From an uncultured Candidatus Peribacteria bacterium (GTDB lineage Bacteria > Patescibacteriota > Gracilibacteria > BD1-5 > UBA2023), in the NCBI GenBank assembly GCA_964644075.1, contig CAZXUQ010000007.1:35-64034 (forward strand): a DNA stretch of 64,000 bases. Direction: 5' to 3'. Positions 1 through 64,000 of this stretch are shown piece after piece (positions within the stretch are counted from its first letter, which is position 1; each line of letters starts with the position of its first letter). The notes beneath the pieces are model-generated. The model searched no databases, was not told where the DNA came from, and saw only the letters and a list, made by a program, of their open reading frames with translations. Position numbers and translations under genes: made by a program.

Positions 1-556
1 CCGTGATTTTTCGTATCTCTCCCTCTATGAGCATACCCTCGGCAGTCGATGGATCGATCCCGTGCGACGCAAGATAAAATATTGCATCAGAGGAGATACG
101 GTGGATACGACAGGAGTGACCTCACTCGATCGAGTCTGTGGCGACTTCGAGGACAGGACGACCACGTACACGAGCTCCTTCACCGAGGAGGATATTATTT
201 TGGTCGACACGCAGTTTCACATCACTCGATCCTGGAGCTACCCGCCCGATACCATCGATTTCGATATTTGACCCGTCTCATGCGAGAGCGAGAAGATCGA
301 GCGATCCATCAGCGCGACTCCCTTCGATCGAAACGGTCAATTCTAGAACCATATTTGCTCATGTAGCGACCGCGCCACCACGAAATACTGCACCCTCCTC
401 GACGATGAAATGACGGACGTACTTTCCATCATTTCTCGGGATAAGGACATATTTCTGACACTCTCATGCACTGATCCTGATCTCACGAAACTCGATGTCT
501 CCTTCATCGAGGACTGAGGCATGATGCGTATGTATTTTTGGATTTTCGCACTTCAT
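1..556 (-). CDS. sufD: SufB/SufD-family Fe-S cluster assembly protein; N-terminal ~185 codons, gene runs off the left edge
   Basis: Minus-strand frame from ATG (rc at 554-556) reads MKCENPKIHTHHASVLDEGDIEF...NNILLGEGARVRGRPVLEVATDSIEGGHSCRIHRISSDAIFYLASHGIDPSTAEGMLIEGEI. This matches the SufB/D C-terminal signature (xLEIxxDDVxxxHGxxxGxxxxxxxFYLxSRGI). Four in-frame TGA read as Gly. Confidence 0.7.
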
Positions 557-757
557 ATGGCGAAGTATAGAGAGACTCTACGAAATGGCAAAGAGAAATC
601 TTTGGAAAAAGTGAGAAATTTTGATAATATAGAGAAAGTTTCGGGTTTTCAGGGGTTTTTGAAGAATATCTATGAACTTAGTAGGGGTTTGGGGGAAGAA
701 ACTGTTTGAGGCAGATGAGAACAGAAAAAAGAAAGGCAGAGCGAGCGAGTTTTTCTT

Positions 758-817
758 CCACCGAAACTTTTGGATACTTTTGGTTACAAAAGTATCAGGA
801 AAGAGACACCGGATTTC
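758..817 (+). promoter_or_regulatory. Conserved ~60-nt element with a perfect 9-bp hairpin (GATACTTTT-GGTTAC-AAAAGTATC at 773-796), about 60 nt upstream of the T4CP-like gene; copy A
   Basis: The same hairpin and similar flanks recur at 43326-43384 upstream of trxB. In both copies the flanks are oriented relative to the downstream gene. Confidence 0.45.
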
Positions 818-853
818 TTTCCCGTTCTGCAACCAGACAGGCTCAGCCTCGCA

Positions 854-3253
854 ATGACAAAAATCATGAATAATAACCATAGTATCATCACCTACGAAGT
901 ATCCGTCGACCGCGCCAATGAAAAGGGCGTTTTCGTCGCCCGCGAGATGCTCTCGACTCTTCACCATGCGATCGAACACGCGAGTCCATGGTGGAAATTT
1001 TGGACAGAGAAAGTTCACCCAAGTTTTCGTTTCGAAATCGTCGCTCGAGACGGACAGATACGGTTCTTTTTTTCGACAGATCGGGCTTTTGCATCATTTC
1101 TCTCGAGCCAGCTCTACGCTCACTATAGCGATATCGAGCTCATAGAAGTCTCTCACTCACTCGACTCTGAGAAATCCTACAGAGCCAAGGAAGTCACGCT
1201 CGCACACCACTCACTCGAGACGATCAAGCTCTATGTAAATATGAAAGATCGTACTGAAAAAGAATCTGTCGATCCACTCTCATCCCTCACGAGTGCGCTC
1301 GCGAAAGTAGCGAAGTGAGATAGTGCTGGATACATCATAGATTTCTCTCCACTCGAAGATCATGTCTGGCGAACTGAGCACCGCGCGCATATCTGGTGAT
1401 GGCATCTCCCTCTGGGTATCAAGATGCAACTCCTTCACTTCTGGTGATCGATCGGATGGCTCATGCTCCCCATCTCATGGTCGTTTGCTCTCGTAGGATG
1501 GCTCATGCCGAGAGACCAACATGAGACCCATGATGATGAAAAACACGAAAAAGGAAAAGTAGAAACCAAAATAGATACATTCGGATATATGGCCCGTATT
1601 CTCGTGGTGAAGGAAAAGAGAGATGCCCTCAGTGATGAGGTCATGATAAAAGAACTCGCGAGTAGTATGAATATTTTTGCTAACCCAGGGGGCAATAGTT
1701 TCCTCATGAAAAAAACAAAACTTCTCATGAGGCTCCCCCCTATAAAAAAACTCCCAAAATCCTCGATGATCCTCTCGACGACAGAGCTCGCAGGCATCAT
1801 CCATATGCCGACACTCTACGTGAAAACTCCGGGCATCCACTGGGTGACGACACGAAAATTTGAACCACCACATGAGCTCCCGAGTACAGATGCCCCCAAT
1901 ACTCCGATCGGTATGGCGAACTACCGTGGTGGGAAAGAAGGTTTTGGACTCAAACCTATCGATCGCGCTCGACATGTCTATATCATCGGTAAGACCGGTA
2001 TGGGAAAGTCGACGCTTCTCGAAAACATGATCTATACAGATATCCTCAATGGTCGAGGTGTCGCTGTGATCGACCCACATGGGGACCTCGTCGAGACGAT
2101 CCTCGCCAATATTCCGAAGTCACGAACCAACGATATCGTCCTCTTTGATCCTGCCGACCAGGAGTATCCGATCGCGTTCAATATGCTCGAAAATAGTCGT
2201 CCCGAGCTTCGTCCGATCGTGGCTGGCGGACTGGTATCGATCTTTAAAAAAATGTTTGCCGAGAGCTGGGGACCACGTCTCGAGTACATACTCCGTAACA
2301 CTATCCTCACGCTCCTCCTCATCCCTGAGACGACGATGATTTCTATACCGCTCATGCTCACACATGAGGCCTATCGAAGGAAGGTCGTCTCGAAGATCGA
2401 TGATCCGATCCTCGTACAGTTCTGGAATGAAGAATTTGCCAAGATGAGTCCCTCGATGCAGAGCGAGGCGGTGAACCCGATTTTGAATAAAGTCGGGCAA
2501 TTTCTCTCTTCTCCAATCCTCAGAAATATCCTCGGTCAGCCGAAAAATCCCTTTTCTCTGCGATGGATCATGGACAATGGGAAGATCTTTCTCGTGAACC
2601 TTTCGAAGTGACGCATCGGTGAAGATGCCAGTGCACTCCTCTGATCGATGATGGTGACCAAGTTCCAGATCGAGGCGATGACCCGAGCTGATATCCCCGA
2701 GAGTGAGCGTCGAGATTTCGGACTCTATGTCGATGAGTTTCAGAACTTCGCCACTGACTCTTTCGCGACTATCCTCTCCGAGGCTCGTAAGTACAAACTC
2801 TCTCTCACCATGGCGAACCAATATGTCGAACAAATGGCAGAAACCGTACAGGGTGCAGTATTCGGAAATGTCGGATCACTCATCGCTTTCCAGGTAGGCT
2901 ATCATGATGCTGTCACGTTTGCTGAGGTATTTGGCGGGGAAGACGTGATCACTCCACAGGACCTCACCAACCTCCGAAAATACGATATCTATACGAAGCT
3001 TCTCATCGATGGTATGCCTTCGCCAGTATTCTCTGCGACGACGTATGCGCCACTGCGGGACCGTATCGATGTACCTCCACAGCAGACACGTGATGTCCTC
3101 ATGAAGGTTTCTCGAGAAAAATACACCAAGAAAAAAGACTTCGTCGAAAAAAAGATCTTCGACACTGTGGCGAAGATCCGAGAAGAAGAGAAAAAGTATC
3201 GAGAAGAGAAAGAGTCCCACAAAGAGAAGAAGAAAGAAGGAAAAAAGGAGTAG
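854..3253 (+). CDS. VirD4/TraD-type coupling-protein-like ATPase, paralog 1 (about 799 aa)
   Basis: Three same-frame ORF fragments (770-1318, 1463-2611, 2648-3253) joined only by TGA. Motifs: Walker A IIGKTGMGKST, DPHGDL, Walker B-like LYVDEFQNF, SEARKYKLSL, GNVGSLIAFQVG (TraG/TraD C-terminal-type module). Central hydrophobic segment and K/E-rich tail. ATG at 854 chosen; the TTG at 770 lies inside the upstream hairpin. Confidence 0.8.
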
Positions 3254-3259
3254 CAAACT

Positions 3260-3772
3260 TTAAGCTGGAGGATTCATAATATCTCTAACTACTTTTTTTG
3301 TTTCTTCTGCACTCCGTGCAAGTCTTACCTTATCACATATTCATTGAAAAAATATTATGAGGTTTTTATCGGAAACTAAGGTCTGATCTTTTTGTAACCA
3401 TACATATTTTCTGGTTTGTGTATCAATATAACCAAGGTCATACACTCCTGTAAGCAATGGATCTAGTAAGCGGAGTCCTATAATAGCAGCTATCTCATTA
3501 TGAGGGTTACATACTGGGTACTCATTTTCGATATGACGAAAGTATGAGTTGGATCATAAAGAGAGTGAAACAAACTTGGATGATCGTATATCTAGAAATG
3601 CTGCTTCGGATCATCTACTGATAACCCAGTAGTCATCTAGTTTATAAGTTTCTTCATCTATGGTTACATCTGGATAAAATCAAAAGATAACTTTTCTTTT
3701 CTCAGAAAAGTCTTTCGCTTCTTGAAGTTGTTCTTGTAAGATTTCAAAAGGATCCTTGATAAGAAGAGACAT
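3260..3772 (-). CDS. Hypothetical protein (170 aa)
   Basis: 170 codons without TAA/TAG in an AT-rich stretch, checked triplet by triplet, with 4 in-frame TGA. Begins MSLLIKDPFEILQEQLQEAKDF. No recognisable family. Invisible in the standard-code track. Confidence 0.5.
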
Positions 3773-3907
3773 GCGCGGTTTCTATATAAAAATAAGTTCG
3801 AATAACCTAATCATAACCTCTGTTTTGTCAAATTTTTTTCATACTATTCACTATCTGTCAATGACAGAATAGTTTTTGATTTCGAGAAAACTCCCTATAC
3901 TCCTCAG

Positions 3908-4079
3908 GCTCTCCATTCATGGTGGGGAGTGGTGGGCTTTTATATCCCCACCAACTTATTTTTCATTTTTATGAAAATAGTAGTTTCGCTCTCTGTTTGG
4001 AGAGTTCGATTTGCATTCGAGATTGTTCTCGGAAAGTAGATCGAAAAAATCCCCCTAAGTGGTACTATGGGGGATTTTT
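3908..4079 (+). ncRNA. Candidate small RNA, family copy 1 (paralog at 15208-15372)
   Basis: TATACT -10 box at 3896-3901. Nested helices CTCTCC...GGAGAG and GGTGGGGA...TCCCCACC, hairpins TTTTCATTTTTATGAAAA and TCGAGA-TTGT-TCTCGG. Intrinsic terminator ATCCCCC...GGGGGAT plus T-run at 4049-4079. The overlapping 80-aa ORF is not conserved in the paralog. Confidence 0.4.
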
Positions 4080-4157
4080 GATGGTGAGAAGCGATACGCT
4101 TTTATACCAACTTATTTGTCGTAGTTTCGTTCGACATGAGGATTATACCATATTTTC

Positions 4158-5192
4158 ATGAAAATCAAATTTTTCCTTCTCTCGAAAATTGCTTTTTTCC
4201 CTCTTTCTGCTAAAGTACAGAGTATAACTTTGTCTATGTTCAAACTCTTTCTCTCCATCCTAGCCCTCATACTCCCACTCGGAGCGACATTTGCTGCTAA
4301 CCCTACGACCGAGGAGCTCAATCTGAAAACTCCCACCATCAAAACACAGTGAGGTGAATCAGATGCACTCGCGACATTTATCGGACCTGTAGGTGAACTC
4401 TTTTTTATGCCGAGCTTGCGCGATGAGTCGGTGATCAATACATTTTTGAGTATTGCCTTTGCGCTCAAGAACTTTTTCATCGCTATTGCGGTGATATTTC
4501 TCATCATCGGAGTCCTCAAGCTCCTCTTCTCCTGGTGAGATGAGGAAGATATCAAAAAATGGCGGAGAAACATCATATGGACATCTGTGGGTATCGTCGT
4601 CATGCAGATAGCGACATCCGTCTGGCGCACGCTCTACCTCACTGAGTCTACCCAAAATATCGATGGTCGCCTCGGATGGCAGTTTTGGAGCAATATATTT
4701 GAGCCGCTCGTGAACCTCATGCTCATCGTGGCAGGATTTGGTTTCCTCCTCATGATGGTATATGCATTTTACATCATCGTGACGGGTGGTGGCGATGAGG
4801 AAAAACTCAAAAAATGAAAAAATATCGTGATCTACGCTGTGATCGGATTTCTCCTCATACGCATACCCCGTCTTTTTGTCATCGCTATCTACTGAGAACC
4901 GAAAGATGCCTGTAAAGACACGACTCTTTTCTCGATCGGTAACTGTATGATGTGAGAGAAAAAACTCGAGGGAGCTATCGGTATATTTGGAAAGATACTT
5001 TCTTTCGTCAATGGTTTCATCATGCTCATCACTGTAGCTCTCGTCATCTACGCAGGATGGCTCGTGCTCATCTCTGCCTGAGATGAGGAAAAACTCAAAA
5101 AAGCCAAAAATATTGCTCTCTATATCGTCGTCGGTCTCGTGCTCCTCGTCGCCTGACATGCTCTGTTTCGATTTTTTGTTCTCAGAGGGTAG
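4158..5192 (+). CDS. Membrane protein with three tandem VirB2/TrbC-like (T4SS pilin-type) repeats
   Basis: Same-frame fragments joined by TGA. Three helix / short acidic-basic loop / helix units: SGGDEEDIKKWRRNIIWTSVGIVVM, GGGDEEKLKKGKNIVIYAVIGFLL, SAGDEEKLKKAKNIALYIVVGLVLL. N-terminal signal-like MFKLFLSILALILPLGATFA (alternative start 4236). Confidence 0.65.
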
Positions 5193-5231
5193 AAGTTTGC
5201 TTTTTCCTCCTGTTTTCGATATACTCTACAC

Positions 5232-7661
5232 ATGACTGTGGGCGAGCTCATCTTCATTGTCCTGATGACTCTCACGATATCGTGAGTGGTCTATATTTCC
5301 ATGAGGAGAAAAATCGCTCTCAAGCGCTCTCTCGACATGACATTTTTGCGCGTCGTCATCGCTCGCAAGGACTCTGACGCTGATGAAAAAAAGGAAACAG
5401 TAAAAGATTTCCGAGAGCAAATATCGATCATGGAACAGCTCCTCGCGAGTCTCAAGTCACTCTACGCGAGTACGCTATCGGGTTGGCTTTTTGGTCAGGA
5501 ATATCTCTCTCTCGAGTATGTCGCCCATAAACAAGAGATTTATTTCTACATCGTCGTCCCGAAAAAAGCTCGCCTCCTCGTAGAAAAACAAATCATCGGT
5601 TTTTATCCTGATGCTTTCGTCGAGGAAACCCCAGAGATCAATATCTTCGAGGATCGAAGTACCATCGAGGGAGAGATCATGAAGCTCAAAAAAGCAGAAC
5701 AATTTCCGATACGTACCTACCAAAAACTCGAAAGTGATAGCATGAATGCGATCCTCTCTGCTCTCGGAAAGCTCTGAGAAGAAAACTCTGCTGCCATACA
5801 GATCCTCATGCGACCAGTAGATGATGACTGGCAGGAAAAAATCAAAAAACTCATCAGAAAAACTGAGAAAAAACACCATGGAAGTCACTTCTCGTGGAAC
5901 CCACTCGAGTGGATCGGCATACTGATCGACCTTTTTACTCGAGATCCGAGCGAAGAACGAGCAAAAGAAGAACCCAAAGATGACGAAGATCCGATCGATG
6001 ATGAAGGTCTCATGAAGGAAAAAGTGAAAAAAACAGGATATGCTACCACTATCCGCATCATCACGACATGACAGGATCGTGCAAGTGTCCATGCAGAACT
6101 CGAAAATATTATTTCATCTTTTTCCCAGTTTGCCTCCCCAGCGTATAACCGGTTCAAAGCTGTGAAAAGGAAATCTCTCTCTCTGCTCGTACACCACTAT
6201 ATATTTCGTCAGTTTGCCTGGTGGCAACACGCTCCGATCATGAACAGTGAGGAGATCGCCACGCTCTATCACTTCCCTGCGAGTAAATACAACCGACAAC
6301 CAGAGATCCGCTGGCAACGGTTCAAGCTCATAAAAGCACCTACGAATATCCCAAAAGAAGGTCTCTATATCGGGGATAATATTTTTCGTGGTGAGAAAAA
6401 ACCAATTTTCGTAAAAAATGAAGATCGTTTCCGACACTTCTACGTGATCGGACAGACAGGTACAGGAAAATCATCTATCCTCTCGACGATGATCCGTCAG
6501 GATCTGCGTGGTGAGAAATGACTCGCTGTCCTCGATCCACATGGTGATCTCGCTCGCGATACGCTGAACTTCATCCCGAAATCTCGTGCTGACGATCTCG
6601 TCTACTTTGACCCCGCTGACCTCTCTCGGCCGATGGGACTCAATATGCTCGAAGCGGTCAATGATGATGACAAACAGATGGTCGTCGCCGATGCGACCAA
6701 TATCATGATCAAGCTCTTTGGAAATGAGATATTTGGTCCGCGTATCCAGGACTACTTTCGAAACGGATGTCTTACACTCTTGGACTATCCACAGGGATGA
6801 GCCATCACAGATCTGATCCGTCTTTTTACCGATGATAACTTCCAGCGAGAGCGTCGTACCACTCTCAAAAACGCCGTCGTAAAAGCCTGGTGGGACTATA
6901 CCTATGCCAAGATGGGTGATCGAGAAAAGGGTGAAATCATCCCGTATTTCGCAGCGAAATTCGGTCAGTTCATCACCAATACACTCATGCGAAATATCGT
7001 GGGTCAGACAAAATCTGCCTTCGATATCACTGACATCATGAACAATGAGAAGATCCTCCTCGCAACTCTCTCGAAGTGAGTCCTCTGAGACCTCAACTCC
7101 AATCTCCTCGGTCTCATCCTCGTGTCAAAGATCCAGATCGCCGCCATGCGCCGACAAAATATGGCAAAAGAAGATCGAAAAGACTTTTTTCTCTATATCG
7201 ATGAATTCCAAAACTACGTCACTGACTCGATCGAGAGTATCCTCTCTGAGGCACGTAAATACCGTCTCGGTCTCGTGATAGCCCATCAGTACCTCGGCCA
7301 GCTCCAGAAATCCGATGCCCTCACTAAGTCGAACCTCAATCTAAAAGATGCGATATTCGGTAACGTGGGATCGATCATGAGTTACAAGATCGGACCCGAG
7401 GATGCCGAGATGATGGCGAAGCAGTTTGCTCCCGTCTACTCAGATCAGGACTTTATCAATATGGATAAATTTAAGGCAGCGCTCCAACTCTCAGTCGATG
7501 GACAACCAACGGCAGGGTTCTCACTCTCAGTCCCACTCCCGTGGCTTGAGAAATGAGATCCTACAACTGGAAATGCTCTCAAAGAACTCTCTCGACTCAA
7601 GTACGGTCGCGAGCGTGAGTTTGTCGAAAAAGAAATCATTTACCGCATCGGTGCCACATAG
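5232..7661 (+). CDS. VirD4/TraD-type coupling-protein-like ATPase, paralog 2 (about 809 aa)
   Basis: Fragments 5286-5777, 5808-6071, 6162-6521 and 7122-7556 share one frame and are joined by TGA. N-terminal TM helix. Motifs VIGQTGTGKSS, DPHGDL, GLNMLE, FLYIDEFQNY, SEARKYRLGL, GNVGSIMSYKIG. Confidence 0.8.
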
Positions 7662-7663
7662 AT

Positions 7664-8611
7664 ATGAAACGATTAGGATTTCTCTGCATCGCGTTGTTCC
7701 TGCCTTTCTCATGAGCATGGTCCGCTGACCTCACTGACGGGACAGCTTTTAGTGACTATCTAAGTAATGTCGACCTCTACTGCAAAAATCCGAACATGCC
7801 GTGGAATAAAGACGATCTCACTTTTTGAAAAATCACCGTCGACTATGCGCCTTTTTCTCCTGAACTACTCAAAAACACACAAAGTAAGCTCCTCTCGACA
7901 GAGACAGATGCTGGGGAAAAAAGTCGTATAGAAGCCTCTCTCCGAGCCATCAGTACATACGAGTGATATCGAGCTCTCGAGGTTGCTCGCATCACCTACC
8001 AGACTAATATGAATAAGATTTTCTCCTGTGCTGTGGTATCGAGTCGATATGAGAAAATTAATAAACTCATCGAGATTATTAAAAAAGCATTTTCATGAGA
8101 AAAATCCTCTGATATCCTCAAAAAAATAGAGAAAGAACGTCTTCGATACGATCGCCTGCGGACGACGATGAACTGTGGGCTCAATAGTGATGACTCAAGC
8201 TCATATCGCATCATGGATCGACTCAGTGCGAGTGCTACGACAGAGTACTGTAACTACCTCTACTATACGGACTACCTCAAGGCGCAGCTCGAGAATAATG
8301 CTTCCGAGACATCTCGTATCGATGCGGCTCTCGCAGGAAAAAGTGGCTCCCTGAGGACGACCGATCGGGCTCTATCGGTGCTGAGCTCTCGACAGCAATC
8401 GATCGAGCGGGACCTCGCACGTGCTACTGATACTCTCCCGAAAGCACTCGTAGCCTATCGTGAGATGGAACGTACGTATGCCCTCCACCTCGTCCTAGTA
8501 CTGATATATGATGACTATCTGAAGCTCAGAGATAATATTGATCTCTATCTCTCTGCAGTTTCTCAGCTTTTCGAGAAGGCATTCAATGCTCAGGATAAAA
8601 ACAATCGATAA
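7664..8611 (+). CDS. Secreted hypothetical protein (315 aa), translationally coupled to paralog 2
   Basis: Starts 3 nt after the preceding stop. Signal peptide MKRLGFLCIALFLPFSGAWSA. Helical, coiled-coil-like composition. 4 in-frame TGA. Confidence 0.6.
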
Positions 8612-8645
8612 AAAATCTCCCCGAACTTCTGGGGAGATTTTTCTT
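8611..8645. terminator. Bidirectional intrinsic terminator between the secreted-protein gene and rpmE
   Basis: ATCTCCCC-GAACTTCT-GGGGAGAT with an A-run on one side and a T-run on the other. Confidence 0.7.
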
Positions 8646-8859
8646 ATTTCTGGAGATCTTCTGTCTTTTTCTGACGAGCGTAGAATTTGTCCATGGTAGA
8701 GGTTTTGAGGAGAGTCTTCTTTCCTGTGTAGAACGGATGACACTTCTCGCATGTTTCGACTCGGATGTCTTCTTTTGAAGTACTTCCTGTCTCGAATGTA
8801 TTTCCACATGAACAGATTACTTTGACCTGGTTCCAGGCTGGGTGGATAGATTTTTTCAT
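8644..8859 (-). CDS. rpmE: 50S ribosomal protein L31
   Basis: [47 protein letters not shown]: classic L31 with the CxC...CxxC zinc motif. Confidence 0.95.
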
Positions 8860-9015
8860 AGGATGAAAAGGTTAGGAGTATTACAGTCGCTTGATACGAG
8901 TGTTCCTAGTATTTTTTCTGGCGAAATACAAAACCATATGAGTGAAGAACTCAAAGCTGAGAAAGGTATTCGCAGTTTTGAATCATTCAAGAGAAGCAAA
9001 ATTCGCGAGAAGCGA

Positions 9016-9103
9016 GAAATTCGAGGCAGAAAAAAATTTTTGAAGTGAGTTTACTTATCTGTAAATGATCGAGAAAATTTTTTTATAACAAAGAAGTTCG
9101 ATG
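9016..9103. repeat. Dispersed ~88-nt intergenic repeat, copy 1 (copy 2 at 12471-12558)
   Basis: GAAATTCGAGG...GAAGTGAG-TTTAC-TTATC-TGTAAA-TGATCGAGAAAA...ACAAAGAAGTTCG aligns with copy 2. The central hairpin shows a compensatory change: TTTAC/GTAAA here versus CTTAC/GTAAG there. Confidence 0.6.
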
Positions 9104-9118
9104 CTTATCGAGGATTTT

Positions 9119-9203
9119 TGGTGCCCAGGAAGAGACTTGAACTCTTACACCGTAAGGCAACGGCTTCTAAGACCGTCGTGTCTACCAATTCCACCACCTG
9201 GGC
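9119..9203 (-). tRNA. tRNA-Leu (anticodon TAG), class II, CCA encoded
   Basis: Reverse complement GCCCAGGTGGTGGAATTGGTAGACACGACGGTCTTAGAAGCCGT...GGTTCAAGTCTCTTCCTGGGCACCA. Anticodon loop CTTAGAA, long variable arm. Confidence 0.9.
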
Positions 9204-9215
9204 AGACATCCTGTA

Positions 9216-9300
9216 TGGTGGGCCGGGAGGGATTCGAACCCCCGAAGTCGTAGACAAAGGATTTACAGTCCTCCCCATTTGACCGCTCTGGAACCGACCC
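9216..9300 (-). tRNA. tRNA-Tyr (anticodon GTA), long variable arm, CCA encoded
   Basis: Reverse complement GGGTCGGTTCCAGAGCGGTCAAATGGGGAGGACTGTAAATCCTT...GGTTCGAATCCCTCCCGGCCCACCA. Anticodon loop CTGTAAA. Confidence 0.9.
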
Positions 9301-9313
9301 ATATATACAAAAA

Positions 9314-9389
9314 TGGAGCCACCTATCAGACTTGAACTGATGACCGCCGGTTTACAAAACCGATGCTCTACCAACTGAGCTAAGGTGGC
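9314..9389 (-). tRNA. tRNA-Thr (anticodon TGT), CCA encoded
   Basis: Reverse complement GCCACCTTAGCTCAGTTGGTAGAGCATCGGTTTTGTAAACCGGCGGTCATCAGTTCAAGTCTGATAGGTGGCTCCA. Anticodon loop TTTGTAA. Confidence 0.9.
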
Positions 9390-9470
9390 ACGTGGGCGAA
9401 TGATATAAAAAATATCAATACTGTCAAAATTTTTTGTGACTTTTTTTCTTTTTCTCTATAATATGCCCAT

Positions 9471-9926
9471 ATGATAACCATTCTTGCTGTCACTGACGGG
9501 TTCAAACATTTTGGCGAAGCGATAGGCGAATACGGAAAACGAACACAAAAAGTGGTCACTCTGAAGCCGATACGCCCCATTTCTCATACCAATCCCGAGT
9601 ATATCAAGGTCAAGGAAACACTCACCATCATCGAAGCTGTGAGAAAACTCAAAGGAAAAGTCATCCTCCTCGATGAGCGCGGGAAATCACTCTCGACACG
9701 AGCCTTCGCAGAGATGGTCGAGGATGCAAAAAACGAAAGTGATGATCTCATCTTCATCATCTGAGGCAGCTACGGAGTCGATCTGGAGATATTCTCTGAG
9801 GTTCCACATGAGACTTTAAAAATCTCTGATTTCGTCATGCCGCATTCCCTCGCACTCCTCGTCCTCATGGAGCAAATCTACCGAGCCCATGAGATCATGA
9901 AGGGGTCTGGATACCACCATAGTTAG
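9471..9926 (+). CDS. rlmH: 23S rRNA (pseudouridine1915-N3)-methyltransferase RlmH (SPOUT)
   Basis: Size and C-terminal motif LIFIIGG(TGA)SYGV...ISDFVMPHSLALLVLMEQIYRA are typical of RlmH. One in-frame TGA at a Gly of the IGG motif. Confidence 0.85.
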
Positions 9927-10142
9927 AACTCTCAATTGGTTCAACTTCTCATATTTTTCCTTTTGCTTCTTTACTTTCGCGAATTTCTCCTATACCTGAT
10001 CGAAGATTTCCGTAATAAATCCGAAACTGCCTGACGAGCAACGCGAGGAGTTTTTCGGTTTTAGGAAATCGAGATCATAGGGATAACGAAATGAGCGAAC
10101 AAAAGAAGGACTTTTTGTTACTTTTTAGTCATAAAAAGTAGA

Positions 10143-10412
10143 GAAAAAAACAAAAAACCCACGACTGTGGGTACAGCGTGGGCTTAAAATGGGGTGCCGA
10201 ACGCTATACACTGTGAGGACATAAAAATTTGATCCTCGGGTAAACGGACGGTCAGTTGGTTTGGGATGAACTCAATCCCTATTCTCACGAGGAGAATAGC
10301 TCAACTGACCTTTCGGCGTGATTATTTAAAGCGTACTACCATGCCGCTTTTTGCCCAGTGCCGGGCTCATATCCTATCTCCTATGAGAAATACGATATGA
10401 GCCCTTCACCAG
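10143..10412 (-). ncRNA. Candidate structured RNA of unknown class, with intrinsic terminator
   Basis: On the minus strand: 11-bp hairpin GGGCTCATATC...GATATGAGCCC; a 9-bp helix GGTCAGTTG...CAACTGACC enclosing two hairpins (TATTCTC/GAGAATA and GGGAT/ATCCC); then terminator ACCCAC-AGTC-GTGGGT followed by a T-run (rc of 10143-10172). Sits in about 1 kb with no convincing ORF under either code. 5' end not defined. I could not match RNase P, tmRNA, SRP or 6S signatures. Confidence 0.35.
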
Positions 10413-10932
10413 TGTTTTTGATTCTTTCTGTATCATTTGTACAAAAATTGCTCTTTTTGTGTATTGATATGAAATTGGTGAATCTTTGTTTTGGTATTTG
10501 TAGCAGGAAGATCCTGTGAGAGCAGGGTTCCTATTATCAGTCAGTCGAGTCTTGTTAAGGGTCAATCTCTTGCGAGATGACACAGGTAGTATATCAGTTT
10601 TTTTCTAAGAGAGCGAGTCACTCGAGCTTGTCTATTTCAGAGAGAAATGTAATACTATATTTTCATCTCGGGGTTTCCTCTCTGTGATCATAAAACACCC
10701 TTTCTCTATTTTTCGGACAGTTATTGAACCATTTCTGTATAAATATTGTGTATTTGTATAGTATGTGTATACATCTTTTCCTTTCTATAGAGAGAAAAAT
10801 TCATCTATTTCGCCCGAAAAAATATCAAAAAATTCCTCTCCATCCTGTGAAATGTGAGAGGAACACTATATCTAGTGGTATGCTGTATTTTTCCTTTTCC
10901 TTGAGAGGAAAACTTGATCATTTGGTCGAGTT

Positions 10933-11649
10933 TTAAAGATGCTCGAGGGCAAAAGTCATGACGACACCCGCAGTCTCCGTACGGAGCACTCGCTCTCAAA
11001 AACGAGCAAATATAAAACCATTTTCTTTCATTTTTTTACGTTCATTTTCACTCCATCCACCCTCTGGCCCTACCCAGATGCCGATCTCACGATTTATGGG
11101 CATTTTTGTGAGTTTTAGGAGGGTTCCTGTGGTATCGAGGACGATATGTTGTGTTTGGTTGGGTTCTATGACTCGTCATGGGGTCGCCTCGATAGCAGTT
11201 CCTTCGAAAAATTCTATTTCTGGCATGACCATGCCACCACACTGCTCGAGAGCTTCCCGAGCAATCGAGAGGAATCGTGCTTTCTTATTTTCTGAGAGTA
11301 TGAGCTTTTGTGAGTGCTCCGATCGGAAGAAAACAAATCGTTTCACTCCGACTTCGACACCCTTTTCGAGGATGTATTCGATCTTTTCCATCTTGTTTGG
11401 GAGAGCCTGATAGAGCGTAATATCGCGATCTCACTCCGTTTTTGGAAAGCTTCTTCCTTTTCATTTGAGTGAAACTGACTTCTTGGTGATATGTGTGATC
11501 GTGTAGGTATACTCACTTCCATCACCGTCAAAGAGGACAATATCCTCACCTGGAGCCACTCGCATAACACGAGTAAGTTGGTGAACGATGTCAGTATCAG
11601 TGAGTTCGAGATCGATCGTAAGCGGGAATGTGACGTAAAATCGTTGCAT
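10933..11649 (-). CDS. rsmE: 16S rRNA (uracil1498-N3)-methyltransferase RsmE
   Basis: MQRFYV...VHQLTRVMRV..GEDIVLFDGDG N-terminus and C-terminal IGIWVGPEGGWSENE...ERVLRTETAG motif. Fragments 11461-11649 and 11176-11391 joined by TGA. Confidence 0.85.
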
Positions 11650-11742
11650 ATTTCTAAGGATAAGTTGTCATGCTGACGAAGGAAGCATCTGCTCAGGAAC
11701 AGGGCAGATTTCTTGTTCCTCGGAATGACAAACAGAGTAAAT

Positions 11743-12267
11743 TTAGTGTTTCATCATCTTATAGATGTCTACTGGAAGGAGGAGGAGATCGAGAGTGATC
11801 TTGCCCGCGAGCCAGAGGAGAAAGAGTGACCCCTGTGCGACTCAGTAGACAAATCCTGCCATATCGATCACGATATTATCTCCGAGTTTTTGGCGCTCGA
11901 AAAACTGCGTGACTGGATGGTTTGCGAGTGGAAATTCCTGTGGGTCAAATATATATTCTGGTTTGATAACTGTTCGTTTTTCGTGCTCTTTATCCTCGAT
12001 ATGTTCGAGGACATCACTATAGGTGTCGATGCTGATATCGCCAGTTCTGAGTGCTTCCTTGATTTCTGACTTGAGACTGTCGAGAGATCTCCCTGTCTCG
12101 ATACGACGCTGGAGTTCGTGGACATCGAGTTTCTTTTTTGATCGGATCTTCTCTTTCCCTTTTTCGAAGGATTCCTTCCTCTCCTCGATGACGATCGTCT
12201 CTCGTTCTTTATTTTCACGGATGCGCTTTCGGGCCTCATCGTAGGCTCCTGGATTTTCTCATGGCAT
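11743..12267 (-). CDS. Hypothetical protein (174 aa), charged N-terminal half and C-terminal hydrophobic helix
   Basis: Continuous minus-strand frame MPG(TGA)ENPGAYDEARKRIRENKERE...FVYG(TGA)VAQGSLFLLWLAGKITLDLLLLPVDIYKMMKH ending at TAA. Lies downstream of sufB. Confidence 0.5.
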
Positions 12268-12470
12268 AAGGAAAGTATAGAGAAAAAGTTAAATTTTCAA
12301 ACTTTTGTCATCCCGTAGGGATCTCTTTCAATATCACCTCATTCCCATATGTCAGATATGGTTTTTGTAAGAAAAAAAAACAGATTTTCACAATCCCATG
12401 CAAATAAGCAAAAGAAAGGGCGACTCCTTTGCTTCACTACGGAACGACAAAAAAAATTTCTTAGAACCAA

Positions 12471-12558
12471 GAAATTCGAGGAAGTAAGAATTTTTCGAAG
12501 TGAGCTTACTCTCTGTAAGTGATCGAGAAAAATTCGCAACTGACAAAGAAGTTCGCAG
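12471..12558. repeat. Dispersed ~88-nt intergenic repeat, copy 2
   Basis: See 9016-9103. Lies immediately downstream of the sufB stop. Confidence 0.6.
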
Positions 12559-12571
12559 GTTATAAAAATTT

Positions 12572-13987
12572 TTATACTCACTCCATTTCCATGCCTATGA
12601 GTATATTCATCTCCGCCGCATACTCGAGTGGGAGCTCCTTCATGAGCGGTGACACAAATCCTCTCACGATAAGTGTCTTTGCCTCATCCTCTGGGATCCC
12701 ATGTGACTCGAGGTAAAAGAGTACATCCTCACTAATCTTCCCGACGCTTGCCTCATGTGCGACCAGCGCATCATCGGTCGCGACACGGATATCTGGGATC
12801 GTATCGGATCGAGACTGGGGATCGAGGATGAGTCCATCACAGTCGATCTTTGCGACTGCGCCTTCTGCCGATTTTTTGATATCGAGAAGTCATCGGTATG
12901 TCGATATTCCTCCATTTTTCGAGAGAGATTTCGAGACGACTTCACTGGAAGTATGTTTACCGATGTGGATAACTTTCGCTCCAGTATCGGTATTTTGATC
13001 CTTGTTGGCGAATGCAATACCATAGTGGAGCGCTCGTGAGTTATCCCCTTTTAGGATCGAGCACGGATAGAGCATCGTGACTCATGAGCCGAGATTGCCT
13101 CCGATCCACTCGATCGATCCACTATTTTCCACGATAGCACGCTTAGTGTTGAGATTGTAGGTGTCGATTGACCAGTTTTCGACGGATGAGTAGCGCATCT
13201 TCGCATTTTTCCCGACATAGATCTCGACACATCCAGCATGGAGGCTCGCTGTTCCATATTTAGGAGCACTGCACCCTTCGATATAGTGTGCCTCTGCTTC
13301 ATCTTCGACGATGATGAGCGTATGCTCGAACTGTCATCCTGCTTTCACGTTCATACGGAAATACGCCTGGAGAGGATCAGCGATCTTCACGCCCTTCGGA
13401 ATATAGAGAAATGTCCCTCCGCTCCATACTGCTCAGTGGAGGGCAGCAAACATATGATCTGTCGGTGGGACACATTTCATGAAATGTTTTTTGATGAGAT
13501 CTGGATGTGAGTGGATCGCGACAGACATATCTTCGAAAAGGACTCCTTTTTTCGCAAGGTCTTCTCTCAGGTTATGGTAGACAACTTCACTATCATACTG
13601 GGCTCAGACTCAGGCGAGCACTTTCCGCTCTGCCTCAGGGATACCGAGTCGTTCAAAAGTGTTTTTTATATTTTCTGGCACTTCGTCCCAGGACTTTGTA
13701 TCTCATGCACCTTCAGGCTTCGCGAAATAGTAAATACTTTCGAGGTCGAGCTCTGAGAGAGATGGTCACCACGTCGGTTTTGTAAATTTTTTATAGAGCT
13801 CGAGGGATTTCAGACGATGTTCGAGCATCCAGCCTGGCTCTTTATTTGACTCTGAGATTTGTCTCACGACTTCTTCGTCGAGTCACTGCTTTGTTATTTT
13901 TTGGTAGTTCACAATATCACTCCCATCAAGTGTCGCCCGAGAGATGTCTCCAAATGCATGAATGTCGTCTGTATTGGTTGTAGTCAT
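12572..13987 (-). CDS. sufB: Fe-S cluster assembly protein SufB
   Basis: Full-length SufB-like translation ([14 protein letters not shown]...KPTWG...[25 protein letters not shown]...[22 protein letters not shown]...[34 protein letters not shown]). More than 10 in-frame TGA, all compatible with Gly. Confidence 0.95.
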
Positions 13988-13988
13988 A

Positions 13989-14717
13989 TTAAAATCCATT
14001 TTGCCTGATATCACTTATGAGCTCTTGTCCGCCATGGCGATCGATTTGTCAAGACTTCATAATGATGACGCGGTCAACATTTATAGAGTCAAGGAGATGA
14101 AAGTTATGAGAAATAATAATAATCATCTTCGACATACTTCGCCACTTATCGATCTCGCGAGAGAGGATATCTATGGCTCCGATATCCAGTCCAGCATCGA
14201 TCTCATCGAGGACGATCACACGAGGGTCCAAGAGAGCAATCTGGAGCATCTCGATACGGCGTTTTTCTCCTCATGAGAATCCGACGTAGAGATCTCGGTC
14301 GAGAAATTTTGGGTCGATACCATAGTCTGGGAGGAGCTTTTCTACTATGCGTCGAAAAACAAATGGTGTCGGTGGTTTGGCTTCTGGATTTTTACGACTA
14401 AATGCATGATTGTAGATCGTGCGAAGATACTCGATGAGGCGAATACCTGGGATTTCTGGAACATTTTGGAACGAGAGAAACATACTTTTTCTCGCGAGTT
14501 CATGTGGCAAAAGGCTACTGATATCCTCTTCATCAAGTCCTACTTCCCCACTCATCGTGTAGCGAGGATGGCGAAAAAGAGCGAATGCGAGTGAGGATTT
14601 CCCACTTCCATTCGTCCCGAGGAGTGCATATACGTGAGCATCCTCGAAAGTATAGGAAATATCAGGGATAATAATTTTATCCTCGACTGAGACAGAGATG
14701 TTCGAGAGACGAAGCAT
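13989..14717 (-). CDS. sufC: Fe-S cluster assembly ATPase SufC
   Basis: ABC ATPase motifs LLGTNGSGKSSL, GFSG(TGA)GEKRR, IVLDEIDAGLD, IIISH. C-terminus after TGA read-through is ...IIMKSGQIDRHGGQELISDIRQNGF. Stop is 1 nt from the sufB start. Confidence 0.95.
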
Positions 14718-14723
14718 GGCGAC

Positions 14724-14751
14724 ATGATAAGGATAGGATGGGAAAAATCAA
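14724..14751 (-). promoter_or_regulatory. Putative sufCB promoter: TTGATT-N16-TATCAT, with the -10 box only 6 nt from the ATG
   Basis: Reverse complement reads TTGATTtttcccatcctatcctTATCATgtcgccATG. The same TTGAxx-N16-TATAxT architecture recurs at other starts and at the sRNA modules. Confidence 0.4.
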
Positions 14752-14797
14752 AACATTTTCACTTTGATTTCATACTTCATTTTTATATACTAGTCGG

Positions 14798-14989
14798 GCT
14801 CCTAGTCCATCTATGGAGCTAGGAGTTATCATTAACCCTCTCATTTTATGAGAAAACTCCTGTATAGATGGCTCCTATTCTTCGGAATTGAGCCAGTCAT
14901 TCTCTTTCGGAGAGTGACAGGTCGGACTCGCAGGAAACTCTTGCGTCAGTACCGATAACAGAAAAAGAGCCTTCGTAGGGCTCTTTTTC
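14798..14989 (+). ncRNA. Candidate small RNA with consensus promoter and intrinsic terminator
   Basis: TTGATT (14764-14769), 16-nt spacer, TATACT (14786-14791). Hairpins CTCCTAG...CTAGGAG, TCTCATTTTATGAGA, GTCATTCTC-TTTCG-GAGAGTGAC and CGCAGG-AAACT-CTTGCG. Terminator AGAGCC-TTCGTA-GGGCTCT plus T-run at 14966-14989. No conserved ORF. Confidence 0.4.
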
Positions 14990-15207
14990 TTTGGAGTTAT
15001 CGCTAACAATCCTGTATAGATTTCGTCTTTCGACGACAGAAGCAGTATATATCACTTCCTAGAAAAATCAAAACTTTTTCCGAAAACTCACGAAAAATCC
15101 CTTCAGAAATGAGGGGATTTTTTATCTTTTCTAAAAACCAAAAGCCCTCGCATGAAGCGATGAAAGGGTCGGTTTGAATTCTGGAAAAGTTTCCATATAC
15201 TCTAGCT

Positions 15208-15372
15208 GCTCTCCACTCGGGTGGGGAGTGGTGGGCTTTTATATCCCCACCGAATACTTTTCATTTTTATGAAAATAGCTATTACATTCTCCGTTTGGAG
15301 AGTACGACTGGCTTTCGAGATCACTCTCGGGAAATAGTCATGAAAAAGACCCTTCTTCAGAGGGTCTTTTTC
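15208..15372 (+). ncRNA. Candidate small RNA, family copy 2 (paralog of 3908-4079)
   Basis: TTGAAT (15174-15179), 16-nt spacer, TATACT (15196-15201). Near-identical core GCTCTCCA.TC..GGTGGGGAGTGGTGGGCTTTTATATCCCCACC...TTTTCATTTTTATGAAAATAG...TTTGGAGAG...TTCGAGAT..CTCTCGG. The terminator has a different sequence but the same structure (GACCCT-TCTTCAG-AGGGTC plus T-run). Confidence 0.45.
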
Positions 15373-15480
15373 TTTGGTAGAGCAGTGAAGCTTTTACCAC
15401 CGAATACTTGTCGCTATTACATGACAATAGTATTATATCCCTCTTTCTCGAGAAATCAAAACTTTTTCTGAAAAGTCACC

Positions 15481-15506
15481 AAAAATCCCCCCGAAAATCG
15501 GGGGGA
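15481..15506 (-). terminator. Intrinsic terminator of the S-layer-like gene
   Basis: CCCCCCG-AAAAT-CGGGGGG followed, on the minus strand, by a T-run. Lies 36 nt after the stop. Confidence 0.7.
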
Positions 15507-15541
15507 AGATTGGACTTTAAAGAGAGAAGTTACCTAAAAAG

Positions 15542-18508
15542 TTAAGGAGCAGATGTAGCAGAAGCATTTACTTCAGTACCAACATCGTATGATCGGTTAA
15601 CTGCAACTCCATTAACAACATATGAAACGTTGCTAGCAGAAATAGTTACCTGATCTCCTGTTGCCCAACCTGGAACTGTATGCATGTATACTTCGAAGCT
15701 TGTTGAAGAGTTCTTCGTAAGTGGAACAGGTATTGTTGAAAGGTTGGCAAAGTAGAATGTACCAGTTACTCCTGCATTTACCGCTGTAACTGCATTGGAG
15801 TATCCTGAGTTTGTACAAGCATTTGTACCATTGCTGCTTCCACCAACTTCTCTTATACAAAGAAGGCTGTTGATAGTAGGAGCTGTTCCATTTGCAGTAT
15901 AGCGATACTTAAATTCGAGAGTAATACCCGAAAGAGTAATGCCTGTATTTGAGTCACCATTTGTAATGGTAATCTTAGCAATCGCCTTAGTACTTGCAAG
16001 AAGTTTAACAGAATCAACCTTGATTGAAGGTGGAACTACACTAATAGTGTAAGCCTTCATAGTTGATGTAAACGGTGGAAGAGCGACTGTAGCACCTCCA
16101 TTTACAGTAGTAACTGTAATATTTGTAGGGCTAATAATCTGGAGCTGAACTCCTGAACCGTAGATTGAATCAAGAGTCTTAACTGTAGTAAATACTACCT
16201 TAATATTCTGATCTTCATCCTTAGCAATGTCATTAGTCATACTATCTACAGTAACTGTGTTACCTGAAAGAGTGACTGTACCCTGAAGTTTTGCATCAGT
16301 GGCAACATTTCGAAGCTCAATGCTAGATGCATCTACAACATCTGAAAGAAGAGCTGAACCAATATTGTTAATAACAATCTTCGTTACACGAACTGCATCG
16401 CCTTCAGCACGAAGAGCGAAGCGTCCAACTTCCTGATTTGTCGTAGAAGAAATCTTATCGTTAGAATTTCCTGTGTTTACAGTAGCATTCTTGAGAGTAA
16501 GAGTAGGAGCCTGGATAGTAGTCTTATCACCAGTTACTGTATCAGTAAGAAGAGAAACTGCATTGTTAGCAGCATCACGAACATCCGCAAGTTTTACTTG
16601 GAATGTATAGTTCTGTGAACCAGCAACTGTGTTCTTGATAGAAGAACCAACGATAGTAATACGACCAGATGTGGCAGTATCAACAGGGATAGAGACGGTT
16701 TTAGTAATTGCATATGTAGCACCTGTAAAATCAGCAGAAGTGATTGTAGCAACTTCTGAACCATTTACTTTGACAGAGAGCTGATCATTAGCAAACGCAT
16801 ATACACCAGAGCTTGTTCCAGATGGAGTAATAACGAGCTGGCGAACATTGAGAGGAACTGTAGAAGTTACTTTTCCATCAAAGAGAGTCACGTTAGATGC
16901 TCCTGGGGCAACAGTCTGATTAACAGATGATTGCTTAGTATAAGTTACATCAACATTAGAGAAAGTAACAACTTCTGCAAATGATGCATACCCAGTAGTT
17001 GTGGTAGCATATCCTGTGGCAACCTCCGTAGCTGAAACATCAGAAGATGATTCGATCTTGAATCCGAGAGTGTTCGTAGAAGCACTTCCATCAACGAGAA
17101 CGTCAGCCTTGATTTCAAATGCCTGGAAGTTACCAGCAGCAAGAGCTGTAGAGAGACCTGTAACAGAAAGTTTATCTGCAGTTACAGTAGCAGTCCCAAC
17201 AGCAACACCGTTTTTGTATACCTTAACGTTAGCAAACTTCTTCGTAAGATCGTTTGATCCAGAACGAGTAAGAGTGAATCCGTTTACAGTAACATCACGG
17301 CTACCTGCGGTAAGATCTACTTTAGCGATAGTCTGCTGAGTTTTTCCTGGAGTAGCTGTATAGTTGTATGTACCAGCAACAGTTACTGAAGTAGTTACAT
17401 ATGAAGTAGTGTTGAGAAGACCAAGAGTCACTGGAGCACCAGTAACTGTAGTATTATCAGCATTTACAGCAGTAAGAGCAAACTGGTGTTGGCTATTCTC
17501 GGCACCTGAAAGGTTAACGAGGATATCTACAGTCTGAGATGCACCAGCCTTAACAGTAAGTGCAGGGTAGAAGTAGACAGTACCGTTCTGAGAAGTAGAG
17601 TTGTAGAAGTCAGAAGAAGACGATACAACGACACCATTCTGAGCAGCACGGATACCGTTATTTGAAGCGATATCGTTTGCATTACCAAGACCTGAACGAG
17701 TTACAACGAGTGATCGAACAGTAACGTCAGATGCTCCAGCTGTAAGCTTAACAGATCCAACCTTAACGCTAGAAGCGTTCTTTGGAACGTATTGAGCCAT
17801 AGCCTGACCATCGAGGGCAACTGTAAGAGCTCCCATAACTGTACCTGTAGAAGTCGTACCAGTAGATCCACCTGTAGATCCTGAACCAGTGTTTCCACCA
17901 GTAGATCCACCGTTGTCTACCTCGAGACCTGCACATGTAGCAGCTACCTTAAATGCTTCTCCACGAGTAGAGTTTGCATTTGGGCGGAAGTATGAACCAT
18001 CAGCGACACATCCGAGTTCGTTGGCACGGTTAACGTATCCAGCGAGATCTCCGAGACCGTTAAGGTCCATGTAACCAGCGTCTGTAGAAGATGCTGTCTC
18101 ACCGAGTGCTCCGAGGATCATCTTGACCATCTCAGCACGAGTGACATTAGCATTTGGACGGAATGTAGCAGAAGCAGTAGAAACTACACCTGCATCAGCG
18201 AGAGCCTCGATGTAACCACAGAGGTCTCCGAGACCTGTACCTACGTCAGAGTAGACGTCACCAGTACAAGCAACTGAATCAATTCCACCAAGGTTAGCAA
18301 CCACCTTTGCGATTTCCGCGCGAGTGATATTGCTAGAAAGACGGTATCCTGCCTCAGTAGACTGAGTAGAGATTACACCGTTATCAGCAAGCAGTTCAGC
18401 ATAAGGAAGAAACTCTGAAGCAGCAGCAACAAGTGATGCACTTGTAGAAGTAGCCACGAGAGTGACGATCCCCACACTAGAAGCAAGCTTCGTAAAGAAG
18501 TTACTCAT
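15542..18508 (-). CDS. S-layer-like surface protein with three N-terminal SLH repeats (about 988 aa)
   Basis: Signal-like MSNFFTKLASSVGIVTLVATSTSASLVAAA. SLH-type repeats (...ADNGVIS...ITRAEIAKVVANL; YIEALADAGVVS...FRPNANVTRAEMVKMILGAL; ...FRPNANSTRGEAFKVAA). Gly/Ser/Thr linker and long T/V/S/N-rich beta-type body. Uninterrupted even in the standard code (no TGA). ATG at 18508 preferred over the ORF-track start at 18571. Confidence 0.8.
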   Translation of the reverse strand: MSNFFTKLASSVGIVTLVATSTSASLVAAASEFLPYAELLADNGVISTQSTEAGYRLSSNITRAEIAKVVANLGGIDSVACTGDVYSDVGTGLGDLCGYIEALADAGVVSTASATFRPNANVTRAEMVKMILGALGETASSTDAGYMDLNGLGDLAGYVNRANELGCVADGSYFRPNANSTRGEAFKVAATCAGLEVDNGGSTGGNTGSGSTGGSTGTTSTGTVMGALTVALDGQAMAQYVPKNASSVKVGSVKLTAGASDVTVRSLVVTRSGLGNANDIASNNGIRAAQNGVVVSSSSDFYNSTSQNGTVYFYPALTVKAGASQTVDILVNLSGAENSQHQFALTAVNADNTTVTGAPVTLGLLNTTSYVTTSVTVAGTYNYTATPGKTQQTIAKVDLTAGSRDVTVNGFTLTRSGSNDLTKKFANVKVYKNGVAVGTATVTADKLSVTGLSTALAAGNFQAFEIKADVLVDGSASTNTLGFKIESSSDVSATEVATGYATTTTGYASFAEVVTFSNVDVTYTKQSSVNQTVAPGASNVTLFDGKVTSTVPLNVRQLVITPSGTSSGVYAFANDQLSVKVNGSEVATITSADFTGATYAITKTVSIPVDTATSGRITIVGSSIKNTVAGSQNYTFQVKLADVRDAANNAVSLLTDTVTGDKTTIQAPTLTLKNATVNTGNSNDKISSTTNQEVGRFALRAEGDAVRVTKIVINNIGSALLSDVVDASSIELRNVATDAKLQGTVTLSGNTVTVDSMTNDIAKDEDQNIKVVFTTVKTLDSIYGSGVQLQIISPTNITVTTVNGGATVALPPFTSTMKAYTISVVPPSIKVDSVKLLASTKAIAKITITNGDSNTGITLSGITLEFKYRYTANGTAPTINSLLCIREVGGSSNGTNACTNSGYSNAVTAVNAGVTGTFYFANLSTIPVPLTKNSSTSFEVYMHTVPGWATGDQVTISASNVSYVVNGVAVNRSYDVGTEVNASATSAP

Positions 18509-18636
18509 AATAATATATGGGTAAAAGAAATAAAGTGCGGATGACTCCGCGATTTGTTTGTGAAAAGTCATGGTCAGTGACTTTTCGGTGACTTCTCTGG
18601 TCAGGAGAAAGTCGCCTGTCTGTTTTTGAGGCAGAC

Positions 18637-18656
18637 GAGGTTAAAGCTTTAACCTC
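18637..18656. promoter_or_regulatory. 20-nt perfect palindrome GAGGTTAAAGCTTTAACCTC upstream of the S-layer-like gene
   Basis: Read directly. Lies about 130 nt upstream of the start codon, in a 600-nt non-coding leader/promoter region. Confidence 0.35.
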
Positions 18657-19120
18657 AAGTTATTTGCATAACGAGAGGATCTGATCTCCGCTTGATTGGG
18701 AACCAAATCCTCCCCTTGTGCAGTGATATCTTGAGATGACCAAGCAAAGGGAAAATATGATGTTAAAGAACATCCAGAGAGAGACACCTCTCCAAAATAC
18801 GCCAGAATAATATGAAAATATGGGGATAAAGTCAAATAAAAGTGCTCTCTCTTCACGATATTTTCACTCCGAAATATAGTACTCCATGAGAAAAGTAAAA
18901 ATCAACATTGTATTTTTCCCTCAGGTAAGAGAAAAGTACAGAAAAAATCAAAAAATAGTTCCTTTTTCATAAAAAACACATACTATGTGAGCGTCTCCTG
19001 CAAAAAGTAGATCTACGCGAATACACTCGAAAAGACAACAGAATACTCTCGAAACTTCCTATAACTCCAACAATACTCTCGTTCACAGGACTGACGCGTC
19101 TATATTTTTACTGTATCACT

Positions 19121-20635
19121 ATGTCTCTCATGAATATTATCCTCTTAGCCTTTGGAGGATCTCTCGGCGCGGCTATCACATTTTTTTTCGCTCAGAGTAA
19201 GCAGAAATCTGTATGAAACGCTCTCATAAAAGAAGCCGAATGACGAGCAAAAAATATCATCAGTACAGCCGAAGCAAATCGCGATGCCATCAGAAAAGAA
19301 ATCGAAGATGCCAAGAGCGACCTCAAGGATCGTAAAGAGAGTATCACAGAAAGTGAAAACCGTCTCATCGAGAAAGAAAAAAGACTCGATGGAAAATTTG
19401 AAGAAATCGATGCCAAGCGTGTTGCTCTGACAGAGAAAGAACGTACACTCGAGGAAAAACTCGAAATCGCAGACAAAAAGTCTCTCGAGATCGAAAACAA
19501 GCTCGAGTCTGTCGCAAAACTTTCTCAGGATGAAGCCAAAGAACTCCTCATGAAATATACCGAGGAACGCTACGAAAAAGATATCCTCGGTCTCATCGAA
19601 AAGAAAAAGAAAGATCTCAAGACTCGTGAACTCGATGCAACTCGGGAAATCCTTATCAAAAGTATCCAACAATACGCCTGAGAGGTCTGTGGAGAAACAA
19701 CACAGACACTTGTCACGCTCCCAAGCGATGATCTCAAAGGAAAACTCATCGGAAAGGAGGGGCGCAATATCGTCGCTTTCGAAAAAGCAACCTGAGTATC
19801 TCTCATCATCGACGATGCTCCTGACACGGTTTTTCTCTCGAGTTTTGACCTGTTTCGTCGCTACATAGCAAAGAAATCTCTCGAGGAACTCCTCGAAGAT
19901 GGACGTATCCAGCCAGCTCGCATAGAGGAAGTGGTAGAGAAAAACCAAAAAGAAGCAGAAAAACTCATCGCAGACCTCGGGCGCAAAACAGTCGAAGAAA
20001 TGGGCGTGATCGGTATCCCTGACGAGATCCTTCCTCTTATCGGAAAATTTCGATTTCGTACGAGCTATGGGCAAAATATCCTCATGCACTCAAAAGAAGT
20101 CGCCTATATCGCTGAAGCGATCGCGAAGATGATTGGTGCTGATCCAGTACTCGCTCTCAAGGGCGGACTCCTCCACGACCTCGGGAAAGCCATGGATCAT
20201 GATATCGAAGGAACACACCCAGAGATCGGTGGTCGCATCGCTCGCAAGTACGGACTCGATGATAAAATCGTCAATATTATCGAAGGGCACCATGATGACG
20301 TACCACAGATCTGTATCGAGACTAAGATCGTCCAAATCGCCGACGCCATCTCGGCAGTCAGGCCCGGAGCTCGGCGTATGAATGTGGAAGACTACATCAA
20401 GCGTATCCAAGAGATGGAAAATATTGCCATGAGCTATCCATGAGTAGCAAAAGCCTATGCGCTTTCTGCTGGTCGTGAGATCCGAGTATTTGTCGATGCT
20501 GATACGGTATCAGACCTCGAAGCAGAGAAAAGAGCATGAGAGATCGCTGCCCAGATAGAAGCAAACTGCAACTACCCATGAGAGATCAAGGTGATCATCT
20601 ATCGCGAGAAAAAGATCGTAGAATACGCAAAATAA
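19121..20635 (+). CDS. rny: Ribonuclease Y (N-terminal TM, coiled coil, KH and HD domains)
   Basis: [23 protein letters not shown]..., [20 protein letters not shown] (KH), [17 protein letters not shown]...GLLHDLGKA...EGHHDD (HD). Several in-frame TGA. The large antisense ORF 19145-20089 is spurious. Confidence 0.9.
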
Positions 20636-20647
20636 TCACGTTACCCT

Positions 20648-21442
20648 ATGTTTCCCACCATCGAAATTTTTGGAGTTACTTTCTATACGTTCGGCACACT
20701 GATGGCCTGTACATGGTTCTTATTTTTTATACTCCTTCATCGAGCTTCGTGGAAACATGGGATCCATAAGCCAGTATTCGCAGCGATTGTACCCTTTACT
20801 CTTTCGATGTTTTTCTTTGGTCGGTTTTTTTATATCCTCGCTGAGTGGGTAGAACAAAAATTCATTCTCATGGAGCTCGTCCATGGTAATATTGTCTCTT
20901 TCCTTCGACTCTTTTTTATCCCACAGGACTACTTTTTCTCGCTATTTGGTGCAGTGTTTGGATTTTTTCTCGTATTTTTTATCCTCACTGAGGATCATAA
21001 AAAAGATCGTCGTAAATACCTCGATGCTATCATGGAGGCATTTCTCTGGGCTGGACTGCTTGGATATTTCGCTGCGCTTCTCTGAGGACAGATATATGGT
21101 GTCAGCTGGAATTCTCCATTTTCTCTCATATATGATCATAAAAATAGCATAGTAAACTATAGGACGCCTCTTTTTCCGCTCGCTATCGTCTATATACTGT
21201 CCTTGGTTGGGATTATTTTCAGTATAAAAAAACTCTCTCATCTCGACCTCCCTCATGGATATAGAGGATATGTAACCTTAGCGGTATTCTCGGCTGTTAT
21301 TTTCATTCTCGAGTTTTTGAGCGGATCGAGAAAAGATATATTTTACGACTACTTCTCCTTGAGTCTGTCGCAGATTGGGGCTGTCATAGGTATTATCGTA
21401 TCTATTCTCGGCATACTCCGGATATCCAATTCTCGCTTGTAG
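20648..21442 (+). CDS. lgt: Prolipoprotein diacylglyceryl transferase-like membrane protein
   Basis: Seven-TM-like profile collinear with Lgt (GRFFYILAEW, FFSLFGAVFGFFLV, LLG(TGA)GQIYG, YVTLAVFSAVIFILEFL). Two fragments joined by one TGA. Confidence 0.55.
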
Positions 21443-21446
21443 ACAT

Positions 21447-22970
21447 ATGTATTCTCATCCACGGGCACTTTTTCTGGTATTTGGTATTGGTTTGCTTGTG
21501 TGAGTATGCACTTTCACACATACGCCATACCTGCTTTTGTGTGTCTTTTTCGTTTTGGGCATCATATTTTTTTCTCTCGAGAGAGCGCGCCAGGTGGCCT
21601 CGATCATTGCCTGTCTTACGAGTGCGATACTTTCTTGATCATGGATAGCACAAAATGCATATAACACTCATATACGAGAGTATGAGCTCATACGAAGTCT
21701 GACTCACGATTTCCAGTCTGGAGCAGTAAATATCACCTGAGAGGTGAAAAAGGAGGTTTTTCGAAATGATCGTTCTCAGACATATCTCCTCAAGATTACG
21801 AACTTCGACAACTTCGACAACTTCGACACACTTTCGCCATGACTGACAAAATGAGGTTTTCCTTGATGAGAAAAAGAAGATCCCTATATTTTTGTCGAGA
21901 TTCCTGTCAATCTTTCTCTCTGAGTTGGCGAAGAAATCTCATTTCGAGGGAAGGTCAGGGAAGTACTCCATTTTCCTCTCGTCGGGTATGATCGATTTGC
22001 ATTTTTTTCGAAAGGGTATGGTTCTGTCTTTGTCCCGACATTTTCACGGCGAGAGAAAAAAGAGCACGCGACTCTCGCAAGTATACGAAGTGCTGCGATT
22101 AAACTCATACACAAACACTTTCCTCTCGACGTAGCAGGAACAATCCTCGGGATGACAATAGGATCTGTAGAGCTTCTCTGAGATGAGACAAAACATGCAT
22201 TCACACAGAGTGGAATCTCTCACATTCTCGTAGTTAGTGGCTCAAATATTGCTTTTCTCATCCTTCTCGTTTCGTTTTTTCTCAAATACATACCTCTCCC
22301 CACCCGTGTCGTGCAAGTATTGGTTGTTGGGAGTATTCTTTTTTATGGAACACTCGTATCATGGGATATTTCTGTCATACGAGCCGCTATTATGGGTAGT
22401 CTTTCCTATATGATTGCTACGTGAGGGAAGAGAGTTTCCACAAAATCGAGTCTCATACTCGCACTCATACTCCTGACGATCGTAAGCCCACTTGCCCCAC
22501 TCTATGATGCTGGTTTTGGATTATCTTTTTCTGCGACACTCGGAATTCTCCTCTTTGAACCGAGAATCTCAGGGTACTGCTCTCGTATAGGTATACCGAA
22601 ATATATCGAGGAAATCCTTGCTGTCAGTATAGGTGCTATGATAGGAAGTCTGCCAATACTTATCTATCACTTCGAAGCGATAGCACCACTCTGACTCATC
22701 GCAAATTTTCTGATCGCACCAGTAGTCGGATGGATACTTTTTACAACTACCGCTTTTCTTGGGATAGCATCCATTTCTTCTTTGCTTGGATACTATTTTG
22801 GCTACCTTATCTATATACCAACTCACTATCTCCTCTGGGTAAGTGATATATTTGGCCATTTCGAGTCGTATCGGATACCCTCACAGGTGGCTCTTTTTAT
22901 CTCTGTATTTTTCCTCGGGATGTTTATCGTCTGGTTTCTCGTACCAGAAATACGCTTTAAAAAAGCATAG
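21447..22970 (+). CDS. comEC: ComEC/Rec2-family DNA internalisation channel, short form without a metallo-beta-lactamase domain
   Basis: N-terminal TM plus OB-like region, then competence-domain motifs FTQSGISHILVVSGSNIAFL, VIRAAIMGSLSY, YDAGFGLSFSATLGILLF, SIGAMIGSLPILIYHFE. Frame checked line by line; only TGA interruptions. Confidence 0.8.
21801..21827 (+). repeat. Tandem (AACTTCGAC)x3 inside comEC, encoding NFDNFDNFD
   Basis: Read directly. Followed by CACACTTTCGCCA, so the segment carries three TTCGACA and one TTCGCCA heptamers. Confidence 0.9.
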
Positions 22971-23682
22971 AACTTTCTATTTCACGAGAAGTTTTGAGAT
23001 CGCCATCAGCATGTTCGAGAAATTTTTTGAGAGAATTCTCATGGACAGAGAGGATATACTCAGCATATGCAGTTGCTTTCTTCGTATCGATTTCTACGTT
23101 TCTCAGGTGGAGGAAAAAAATAAAAAACGTCGAAAGAGCCTCTCGAGCAAAGACCCTTTTTGGTCCAGAAATGAGTGTCAAAAGTTTTTGGTGCAAAATC
23201 GTAGAGCTCTCCTGATGTCAGAGAAATCGCTCTGTATCGGAAAGCCATAGTGTAATCCACTCTCTGATTGACGGGTCGATCGTCTTATCATCAAAGGCAA
23301 CTCGGTTCGGATAGGTATGAATGTGTGTGTATCTCTCGAGGTCGTCATGTCGACCAAGGTACGTAGCAATATAGAGGGCTGCTTCCCCGAAAAACAAAGA
23401 AATGGCTGAAAGTATATACCGAGAAGAAAATGTTTCTTCGAGAAGTTTTGAGACTACTGGGATGAGCTCTTCGTAGAGGGGGTTTTGGATAAATCGAAGG
23501 AGAACAGCAAAAAGTGCATCGTTATCTCTCTGGGCTTTTTTTTCGTCTTTTTGGGTTTTTTGGAGTTGAGCTTGGGCTTTTTTTGCTTTCTCTTTTTGCT
23601 TTTCACTGACTTCAGGAGCGCCTTCTTTACTCCCAGAAGCACCCTCTGATCACTCGGAGATGTCGATATCGTCGAGAGACAT
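22957..23682 (-). CDS. Hypothetical protein (241 aa), downstream of glyA
   Basis: Continuous frame MSLDDIDISEG(TGA)SEGASGSKEGAPEVSEKQKEKAKKAQAQLQ...ending ...REIESSMLF-TAA. Start 3 nt after the glyA stop. Overlaps the comEC 3' end by 14 nt (convergent). Confidence 0.5.
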
Positions 23683-23684
23683 AT

Positions 23685-24920
23685 TTATGGTATAGGATAA
23701 GCTTCACAAAGGGTCTTTACCTCATTTTTGAGGCTAGTAAGCAGACTATCATCTTGGTGGTTTTTAAGGGCGCGTACGATGATATCTGCGACTTGCTTCA
23801 CTGCGTCTTCTCTCATCCCTCGAGTTGTGATAGCTGGGGTTCAGAGACGAATACCCGATGGGTCGAGTGGCTTGCGTGGGTCGTATGGGATCATGTTTTT
23901 ATTGCAAGATATCCCTGCTTTCTCGAGAGCAAGTTCAGCTTCTTTTCCAGTGATACCAAGTGAACCAAAGACATCAAGAAGAATAATATGGTTTTCTGTG
24001 CCTCAAGATATTACTCTGATGCCATTTTCCATGAATTTGTCAGACATGGCGATCGAATTGTCAATGACTTGTCGAGCATAGTTCTGAAACTCAGGCTTCA
24101 GTGCTTCACCAAATGCTATTGCCTTGGCAAGGTTCGTATGATCGTGTGGACCTCATTGAACTCCAGGGAATACCGCTTTTGCGATATCTGGACCGTATTT
24201 TTCCTTCGCCATGATCATAGCCCCTCGAGGACCACGGAGGGTCTTGTGTGTCGTTGTCGTGACGATATCACAGTAAGGAACAGGATTTTCGATCACTTTT
24301 CCAGCAACCAAACCAGCGATATGAGCAATATCAGCCATGAGTATGGCTCCTGTAGCATCTGCGATAGCTCGAAATCGAGCCCAGTCGAGTGATCGAGAGT
24401 ATGCAGAAAACCCTGCAAGGATGAGTTTTGGCTTATGCTCATGAGCGAGTCGCTCTACTTCATCCATATCAATGCGCTCTGTCTCTCGATCGAGCACGTA
24501 TGGGACAATATTGTAGGTTTTTCCAGAAAAATTGAGTGGGTGACCGTGTGTGAGGTGTCCGCCCTGATCAAGGGAGAGTCCGAGGATAGTATCTCCAGGA
24601 GAGAGAACGGCAAGAAACACTGCGAGGTTCGCTGGCGAGCCAGAAAGTGGCTGAACATTGATATACTCAGCACCAAACAGTGCCTTAGCACGCTCGATAG
24701 CGAGATTTTCTGCCTGATCGATAAACTCCTGTCAGGCGTAGTATCGCTTTCCTGGGTATCCTTCTGAGTATTTATTAGTGAGTATTGAACCATTTGCCTC
24801 GAGGACAGCCTTCGATACATAGTTTTCACTCGCGATGAGCTCGAGCTCATATTTTTGGCGGTTTTCCTCTCCTGTGAGGATATCATATGCTACTGGGTCT
24901 TGTGATTGGATAAAAGACAT
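23685..24920 (-). CDS. glyA: Serine hydroxymethyltransferase
   Basis: [36 protein letters not shown](TGA)G..., [20 protein letters not shown] (PLP-lysine motif). 411 aa with TGA read as Gly. Confidence 0.95.
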
Positions 24921-25011
24921 AAATGAAGTGGTAAGTATAAAGTAAACGCTCGTGCGTCTTTTTTAGTCGAGACGAAGATTTGGGTTTGATAGATATACCA
25001 TGCGTATGAGA

Positions 25012-26256
25012 TTATTTACTAAAGTCGCTTCCGGAAAATGATTCTATTGTTTTTTTGGTGTCTTTGTTTCCTGAGAGAGATTGTATGATTTTATACGCGC
25101 CGTCAAGTTGGCGGTCAAATTTTTGTGAAAAATCTCGATCAAAAAGAGGAATAACAATATCTGGAGTAATACCATTTCCATCGATACTTTTATCTTTTGG
25201 AGTAAACCAACGACCGATGGTGAGTTTCAGGATGCTTCCATCCTCGAGAACAAACGGGGTCTGAACCGATCATTTTCCGTATGTTTTCTCTCCTACGATA
25301 ATGGCACGACCATAGTCCTGGAGCGCTCACGCAAAAATCTCTGTCGCCGAGGCTGAGAGGGAATTGACGATGATAACGAGAGGGGTCTTGGTATTGGTAT
25401 TTGTCTCTTCTGTCGTATACGTCATATACTCCTCAGGTGATTCTCTGTGGTTTTCTCTCGTGCGGACAGCAACCTGATGTGATGGGAGAAAGAGAGAAAG
25501 GAGATCAACAGAAGTATCGAGGTACCCTCAGCCGTTATTTCGGAAATCTAAAATAATCGATGTTGCTCATGAGTGTATGACATTTTCTAGGCTTTTCCTA
25601 AACTCCTCTGTCGTATGGTCTCAGAAAAATGCAACCTCGATATATCAGACAGAACCCGTAAGCATTTTTTCTGTAGTGGACGGAAGTAAAATCATATCTC
25701 TCGTTACGGTGACGCTTTTTTCTTCAAACACGTCTCCATGAAGAAACTTCAGAACTGCTTGTGATCATTTTGGTCAGCGAATTTTTTTTACAGCATCTTC
25801 GACTGACATACCGATGAGTGAAACATCTCCAACATGAGTAATAATATCTCAGGCTCAGAGTCATGCTTTTTCTGCTGGTGACGAGGGGAATACTTTCCTG
25901 ATAATAATCCCTCGCATATGTTCATCTATCACTGCTCAAATCCCTTCAAAATCTCCTCTGAGTACCTCAGAAAATTCTTTTGCTTCTTTTTGTGGAAAGT
26001 AGGTACTATGTTTGTCACCGAGAGCAGAGACCAGGGAAGTGATAACACCATTCTCGATATCTTCTTTCTTTTTGAGAGAAAATTTATAGTACTCTTTTTC
26101 TATTACTTTCTTTACTTCTTCTATTTTTGGAGAGGAAAATATATCAACTGGCGCTCATGTGGATGTTATTTCTTTTGGAGAAATCACCATACCCAGAACA
26201 CCTCCAAGAAGAAAAATAAAAAGTGTGAAGAAAATGTTTTTTTGTGAAAAACTCAT
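25012..26256 (-). CDS. ctpA: S41 family C-terminal processing peptidase (Ctp/Prc-like)
   Basis: No fragment of 60 aa or more appears in the standard-code track, but the minus frame has no TAA/TAG over 414 codons (checked triplet by triplet). N-terminal TM, PDZ-like SPAEKAGLGAGDIITHV, LDFRNNGGGY, VNSLSASATEIFAGAL and TYGKGSVQ catalytic motifs. Confidence 0.85.
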
Positions 26257-26575
26257 GCGAAAAATAGAGAAAAATGAAAGAGAACTTCAGTGTAGGAAAA
26301 TGTAGAGAAAACACAAATCAATATTTTTCTCTTTTTCACAGAAATAGTATTGTAAAAAACTCTAGTAGTGTGGCTTTATCTAGACTTTATTAATAGAAAT
26401 ATTTTGTTTTTTTGTGAAAAATTCCAGGAAGAAAATACCTCGTAATAAAGATAGAATTTTTTTAAAAACGAACCTACTACTAATACTAAAATACATATAT
26501 ATATTTTCTTATTTTTTGGAACACAGATTCTCTTGTAAAAAAGAAAAAACCTGTATACTTTGAGAAAAATATATT

Positions 26576-26806
26576 ATGGTTGTTCCTCCTCTCATTTCTT
26601 CGCGAAAAGAAAAAGAAGATTTTCTTAAGTTTATCGTAGCATCCCTTACTATATCTCCCTCAGAAAAAGATCTTTACAACATCTGTGTGGAAGTGCTTGA
26701 AGGAAATGATTTTGAAACATTTTTTCAAAAAATAGCCATGCAAGTTCAATCACACTGAGAAACTCAAAAAACTTCTATCGAACCACTCACATCAAATTTT
26801 ATCTAA
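26576..26806 (+). CDS. Small hypothetical protein (76 aa)
   Basis: ORF 26576-26758 continues through one TGA to TAA at 26804-26806. First gene of a tightly packed plus-strand gene string. Confidence 0.4.
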
Positions 26807-26809
26807 CCT

Positions 26810-28171
26810 ATGCAATTTCGTGCCGTCTGTTCGAAATGAAATCAGAAACTCACCCTTTCTCTCTCTGCTTCTAGTATCGATGAAGCGCGTTCTTTGCTCC
26901 ATGGACAGGGATATTCTATCATGGAAATCCAGGAAGCATGAAGTGATATTCCAACACAAGAGAGTAGTAGTGATAATTTTTTTTACTTTGATGCCATCAT
27001 TAACGGACAGGTAAAATCATGAAAAATCCAATCTGTAGATGTGTTTAAGGCATATACGAAACTCGTCGACGACCTCGGGTATAATATCCTCTACATCTAC
27101 ACAACCGAGGGGATGAATGAAACACAAAAAAAAGTCATCACTGCAAAAGTAAAAGATGGCTATGTGATGTATAAGCAGAGTATGGGTATAGATATTTCTG
27201 AGAAAAGAATTCAAAGCGAAAAAGAAGTAGCGATGGCAGAGATTTCTCCTATGGTTTTAAGAGAACTAGAAAGTTATAATAGTATTATTGATTCTACCGT
27301 AGAAAAGATCCAAAATCTTTTTCTCAAATATCACAAAACCATCACCCCAGAGAAAAAAAGTGAGCTCGAAGGGATACAGGCAACCCTTGTTCAAACAAAA
27401 TGAACTTCCAATCTCGGAAGAATGAAGAATGTCGTAGAAAATGCTCTTACTGTGGTCGGAAAAGTAGAAGCAGATCTTATAAAATGAGGTGTCGATACAG
27501 AAAAACAAAAACTCCTCGAAGAAACAAACTCTCTCCTCAAAAAGATCTGATCCTCAGAACGTATCGAAACCAACGAAACAAAAGCGGTCGATATCGGAAA
27601 GAGTATCTCAAACTTTTTTGACTCCTTCCAAAAAAAAGATGTCTCAAAATCTGAGCAAAAAAAGAAGGTTGATACCAACTCATTCATCTTTTATAAAAAC
27701 CTTCGTGAACTCGATATCTATAAAAAAAATCTGAACAAAGTGGTTATCGATATCATAAAAGCTTTGTTTTCTTTGCAATTCACACAAGTAAAACGTCTCA
27801 GGCTCAAGAAAAAACTCCTCGAACAAGATATTCAAATCATCGACAACCGAATACACAACAGAAATATTTCCTATACAAAAATCGTAAAAGGAACACAGTA
27901 CTACACGGATATTCTGCTTAAGACATTTCAATCTATCGGAGATATATTTCTCTACTGACTTCTCATGTACACTATGCTGTATATGGTTGTCTCTTCTCTG
28001 CGCGCACTTTTTCCTCAGATCCAGTTTTCTATCGAGACACGCTTCTTCTTTTTTATAGCGATTTTTTCCTGTGTTGCCTTTCTTTTTTCGTTTTTTCGGT
28101 CCATTCTCTCGATCCTTGTCGGACTTGGTGCGTTTCTTTTTCTTTTTGTATTTCTCTCGACCAACTTCTAA
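26810..28171 (+). CDS. Hypothetical membrane-anchored protein (453 aa): two N-terminal GspF/PilC-N-like beta-alpha units, a coiled coil and C-terminal TM helices
   Basis: MQFRAVCSKG(TGA)NQKLTLSLSASSIDEARSLLHGQGYSIMEI and FYFDAIINGQVKSG(TGA)KIQSVDVFKAYTKLVDDLGYNILYI repeat the same pattern. K/E-rich middle. Three hydrophobic helices at the C-terminus. Confidence 0.5.
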
Positions 28172-28174
28172 ACA

Positions 28175-29377
28175 ATGTATGCACTTATCATCGCCATACA
28201 TGCAATCTTTGTCTGAGTAGCACATTTGCTTGGGTACCGTATTTTTGAGTGAGTGTTCCTCCTTCTCGGGTGTTTTTTTCTCTTTTACTTCTCTCCGCTT
28301 TTTTTCCTCGACCAAGAAGAGAAAAAATCCGAAAAAAATATTGCTTCACTGGGTGAGTTTTTTACGAGATTTTCTCTTAAAGAATCTATTATTCTCCCTC
28401 TTTCATTTTTTTATATCGGTCTCTATCTCTTGTTTTTCTCTATTTTTTGATCGAGAGAAAGTTTTATCTTCATCCATAGTGCTATTGTCATCGGTCTCTA
28501 TCTCTTGTTTTTCGGGTATACTCTCGCATTTTACTGGAAACATGATACGTATTTTGAGAGTTTACGATTTCAGAGTGTTTTTACTCTCGTGACGACTCTC
28601 CTTCTCCTCTTGTACTGATGGTACAACGATGTTATGAACCCGAGTCTTCTCCTTCTCCTCATTTTCCTTTGAGTGATTTCGAGTGTATTTCTTCTCTCCT
28701 ATACAAAAAAAGAATCCACTCTTTTTATCACCCTTCTTCTCCTTTCTTTTTATGCCATTGTCTCCCTTCTGAGTAGTATTTTCTTCTGAGAGATGAGTCT
28801 AACTTGAGTCATAACAGTCTTCTTCATTTTTTCTCTCCTCGTATTTGAGTACTTTCCGAAAATCCCAATCTTTTCTCTTTATAGTGAGATTATCCGACGA
28901 ATTTCTCTCGCTATCACTCTCATGTTGGTGAGTGTGCTTATTTTTCTAGTATTTCGCTCTATGGAGACGCTTGCTATCCTTTGTCTCGTATGAGCGGTTC
29001 TCTTTTTTCTCTCGATCCACATACGCTTCACGAATTATATCACGTATGTATGAGCTCTGGTATTGATATTTTTTCTCTACTCGATGATATTTTCCGGACT
29101 CATAGCAGCAGGGGCTCCGTTTCCGACATTTCTTTTTGTCTTCTTCCTTTCAGTGCTCCTCCTCTCGATGAGTTATCTTATCGAGGAGGCGCATGATTAT
29201 GACTTCATTATCCTTCACTATTCGTCCATTGCTTTTAGTAGTATTGCCTCGATTTATGTCATATTTTTTGTATCATGGGGTGACGATATTCTTTTTATGT
29301 TAGCACTTTGTGTATTTGGTATCGCTCTCCTTCTTTTTCTCTCATACTTTCGTTTTCGTAACCATAAACACGCCTAA
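28175..29377 (+). CDS. Polytopic integral membrane protein (about 400 aa), no recognisable family
   Basis: Ten or more hydrophobic segments (for example LLGCFFLFYFSPLFF, IVIGLYLLFFGYTLAFYW, LIAAGAPFPTFLFVFFLSVLLL). Continuous frame with TGA only, ending at TAA 29375-29377. Confidence 0.55.
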
Positions 29378-29380
29378 TAT

Positions 29381-30775
29381 ATGATCACTCGTATCACCGA
29401 CCTCAAAAAATCCAAAGCCCACACACTCACGATCGAGTACATTGATGCAAAATCTGGGGAATACTATAAGAAACTCGGCTTTGATCCTCGTATTCTCGAG
29501 CAGGCAGCAAAAAACCACGCTCTGAAAAAGGACGCTGAAAAAACCATGACATTTTATGGAGACTTTTTCTGAGCGAAAAAAATCGTAATTTTTTTCCCAA
29601 AAAAGGATAGTCTCACTGATGATCGCGCAGATCACCTCAGAAACATAGAGAAAAACACGTTATACGTCCCTGCAAGTGATTTTACGAGCGCTTTCGAGAC
29701 ATATGTCCTCTCCACATATGTCTATGATCGTTTCCTCTCGAAAAAAGAGGAAAAATCTCTTTCTCTCTATGTTCCACCAAACGAGAAGGAGTGAGTCGAA
29801 GCAACAATTCCCCTCCTTGAAGCGATCATAGCGACGAGAGACATCATCAACCAACCCCCGACAGACACTCGTCCAGAGGCATTTGTCGAGTATATCGAGG
29901 CTATCAAGTGGAAACACTTCAAACTCCGTATCATTGATGCGACCGAGCTCAAGAAACTCGGATGTAACCTCCTCCTTGCTGTCTGAGCAGGAAGTGACTA
30001 TCCACCGTATATGGTCATCCTCGAGCGCATCAATGATAAAAAAAAGGATACCTATGCTCTCATCGGAAAGGGGGTGACATTTGACGCTGGAGGGATACAA
30101 ATCAAGCCCGACACTGCTATGCTCGATATGAAGTGTGATATGTCAGGAGCGGCAGGGATGCTCGGGGTAGCTCGGTATCTCGATACTTTCGATACTCTCC
30201 CGGTGAATCTCATCATCGGCCTCGGTATCACAGAAAATATGACCTGAGGCAAGGCATTCAAACCACTGGATATCTATAAAGCCTACAATGGTACTACAGT
30301 AGAAATCCACCACACAGACGCGGAAGGACGTCTCGTACTCGCTGATGTCATGTGATATATCGACGATAAATACGCACCAAAACACATGATCACCATGGCG
30401 ACACTCACAGGAGCGTGTGTCTATGCGCTCGGACATGATATCGCCGGAATTATGGGTGATGATGAGAGCGTTATCAAGGCACTCATGAATGCAACATCCC
30501 CATATGAGCCCCTCTGGAGACTCCCACTCAATGAAAAACTGAAAAAATCTCTCAAAACAGATATAGCGGACCTCAAAAATGTGGCGCGATCAGAAAAAGC
30601 AGGATCGTCTATCGGTGGAGCGTTTCTCTCCTACTTCCAGGGTAAATCCAAACTGACGCATCTCGATATCGCTGGACCAGCATATCGCGAGACGACGTGG
30701 GGGTATATGCCAAAGTGAGCGACAGGATGGTGAGTGAAAATCCTCTCAGAGTTTATACTCGGACTCAAGAAATAA
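29381..30775 (+). CDS. pepA: M17 leucyl aminopeptidase
   Basis: [44 protein letters not shown] motifs. Three same-frame fragments joined by TGA. Confidence 0.9.
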
Positions 30776-30778
30776 ACC

Positions 30779-31324
30779 ATGTCAGTACAGATTACATATT
30801 TCGTTCACGGTACGACAAAAGATAATGAAGATGGGATATCTTCAGGTTGGTCAGATGTAGAGCTTTCTGAGCTTTGACGAGAGCAGTCTCGGAAGCTCTG
30901 AGAACTTACACAAAATAGTTTTTTTGATGCAGTTTTTTGTTCTGACCTTATTCGAGCAGTAGAAACTACTCAAATTGCTTTCGAGGGAAAATATCCTATT
31001 TTTCGAGACCCTCGTCTTAGAGAGTGCGATTATGGGGAATACAACGGAAAACCTTCACAAATTGTCGAACCAATACAAGAAAAATCTATACATACTCCAT
31101 TTCCTCACTGAGAATCTTACGAAGAGGTAAAAATCCGCATAGAAGACTTCCTGGGCTATATAGTAGAAAACTACCAAGGTAAACATATCGCAATAGTTTC
31201 ACATAGGGCTCCACAACTTGCCCTAGATGTCATACTCCACTGAAAATCATGGGATCAAGCATTTCAAGAAGATTGGCGAAAGATATGAGCCTGGCAAGCA
31301 GGATGGTCCTATACTCTTGACTAG
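30779..31324 (+). CDS. Histidine phosphatase family protein (phosphoglycerate-mutase-like)
   Basis: Frame-verified start MSVQITYFVHGTTKDNEDGISSGWSDVELSELG(TGA)REQ, with H at the catalytic RHG-motif position, and later IAIVSHRAP. Confidence 0.7.
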
Positions 31325-31325
31325 C

Positions 31326-31937
31326 ATGAAAATTCTCAAAATTTTGAAAGACATATTTCTCGAGGAGGATGGGAGGGGACTTTCGCCATCTTCGCCAAAA
31401 AATCTCACAACACACTATCGTGGCGAACTTCGACATATCGAGTGTGATGAAATCTGTACATGAGGAGAATATGCAGAACTAGAAAAGAAAATTGAACGAT
31501 ATAAATACCACTCAGACCGCTCTCTTTCTCGAGAGCTTGGCCAAGTTTTGGCGAAGTGTGTCGAAGTTTCTCGCCTTTATGGCGAATACGATGACTGGGT
31601 CGTTGTGCCTGTTGCGATGCACTGGAGCCGGTATATTCTCAGAGGATTTCACCACACGGGGTACTTGGCAAAAGTTTTTGGAAAAACACATAATCTCCTC
31701 TATAGGCCGCTTCTCTCTACACGCTATACCCCTCGCCAATCCAAACTTTCTCGAACGCTACGAATAAAAAATAAAAAGAATTCATTTTCCATAAAAAATG
31801 GGTATACTGTCCCCTCGCATATCATCCTCATCGATGATGTGGTTTCTTCTGGATCTACGCTTCATGAAGCATCTACTGTTCTCAAGGCTGCTGGAACCAA
31901 AGTTGTCATTTGTTTTACCCTCGCATCCAACCAATAA
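31326..31937 (+). CDS. comFC: ComF family protein (phosphoribosyltransferase-type)
   Basis: C-terminal PRTase loop [26 protein letters not shown] and ComF-type middle region [18 protein letters not shown]. Confidence 0.75.
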
Positions 31938-31939
31938 TC

Positions 31940-34786
31940 ATGTCAGAATTCATAGAAATCATCGGAGCAGAGACGCATAATCTCAAAAATGTCGATCTCA
32001 AAATCCCAAAAAACAAACTCGTCATCATGACGGGAGTTTCGTGATCAGGGAAGTCGTCACTTGCTTTTGACACTCTCTATGCTGAGTGACAAAAACGCTA
32101 TCTCGAATCCCTCTCAACCTATGCTCGTATGATCGTCTCTGAGACGTCTAATGAGACTAAAGTGAGAGAAATACGATGACTTTCGCCAACGATCGCCATC
32201 AACCAAAAAACCGTATCCAACAATCCTCGGTCGACTGTTGGAACCATCACGGAAATCTATGATTACTATCGCCTCCTCTATGCGACTATCGGTCAAGCAT
32301 ACTGCCCCAACCACCCCCATATTCCTCTCAAAAAAGACACTCTTCAAGATGTTGTCAGACATGTGTCGAAGTTTGGCGAAGGAGCAAAATTCCATATTAA
32401 CATACGGCTTCCAGCGGATAGAACATTCGACAGTGTCGAAGATGTGGCGAAGTATGTCTGAGATACTGGATTTGTACGATTTCAGATAGGGAAAAACGTC
32501 TACTCTGTAGCTGACTCAAACCAAGGAGATAAGTATACTGGATGATGATATATCATCATCGATCGATTGGTTACCAAGACAAGCGATGAGGAGAGACATC
32601 AATTCGAAACCCGTCTCAAGGACTCCTTGTCACTTGCCTTTGCTCGGTGAGAAGGCGCCCTTTCTCTCTATGAACTCGACACAGAAAAAGAAACACTTTT
32701 CCACCAAGATCCTGCTTGCCCGATCTGTGGGTATACACAAAAAGATCTCAATCTCTCGAACTTCTCTTTTAATTCTCATCATGGCGCCTGTGAGACCTGC
32801 CATGGTATTGGTTCTTTTATGACATTCCGTGAGGAGGATATCGTCAATCCTCGTCTCAGTCTCGCTGAGTGAGCCCTCCTTCCATGGTCACAACACCCTT
32901 ACTACACAGCTGTCCTTGAGGTGGTAGGAGCACACGAAGAAATCGACATGCATGTACCATTTGGCGAACTTGGCGATCGTGAAAAAAAGAAAATCCTCTA
33001 TGGAGTTACAGGAACTTTTGATATCCCCTATGTCTCAAAATATGACGAAGGAAAGTCTCATAGGGCAAAGTACGAAGGACTCATCCCAAACCTAGAACGA
33101 CGGTATCGAGAAAGTGATATGGGAAATGATGCGTTCTTTAAACGTATTCAAATGTTCGCCACAGAACAAACGTGTCGAAGTTGTGACGGACATAGGCTCA
33201 AAAAAGAGTATCTTTCCGTGTTGGTATGAGGAAAAAATATTGGCGAACTTACCTGACTTTCTGTCGAAGATTCGAGAAAATTCTTTGATACACTGACATT
33301 TACAACTGAAGAAAAAGTCATCGTCGGAAGTATCATGAAGAATGTCACAGAACGACTCGAGTTCCTCTCGGGAGTCTGACTCGACTATGTGACTCTGGCT
33401 CGTCGTGCGAATACCCTCTCAGGATGAGAGAGTCAGCGTATACGACTCGCTACACAGATCGGTACACGACTCGAGGGTATTATCTATGTCCTCGATGAGC
33501 CATCGATCGGACTCCATCCCCGAGATAACCAGATGCTCATCTCTAACCTGAAGCGCCTGGCGAGTATTGGCAATAGTGTCGTAGTTGTCGAACATGATGA
33601 AGATATCATGCGAGAGAGTGACTATATCATCGATATTGGTCCTCGAGCATGAGTTCATGGTGGTGAGGTCGTCTTCGAGTGAACCTACGATGCCATGACC
33701 AAAAAACCTACCACAGAAACTGGGGAATACCTCTCAGGAAAAAAACGTGTCGAACGTCGACACTTCGTCGACAAACTTTCGCCATCATATATTTCGATAC
33801 TGTGAGCGGAGGAAAACAATCTGAAAAATATTAATGTCCGTATACCACTCGGATGTCTGACAGCAGTTACTGGCGTCTCATGATCGGGGAAATCCTCACT
33901 GATCATCGATATCCTCTCTGTTGCACTCCAAAACCACTTCAATGGTTCGACAAACCCTGTCGGAAAACACCGAGCAATCGAAGGCATCGAAAATATCGAT
34001 AAGGCGATCATTATCGACCAATCGCCGATCGGTAAAACTCCGCACTCAAACATCGCGACCTATACGTGAGTATTTACCTATATCCGAGAAGTCTTTGCCG
34101 CGAGTCATGAGGCACAAAAACGGGGGTATGGACCGGGAAGATTCTCTTTCAATACGAAAGGATGACGCTGTGAAGTCTGTGAGGGAAGTGGAGTCAAAAA
34201 GATAGAAATGCACTTTCTCCCTGATGTGTATGTCGAGTGTGAGTCCTGTGGCGGGACGAGGTACAACCCTGAAACACTCGATGTAAAATTTAAATGAAAA
34301 AATATCGCAGAAGTGCTCGATATGACGGTTTCTGAGGCGTGCGAATTTTTCACAGCATTTCCGCGTATCAAGCGTGTCCTCGATGTCCTCGATGAGGTCG
34401 GTCTCGGGTATATCAAACTCGGACAGTCTGCGCCTACTCTCTCAGGATGAGAGGCCCAACGTATCAAGCTCGCCTTCGATCTCGCGAAACGATCGACAGG
34501 AAAAACCCTCTATATCCTCGATGAACCAACGACAGGACTCCATTTTTCGGATGTACAGAAGCTCCTCGATATCCTCGACGCTCTCGTACAAAAAGGGAAC
34601 TCTGTCCTCATCATCGAACACAACCTCGATATGATAGCGAATGCTGATGCTATCATCGATATATGATCTGAATGAGGAGATCGCGGTGGAAACCTCGTCT
34701 TTGCTGGTCCACGGGAAAAACTCCTCAGCGTAAAGGAAAGTCACACAGCAGACGCTCTCAAGAAATACCTCTCACATCATAAATAA
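31940..34786 (+). CDS. uvrA: Excinuclease ABC subunit A
   Basis: 948-aa collinear UvrA. Both Walker A loops read GVSG(TGA)SGKSS, both LSGGE(S/A)QRI signatures have a TGA Gly, Zn-finger cysteines are present. About 22 in-frame TGA by hand count; none disrupts conservation when read as Gly. Confidence 0.97.
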
Positions 34787-34810
34787 TCCCTCCGATCGGA
34801 GGGATATTTT
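34787..34810. terminator. Bidirectional terminator between uvrA and the giant surface-protein gene
   Basis: TCCCTCCG-AT-CGGAGGGA followed by a T-run. The convergent gene's stop codon is at 34811-34813. Confidence 0.7.
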
Positions 34811-37800
34811 TTACTGAACGACAATTTCTTCATAGATCATGCTGACGCCATGTTCACGAGAGAGAATGTCTTTATTGATGACTGGGGCATTTGCCTCTGT
34901 TTTTCCCTGGGCTGCATCGAGGAGTTTTATAGCTTCCCCGTAGGTAATAGAGTCATCTCCACGGAAGCTCGGCATATCAGGATTGATCCACCCCATGACG
35001 ATACCAAATACGATATACTTACGGAACTCAGAGTTTCCGACATCACGGAACTTCATGACGCTATCCATGTCTGACATTTCCTCAAATCCATAGGCAAGAG
35101 AGAGGACTTTCATAAACTCGTTTCGTGTCATCGGACGCTCAGGATCAAACTTCTTTGTATTTTTTACATACCCACTTTCTATCATCGCAGTGATAGCTTC
35201 CTGGTAGTCAGAGTTGTCGATGTCTGACACGATGATATCTTGTGTCGAAGTTGTCGAAAGTGGAGTTTGTGCCTCTGTATGCACTCCTTCTGGAGTATTT
35301 CTGAGGAGACGTTCGAGAGCGGTTATTCCAAGTTGCATATTTGGATTACTTGATACAGTCGAAGTTGCCTGATTTGCCGAAGGGACAAGTGGAACTCCAC
35401 CAATGATGTTTCCACCTCCGCCCCCTCCACCTCATGTACTTGGTGCAATGACAACCGGAGCTGGCACTACCACATTTACGATACGGGATACAGGAGTTGC
35501 CTGATTTCCTACACTATCAGAAACTGTATATACTAGAGTGTATGATCCTGTCAGTGATGTATTCACAGAACCTGATCGAGTTACCATTCCTGTGATATTA
35601 CCATCGACATTATCTGTCGCGACTACTCACATGTCTGTGTAGGTTGTACCCTGAGTGACCGTCGTAGGACTCGTACCGAGGAGCGTGATCACTGGTGCCG
35701 TCGTGTCGATGTTCGCCACATTTGCCACTACTGATCCTGTATTTCCAGATGCATCCTGAAATGTAAAGGTAAATGAACCATTTGAACTAAATACATAGTT
35801 CGAATTTCCAGTATTATTGGTAATCGTAATCAACTCACTTGCTCCCGTAAGAGTCGCTGTCACACTTCCACTTGTTGTCGAAAGTGTCGAATATGTCACA
35901 CTGGCTGTCGGAGGAGTAGTGTCGACGACATGGATGGTACGGACTGCCCCTGTACCGACATTCGATGAACTGTCCGTATATTCATATGAAACAATATACG
36001 TTCCCAGTGCTCCTGTATTTACACTTCCACTATTGTACCCTGAGATGAATCCACTTCCATCGACATTATCTGTCCATGATGCCCCATCATCGACAAACCC
36101 TGACCCGAACTCAACATTGACTGTCGCAGCTCCTGAGAGTGTGATGACAGGAGGAGTGGTGTCTGGTGCAGCAAGGACATTGACTGTACGGAATGCTATG
36201 CCAACATTTGAAGAGCTATCAGTGTAACGGTACTCAATCATATACGTGCCTACAGTATTGGTATCTACAGATCCAGAGTAGACTCATACTGTGCCAGAGC
36301 CATCATATGCATCGGTCCAACTTGCTCCACTTTCCGTATAAGTGTCACCTACCACGAGTGTAATAAGAGAACCACCTACGGCTACTACACTTGGTGCTGT
36401 CGTATCTTGTACTATGATTGTTCTATCGGCTCCTGTACCAACATTTGAAGAGCTATCCGTATATTCGTATGACACAGTATAGGTTCCGAGTGCCCCTGTG
36501 TTGACGGATCCACTCGTATATCCTGGTATAAATCCACTTCCATCGACATTATCTGTCCAACTCGCTCCATCATCGATAAAATCATTTCCATACTCGACAT
36601 TGACTGTCGCAGATCCAGAAAGAGTAATCACTGGAGGTGTGGTATCTGGAACTGGTATGATGTTCACACTACGAGACGTCGATCCTGTATTTCCAGAACT
36701 ATCTACATAGTTGTATCAGATAGTATATGTACCTACAGTGTTTACATCGAGAGTTCCACTGTTGTAACTCGGTATCACTCCTGCACCATCGTGAAGGTCT
36801 GTCCATGTGGCACCAGAGTCGCTAAATACACTACCGGAGAGGAGAGTAATCATACCAGAACCAACGAGTGTCACTACTGGCACTGTCGTATCTACGACAT
36901 TGACTGTACGAGAAACTGAACCCGTATTTCCAGAACTATCGATGTATCGGTAACCGAGCGTATATGTTCCGAGTGTTCCTGTATTGACCGATCCAGTTGT
37001 CGCTACTGGGATGAGCCCTGACCCATCGTAAGCATCTGTCCATGATGCACCATCTTCACTATAGTCATTTCCATACTCGACATTGACTGTTGCAGATCCA
37101 GACAGGGTGACAACTGGTGCCGTCGTATCTACGACACTCACAGTTCTCGTTACAGTTCATGTATTTCCTGATATGTCTGTGTAGGTATACTCAAGAGTGT
37201 AATTCCCGAGTACTCCCGTATTTACTGCCCCGCTCGTCGCACTTAGGATCACTCCTGCACCATCGTGAAGGTCTATCCATGATGCTCCGAGTTCGACATA
37301 TGCATTCCCATATTCGACATTCAGAGTTGATGATCCAGAAAGGGTGACGACAGGATTGGTCGTATCGATAACACTGACTGTACGACTCGTGGATCCTGTA
37401 TTCCCCGCACCATCTGTATAGCTATACTCGAGTATATAGGTTCCGAGTGCCCCGGTATTTACACTTCCACTTGTTGCAGTAGCAATATATCCAGAACCGT
37501 CGATATTGTCTGTCCAACTCGCCCCATCTTCACTATAGTCATTTCCATATTCGACATTGACTGTCGCAGATCCAGAAAGAGTGACAACTGGAGGAGTCGT
37601 ATCTGGTGCAGAAAGGACATTGACGGTACGAGAAACTGAACCTGTATTTCCAGAAATATCAGTATATTCATATGCGATCGTGTAGGATCCAGTACTATTG
37701 GTGTCGAGAAAGCCACTATTGTAACTCGGGATCACTCCTGCACCGTCATGGAGGTCTGTCCATGATGCTCAGACATCCGTATACCCACTTCATACGAGGA

Positions 37801-40800
37801 TACTCACGAGAGCAGCTCCAGAAAGAGTGACGACTGGAGCGGTCGTGTCCTCTACTACTACTGTACGAGTAGCTCATGAACTATTCCCCGCATCATCTAC
37901 CTTCAGATACTCGAGCACATACGTTCCAAGAGATCCAGTATTTACGCTTCCTGAGAGAGCAAATGACCCTGGAGTTCCATAGCTTCCTGTGAAAACATTT
38001 CATGAACCATCGACGTTATCTGTCCATGAAGCACCATCCTCACTATAGTCATTGCCATACTCGACAGAGACTGTCGCAGATCCTGAGAGTGTTACTACGG
38101 GTGCTAATGCGTCAGTTACCGTCACTGTACGAAATCCCATACCGACATTTCCTCAGCCGTCAGTGTAACGATACTCAAGAATATATACTCCTGGAGTATT
38201 TATATCGACCGCTCCAGTATATGGAGTCGCGAGAAATCCAGAACCATCGACGTTATCTGTCCATGTGGCTCCACTTTCTGTATAGCTTGCACCTTGGTTT
38301 ATCGTCACGAAGTTTCCTCCTACTGGAATGACACTCGGCCCTGTCATATCAGCGACAGTGACGCTACGAGTAACCTGGACTGCAGGATTGCTCGCAGCAT
38401 CTGTCACATCGTATGTGATGATGTACGTACCAGTATGACTCGTATCGACTGTTCCACCAGTCATGATGCTGGCTGTGATATCCCCGTCGACATTATCGAG
38501 TGCTGTCGCTCCACTATCCACATAGATAGATCCATGAGCCACTATCATCGTTCCTGATCCGATGAGGGTGATGACGGGAGGGGTTGTGTCTGGTGCAGCT
38601 ATGACGTTTACTGTACGACTTATTGACCCTGTATTTCAGGAACTATCTATATATCGATAGCTGAGTACATATGTCCCGAGAGATCCAGTATTTACTAACC
38701 CACTATATGGTCCCGAGAGATTTCCCGATCCATCGTGGACATCACTCCATGATGCTCCTGACTCTGTATAGATCGAGTTTTGGTATATCGTGAGGTTTCC
38801 TGATCCGATGAGCGTCACGGTGGGAGCGGTAGTATCTACGACATTCACAGTCCTTCCTGTCGAAGTACTATTCCCCGCACCATCTGTGTAGCTGTACTCG
38901 AGCATATAGGTTCCGAGTGCTCCTGTATTTACGCTTCCACTTGTTGCGGTAGCAATAAACCCAGAACCATCTACATTATCTGTCCAACTCGCCCCATCAT
39001 CGACAAACCCTGACCCAAACTCGACATTGACTGTCGAAGATCCTGAGAGCGTGATTACCGGTGCTGTCGTGTCGATGTTCGCCACGCTTGCCACTACTGA
39101 TCCTGTATTTCCAGATGCATCCTGAAATGTAAAGGTAAATGAACCATTTGAACTAAATACATAGTTCGAATTTCCAGTATTATTGGTAATCGTAATCAAC
39201 TCACTTGCTCCCGTAAGAGTCGCTGTCACACTTCCACTTGTCGTCGAAAGTGTCGAATATGTCACACTGGCTGTCGGAGGAGTTGTGTCTCGCACAACTA
39301 CACTTCGTGTCGCACCAGAGCTATTTCCTGAACTGTCTACTTTCAGGTACTCGAGCGTATACGTTCCGAGTGCTCCTGTATTTACACTTCCTGAAACAGC
39401 AAATGATCCTATGTTCCCATATGTTCCTACAAAAGTATCCCCAGAACCATCTACGTTATCTGTCCATGATACTCCTGGTTCCATATAATCATTCCCAAAT
39501 TCTACATACTCAATCATGGATCCAGAGAGTACTACTACTGGAGGAGTGTTATCTGGTGCAGCTATGACGTTTACTGTACGACTTGTTGACCCTGTATTTC
39601 CTGCACCATCTGTATAACTATATTCCAGTATATACGTTCCGAGTGCTCCTGTGTTGACTGATCCACTCGTCGCACTCGGGATAGTTCCTGATCCATCATG
39701 GATATCATTCCATGATGCTCCTGGGTCAGTATAGGTACTGCCAATAATGATGCTATCTGGATCTGCTCCTGAGAGGGTTACAGTAGGCGCAGTAGTATCT
39801 ACGACATTCACAGTCCTTCCTGTCGAAGTTGCATTTCCTGCATTATCTACTTTCTTATAATCCAGACTATACGTTCCAAGAGATCCAGTATTTACGCTTC
39901 CTGAGAGAGCAAATGACCCTGGAGTTCCATAGCTTCCTGTGAAAACATTTCATGAACCGTCTACATTATCTGTCCATGACGCACCATCTTCTGTATAGTC
40001 ATTTCCATATTCGACATTGACTGTCGAAGATCCAGAAAGAGTGACGACTGGAGGAGTCGTATCTCACCCCATTCCATATGATACTATCATAGATGCACTC
40101 CCCACGCCTACGTAATTTTGACTAAAATCATATCCTCCTGCTTGGTACTCGAGTCTTTGTGTAGCTACAGAGACTACGTTTCCAGTCGTCCAAACGGGAG
40201 AATTGTCTATATAAACCTCGTAATCTGTATGTCCAGTGTTTGGTGTGAGTGTTGTTAGAGCATCAGAGAGAGTCGAGTTTCTAGTATCAAAAATAAATAC
40301 TCCTCCTGTTTCGGTGATCGTCTGTCATGTAGTTGTTCCTACTCATCCACAAACAGATATAGATCCAATATCACGTAAACATACGGATCCGACAAAACTT
40401 CCTACTCCACCAGTCATACTTACTAAAAGAGTTACCCCAGATATTGTCATGCCAGTATTGCTATCTAAATTGGTCACGTGGATTTTTCCTATCGGAGCAC
40501 CATTCTGAAGACCACCAGAGTGCCCAGTGAGTACAACGGCTGGAACGGTGATAGATGCTGTATAGAGCTTCATAGCAGAAAGCATACTATCGTCGACAGC
40601 GAGTGGTGAGCTATCTGCATCTTTTACGATACTGATCATACCAGAGTTCGTCGAGAGACGAAGGGTTTGTCCATAGTATGGTTCCACTGGGCCAGCCTGG
40701 ATCACTACTTTATAGTTCGTCGTCGTATATCCAGGAGTGATAGAGTTCACTCATGAGAAACTGATCGTCTGTCATGAGATAGTCCCGACCGCGAGAAGTG

Positions 40801-41701
40801 TGTTTCCAGAGACTTCTCGAAGTTCCACGCCTGTCGAGTATGATGCGAGATTAGAGAGGTAACTGGTTCCTATATTTTCGAGATCGATATTTTCGAGACG
40901 TATAGGATCGATACCAGCAGAAACACCAAATCTTCCTACCTCCTGACCTATACCGTTTGAGTATATTTTATCGTTTGATGGAGGAGCGACCGTCGCATTT
41001 CTGAGGTTGGCAGGACTGACCACATCTACTCGTCGAGTTGCACCAGAGCTATTTCCCGCATTATCCACCTTCATATAGTCTATATAGTATACTCATACTG
41101 TGTTTGTATCCACGCTTCCACTGACGGCGAATGATCCTGGAGTTCCATATGTTCCTGTGAAAGTATCCCCAGATCCATCCACATTATCTGTCCATGACGC
41201 ACCGGGTTCCATGTAGGTTCCACTCAGTGCGACGGATATATTGCTACCAGAAAGGGTGACAACAGGGGGAGTTGTGTCGGGTGGAGGGAGTGTCGTGATC
41301 GTAAATGTAGCGTTGGATGCTGGATTAGCAATCTCACCACTTCCATTGTACGCTCCTGTGAGCGACACTGTAGCTACTCCATCGACGGAACCACTTCCGT
41401 CATCCATATTGACCGTGTAGTCATAGGTAAATATCGTACCACTTCCGAGGTCTGTCATAGGAGCATCAAATACATCCATCCATCCTGGCTGATCGATAGT
41501 GATGAGTGGAGTTCCTACCACGGTATCTGTATAGGTAGCCGTGATCGTGAGTGTTCCTGTGCCCGTAGGATTACTCGAATATCAGAGTGCTACATCTGGA
41601 CTTGTAGCGTGAGCGATATTGAGAAAAGGGGAACAGAGTGATGTCATAAACGTGATGAGCGTCACGAGACTCGTGCTCCTTCGGAGAGAAAAGGTATACA
41701 T
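34811..41701 (-). CDS. Giant surface protein (2296 aa): signal peptide, S-layer-like module, about 14 Ig-like (DUF5011/HYR-type) repeats, Gly-rich linker and two C-terminal SLH repeats
   Basis: Ten listed minus-strand fragments all share one frame. The three unlisted gaps were checked triplet by triplet and contain only TGA. N-terminus [32 protein letters not shown]. Repeat unit DTTPPVxTLSGSxTVNVEYGxxYxDxGASWTDxxDGSG...GSVNTGxLGTYTLxYxYTDxxGNxxSxxRTVxVxD. C-terminus [44 protein letters not shown] (SLH). Confidence 0.85.
35695..35917. repeat. 223-nt intragenic repeat, about 98% identical to 39061-39283
   Basis: Hand alignment shows 4 mismatches. Encodes ...[72 protein letters not shown]. Confidence 0.85.
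39061..39283. repeat. 223-nt intragenic repeat, partner of 35695-35917
   Basis: See partner. A further 90-nt identical pair lies at 37919-38008 and 39869-39958. Confidence 0.85.
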
Positions 41702-41823
41702 ATGGATATGTGTATGGATATAAATACCCATAGAGACTACTCCATACAAAAAAATATAGCAATCTTCTTACCTTGTTTTCTGAGGAAAATGAATTGACAA
41801 AAATGTATTATAAATTCTATATA

Positions 41824-42351
41824 CTATATAGATATTTTTCCTCGAAATCCACGAGCCGCGTAGTATGAGTCAGCACCATTGTGGTAGAGAAAAACCGTAT
41901 CATAGCGTCGATCACAGAAAAGTGCACCACCGAGCTTTCGTACGTTCTCTGGTGTAGCTACCCAAGATGAGCTCTTGGTATCGAAAATGTCGAATGTTTG
42001 GAGTACTCTATATTCTTTTTCGTTTAGGAGGAAAATGCCGATTTCCTTCGCCATTTCATCGACAGAGTTTTTTGGTTTGTTTTCTTTGCGAGCATCGAGT
42101 GCAGCTCGGTCGTAGCAGAGACTGCGGCGTCCTGATGGACTCTCGACCGAGCAGTCGACGAATATGATCTCGCCACTTTCGCCAACGAGCTCGACGACAT
42201 CTGGCTCTCCACCCGTCTCTTCCATACGTTCGAGTACAGCGAGCCTTTCTGGATTTTCTATGAGTTTCTTTTCGACATCATCCCATGAAATATGCGGGTG
42301 GCGGTGAGGGTGGATGAGAAAGCGAGATTTGAGGATTTCGAGAGTTTGCAT
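41824..42351 (-). CDS. DUF4256 family protein
   Basis: MERTGGEPDVV-type motif (RMEETGGEPDVVELV), CSVESPSGRRSLCYDRAALDARKENKP, TKSSSWVATPENVRKLGGALFCDRRYDTVFLYHNGADSYYAARGFRG. As far as I recall this matches the DUF4256 family. No TGA. Confidence 0.7.
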   Translation of the reverse strand: MQTLEILKSRFLIHPHRHPHISWDDVEKKLIENPERLAVLERMEETGGEPDVVELVGESGEIIFVDCSVESPSGRRSLCYDRAALDARKENKPKNSVDEMAKEIGIFLLNEKEYRVLQTFDIFDTKSSSWVATPENVRKLGGALFCDRRYDTVFLYHNGADSYYAARGFRGKISI

Positions 42352-42359
42352 AGAGAAAT

Positions 42360-43277
42360 CTAGTGACCCATCCTGAGAATATCTTCATGGATCGAGTTCG
42401 CAGCGAGGCATCCCTCTGCAGCACTCATGATCGTTTGGCGGAACTTATTGGAGTTGGTTGTGACATCGCCTGCGCCATAGAGACCCTTTACGGTTGTTTC
42501 TTGGCGTTTATCTACGATGAGACATCCTTCACCGTCCTTCTCTGGCCCGAGCCCATCGACGATACGGGTAAATGGAGTCGATCCGATCGCGACGAATACG
42601 CCATCGACAGGAAGAGTTTCCCCATTCGTGAGCCGTACTCCAGTGACTCCCATCATCGATCCGATGACCTCAGTTGCCTGCGTGTTCATATGGATCACGA
42701 TGTTAGATTTTGCTTTTGCTTTCTCGACCCAGATATCCTCAGCGCGTATGCGGTCTGAGCGGACGAGTATGTGGACTTCTTTACATATCTCAGCGAGGTA
42801 GAGTGACTCAGTGATCGCAGTGTTTCCTGCACCGACGACAGCGACGGTGAGATTTTTATAAAAATTCCCATCACACGTCGCACAGTAGGAAACCCCCTGT
42901 CCATAGAACTCCATTTCGCCAGGGATACCGAGTTTTTTGTACTCGTTTCCTGTGGCGAGGATGATACGATGCGCCTCATAGATATCTCATTTCTGAGTAC
43001 TTACACTGAAGTGATCTTCGCCAATCTTCGCCACACTTTCGACACGATCCTGGATGAGTGTCGAACCAGCAGTTTCTGCATGTTTACGGAAATTTTCCAT
43101 GATTTCTCCACCTGGAGCTGAGAGTGTACCAGGATAGTTCTCCACACAGTGGGAAGTCGCGAGAGCACCTCCAGGCATCTCACCGATGATGAGATTGGAG
43201 AGTTTGTAGCGGGAGGCGTACATACCAGCAGGGAGACCAGCTGATCATGCACCGATGATGATGACGTCGTAGAGCAT
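42360..43277 (-). CDS. trxB: Thioredoxin-disulfide reductase
   Basis: MLYDVIIIGAG(TGA)SAGLPAGMYA (FAD GxGxxG), redox-active CATCDG, VVGAGNTAITESLYL (NADPH site), GLYGAGDV. Confidence 0.93.
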
Positions 43278-43325
43278 ATTTATGGTAAGTGGTTATAGTA
43301 TTTTTGTCATTCTGGACTTATTCCA

Positions 43326-43384
43326 GAATCCGGTTTTCTTCCCGATACTTTTGGTTACAAAAGTATCCAAAACTTTCGGGGTGG
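43326..43384 (-). promoter_or_regulatory. Conserved ~60-nt hairpin element, copy B, about 65 nt upstream of trxB
   Basis: GATACTTTT-GGTTAC-AAAAGTATC at 43344-43367, with flanks matching the reverse complement of the flanks at 758-817. Confidence 0.45.
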
Positions 43385-43568
43385 CAACAGAGCATTTACA
43401 CGTTCATTCTCGATACTTGATTTTCACATCATTGCCACGTGCGAACCCCGATTGATACGTCGTTCGGGAAATTCCGAACCTTTGTAGTTCACAGATATTC
43501 AAGGAAGAGCAGGAAATTTCATATAATGAGATTTAGTCTCATTATATGAAAAATAAAATTATTGCAAT

Positions 43569-44120
43569 CTATACTGCTTGTTTTTCTGGAGAAATTTTTG
43601 GGGTATGGGCGTTTCTGTACTCCTGGATAATATTGTTGATACGACGGCAGTTTTCTATCGGGTCTGGTGCATAGCCGACGATCATGTTCGATGTCTCACT
43701 TGCGGTATGGATATGGACATCTCAGAAGCCAAATATCGTCTGAAAAATCCCTGCTGTATGCGCATTGACCTCCTGTACTCGATCGAGAGAACACTCCGTG
43801 ACACTCCGAGAGAGAGCAGAAATCTGCTCGATACCGATGACGCGAGAGTCAGTGATGATGAAGATATCGAGTTCGTCATTGATCCAGTCGAGGAGGATAA
43901 ATGTGAGAAATATAATCCAGTAGAGAGCGAGTCCTCACCAGTAGAGCGCACTTCCTATGATATCGATGATCACACTCTGGTATGCGAGGAGGATCCACGA
44001 ACTGATGAAAAGTGCTACAAAATAGAGAAAATGAAACACCAAGATAATCCAGTGACGATGGAGTGTCATGAGGATTTGTTCATTGTCCTTTAGGAGTGAG
44101 ATGTGTTCTTTTTTGACCAT
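43569..44120 (-). CDS. Bacterial PH-domain (bPH_2/YdbS-YdbT-like) membrane protein
   Basis: LLKDNEQILMTLHRHWIILV, two TM helices, then FIITDSRVIGIEQ...GDVHIHTASE typical of the membrane PH-domain family. Start overlaps the tsaB end by 31 nt. Confidence 0.6.
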
Positions 44121-44659
44121 GTGATGTGTGGATCTTTGAGATAGATAGGACTGAGTTTTTCCTCTCTTTCTTTGCTCGCGAAGACCGAGGAAATCTCTGT
44201 GAAATTATAGGTATATTCTATGAAGTTTTGACCGTCTGTAAAATCATTTTTTTCACCATACCCGACATAGTCTCCCTTCGCCAACTTCGACATGTCTGAC
44301 ATGTCGAACATCTCTGTCGATCATGGCGAAGTTCTGATGATATATTCTCGATCATTGGCCTTCATTACAGGAGTTCATAGACTGATAATGTCGAAGAAGT
44401 GGCAGGATTTGAGTACTATATTTTTCGACATGGCGAGAGTCGAGAGAGTGAGCGTGACGATACGCATCCGAGTAAAGGCTCATGGCCCCACGATGCACCA
44501 GATTTCTCTGAGTTCATATTTTTGAGTCAAACTCACTATTTCTTCAGGAAACTGCGAAAAATCATCACCCCTTGGGATGACCCCATGCTCGATGATAGTT
44601 GTCCCTTCGAGAACGAAGAGTTCGATGTCAGTACCGACAGGATTGATAAAGAGAACCAT
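44090..44659 (-). CDS. tsaB: tRNA t6A biosynthesis protein TsaB (YeaZ)-like
   Basis: MVLFINPVGTDIELFVLEG...IWCIVGPGAFTRMRIVTLTLSTLA (GPGSFTGLRIG-type motif). The listed fragment 44090-44311 extends upstream through 3 TGA. Confidence 0.65.
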
Positions 44660-44697
44660 AGCGACACTATATCGAGATTTTCTTTTTTGTCATGTTT

Positions 44698-46209
44698 TTA
44701 GCTCCCACGGTAGGAGAGGGCTTCGAGGATATGTTTCACTCCGACATCCTCTGATCCGTCGATATCTGCGATCGTCCGTGCCACTCGGAGGATGCGGTAG
44801 TAGACGCGTGTCGAGAGATGAAGTCGCTCTGTCGATGATATCGCGATGGCTCGGGCCTCGTCAGATATCCGAGCAAATGTCTCGATGTCTTTGTTCGACA
44901 TTTCTGCATTTCGATGGATGTGAGATCCATGAAATCGTGCTCGCTGGAGTCATCGTACATTTTCCACACGCTGTGCATACTCGAGTGTCGACCCGCCACT
45001 TCACTGCTTCTCAAGTTCACCCAGACGCACTCGAGGAACCTGGATAAAAATATCGATACGGTCAAGTATCGGTCAAGAAAGCCTCGAACGATACCGCTCG
45101 ATCGCCACACTCGTACATATACACGGCTTTTCTCGATCACCGAGAAATCCACATGGACATGGGTTCATCGCTCCGACGAGAGAAAATCTCGCGGGATATC
45201 TCGCACTCTGGTTCACTCGATTGATCGTGATCTCACCGTCCTCGAGTGGCTGGCGAAGTGTCTCGAGGATATGCTTGTCGAACTCGAGGAACTCATCGAG
45301 GAAGAGTATCCCTCGGTGTGCCAGAGAGATCTCTCCTGGTCGAGAGTCTCGACCACCACCGATGATGGATGCTTCGCTCGCTGTGTGGTGGATGATGCGA
45401 AATGGTCGCTCGCGGATGATAGGAGTATCTCTCGAGAGGAGTCACGCGACCGAGTATATGCGCGAGAGCTCGATCTGCTCCTCGATATCCATAGAGGGAA
45501 GTATCCCAGCAAGAGCCTTGGCAAGCATGGTTTTCCCACTTCATGGAGGTCACTGCATGAGGATGTTGTGTCCTCAGGCTGCCGCGATGAGGAGTGCTCG
45601 CTTCGCCTGCTCCTGTCCGTGGATCGAGGAAAAGTCCACTCACATATGACTCCGCGGGAGGCTCGACATGTCGAGTGGTGGTACTGGAGTCAGGGGCTTC
45701 TCACCAGTGAGGAGTGCGACGGCCTCACGGAGAGACTCGAGTGGGATGATATCGACATCAGGGATGACTGAGGCTTCTCGTGCGTTCTCTCTCGGGAGAA
45801 ATACTCTCCGTATCCCGATCTCACGAGCGAGTATCGTGGCAGGGAGGGCTCACTGGACTGGTCGTACTCCTCCATCGAGGGCGAGCTCTCCGAGAAAGAG
45901 GGAACTCGATAGGATAGATGCGTCGAACTCGATCTCCTTCGCGAGGATACCGAGGGCGATCGGGAGGTCATAGAGAGGTCATTTCTTCCTCTGGTCTGCT
46001 GGTGCGAGGTTCACGGTGATACGTGCTCAGCCAGGGAAGCTATATCATGAGTTCTTCACAGCGCTCCGTACACGCTCACGTGACTCCTGGATCGCAGCAT
46101 CTCCGAGTCCGACGACGGTGAATTGTCCCATCCCGGTGACGACATCGACCTCTACTTCGACGAGTTGCCCTGAGATCCCAGCGAGAGAGGTGGAAAAAAG
46201 TTTTTGCAT
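44698..46209 (-). CDS. comM: ComM/YifB family Mg-chelatase-like AAA+ protein
   Basis: 503 aa. N-terminal Lon-like domain (GLGDAAIQESRERVRSA), Walker A LMQG(TGA)PPG(TGA)SGKTMLA, GILFLDEF, C-terminal YYRILRVARTIADIDG. Frame checked line by line, only TGA interruptions. Confidence 0.93.
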
Positions 46210-46332
46210 ATACCGAGTATATCCACCAATTCTTAAATATTTCTTAAATCTCGTAAGGAATTTTTAGAAAAAGCACTTGACAGAATATGTAAAAGTATAT
46301 TATATAATTCCTTATTTGTTTTTTTACCTAAT

Positions 46333-46965
46333 ATGAGTAGTGTAAATAGTTCATCAGAAACTCTTCATCCGCTTTCCTTCAATGCTGGACCAGATAGTAC
46401 TGCAAGTGATTATAGCAATCCAGATATTCAAAAAGCATTTCTCCACCTTCCAAAAGCAGATCAGGAGGCTCTTATATGGATTCATCAGAGACAAGCAAAT
46501 ATTCTCAATAGTGCGACTCTTTTCTGACTTACCCTCGACGAGAAACAATCTATCGAGAAAGATATCACAGCACAAAAGCCAATCTGAGTTGGAGAAAGTA
46601 CTCTTGCATATGAGAAATTTTTGAAGCATATCTTTCCAGGAAAATCCGTAACATTTCCATATCTGGCCGATTATGCTGATGCAGTTAAAATCGTCGGAGA
46701 ACTGAGTAAGCTTTTTGAGAAAACAGTAAAACTCCCGAGCAAAGAACAAGCCATAGAATCCCTCAAGGGCAATAAGCACTTCACAGGTTATCGTGATGCA
46801 ATGAGTGGGGAGATCATGGAGAATGCTGAACATGGTTATGCGTGGATCTTTGGTGAGATACTTTTCGACAATGCTTTCTATTTCTGGCACAATCGCAATG
46901 GTGATTCGTATCATGGCTGGTTCAGTCCTCTCTATGGTCGCTCTGTGATCCCAGTCTTTGGATAG
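46333..46965 (+). CDS. Hypothetical cytoplasmic protein (210 aa), first gene of T4SS-like locus 2
   Basis: Two same-frame fragments joined by TGA. TTGACA box at 46277-46282 upstream. Hairpin terminator TCCCTCCG-TCC-TCGGAGGGA plus T-run downstream (about 46996-47025). Preferred over the antisense 255-aa ORF. Confidence 0.5.
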
Positions 46966-47201
46966 GTTTTGATCCGACTCTTTGACACTTTGTCTCTTTT
47001 TCCCTCCGTCCTCGGAGGGATTTTTCAAGGGCGATACTCTTGTCATGAGATAAGTATATCTTCTAAAATACTTTCGATCACAGAAATCCAGAGAAAAACT
47101 CTTTCGTGCAGTATTTCGCATTTCTGTAAAGTCGAAATACCCCTCTCTATTTGGAAGTGGGGTTGTTTTCTGGTACTATCAGAGGAGTTATCACTTTTTT
47201 C

Positions 47202-50201
47202 ATGTTTACGAGACTCATCGCATCACTCCTCATCCTCTTCGCATCACTCGACACCTATGCCATCCAGACACGTGTCGCGACCGCGAAGGAGCAGGAGAAA
47301 GGGGTATTTTCTGTCATCTGGGATACTATCCTCTACATCGCAGAAAACATCGTCACGATCACTCTTTTTATCCTCATTGCATGGATGTTTCTCCGCGTCA
47401 TGCGCCTCGCCTATGAGGTTCTCATGGCCAATCGTCTCGTCTATCTCAAGGTCACACTTCCACGTGCCGACTCCAAGCTCGACAAGGAACGTGAGACAAA
47501 AAAAGATTTCAAAGAAAAGGTCGGTATCATGTCGGTATTTTATAAATCGGTTCACAACCTCACACAGGCAAGTGCTTTCGATACGCTCATGAATTTTATT
47601 TTTCGCCATGCGAAGATTTCTCTCGAGCTCATGTACCATGATGGGCAGGTGCATTTTTATGCTGTCGGATACAAGGAACACCTCTCCCTCGTCGTCCAGC
47701 AGATCACCTCGAACTATCCAGACGCTGAGGTCAGAGTCATCGCAAAAAAAGACTTCCCAGAGATCAAGCCACTCGGTTTTACCCTCCAGGCAGCATCCAT
47801 CTCCAAGGAAAATGACGATATCTATCCGATCAAGACGTATAAATATTTCGAAGATGACCCACTTTCGACTTTTACCAATAATTTTTGATCACTCAAAAAA
47901 ACCGACGTCGCATCGATCCAGCTCGTCGTGAAACCACTCGGTCACTCGTGGAACCGCAAGGCAAAAAAAGCTGCCTGACTCGTGGCGAAATGAGAATACA
48001 AAAAAGGGATAAAATCAGGACTGATCGCCATGATATTTAAATGAATTACTGCGCCGATCTCATGGCTCCTCTACCGATTTATCAAAAACGAAGAAACCTC
48101 TACCAATGCTCCAGGTGCGAGCGGGGGAGACTCGTACAAGATATTTAACCAAGCAGAAACTGAGGCACAAAAGATGGTCGGTGAGTCTGCGGGTCAGCCA
48201 GGATTTGCTGCATCTATGCGTATCCTCGTCTCCTCAGATACAGGAGCATCAGCTCGTAGTGCTCTCCAGAACCTCGTCGCTGCTACCTCGATATTTACCG
48301 ACGAGTACAACAACCGTCTCGGAAACCCACAGATGGTCGAGGATCCACTCAGGTTTATCTTCACGCCACTCCGGTATTTCGCGTATCGATTTCGCTTGGT
48401 GTGAGTATTTCAGTGAGTGAGCAATTTCTCCTGTGATGAACTCTCGACGCTCTATCACTTCCCCGATATCAACTATAATAAATCTCCGATCATCTCGTGG
48501 CTCGAGTATAAGATGCTCGCTCCTCCAGCAAATCTCAAGTTCCCGAAAGAACCACTGATCATGAAGGACTACAAGCGTGACAAAGACGGTCATATCTATA
48601 CTGAGGATGGCTCGCTCCTCCAGGTCGATAAAAATAAAAATCTCCTGCGAAATGCCGACAAAGACCTCATCGCTCTCGATGGGACTGTCATCCCAGTTGC
48701 CAAAGAGTGAGAAGCGATCTGACGCCCTCTCGAAAGTGGAAAAACACCAGTTCAGATCGATGAACAGAGAAAACTCCAGGGATTTTCTCTCTACAAAGAT
48801 GGGGTCCTCATGGGATGGAACGAATACCGAAATGTGAAAACTCCCGTGTACTTCTCTAAAAAAGATCGAGGACGTCATCACTATATCATCGGTAAATCTG
48901 GATGAGGAAAGTCAGTATTCATCGGATACCTCGCGCGTCAGGATCTCTGGGCAGGTGAGGGACTCGGTGTCATCGACCCGCATGGTGATCTCGTGGAGGA
49001 TATCGTCGCATTCACACCAAAAGAACGTGCGAAAGACATGATCATATTTGACCCAGCAGATTACGAGCGTCCTATGGGGCTCAATATGCTCGACCTCATC
49101 TCGACGGATCCAAACCTCCGCACGATAGAAAAAGACCGAGCCGCGCTCGACGCGACATCGATATTTATCAAGATGTATGGAGATGAAATATTTGGACCTC
49201 GTATCCAACACTACTTCCGCAATGGATGTCTCACGCTCATGGATGACGATGAAGATGGTGGAACTCTTATCGATGTACCACGACTCTTTGTGGATGAAGG
49301 ATTTATGAAATATAAAGTTTCAAAGGTAAAGAATGTCATGGTAAAAGCATTTTGGGAACATGAATATGCACAGACGGGTGATCGAGAAAAACAGGAAATG
49401 ATCCCATTTTTCTCAGCAAAATTTGGACCATTTATCACCAACGCGACCATGCGAAATATCATCGGTCAGACAAAATCAGCGTTTAACCTGCGTCAAGTGA
49501 TGGACGAACAAAAAGTCCTCATGGTAAACCTCTCAAAAGGAAAAATCGGTGACCTCAATGCCCAACTCCTCGGTCTCATCATGGTCTCAAAGATCAATAT
49601 GGCTGCGATGTCGCGCGCTGATATGCCAGAGGACCAGAGAAAAGACTTTTTCCTCTATGTCGATGAGTTTCAAAACTTCGCAACCGATACCTTCGGTGAG
49701 ATCCTCTCCGAGGCTCGTAAATATCGACTTGCTCTCATCATGGCGCATCAGTTTATCGCACAGATCGGCGGGTCCTGAGATAAGCAAGGAAAATGAGGAA
49801 AGCCATCGATCAAGGATGCTGTCTTTGGAAACGCCGGTACGATCATGTCGTTCAAAGTCGGTGCTGAAGATGCAGAGTACCTCGAAAAAGAGTACGCCCC
49901 AATGCTCTCACAGCAGGACATCATCGGGATCGCGAACTTTACAACCTACTGTAAACTCAATATCGATAACGCGACCACTCGACCATTTGACCTCAAGACA
50001 ATCTGGGATAACACGTATAAAAACGCAGAAGTATCGAAAATCATCAAAGAATACTCTCGAAAAATGTATGGTCGTAAAAAAGAATACGTCGATATGGAGA
50101 TCGAGGCTCGTATGTGAGTCCTCAAAGACGATCCTATCGAAGAAAATAATGGACAATCAACCTCAACAGAAATAACGCCTTCTACAGAACCACCATCATA
50201 G
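47202..50201 (+). CDS. VirD4/TraD-type coupling-protein-like ATPase, paralog 3 (about 999 aa, with extra insertions)
   Basis: Six same-frame fragments joined by TGA. Signal/TM N-terminus. Motifs IIGKSG(TGA)GGKSV, DPHGDL, GLNMLD, FLYVDEFQNF, SEARKYRLAL, GNAGTIMSFKVG. Collinear with paralog 2, for example GDEIFGPRIQHYFRNGCLTL. Confidence 0.8.
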
Positions 50202-50358
50202 TTTTTCTTTTGTCATCCTGGAGGGATCCCTTTCAAAACGATAGAAAAGAGTGTTACTAACCAAAATCTCTTAAGCAAATGAAAAAGCTATTCCTCTGCT
50301 CCGTTCCACTTCGCGACGGAATGACAAAATTACAATAGTTTGAATCTTTACTTCTTCC

Positions 50359-51570
50359 ATGCTTCATAAGATCCTCCCTGTCATCATCGCTCTCCTCGTC
50401 GTCCTCGATAGTTATATTATCGCAGGATTTTGAGGAAGTGGACCGTTTGTTTCTATGATACAGAGTTGGACACCGTTTGTTTTTGGATCGATCGTCGTCG
50501 CGCAGATCCCACTGCTCTACTTCGTCGTGTATAAGGCGTACATCTGACCAGTCCAGCACCTCAATCAAAGTATCGCCAAGTTTATGACTGGTATCGATGA
50601 GGAGCCCGATCTCGAGCAAAATAGCTGGAGCAAGGGGATGAACTATATCATCGGATTTTTCGTAAAGAGTCTCCAGATTTTGAAGGTGTTCAAACAGGAG
50701 CTCCGAGATGGACGCAAGCTCCGATCTGAGGTCGAGATCGCGAGTGAAATCCAGAAACATGTCATGGCAGATGAATCGACCGTCATCCCATCGCTTGAGA
50801 TCGCCCTCGCGAGTGCTCCTGCGAGCGAAGTCGGAGGAGACTCACTCGATATCATCCCAGGAAAAAATGGAAACTACTACATCTATATCGGTGATGTGAC
50901 GGGACATGGCGTCCCGAGCGGGTTCGTCATGATGATGGTGAACGCACTGGTATCAGCATTCGTCTCGGGAGAAGAAAGTAGTGCTCGAGTGCTCTCCGAG
51001 ACCAACCGCATCCTCAAGCCTCGTATCAAGCAAAATATGATGATGACTTGTGTGATGCTCAGATGGAACGAGACGACAAAATCTCTCTACTATACCTGAG
51101 GTGGTCACGAATATCTCCTCGTCTATAAAGCAAAAGAAAATAAAGTCTATAAAATAAAATCCTGATGAGTGGCTATCGGAATGGTCCGTGATGCGTCCAA
51201 GGCACTCATCGAACAGCAGATCCTCTTCGAAAAAGATGATGTCATCATCCTCTATACTGATGGTATTACCGAGGCTCGTTACCGCAGTGAGCAAAATTGA
51301 CTTCTTTTCGGAATCGATAGAATAGTCGAGTCCATCATGAAGGTCCAGACGAAATCCTCAGAGAATATCTTCCGTCAGATCACTATCGATCTCTCCTCAT
51401 TTATGGGCTACAAACACAAACAGTATGATGATATCACACTTTTCGTAGCACGAAATGTCGGATCCTGAGGTATCACGCTCGGTAAGATCCCACAAATGAT
51501 CAATCCGACCAATATCACAGAATGGAACTGGTGAGTACAACAGAAAACCGATGAACCGATCATTCAATAA
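50359..51570 (+). CDS. Membrane-anchored PP2C/SpoIIE-type serine/threonine phosphatase
   Basis: Two N-terminal TM helices and a linker, then the PPM motifs EIQKHVMA, EVGGDSLDI, IGDVTGHGVPSGFVMMM, LYTDGITEA, DDITLFV. Confidence 0.75.
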
Positions 51571-51584
51571 TATTTCTTTTCCCT

Positions 51585-53558
51585 ATGGCGGTACCCTCTC
51601 TCGCAGATCTCGTAAAAATAAACTACACTGGCGATGTCGAATGACTCGAATCAGGAGTAGTGAATTTCGTCGGCTCAGATGGTATCTCTCAGGGTGCCTC
51701 TCTTGCCAACCCTGCTGATATCACACCACTTCCTCCTCCTTCGCCAGTTTCGCCAACTTCGACACCTTCGCCAAAAATCCCACTCGATCTCGATGATCCT
51801 GACCGCAAGCTCACCAAAGAAGAAGCTCTCGAACTCAAAGAAGCAGAAAAAGAATATAAAGAAGCTCTCGCCTACGTCAAAGACATGATCGCTCCTGCGA
51901 TGATGCGCATTGACGCGACCAAACTCCAGATCGGAGATACCTATGTACGTACGATCTTTACCTATGCCTATCCTGATGTTCTCGAGTGAAATTGGCTCTC
52001 ACCGCTCATCAACTGGGATGTGAAGTGTGATGTGTCGATGTTTATCTATCCAGTAGACTCTGCTCGAGTCATGCGCTACCTCCGTAAGCGTCTCACCCAG
52101 CTACGGTCTCAGTACTCGATCAACCGTGAGAAATGACTCATCTCTGATCCGCACCTCGATGCGCAGATGCAAGATGTCGAAGAACTCCAGGTATCACTCA
52201 CGCGTGGTCAGGAGAAATATTTCCACTTCTCACTCTATATCACGACGTATGCAGAGAGTGAAGAGGAGATGAAGCGACTCTCCAATACCCTCGATGTCAT
52301 GCTCGCAGGACGAAACATCCTCACAAAGCAGGCATTTCTGCGTGCTGAGCAAGGATTTGTCGCGACGGGTCCATTTGCTCGAGACGAGGTCAATGTATTT
52401 CGAAATATTTCGACGAAGGGGCTCTCGACGACATTTCCATTTTCCTCGAATTCACTCTCTCAGGATGATGGGATATTCTACGGGATCAATACGCACAATA
52501 ACTCTCTCATCATCTTCGATCGGTTCAAGACAGAAAATGCAAATATGTGTGTCTTCGCGAAGTCAGGATGAGGAAAGTCGTTTGCTGTAAAACTCGAAAT
52601 CCTGCGCGCTCTCATGCTCGGAACGGATGTGATCGTCCTCGATCCAGAAAATGAGTACCGCGCCCTCGTCGATACAGTCGGTGGAACCTACCTCAATATC
52701 AATCTCAACTCAGATGAACGTATCAATCCGTTCGACCTCCCACGATCACTCAAAGATACCGACACACATCCTGGAGATCTGCTACGAGGTGCTGTGGTGA
52801 ATATGATCGGTCTCCTTCACCTCATGCTCGGTGAGATCACGCCAGGTGAAGAGGCGATCCTCGAACGCGCCCTCATCACGACCTACTCGCTCAAAGGGAT
52901 CACGATGGAAGATGACTCGATCGAAAACAAAGAAATCCCACTTATGAAAGATTTCGTCTCCGTCCTCGAGACGATGGATGGTGCGAAGGGCCTCGTCGAG
53001 CGCCTTGATAAATATGTAAATGGAGTGTTTGCCTGAGTGTTCTCTCAGTCGACCAATGTCGATCTCAAGGAAGGCCTCGTCGTCTTCTCAGTACGTGATC
53101 TCGATGAGATCCTCCGACCGATCGCTATGTACATCCTCCTCAACTATGTATGGAACGTCGCTCGTTCGAGTGAAAAAAAGCGAATGCTTGTCGTGGATGA
53201 AGCGTGGAATATTATGCAGTATGAGGACTCAGCAAAATTCCTCTTCGGACTCGTGAAACGTGCTCGTAAGTATGGACTCGGTGTCACGACGATCACACAG
53301 GATGTCGAGGATTTCATGCAGAACCAATATGGAAAAGCTATCGTGACGAACTCATCGATCCAACTGCTCCTCAAACAATCACCAGCCTCTATCGATATCC
53401 TGCAGGATATATTTAAGCTTACCGAACAAGAAAAATATATCCTCCTCAATGCCTCTGTCGGTACAGGACTCTTTTTTGCCTGAGGAGAACATGTGGGTAT
53501 CCAGATCCTCGCATCGTATTTCGAAGAGAAGATCATCACGACCAAGCCAGCAGTATAG
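51585..53558 (+). CDS. virB4: VirB4/TraC/CagE-type type IV secretion ATPase
   Basis: Four same-frame fragments joined by TGA. Walker A VFAKSGG(TGA)GKSFAVK, VVLDPENEY, Walker B MLVVDEAWNIM, RKYGLGVTTITQDVEDF, LLLKQSP. Proline-rich N-terminal linker. Confidence 0.85.
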
Positions 53559-53680
53559 AAAATATATAGAAATAGAAAAAACGTAAAAGTCTCTCCTAAT
53601 ATGAGAGATTTTTTATTATTTTTTTGTTTATCATTCGAAAGTATGCGACACTATATGTACATTATTTTTTATTAGTACGT

Positions 53681-54343
53681 ATGAAATCTCTCGTCTCCCT
53701 CCTTGCCCTCGTCTCCCTCACTACCCTCACCCTCAGTGCCTCCCTCGTCTCTGCTTCTCAGATCGGTACCGGTACCGTTGTCGGAAGTGGTGCCCTCACA
53801 GCTCCAATTAACTGGAACGATACATTCGTCTCTTCCTCTGCCTCTGGTAGTATCAATGGTATCGTCGTCACAGGTCGTATCCTCCCAACACTCAATATGA
53901 CGATTTCTGGATCTGGTACGATCGCTCTCGGTAACCTCTCCAGTGCAGCAGCTTCTACTGGTTCAGTCAGTATCGAAATCGGTACAAATGCTATCAATGG
54001 AGCCTCAGTAACAGCACGTTCTACGAACGCTGGTATGACCAATACCTCTTCTGGTGCTATCGTTATCAACAGCCTTTCTGCAGATGGATTTGCAGATAGC
54101 TATAAATTCGTATCATCAGCAGCAGCCACAGACTCTACTGCTCCTGGATTCTCTCAGACAGCAGCACTCAATACAGAAGTCAACAACAACACTACCAACC
54201 ATGCAGTCTATAGCTGTACTCGTCCTCAGCCACTCACTGGTGTCGATGACATCACTTTCTCTGTCGTCGCACAACCAAATGCACAGACTCCAGCAGGGGA
54301 TTACCGAGATGTTGTCGTTATTACGGTAAGTGGGAACTTCTAA
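53681..54343 (+). CDS. Small secreted Ser/Thr/Ala-rich beta-type protein (possible fibre or pilin-like subunit)
   Basis: Signal peptide MKSLVSLLALVSLTTLTLSASLVSA. C-terminal AGDYRDVVVITVSGNF resembles the terminal strand of fimbrial/SCPU-type subunits. No TGA and no sorting signal. Confidence 0.55.
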   Translation: MKSLVSLLALVSLTTLTLSASLVSASQIGTGTVVGSGALTAPINWNDTFVSSSASGSINGIVVTGRILPTLNMTISGSGTIALGNLSSAAASTGSVSIEIGTNAINGASVTARSTNAGMTNTSSGAIVINSLSADGFADSYKFVSSAAATDSTAPGFSQTAALNTEVNNNTTNHAVYSCTRPQPLTGVDDITFSVVAQPNAQTPAGDYRDVVVITVSGNF

Positions 54344-54362
54344 TATAGTATCTGTCAATCCA

Positions 54363-54391
54363 AAAACCTGAGAATTTCTCAGGTTTTTTTG
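54363..54391 (+). terminator. Intrinsic terminator
   Basis: AACCTGAGA-ATT-TCTCAGGTT plus a T-run. Confidence 0.75.
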
Positions 54392-54438
54392 CAGAAAAAT
54401 ATATAGATATGATAGTCTAAGGATATAACTATTTTTCT

Positions 54439-57400
54439 ATGTCTTCTCTTACGCAAAAATCTCTCTCTGGACTTCTCGCCTTTGTCCTCAGCTTCGAGTC
54501 GATCATCTCGATCGCTCTTATTTCATCTGTCTCACTTGCGAGTGTAGAGACGACATTTGCTACCCCGAGCTCCTACTCGAAAAAAGCCTATCTCCAGGTA
54601 GCACCGAGCACACTATGAGCGAGTCTCGATCCATCGACAGGGAACTGGTATATGGATACTCCGACTTCCTCAGTCTCTTCTGGTCAGACATACCGATATG
54701 TCCTCGATATGTCGAGCGCGAGTGATGATATGCCGAACTATGATGTCGCGGTCAGTGACTATCTCGCACTCGGGCATACTGGTGTGACTTCACCACGCGT
54801 TCCGACAGCATCGGGATGGGCAGTTCTCGGTACTCCGACTGTCGGCACTCCGACAACGATCGCAAGCTGGACACATGCGAGTGGAGCGGTGCGAAATGTC
54901 ACAGACTCATGAGTACTTCAGTGGGTCGGTGGGCAAAATAAACAAGCTGGAAACCTGAGCGTCACGACACCACATCAAGCAAATCCCCTTACTCTTACGG
55001 GTATCCAGTCTCTTGCAGGACTTGACTCGAGCACGACCGATGGGTTCACCTCTCAGACACTCATAAACGGAAGTGGTGATGTAGTGATCTTTTCCGTCAG
55101 CCATAATAATAGTATCCTCATCCGAGCCGCTAATATGACGAATGGTGTCTATACATCGACACCTTTTCTTTCCGGAACTGGATATACATCGGAAAATAAT
55201 GGCATCATCCTCCAAGATACGACCAATAGGGACAAAATATATATCCTTAGACATGACAATGTATACACCTGTTATGACATTTCTCGAAACCCTTCTCATG
55301 CAGTTACAACTTGTACTCCAGCGACGTTCACTGTCTCTCCTGTCTCATTCTCTCCTCGCACAAGTAGTGGAGCGTGGCTCCCTTCCTCTACAGCTTTCGC
55401 GATCGTCGCAGACCGACTCTATGCCTGAGTTCTCGGCACTGATGGAGATACCTACTTGACTTGTACGACGACAGCATGATCTCACTGTGGTGAGTGGCGT
55501 GTCGGTACGGGGACAGATTTTGGGACATCGTTTCATAAACACTCGACACAGCTCACGACCGAGAAATTTGCTTTCGCACTTTCGAATGGACTCCAATACT
55601 GTATCCGAGAAGTCGCATCTGGGTCACTCGCTCTCTGTGATGGAACAGCACTTCCACCGACTGGAGCGGATATCACATCTTTCGCGAGAAATATAGGAAC
55701 AGCGGGAGGACTTTTTTACCCGCCTCCAGGAGATCCTGTAAGACTCGGATGGACGGTCTTTCCTCGCGTCGAAAACGGAAGCACGACGGGATACTGTTAT
55801 AGTGACAAGACAGCATCATATATCGGGAATGCTTCTGTCTGTCGAGATCTTTCGGATGCCCTGGTTCCGACCGATAGTCCTGCGGGTCCAAACTTCCACA
55901 ACGTCGTCTGAGTGATCCCATGAAGCTCTCGTGTTCTCATCAACCATAGTTCCACTTCAGGATATTTCGGTCCTCTTCCGACGTGTTATGACTTCTCTAC
56001 TCATAGTACTTGTGGAAATACAGTCAACTGGAGACAAGACGAATATGGAGGATCATTTATCTCACCGACCTGTTATGTCACGATGGATGATGGTGCTGCT
56101 TATGGAAATATCAGCTCGTTTGCTCTCTATCGGTACTCGACTGGAGCAGTAGGAGAGCCACTCATGACGAGACTCGGTACTCCTATCGGGACACTTACGG
56201 GCGAACTCTACCACAATGGTTCTGGGTATTTGCCAACAGGAAATATGGTAACCAACGAATATAGCTACTCTCAGTCTGATGTCGATGCATGTAACGCAGG
56301 ATGAGCTCTCGATATCCCCGATCCAAGTCCGACGACTACTACCGTTACCGTCAAAACCCAAGATCCTCTCGGCGTCAATACCTGTGCTCCTGGTCCTGAG
56401 ACGATAAGTTGGGATATGCTTACCATCAGTGCGTTGCCTCTAGGATATACGAGTGCCACAGGAACCATCCTGGATATGAGTGGAAATATTATCGTCGAAT
56501 ATTCATTTTCTCCACTGACAGGACTCACCCAAAATATCACTGCCCAAGTACCCTATGCGAGTTACCCACAGTTTCAGGTGCGACTCGATATCCTCGGAAC
56601 AGGCAGTAGCCTCTCAGGAACGATCATCGCTCTTACTCACACATCGAGTAAGTGAGGTCCTCAGATTTGTTATGATGCGACGGTTACTCAGGCGATGTGT
56701 GACACTCCTCACCCTGTCTCATCTGGTCCACTTGACCCTCTCGATCCGTGGATCGGATCTGGTACCTGGAGTCCAAATATGTTTCGCAGTGTGAGCTCCT
56801 TCAGCGGACTCACAACAAGCACACCGATCATCCTCACTTCTGATGGGACCACTCCAGTATGAGTATCGTGTGCTCCTGTAGAAGTCGGCGGCAATCTCTG
56901 GTACGATGCCGACCACGATGGTATCCAGGATGCGAGTGAGATATTTTTCTCTGGTGCTGCTATCCGCCTCCTCGATCCTCTCGGAAATACGGTCGCGAGT
57001 GGTACAACTGACGCGAGCGGTGGGTATCTGTTTTCCAATATTTCTGGGACCAATACTCTATCAAATATCTACAACCTCTTCCTCCCATCGAGTGCGACGG
57101 GATATAGTATCGTGATCGATAACAGCGCCTGGGCATCTACAGGAGTACTCTTTGGATATACTCCGACCTCATCTCTTCAGTGAGGTGACCGGACTCTCGA
57201 CTCCGACCTCACCACGCTTTCTGGGGGAGTGATGGGTACACCTCTCACGCTTCCCGCCGCTGGGTCATCGGATCTCACGTATGATTTCTGAGTATTTCCC
57301 GATATCGAAATCGGAGATCGTGTCTGGAACGACATCAATGCAAATGGGATCCAGGATGGTGGGGAAAATAGTATCATGAACGCGACGGTAGAACTCCTCG

Positions 57401-60400
57401 ATGCGAGCGGTGCTGTGATCGCCTCAGCTCTGACAGATGGATTTGGAAACTATACTTTCACATCCAATGCCATGACAGGATCGACACCATCCTTCGTCAG
57501 TAACCTCCCTCTCGAGCTCGCAGGATCGTACTTTGTGTGACTTGCGGCTTCGAATTTCACTCCATGAAATACCCTCGATACCGCTATGGGCTGGACTGTC
57601 AGTCCAGGATCGAGATGAGGGAACTCTACTCTCGACTCAGATGCTGATATCACTCTCCCGACCAATTCTCCATCTCTTGGCTATACGACTATGGTGCTTC
57701 ATCCGTTTGGTTTTGCGACGGGAAGTGGACGATATCTCCTTCATGATATCGATTTCGGAGCATATCTCGGTTTCGACATTTCTCTTAAAAAATATATCGA
57801 TACTGTTGCTCCATCCTCAGATGCAGATACGAGCGGAAGTGGTGTGTATGAGGGCCTTGGAAGTGCCCTGACCTATATCATCCGCGTATCCAATCTCGGA
57901 CCTGGTCAGACCCACGGAGAAACCGTCGTCACTGATACGCTCCCGAGTGGAGTCACGATGACGAGTCTCCCGAGTGGATCAGGATGGTCATGTAACGCCA
58001 GTGGTGCTGACATCACGTGTCGATCGACAGATATAGTCCTCGGAAGTAGTGCCTATAGTGACATCTCTATCCCCGTCACCGTCACTGCGAAAGATGCTAT
58101 CCTCACCAATACTGCCCTCGCAACCAATCTCGAAGAACTCCCAGGACAAACATCGAATAACACTGATCCTGCTGTATCTCTCGTTGTACCAGTTATCATC
58201 GGAGACCGCGTCTGGAACGACACTAACCGAAATGGTATACAGGACAGTGGAGAAACTGGTATCCCTCTCGTCCACGTCTCTCTCCTCGATGCGAGTGGTG
58301 CTGTCGTCGCGACTGCGGTCACGAACGTCAGTGGTGTCTACACCTTTTCGAGTGAGTCTGGATCGACGAGTCCAGATGGTTCCTATGTGCGAAATGCACC
58401 AATCATCCCATGAGCAAACTATACGATCTCCCTCGATGCTTCGAACTTCACGAGCGGGACACTTTCTGGCAGCTACCGACCGAGTCCTACAGGCGCGGGT
58501 ACTCCGACGACCGACTCTGATGGTCAGCCGACCGCGACCCCAGGTACCACTGGTGTAAATTCACTATCGTTTTCTGCGCCTCCTGTGACAGCGCTCGCGA
58601 GTGCACGTACGGATACGAGCCGAGATTTCGGATTGTACCAGGATTTCGATATGCGCGTGACGAAGTATATGAGCATCTTCTCATGAGCCCTCCAGGACGC
58701 GAACTCTCCAGCGACGAGTTCAGGAGATGTAAATAGTCTCTGATATGGAGATACATTTCTCTATACCGTCCGTGTTACCAACCTCGGACCTGGCCCACTC
58801 CTCGGCACGACGTACGTCTCTGATACGCTCCCGAATGGAGTCACACTCGATCCGAGCTTCGTTGCTCCAAGTGGATGGAGCTGTAGTGTCAGCGGACAAA
58901 ATATCCTCTGTAACACTGCGACCGGAGCTCTCTCTGGTGCGAGCCTCACAGATATCGTCTTCCCAGTCCATGTCACGCTCACCGATGCTGTCGGTGCACA
59001 GAGTCTCACCAACACCGTCTCGGTATCCAATAGTGCTGAAATCTCGATCGCTCACAATCCTGCAAACACTGGTAACCCGAGCAATCCTGGAAACCCAAGT
59101 GATCCAAATGCTCCGAACCCGAGCACGCCCGAGTGACAAAATAACACTGATACCGCAGTCGTAAGTATCTATCCTGTGACTGTCTGAGACCGTGTCTGGA
59201 ACGACGCAAATCGAAATGGTATACAGGACAGTGGAGAAAGTGGGATTGCCTCTGTCGTGATCGATCTTTCTCTCTCTGGTACGACGATCGCGAGCGCGAC
59301 GACCGATGCTTCATGAGCATTTCTCTTCTCGAGTGCGACGGGAGTGAGCACGACATCTCGCGTCTATGGTATGCTCTTTGCGCCGAGTGCGACGGGGTAT
59401 ACATTCTCCCTTCGTCCATCGAACTTCCTCTCTGGGTGAGTCCTCTACGGTCTCATGCCGACGACGGCTCTCGCATGATCAGATCGTACTCTCGACTCCA
59501 ATCTCACTACCCTCTCGACGATCGCTCTCACTCTCCCTGCGCACGGAGGGGTCGATATGTCGTATGATGCAGGACTCATGACTCCACCTCCAGTACCGTC
59601 GACACCGACTTCATGACCAGGTGGCGGACCATGACCAACGTATGTTCCACCGACGACCTCGACACCTCCATCGACGTCCCAATTCCAGCAACCATTTGTT
59701 CCGATCGGTGTACAGACAATATTCCAACAGACTCCTCATACTCCAGAGAAATCTCCTCGTATCGAAGCGTTCCCAAGCCTCGAACACTATCCATACGGAC
59801 CAGCAGGAGATCAGTCTCTCCTTCCGAACGACCGAGTGAATGGAACTCTTGCGACAGTAAAAAATGTCACGGTAAAGCTTCTCGATAATGGTGGTATCAA
59901 AGGTCTCACGCTCGATCCAAAAACAGGAAAAATCCTCTTTCCTCCGAAAACGGCTCCAGGAAAGTATACTGTCTCATATGCGATCACCGATGTCTCCGAT
60001 CCAAGCAATACAGCCGAGTCGGTCGCTGTCATCATCATCGATCGTGCGAAGCCGACATTTGTCCTTCCGAAAAAACTTCTCGACACGGGGACTCCGATCG
60101 CCAAAAAATGAATTCGCATCATAGCGAACTTCCTCGTCGCGACGAAAGCGATGTTCCCGTCGGCATATGGATTTGCTCATGTCGGAGACGCTCCTCGTGA
60201 TATCGCTTTCTGGAAAAAACACCTCTCCGAAACACTCGGAGGCAAGTACCAAGAAAAAGATAATAATGCCAAAACGTACATCGTCGTGCCATCGATCGGT
60301 ATCGTCACCCCTGTCTATGATATCCTCGATAGCAGTGAGAAGTCGAGCCAAAAAGATTTCGATACTCTCGTCTCATGAGGCGAAATTAAGGTCAATCCAT

Positions 60401-60774
60401 ATCTCCATGACGGTGTCGTCCACTACCCACGATCAGCCAGTGCTGGCGAAGTCGGGAATATGGTCGTCGCAGGACACTCATCCTACTGGAACCGTGATGC
60501 AGGACGCTATAAGACCGTGTTCGGGAACCTGATGGAGCTCGATGCTGGTGAGGAAGTCTGGGTCTACACACAGAGCTCCACAGAGAAATCAGGCTACGCC
60601 CTCCATCGCTATCGTGTCACTGCCTCATACAACACTGATCCGACCAATGTCAGTGTTCTCCTCCCCGATGGAGACAAAAAGATCATCACCCTCTTTACCT
60701 GTACTCCAGTTGGTGGACTCTCGGGTAGATGGATCGTGAGAGGGGAGCTCGTAGAAGAAAATAAGGAAAGTTAG
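54439..60774 (+). CDS. Giant surface adhesin (SdrD-B/Cna-B-like and DUF11 repeats) continuing in frame into a sortase domain (2111 codons, no TAA/TAG)
   Basis: All listed fragments between 54652 and 60774 share frame 1. My manual translation finds only TGA between them. Signal/TM N-terminus, Cys-rich N-terminal region, four GDRVWND.N.NGIQD..E.G repeats, two DUF11-like units ([12 protein letters not shown]..., [12 protein letters not shown]...), Pro-rich stalk, LLDTG at 60076-60090, TGA at 60109-60111, then [18 protein letters not shown] and sortase motifs [22 protein letters not shown]. Confidence 0.75.
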
Positions 60775-60806
60775 ATATCTGAAAAATTTGCATTTTCTCA
60801 CTATTT

Positions 60807-60837
60807 AGAGTAGGATTATGATAATCCTACTCTTTTC
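60807..60837 (+). terminator. Intrinsic terminator after the adhesin-sortase ORF
   Basis: AGAGTAGGATT-ATGAT-AATCCTACTCT followed by TTTT. Confidence 0.7.
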
Positions 60838-60846
60838 ATTTTCCCT

Positions 60847-63078
60847 ATGAAACCCTCTCTCCTTTCCCGCCGTGAGAAACTCCTTCTCGCTCTTCTCACA
60901 TCTACTCTCATCTTCTCAGCTTCCTTCTCCTATGGAGCAGTAAGTCAAACCAAAGTGGATGCTATCATGAAGATGATCAATGAGGGAGCTATGAAATTCT
61001 CAGATATACCTGTCACAGGACAAACCAAATCTGAGAGAACGGCATACTACGAGAAAGTAGATGCAGGACTCTGAGATGCTGTAGAGATGCTTGCAGTGGT
61101 GAGAAACAATATCCGATCTCTCATGTGACTCTCTCCAGCATATACAGCAGATGCTATCATAGGAGATGTCCTCGGTGGAGTTATTGGTGGAGTGAGTGGG
61201 GGGAACAATTGAGGAAATACTGGAAATGGAAACAACGGAAGTGCAACGAGTCCCAACACAAACCCTTCTACAGGCCCTTGGCTCGAGGTAGGAACCATAT
61301 CCTGTCCTACAGGTCTGGATAAACTCCAGACAGCCAATCCATCCACATACAAAAGTGGTGAAAATCCAAACGGGTATCAGTATACATCCACAGCAGGCTC
61401 ATACTACAACGTCAAAGATCACACCAATGCAACAGATACCTCTCTCCCAACATCGTGTATCTGAGGAGAATATTGGGTCAGTCCCACAACAACAGGATGA
61501 CAGTGTAAGCTCTCTACCTGTACTACGATGAAGAACTACTGTCCATCAGGAAAGAAATTCCCTGACTATACAATACTTGACTCATCTGTACCAAACCGAT
61601 TTGATATGCCAATACGTGATTATGCTGACCGAGCAATAACAAATGGAAAGATTGATGTAGGTGCTGCCTTGAAACAACTCGATAAGGTGACAACCGTGAA
61701 ATTCACGATTGCTCCATGGCAGAAAACGAAGGACTCTATTGGTCAATTGGGAATATATGAAACTCCATGAGCAAATCCAGCATTTCGTCTCATCACGATT
61801 TCACGTAATCCGTGCGACTTTAATCCGCGTACCACTCGTGGCTACTCAATAGAAAATTCTTCAAGTCCTAGATTTACTGTAAACGATACACGTGTAGGAA
61901 ACTCACCGTATGACTTTGTTCCACTCAGCACAGGAACATGGTATATAAATATCCTTCCTCTTGACGGATGTGCTGCACCAGGTGCGCCTGCTGGATCTGA
62001 CCAGACATGTATGACCAGACTCAATATATATAATGGTGGGAAAGCCTTTAACGATATAGGGGTACGACCATATACTCCACGGCCACAGGAAGATTTGAAA
62101 GATGGTCTTGTTTCTGGAGACGCCGTGACAGATAATTTTTCTTCTTCCCCATCATCGACCCCTCCTCCTACGACCTTACCACCTGTAACTGCTACCAATA
62201 TGTGTCCTGCTGGGCAGAGTTACCCAGACTCTAAGTTTTGAGACTATCATGACCTCCCGAGTCGGCAGATGTTTAAGAGTACTGATCCTACTCGTACGTA
62301 TACCGTAGAAATGAATATCAAAGATACTACTACTGCAGGGAAACTGGAAGGAGAACTCCCGACACTTACCTATGCCGAAGCCCCTGGAAGTTTGATTACT
62401 GGATGGAATGTCAGTATTTCGAGAAATCCTTGTGACTTTTCATCATCATCACAAACTGTAGTTGCAAATGACGTGATCGGATGGAGGTACTACTCTGTCA
62501 ATGATAAGAGAACAAAACCTGGTATCCTGAACCTTGCACCAGGAAAGTGGTATATCAACTTCAAAGTTGCTCAAAAATGTATCACACCATGAAAACCAGC
62601 AGACTCTCCAAACCAAGATAACTGCGGAATATTCTTCGAACTTCCTGGTTATGGACTTCAGACATACATCAACTATACTCCGACTCTCACCGTACGCGAT
62701 ATCAATAAAAAAATATCTAATACTACCTGTGAACTCACCGTAGCAACCAATATCAGTGGTAACTTTACCAGATATCGTCCGATCTGGAGTGAATACCTTC
62801 CCGAAGTTTCTGGAAACTACTACTATATAGGTGGATCGACTATGGTAAGCAAAGAAGATTACCTCAAACAGCTTTCTCCATGTGGAAGCGGTATCAATGT
62901 AGGAACGACATGAGACTGGATGAATGCAGGAAGATGAGATATCTGTAAAATAGGTACAACCATACTTCGTCCTATTGCTCCAAACAACGACTGTAAAGCT
63001 TTATGTCAGACAATCGGCTGAGGTACTGAAAATGGCGACTGTCGTCCACCAAACGGAAAAGAATTTACAGGTATATAG
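60847..63078 (+). CDS. Secreted Cys-rich hypothetical protein (743 aa) with an internal duplication
   Basis: Signal-like N-terminus. Frame checked line by line. Duplicated module ISRNPCDF...(T/P)G(T/K)WYIN(I/F) at about 61.8 and 62.4 kb. Pro/Ser/Thr linker SSSPSSTPPPTTLPPVTAT. About 30 Cys. Confidence 0.6.
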
Positions 63079-63164
63079 TCTGAGCTCCTTACATTTTTTT
63101 GTAATGAAAACTTGCAAAAAACGAATATTCGCTATACTTGGCGAGTATTCTTTTTTCATTTCTT

Positions 63165-63728
63165 ATGATAACTGCTCTCAAAGCTCGTACTGGTACAGTA
63201 CTCAAAATCGACTGAGGACTCTTCCTCGTGGTCAGACATGAAATGCGTCGTGGTGGACGTGGAGCAACAAACGTGGCTGTACGACTCAAAAACCTCATGC
63301 AAAATGGTATGGCTGATAAGGTCCTCGACTCAGAGGAAAAACTCGAAGATGTTATCCTCGAGCGTGCTAAGGCAGAGTATTTATACTCTTCAGGAGACAC
63401 GTATTCATTTATGAACCAGGAGACGTATGAAACCGTCGACCTCCATGAGGATGATGTCGGTGATGCTGCAATGTATCTCACTGAGGGTGTCGTCGTGGAT
63501 CTCCAGACATTTGAGGGAAAATTTATCGGTATCATCCTCCCACTCAAGGTTACTCTGAAGGTTGTCGAAGCTGAGCCAGCCGTCGCAGGAAATACCGCTG
63601 ATGGTAAGGTTGATAAAGTAGTAAAACTCGAAACAGGTCTCGAGATGCGCGTCCCAGGATTTGTAAACCAAGATGAGTCGATCGTTATCAATACAGAAAC
63701 TGGAGAATATCTCGAACGAGCAAAATAA
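63165..63728 (+). CDS. efp: Elongation factor P
   Basis: MITALKARTGTVLKIDG(TGA)GLFLVV...GRGATNVAVRLKNLMQNG...ETGLEMRVPGFVNQDESIVINTETGEYLERAK is typical EF-P. Confidence 0.93.
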
Positions 63729-63732
63729 TATC

Positions 63733-63760
63733 ATCCCCCGAGAAATCGGGGGATTTTTTT
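63733..63760 (+). terminator. Intrinsic terminator after efp
   Basis: ATCCCCCG-AGAAAT-CGGGGGAT plus a T-run. Confidence 0.75.
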
Positions 63761-63818
63761 AACGATTCACTCAAAGCAATAAAAAATCCTACTCTTTCGA
63801 ATAGGATTTGATTTTTTC

Positions 63819-63902
63819 TGGTGCCCAGAAGAGGACTTGAACCTCCACACCTTACGGCATACGCACCTCAAACGTACGTGTCTACCATTCCACCACCTGG
63901 GC
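63819..63902 (-). tRNA. tRNA-Leu (anticodon GAG), class II, CCA encoded
   Basis: Reverse complement GCCCAGGTGGTGGAATGGTAGACACGTACGTTTGAGGTGCGTA...GGTTCAAGTCCTCTTCTGGGCACCA. Anticodon loop TTGAGGT. Confidence 0.85.
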
Positions 63903-64000
63903 AAGCAAACGCAGTTTGCGAGATACACATACAGAAGACAGATACAGAAAGGATTTTTTTTACATGTTTCTGAGGTAAAAACATCTCCGATGTGTTTGTG

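What the first reader, a model, noticed from the sequence alone, without database searches (positions are those of the whole stretch)
60076..60774. Adhesin and sortase are one open reading frame: the sorting-signal-like LLDTG is followed by a sortase domain
The adhesin ends ...[17 protein letters not shown], then TGA (60109-60111), then [15 protein letters not shown] (a typical sortase N-terminal membrane anchor) and a complete sortase catalytic domain ([22 protein letters not shown]). Under the standard code this looks like two genes. Under the code used everywhere else in the window there is no TAA/TAG between them, and both parts are in frame 1. The predicted product therefore carries an LxxTG-type motif directly upstream of its own sortase. 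Three possibilities follow:
- cis self-processing, which would release and anchor the adhesin while leaving the enzyme in the membrane
- an additional internal start at 60151
- context-dependent UGA termination
Basis: partly seen in the sequence, partly recalled or inferred. Interest (0 to 1): 0.85.

Follow-up and report, generated by a model that had tools for sequence, protein, structure and literature searches.

The report
Giant adhesin fused to its sortase
In this TGA=glycine bacterium (Gracilibacteria group), a 2,111-residue surface adhesin, an LPXTG-type cleavage motif and a complete sortase enzyme are one protein, an arrangement conserved across the lineage that I could not find described and that suggests an adhesin carrying its own single-use anchoring enzyme.

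Summary
Window 54439-60774 (+) is one 2,111-codon reading frame: signal peptide, SdrD_B/DUF11 adhesin, [10 protein letters not shown], a 60-residue linker containing TGA 60109-60111, then a complete sortase domain (His2013, Cys2088, Arg2097).

TGA encodes glycine here. Window TGAs align to GGN 13 times and never to Trp in an 87%-identical orthologue.

The fusion does not depend on that codon. The homologous position is TGA in six DNA-verified relatives and GGN in six. Nine MAG loci carry complete ORFs of 1,689-2,438 aa, plus one of at least 2,993 aa cut by its contig end, that run adhesin-LP(Q/R/E)TG-sortase with only ordinary sense codons at the junction.

The post-junction segment is not hydrophobic enough, is not conserved, and is disordered in AlphaFold models. 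The only hydrophobic segment is the N-terminal signal peptide. An internal start and UGA termination are both rejected.

The motif sits 112-136 residues before the catalytic His and tracks the presence of a passenger. The LPXT|G site aligns with the signal-peptidase site of passenger-less homologues.

Best explanation (inferred, about 0.6): the exported protein cleaves its own LPXTG and transfers the adhesin to an amine acceptor, releasing a soluble single-use sortase. I found no description of this in the searchable literature. It is a new variant of a known system.

The parts
54439..60774 (+). Single ORF (2,111 aa plus TAG) encoding signal peptide, adhesin passenger, LPXTG-type motif, linker and sortase. 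It contains 26 in-frame TGA (Gly) codons.
   Evidence: The orthologous full-length ORF is in L001.
54439..54561 (+). N-terminal Sec-type signal peptide (about aa 1-34/41, [34 protein letters not shown]|SVETTFA|TP). It is the only hydrophobic segment of the protein.
   Evidence: Hydropathy scan: a 19-residue Kyte-Doolittle mean of 1.6 or more occurs only in windows starting at aa 8-22 (peak 2.08). The cleavage site is inferred by eye.
54562..60060 (+). Passenger: surface adhesin with four SdrD_B repeats, two DUF11 domains, an unassigned N-terminal region of about 800 aa, and a C-terminal Ig-like domain just before the motif.
   Evidence: Pfam. There was no NCBIfam hit for the N-terminal 818 aa. 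The AF2 model of homologue P0001 shows an all-beta domain before the motif.
60061..60090 (+). Extended sorting/cleavage motif [10 protein letters not shown], with LLDTG at 60076-60090. The family consensus is (L/Y)-P-K-x-L-(P/L)-x-T-G. The predicted scissile bond is Thr1883|Gly1884.
   Evidence: The motif is identical in L001 and L004.
60091..60276 (+). Linker and N-terminal extension of the sortase module ([28 protein letters not shown]...). It is not a TM helix. It aligns with the mature N-terminus of the passenger-less homologues.
   Evidence: Maximum 19-residue Kyte-Doolittle mean 1.17. pLDDT is below 50 in homologue models. Alignment.
60109..60111 (+). Junction TGA, read as Gly1891. This Gly is conserved in the nearer clades and is encoded by TGA or GGN.
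   Evidence: TGA in window, L001, L004, L003, L022 and L024. GGN in L002 (GGT), L008, L016, L017, L018 and L026.
60277..60753 (+). Sortase catalytic domain with His2013 (60475-60477), Cys2088 (60700-60702) and Arg2097 (60727-60729). It contains a second TGA=Gly at 60376-60378.
   Evidence: Pfam PF04203 E 4.7e-21. TIGR01076 scores 39.9 against a cutoff of 39.35. PDB sequence hits are sortases. Foldseek hits for a 66%-identical homologue model have E about 1e-11. His and Cys are invariant and Arg is nearly invariant in the family alignments.
60772..60774 (+). TAG, the first true stop codon in the frame.

Best explanation
Shown:
- The window encodes one secreted polyprotein. It consists of an N-terminal signal peptide, a roughly 1,830-residue SdrD_B/DUF11 adhesin, the motif [10 protein letters not shown], a flexible non-membrane linker, and a catalytically intact but class-unassigned sortase domain.
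- This is one member of a family found in TGA=Gly lineages (Gracilibacteria, Absconditabacteria/SR1 and MAGs labelled Peribacteria).
- In that family, unrelated giant passengers are joined to the same LPXTG-linker-sortase module.

Inferred mechanism:
1. The whole chain is exported through Sec.
2. The C-terminal sortase domain attacks the LPXT|G site that lies about 65 residues before its own first beta-strand. The attack is within the same chain or between neighbouring copies.
3. This forms a Thr-Cys thioacyl intermediate and frees the sortase module with a new N-terminus, G-TPIAKKG...
4. The intermediate is resolved by an amine nucleophile, most simply the organism's own peptidoglycan. The adhesin becomes covalently fixed and the soluble sortase module is discarded after a single turnover.

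The fusion replaces two classical retention devices: the substrate's C-terminal TM segment with basic tail, and the enzyme's N-terminal TM anchor. Both are absent here.
For: 1. One ORF, independent of recoding. Nine MAG loci (L006, L007, L009, L011-L015, plus the window orthologue L001) have complete ORFs of 1,689-2,438 aa ending in LP(Q/R/E)TG plus sortase. L016 has one of at least 2,993 aa cut by its contig end, and L010, L017 and L018 are further contig-truncated copies. Apart from L001, all have only ordinary sense codons across the junction. The homologous Gly is GGT in L002.

2. Fixed geometry. The motif lies 112-136 aa before the catalytic His in every long form. In 29 of 40 long representative clusters it lies 113-135 aa before the His in all but two.

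3. The motif tracks the passenger.
- All 14 long genomic forms have it.
- 29 of 40 database clusters with a passenger of 150 aa or more match a strict pattern. Ten of the other 11 have LLKTG, LIKTG, LLQTG or LPKMG-type variants at the same place.
- Only 12 of 80 short forms match.

4. Extended conserved motif over 67 unique sequences: P at -3 in 59, K at -2 in 33, L in 63, P/L in 62, T in 57, and G in 67 (20 of them as TGA).

5. The LPXT|G site aligns with the signal-peptidase site of passenger-less homologues (SFA|LTPKAQK-G-VV against LLDT|G-TPIAKK-G-IR). Cleavage would therefore release a module equivalent to the free enzyme.

6. Split versions exist. L022 and L026 encode a giant protein ending LPA(Y/I)LP(E/Q)TG plus a short non-TM tail. 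About 3 kb downstream, on the same strand, lie signal-peptide sortases of the same family.

7. The catalytic His, Cys and Arg are retained in all fused forms.

8. The motif lies in a segment modelled as disordered between two folded domains, so it should be accessible.

9. No hydrophobic segment other than the signal peptide exists, so the sortase domain is exported together with the adhesin.

10. Several fused paralogues occur per genome: JAHDHC01 has L016-L018, and CALLPL01 has L006 and L011.

11. In 367 kb of related DNA no conventional LPXTG+TM+basic-tail substrate was found.

12. Gracilibacteria have a complete peptidoglycan pathway and no outer membrane (PMC6851277).
Against: - There is no biochemical evidence. 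Cleavage, the acyl intermediate and the acceptor are all inferred.
- AlphaFold does not dock the motif into the active site. pLDDT is below about 50 for the motif in both models, and no coordinates or PAE were available.
- The window's motif is LLDTG, not canonical LPXTG.
- Free sortases of the same family coexist with fused ones in at least one genome (L019 with L006 and L011). TM-anchored sortases also occur in related MAGs (P0007, P0016). Processing by another enzyme therefore cannot be excluded.
- Two passenger-less homologues (P0005, P0065) keep an LPAMG remnant, which self-anchoring does not explain.
- A soluble single-turnover enzyme is costly, and it is unclear how a fully secreted protein would meet a membrane-bound lipid II acceptor.
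Confidence: 0.6

Rival explanations
1. The LPXTG site is cut by a different, free sortase. The candidates are an L019-like signal-anchored enzyme or a TM-anchored P0016-like enzyme. The fused C-terminal sortase domain is then either a leaving group standing in for the usual TM tail, or an enzyme delivered to the surface to act on other substrates.
For: Free family members and classical TM-anchored sortases exist in related genomes. The split operons in L022 and L026 show that the motif can be handled in trans.
Against: Each adhesin paralogue carries its own intact catalytic triad at a fixed distance from its motif. With no TM tail, nothing would hold the substrate near a membrane-bound enzyme. 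The motif correlates with passenger presence within the fused family itself.
Confidence: 0.15
2. The LPXTG-like segment is an uncleaved pseudo-substrate or tether that occupies or regulates the active site, comparable to the lid of class C sortases. The protein remains a full-length adhesin-enzyme that acts on other proteins.
For: The passenger-less homologues P0005 and P0065 retain LPAMG next to the signal peptide. The motif and the following TP(I/L) residues are conserved as part of the module.
Against: Most passenger-less homologues lack the motif altogether (68 of 80; L021-L026), so it is not needed by the enzyme. The models give no ordered, docked conformation. Thr and Gly at the scissile positions are the most conserved residues.
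Confidence: 0.1
3. The locus makes two separate proteins: an adhesin terminated at UGA 60109, and a sortase started internally, for example at ATG 60151.
For: Under the standard code the locus looks like two genes. Met1905 is conserved in the four closest homologues.
Against: - TGA is Gly throughout the window, including inside the sortase domain itself (60376).
- The homologous junction codon is GGN in six relatives and another sense codon in others.
- A product started at 60151 would have no signal peptide or anchor, so the enzyme would stay in the cytoplasm.
- In L003 and L002 the only signal peptide lies upstream of the junction.
- The sequence before 60151 is GC-rich coding sequence, unlike the AT-rich leaders of real starts in the window.
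Confidence: 0.02
4. A sequencing or assembly artefact joined two genes.
For: None was found. One relative (L020) does carry a frameshift about 45 codons before its LPQTG.
Against: The same junction occurs in independent assemblies L001 and L004. The same architecture occurs in more than 12 MAG loci and in about 40 representative protein clusters.
Confidence: 0.01

Closest known systems
Classical Gram-positive sortase / LPXTG surface-protein pairs (e.g. S. aureus SrtA with Sdr-family MSCRAMM adhesins)
   Same: It has the sortase fold and the His-Cys-Arg triad. It has an LPXTG-type pentapeptide at the end of an SdrD_B/Ig-like adhesin exported by a signal peptide. The organism is a monoderm with peptidoglycan.
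   Different: Enzyme and substrate are one polypeptide. The substrate has no hydrophobic segment or basic tail after the motif. The enzyme has no TM anchor. The sortase scores far below the curated cutoffs of classes C-F. The motif is extended to (L/Y)PKxL(P/L)xTG.
Engineered self-cleaving sortase fusion tags (sortase-LPXTG-target; e.g. the BISOP method, PMC2901362)
   Same: The enzyme and its LPXTG site are in one chain, so the protein can process itself. This shows the chemistry is feasible within a fusion.
   Different: Those fusions are artificial and have the opposite order, with sortase N-terminal to the motif. Here the passenger is N-terminal, so the passenger, not the enzyme, becomes the acyl donor and is carried to the acceptor. 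This family is natural and conserved.
Split adhesin/sortase operons of Absconditabacterales and SR1
   Same: They share the sortase family, the LPA(Y/I)LP(E/Q)TG-type motif, the signal-peptide rather than TM-anchored enzymes, and the absence of a TM tail on the substrate.
   Different: There the adhesin ends 14-26 residues after the motif and the two sortase paralogues are separate genes about 3 kb downstream. In the window the genes are fused.
Autoprocessing C-terminal domains that transfer an N-terminal passenger (Hedgehog/Hint-type domains; self-cleaving autotransporter passengers). Analogy from general knowledge.
   Same: The logic is the same: a C-terminal catalytic domain forms a (thio)ester at the passenger's C-terminus and hands the passenger to a nucleophile, once per molecule.
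   Different: The fold and chemistry are unrelated, and there is no homology. For the window protein the activity itself is still inferred.

Membership tests
Sortase superfamily (Pfam PF04203 / NCBIfam TIGR01076) | Sequence match to the sortase domain model above the curated threshold | tested here: met
   PF04203 scores 75.3 bits against a cutoff of 26.6, E 4.7e-21, covering aa 1949-2105 and the full model. TIGR01076 scores 39.9 against a cutoff of 39.35, which is marginal.
Sortase superfamily (Pfam PF04203 / NCBIfam TIGR01076) | Catalytic His, Cys (TLxTC) and Arg | tested here: met
   His2013 in AGHSSY, Cys2088 in TLFTCTP and Arg2097 in GRW. H and C are invariant and R is 90% or more conserved in family alignments.
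Sortase superfamily (Pfam PF04203 / NCBIfam TIGR01076) | Eight-stranded sortase beta-barrel fold | tested here: met
   The test used the 66%-identical homologue P0001, because the tool would not accept the recoded window protein. pLDDT is above 90 over the domain. Foldseek top hits are sortases of classes C, D, A and E, with E 6e-12 to 1e-9.
Sortase superfamily (Pfam PF04203 / NCBIfam TIGR01076) | Membrane anchoring of the enzyme (N-terminal TM or signal anchor next to the catalytic domain, or a C-terminal TM as in class C) | tested here: not met
   There is no segment with a 19-residue Kyte-Doolittle mean of 1.6 or more outside aa 8-40. The linker is hydrophilic in homologues and there is no C-terminal TM.
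Sortase superfamily (Pfam PF04203 / NCBIfam TIGR01076) | Transpeptidase activity on an LPXTG-type peptide | not testable with these tools
   This needs an in vitro cleavage or ligation assay.
Curated sortase classes C, D, E, F (NCBIfam NF033745-NF033748) | Score above the class-specific cutoff | tested here: not met
   Class E 53.5, class C 45.3, class D 31.8 and class F 23.8 bits, against cutoffs of 160-166. The best PDB sequence hit is C. perfringens SrtD (4d70) at only E 3.8e-7.
Tripartite cell-wall sorting signal (LPXTG, hydrophobic stretch, basic C-terminal tail) | LPXTG-type pentapeptide | tested here: met
   The window, L001 and L004 have LLDTG. Homologues have canonical LP(Q/K/R/E/D)TG at the aligned position.
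Tripartite cell-wall sorting signal (LPXTG, hydrophobic stretch, basic C-terminal tail) | Membrane-spanning hydrophobic segment after the motif | tested here: not met
   The maximum 19-residue Kyte-Doolittle mean is 1.17 in the window and at most 1.0 in homologues. The segment is not conserved and has pLDDT below 50.
Tripartite cell-wall sorting signal (LPXTG, hydrophobic stretch, basic C-terminal tail) | Short positively charged tail ending the protein | tested here: not met
   The motif is followed by 227 residues that include a folded enzyme domain. No LPXTG-anchor model was reported by NCBIfam for the C-terminal 241 aa.
Genetic code 25 (SR1/Gracilibacteria, UGA=Gly) | In-frame TGA at conserved Gly positions; genes intact only if TGA is a sense codon | tested here: met
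   window TGA aligns to GGN 13 times and never to Trp. The closest genome records are Gracilibacteria or Peribacteria MAGs. No tRNA-Gly(UCA) gene or RF2 status could be checked inside the window.
SdrD-like / DUF11 Ig-fold surface adhesins | Repeated SdrD_B and DUF11 domains behind a signal peptide | tested here: met
   SdrD_B E 1.2e-66 (4 stretches) and DUF11 E 1.7e-13 (2 stretches). The binding function was not tested.
Class C sortase-type lid / pseudo-substrate | An ordered segment occupying the active-site groove | tested here: inconclusive
   The motif region is low-confidence in both AF2 models, and no coordinates or PAE were available to inspect contacts.

The most novel reading that the evidence does not exclude
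The fused module may be a portable, single-shot covalent ligation device. Once secreted, the adhesin-thioacyl-sortase intermediate could be resolved by something other than the producer's own lipid II.

- One possible acceptor is an amine on the surface of the host or prey bacterium, such as its peptidoglycan cross-bridges or DAP/Lys side chains. That would weld the epibiont to its host covalently.
- Another is the conserved Lys of the (L/Y)PK element that immediately precedes the motif in a neighbouring molecule. That would build a covalently linked adhesin polymer without any membrane-bound machinery.

The position of the gene next to VirB4- and VirD4-like type IV secretion genes would fit a role in cell-to-cell contact.
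Probability: 0.12. Interest if true: 0.95.

Novelty: new variant of a known kind. Interest (0 to 1): 0.72.

Why it matters
**For sortase biology.** Sortase systems are textbook two-component systems: a membrane-anchored enzyme acts on many substrates that are held at the membrane by a TM tail. This family breaks all three rules. Enzyme and substrate are one chain, neither has a membrane anchor, and the ratio is one enzyme per substrate. It is conserved and multi-copy in a whole candidate-phylum-level lineage of ultra-small, probably epibiotic bacteria.

**For testing.** If the self-processing model holds, it is a natural stoichiometric self-anchoring or self-ligating surface protein. The question then becomes directly testable with a roughly 330-residue recoded construct.

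**For understanding these organisms.** It gives a handle on how these uncultivated cells fix giant adhesins to themselves or to their hosts.

**For protein engineering.** It offers a natural passenger-LPXTG-sortase cassette for self-ligating proteins.

**For annotation.** Standard-code or code-4 gene calling splits or mistranslates these genes. Many database entries are fragments or carry Trp at Gly positions, including at the motif Gly.

Tried and rejected
- **AlphaFold on the window protein.** I modelled homologues P0001 and P0004 instead. Neither model places the motif with any confidence, and no coordinates were available, so cis-docking could not be assessed.
- **Looking for a TM anchor.** I searched after the junction and at the C-terminus, as in class C sortases. 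None was found in the window or in any homologue. The roughly 75-aa C-terminal tails of many homologues are hydrophilic helices, and the window clade lacks them.
- **Looking for conventional substrates.** I searched the window and 26 related loci for LPXTG plus TM plus basic tail. None was found. The only two pattern matches were degenerate pentapeptides (IAFSS, VPMSN) with no LPXTG character.
- **Conserved accessory genes.** I clustered the flanking ORFs of the fused genes. Apart from antisense shadow ORFs, only one downstream gene of about 490 aa is shared, within one subclade. Nothing is shared with the window.
- **Synteny with type IV secretion genes.** Only L011 has a VirD4 homologue nearby, so any association is weak.
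- **tRNA-Gly(UCA).** It is not present in the window.
- **Class assignment.** No curated sortase class fits.
- **Literature.** Eight searches were run: sortase with Gracilibacteria, Absconditabacteria or Patescibacteria; C-terminal sortase domain; fused/same polypeptide; self-cleavage; giant genes. They returned only engineered fusions and general mentions of sortases in CPR bacteria.
- **P0003.** Its contig DNA could not be fetched. Its junction codon is inferred to be GGN because that protein shows W at other conserved Gly positions.
Full report
**1. What is in the sequence**

Frame 1 of the + strand is open from 54421 to the TAG at 60772-60774. The first ATG is at 54439, giving 2,111 codons with 26 in-frame TGAs.
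- LLDTG at 60076-60090
- TGA at 60109-60111
- ATG at 60151
- [16 protein letters not shown] and GRWIVRG

With TGA read as Gly, Pfam finds four SdrD_B stretches (E 1.2e-66), two DUF11 stretches and a full-length Sortase domain at aa 1949-2105 (E 4.7e-21) in one polypeptide.

**2. Genetic code**

- With only TAA/TAG as stops, the window resolves into 44 long ORFs covering 97% of it. With TGA as a stop it breaks into 125 fragments.
- Internal SdrD_B repeats read [16 protein letters not shown] and V-TGA-DRVWND.
- A codon-level alignment was made to the orthologue in MAG contig CAYSEP010000046 (L001). It is 76% identical over the whole protein and 87% over the sortase part. Window TGAs pair there with TGA 9 times, GGN 13 times, other codons 4 times, and never with TGG.
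- A second TGA lies inside the sortase domain itself (60376), where homologues have Gly.

The code-25 reading is therefore tested, not assumed.

**3. Is the junction really read through?**

L001 and L004 (66% identity, a different metagenome) have the same [28 protein letters not shown] arrangement, so an assembly artefact is unlikely.

More distant relatives settle the matter.
- In L002 the homologous codon is GGT, in a gene that uses TGA elsewhere.
- Across DNA-verified loci the position is TGA in six (window, L001, L003, L004, L022, L024). It is GGN in six (L002, L008, L016, L017, L018, L026).
- A scan of 185,579 species genomes with a family profile returned 22 loci, all from Gracilibacteria, Absconditabacterales, SR1 or MAGs labelled Peribacteria.
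- Eight of these loci besides L001 (L006, L007, L009, L011-L015) carry complete ORFs of 1,689-2,438 aa that run signal peptide, giant passenger, LP(Q/R/E)TG, linker, sortase. L016 carries one of at least 2,993 aa cut by the contig end, and L010, L017 and L018 are further truncated copies. All have only ordinary sense codons across the junction.

The fusion is real, old and independent of the recoded codon.

In L003 and L002 the only signal peptide lies upstream of the junction. Stopping at the junction would leave the enzyme without an export signal.

**4.

[15 protein letters not shown] is not a membrane anchor.
- Its best 19-residue Kyte-Doolittle mean is 1.17. The only segment of the whole protein at 1.6 or above is the N-terminal signal peptide, which peaks at 2.08.
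- In homologues the equivalent segment is hydrophilic, for example GIAIVKNPSVETNFPTW and KSILERVKMLVNAKLNLEAP. Their maximum is 1.0 or less.
- AlphaFold models of P0001 and P0004 give pLDDT below about 50 for the motif and the residues after it. This low-confidence stretch sits between a confident Ig-like or helical upstream element and a confident sortase domain.
- There is no C-terminal TM either.

A classical single-TM arrangement would in fact place the sortase domain in the cytoplasm. The absence of a TM is what makes the fusion topologically workable.

The internal start at 60151 would give an enzyme with no export signal. The Met is absent in the wider family. The upstream sequence is GC-rich coding DNA, unlike the AT-rich leaders before real starts in the window.

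**5. Anatomy of the family**

Anchoring all sequences on the first beta-strand (YIVVPS) gives three results.

(a) The LPXTG-type motif sits at a nearly fixed distance: 112-136 aa before the catalytic His.

(b) The motif is extended. Over 67 unique sequences the counts are:

| Position | Residue | Count (of 67) |
|---|---|---|
| -4 | L or Y | 36 L, 17 Y |
| -3 | P | 59 |
| -2 | K | 33 |
| 0 | L | 63 |
| +1 | P or L | 53 P, 9 L |
| +3 | T | 57 |
| +4 | G | 67 (20 encoded by TGA) |
| +5 | T | 36 |
| +6 | P | 31 |
| +7 | I or L | 44 |

The window's [13 protein letters not shown] fits this pattern, with the less common L at position +1.

(c) In passenger-less homologues the signal-peptidase site (SFA|LTPKAQK-G-VVTIE, LYA|LTPKEEK-G-VITLK) aligns with LPXT|G-TP... 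of the fused forms. Cleavage at T|G would therefore release a module starting at essentially the same residue as the free enzyme.

**6. Motif and passenger go together**

An exhaustive profile search of 1.84 billion representative proteins found 252 family members at E of 1e-30 or better.
- Among the 147 top sequences read, 40 have 150 aa or more upstream of the module (up to 3,805 aa in total).
- Of these 40, 29 match a strict [LIMV][PA]x[TS][G/TGA] pattern. All but two of those matches lie 113-135 aa before the His.
- Ten of the other 11 show LLKTG, LIKTG, LLQTG, LPKMG or IPSAG-type variants in the same place.
- Only 12 of 80 short forms match.

In 367 kb of related DNA (948 six-frame ORFs of 120 aa or more), 14 of 20 LPxTG occurrences are this site. 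No classical LPXTG+TM+basic-tail signal was found.

Passengers are not homologous between the window clade and the others. They are nevertheless adhesin-like: L009 has five DUF11 stretches, DUF7507 and DUF7619. This points to a conserved module attached to exchangeable passengers.

Several fused paralogues occur per genome.

**7. Split relatives**

In L022 (Absconditabacterales) and L026 (SR1) a giant protein ends ...LPA(Y/I)LP(E/Q)TG plus 14-26 non-hydrophobic residues. It lies about 3 kb upstream, on the same strand, of two tandem signal-peptide sortases of the same family. The same enzyme family thus works with an unfused substrate that also lacks a TM tail. This supports a real enzyme-substrate relation and a fusion or fission history.

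**8. Mechanism**

Shown:
- There is one exported polypeptide with an intact catalytic triad.
- An accessible, conserved LPXTG-type site sits at a fixed distance from the triad.
- There are no membrane anchors beyond the signal peptide.

Inferred:
- After Sec export, the sortase domain cleaves LLDT|G in cis or between copies. It carries the adhesin as a thioacyl intermediate and passes it to an amine acceptor.
- The sortase module, now starting GTPIAKKG, is released as a soluble, single-use product.
- The organism's own wall is the simplest acceptor. Gracilibacteria have a complete peptidoglycan pathway and no outer membrane (PMC6851277). Other large surface proteins in the window carry SLH wall-binding domains.

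I give this model about 0.6. The rivals are processing by a separate sortase (0.15), an uncleaved pseudo-substrate (0.10), two proteins (0.02) and an artefact (0.01).

**9. Comparison with what is known**

- The domain is a sortase by sequence, triad and fold. It falls far below the cutoffs of curated classes C-F: the best score is class E at 53.5 bits against a cutoff of 160.
- The site has the LPXTG element of a cell-wall sorting signal but fails the other two defining parts, the hydrophobic span and the basic tail.
- The nearest functional parallel is the engineered sortase-LPXTG-target self-cleaving tag (PMC2901362). That tag is artificial and has the opposite domain order.
- A survey of Patescibacteria type IV secretion systems reported that no PrgB-like adhesins were detected (PMC12102498). 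Here the fused adhesin lies directly downstream of VirD4-like (47130-50201) and VirB4-like (51486-53558) genes. Only one other locus shares that neighbourhood.
- Eight full-text searches found no description of a natural adhesin-LPXTG-sortase fusion. The library is incomplete, so this means not found, not proven absent.

**10. Verdict**

It is wrong about the anchor and about the alternative start and stop options.

The finding is a new variant of a known kind of system. It appears undescribed, is widespread in code-25 lineages, and can be tested directly with a small recoded construct.

Noticed in passing
window 47130-50201 (+), 50275-51570 (+), 51486-53558 (+): A VirD4/T4SS coupling-protein-like gene, a SpoIIE-family phosphatase and a VirB4/TraG-like ATPase lie directly upstream of the adhesin-sortase gene (Pfam). 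Only one related locus (L011) also has a VirD4 homologue nearby.
   Followed up: partly
window 53681-54343 (+): A small secreted-looking protein (signal peptide MKSLVSLLALVSLTTLTLSASLVSA, Ser/Thr/Gly/Asn-rich, 220 aa) lies immediately upstream of the adhesin. It has no in-frame TGA and no Pfam hit.
   Followed up: partly
window 34811-41767 (-) and 15542-18640 (-): Two more giant surface proteins are present. One is about 2,300 aa of Ig-like repeats with what looks by eye like a C-terminal SLH (S-layer homology) region. The other is about 1,030 aa with apparent N-terminal SLH repeats and no in-frame TGA at all. Neither has an LPXTG motif, which suggests a non-covalent wall-anchoring route alongside the sortase one. 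The SLH assignment is from reading the sequence and was not run through Pfam.
   Followed up: partly
window 60847-63078 (+): A 743-aa Cys-rich protein with a signal peptide lies directly downstream of the sortase stop. It has no Pfam family and no homologue in the related loci.
   Followed up: partly
window-wide, e.g. 58564-60804 (-), 15521-18652 (+): Long antisense shadow ORFs of up to about 1,000 codons run opposite real genes, because only TAA/TAG terminate. Naive longest-ORF calling picks the wrong strand in places: 15521-18652 (+) has 33 TGAs, while its antisense partner 15542-18640 (-) has none.
   Followed up: no
L022 1-8831 and L026 1-5115: These are split versions of the system. A giant protein ending LPA(Y/I)LP(E/Q)TG plus a short tail is followed by a polytopic membrane protein and then two tandem signal-peptide sortase paralogues with helical C-terminal tails.
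   Followed up: partly
L020 1445-8631: This is a close copy of the L015 fused gene that is broken by a frameshift about 45 codons before LPQTG. It could be an assembly error, a pseudogene or something else.
   Followed up: no
family motif, window 60061-60075 (VLPKK): A conserved (L/Y)-P-K element sits three residues before the LPXTG motif (P in 59 of 67, K in 33 of 67). In many members it reads YPK, like the Lys-containing pilin motif used as the nucleophile in sortase-built pili. Whether this Lys is an acceptor is unknown.
   Followed up: partly
P0091 (407 aa), P0115, P0106/P0110/P0112: Other architectures occur among the sortase hits. P0091 combines a signal peptide, a sortase domain and a C-terminal CHAP domain (PF05257, a peptidoglycan amidase/peptidase family), which hints at action at the cell wall. 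More distant sortases carry SLH or TSP3-repeat domains.
   Followed up: no
P0005/L003 1654-2424 and P0065: These passenger-less members keep a degenerate LPAMG right after the signal-peptidase site (HA|DIILPAELPAMGTPVELLRQK-G). This may be a remnant of a lost passenger, and the self-anchoring model does not explain it.
   Followed up: partly
window 26001-28000: A local GC dip to 33.6% against a window mean of about 45%.
   Followed up: no
public protein databases (P0001, P0003, P0005, P0066-P0083, many of P0129-P0270): Many database translations of this family carry Trp where the DNA has TGA=Gly, including the invariant Gly of GHS and the Gly of LPXTG (for example LPKTW). Others are truncated fragments. 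These are code-4 or standard-code calling artefacts that hide the architecture.
   Followed up: partly
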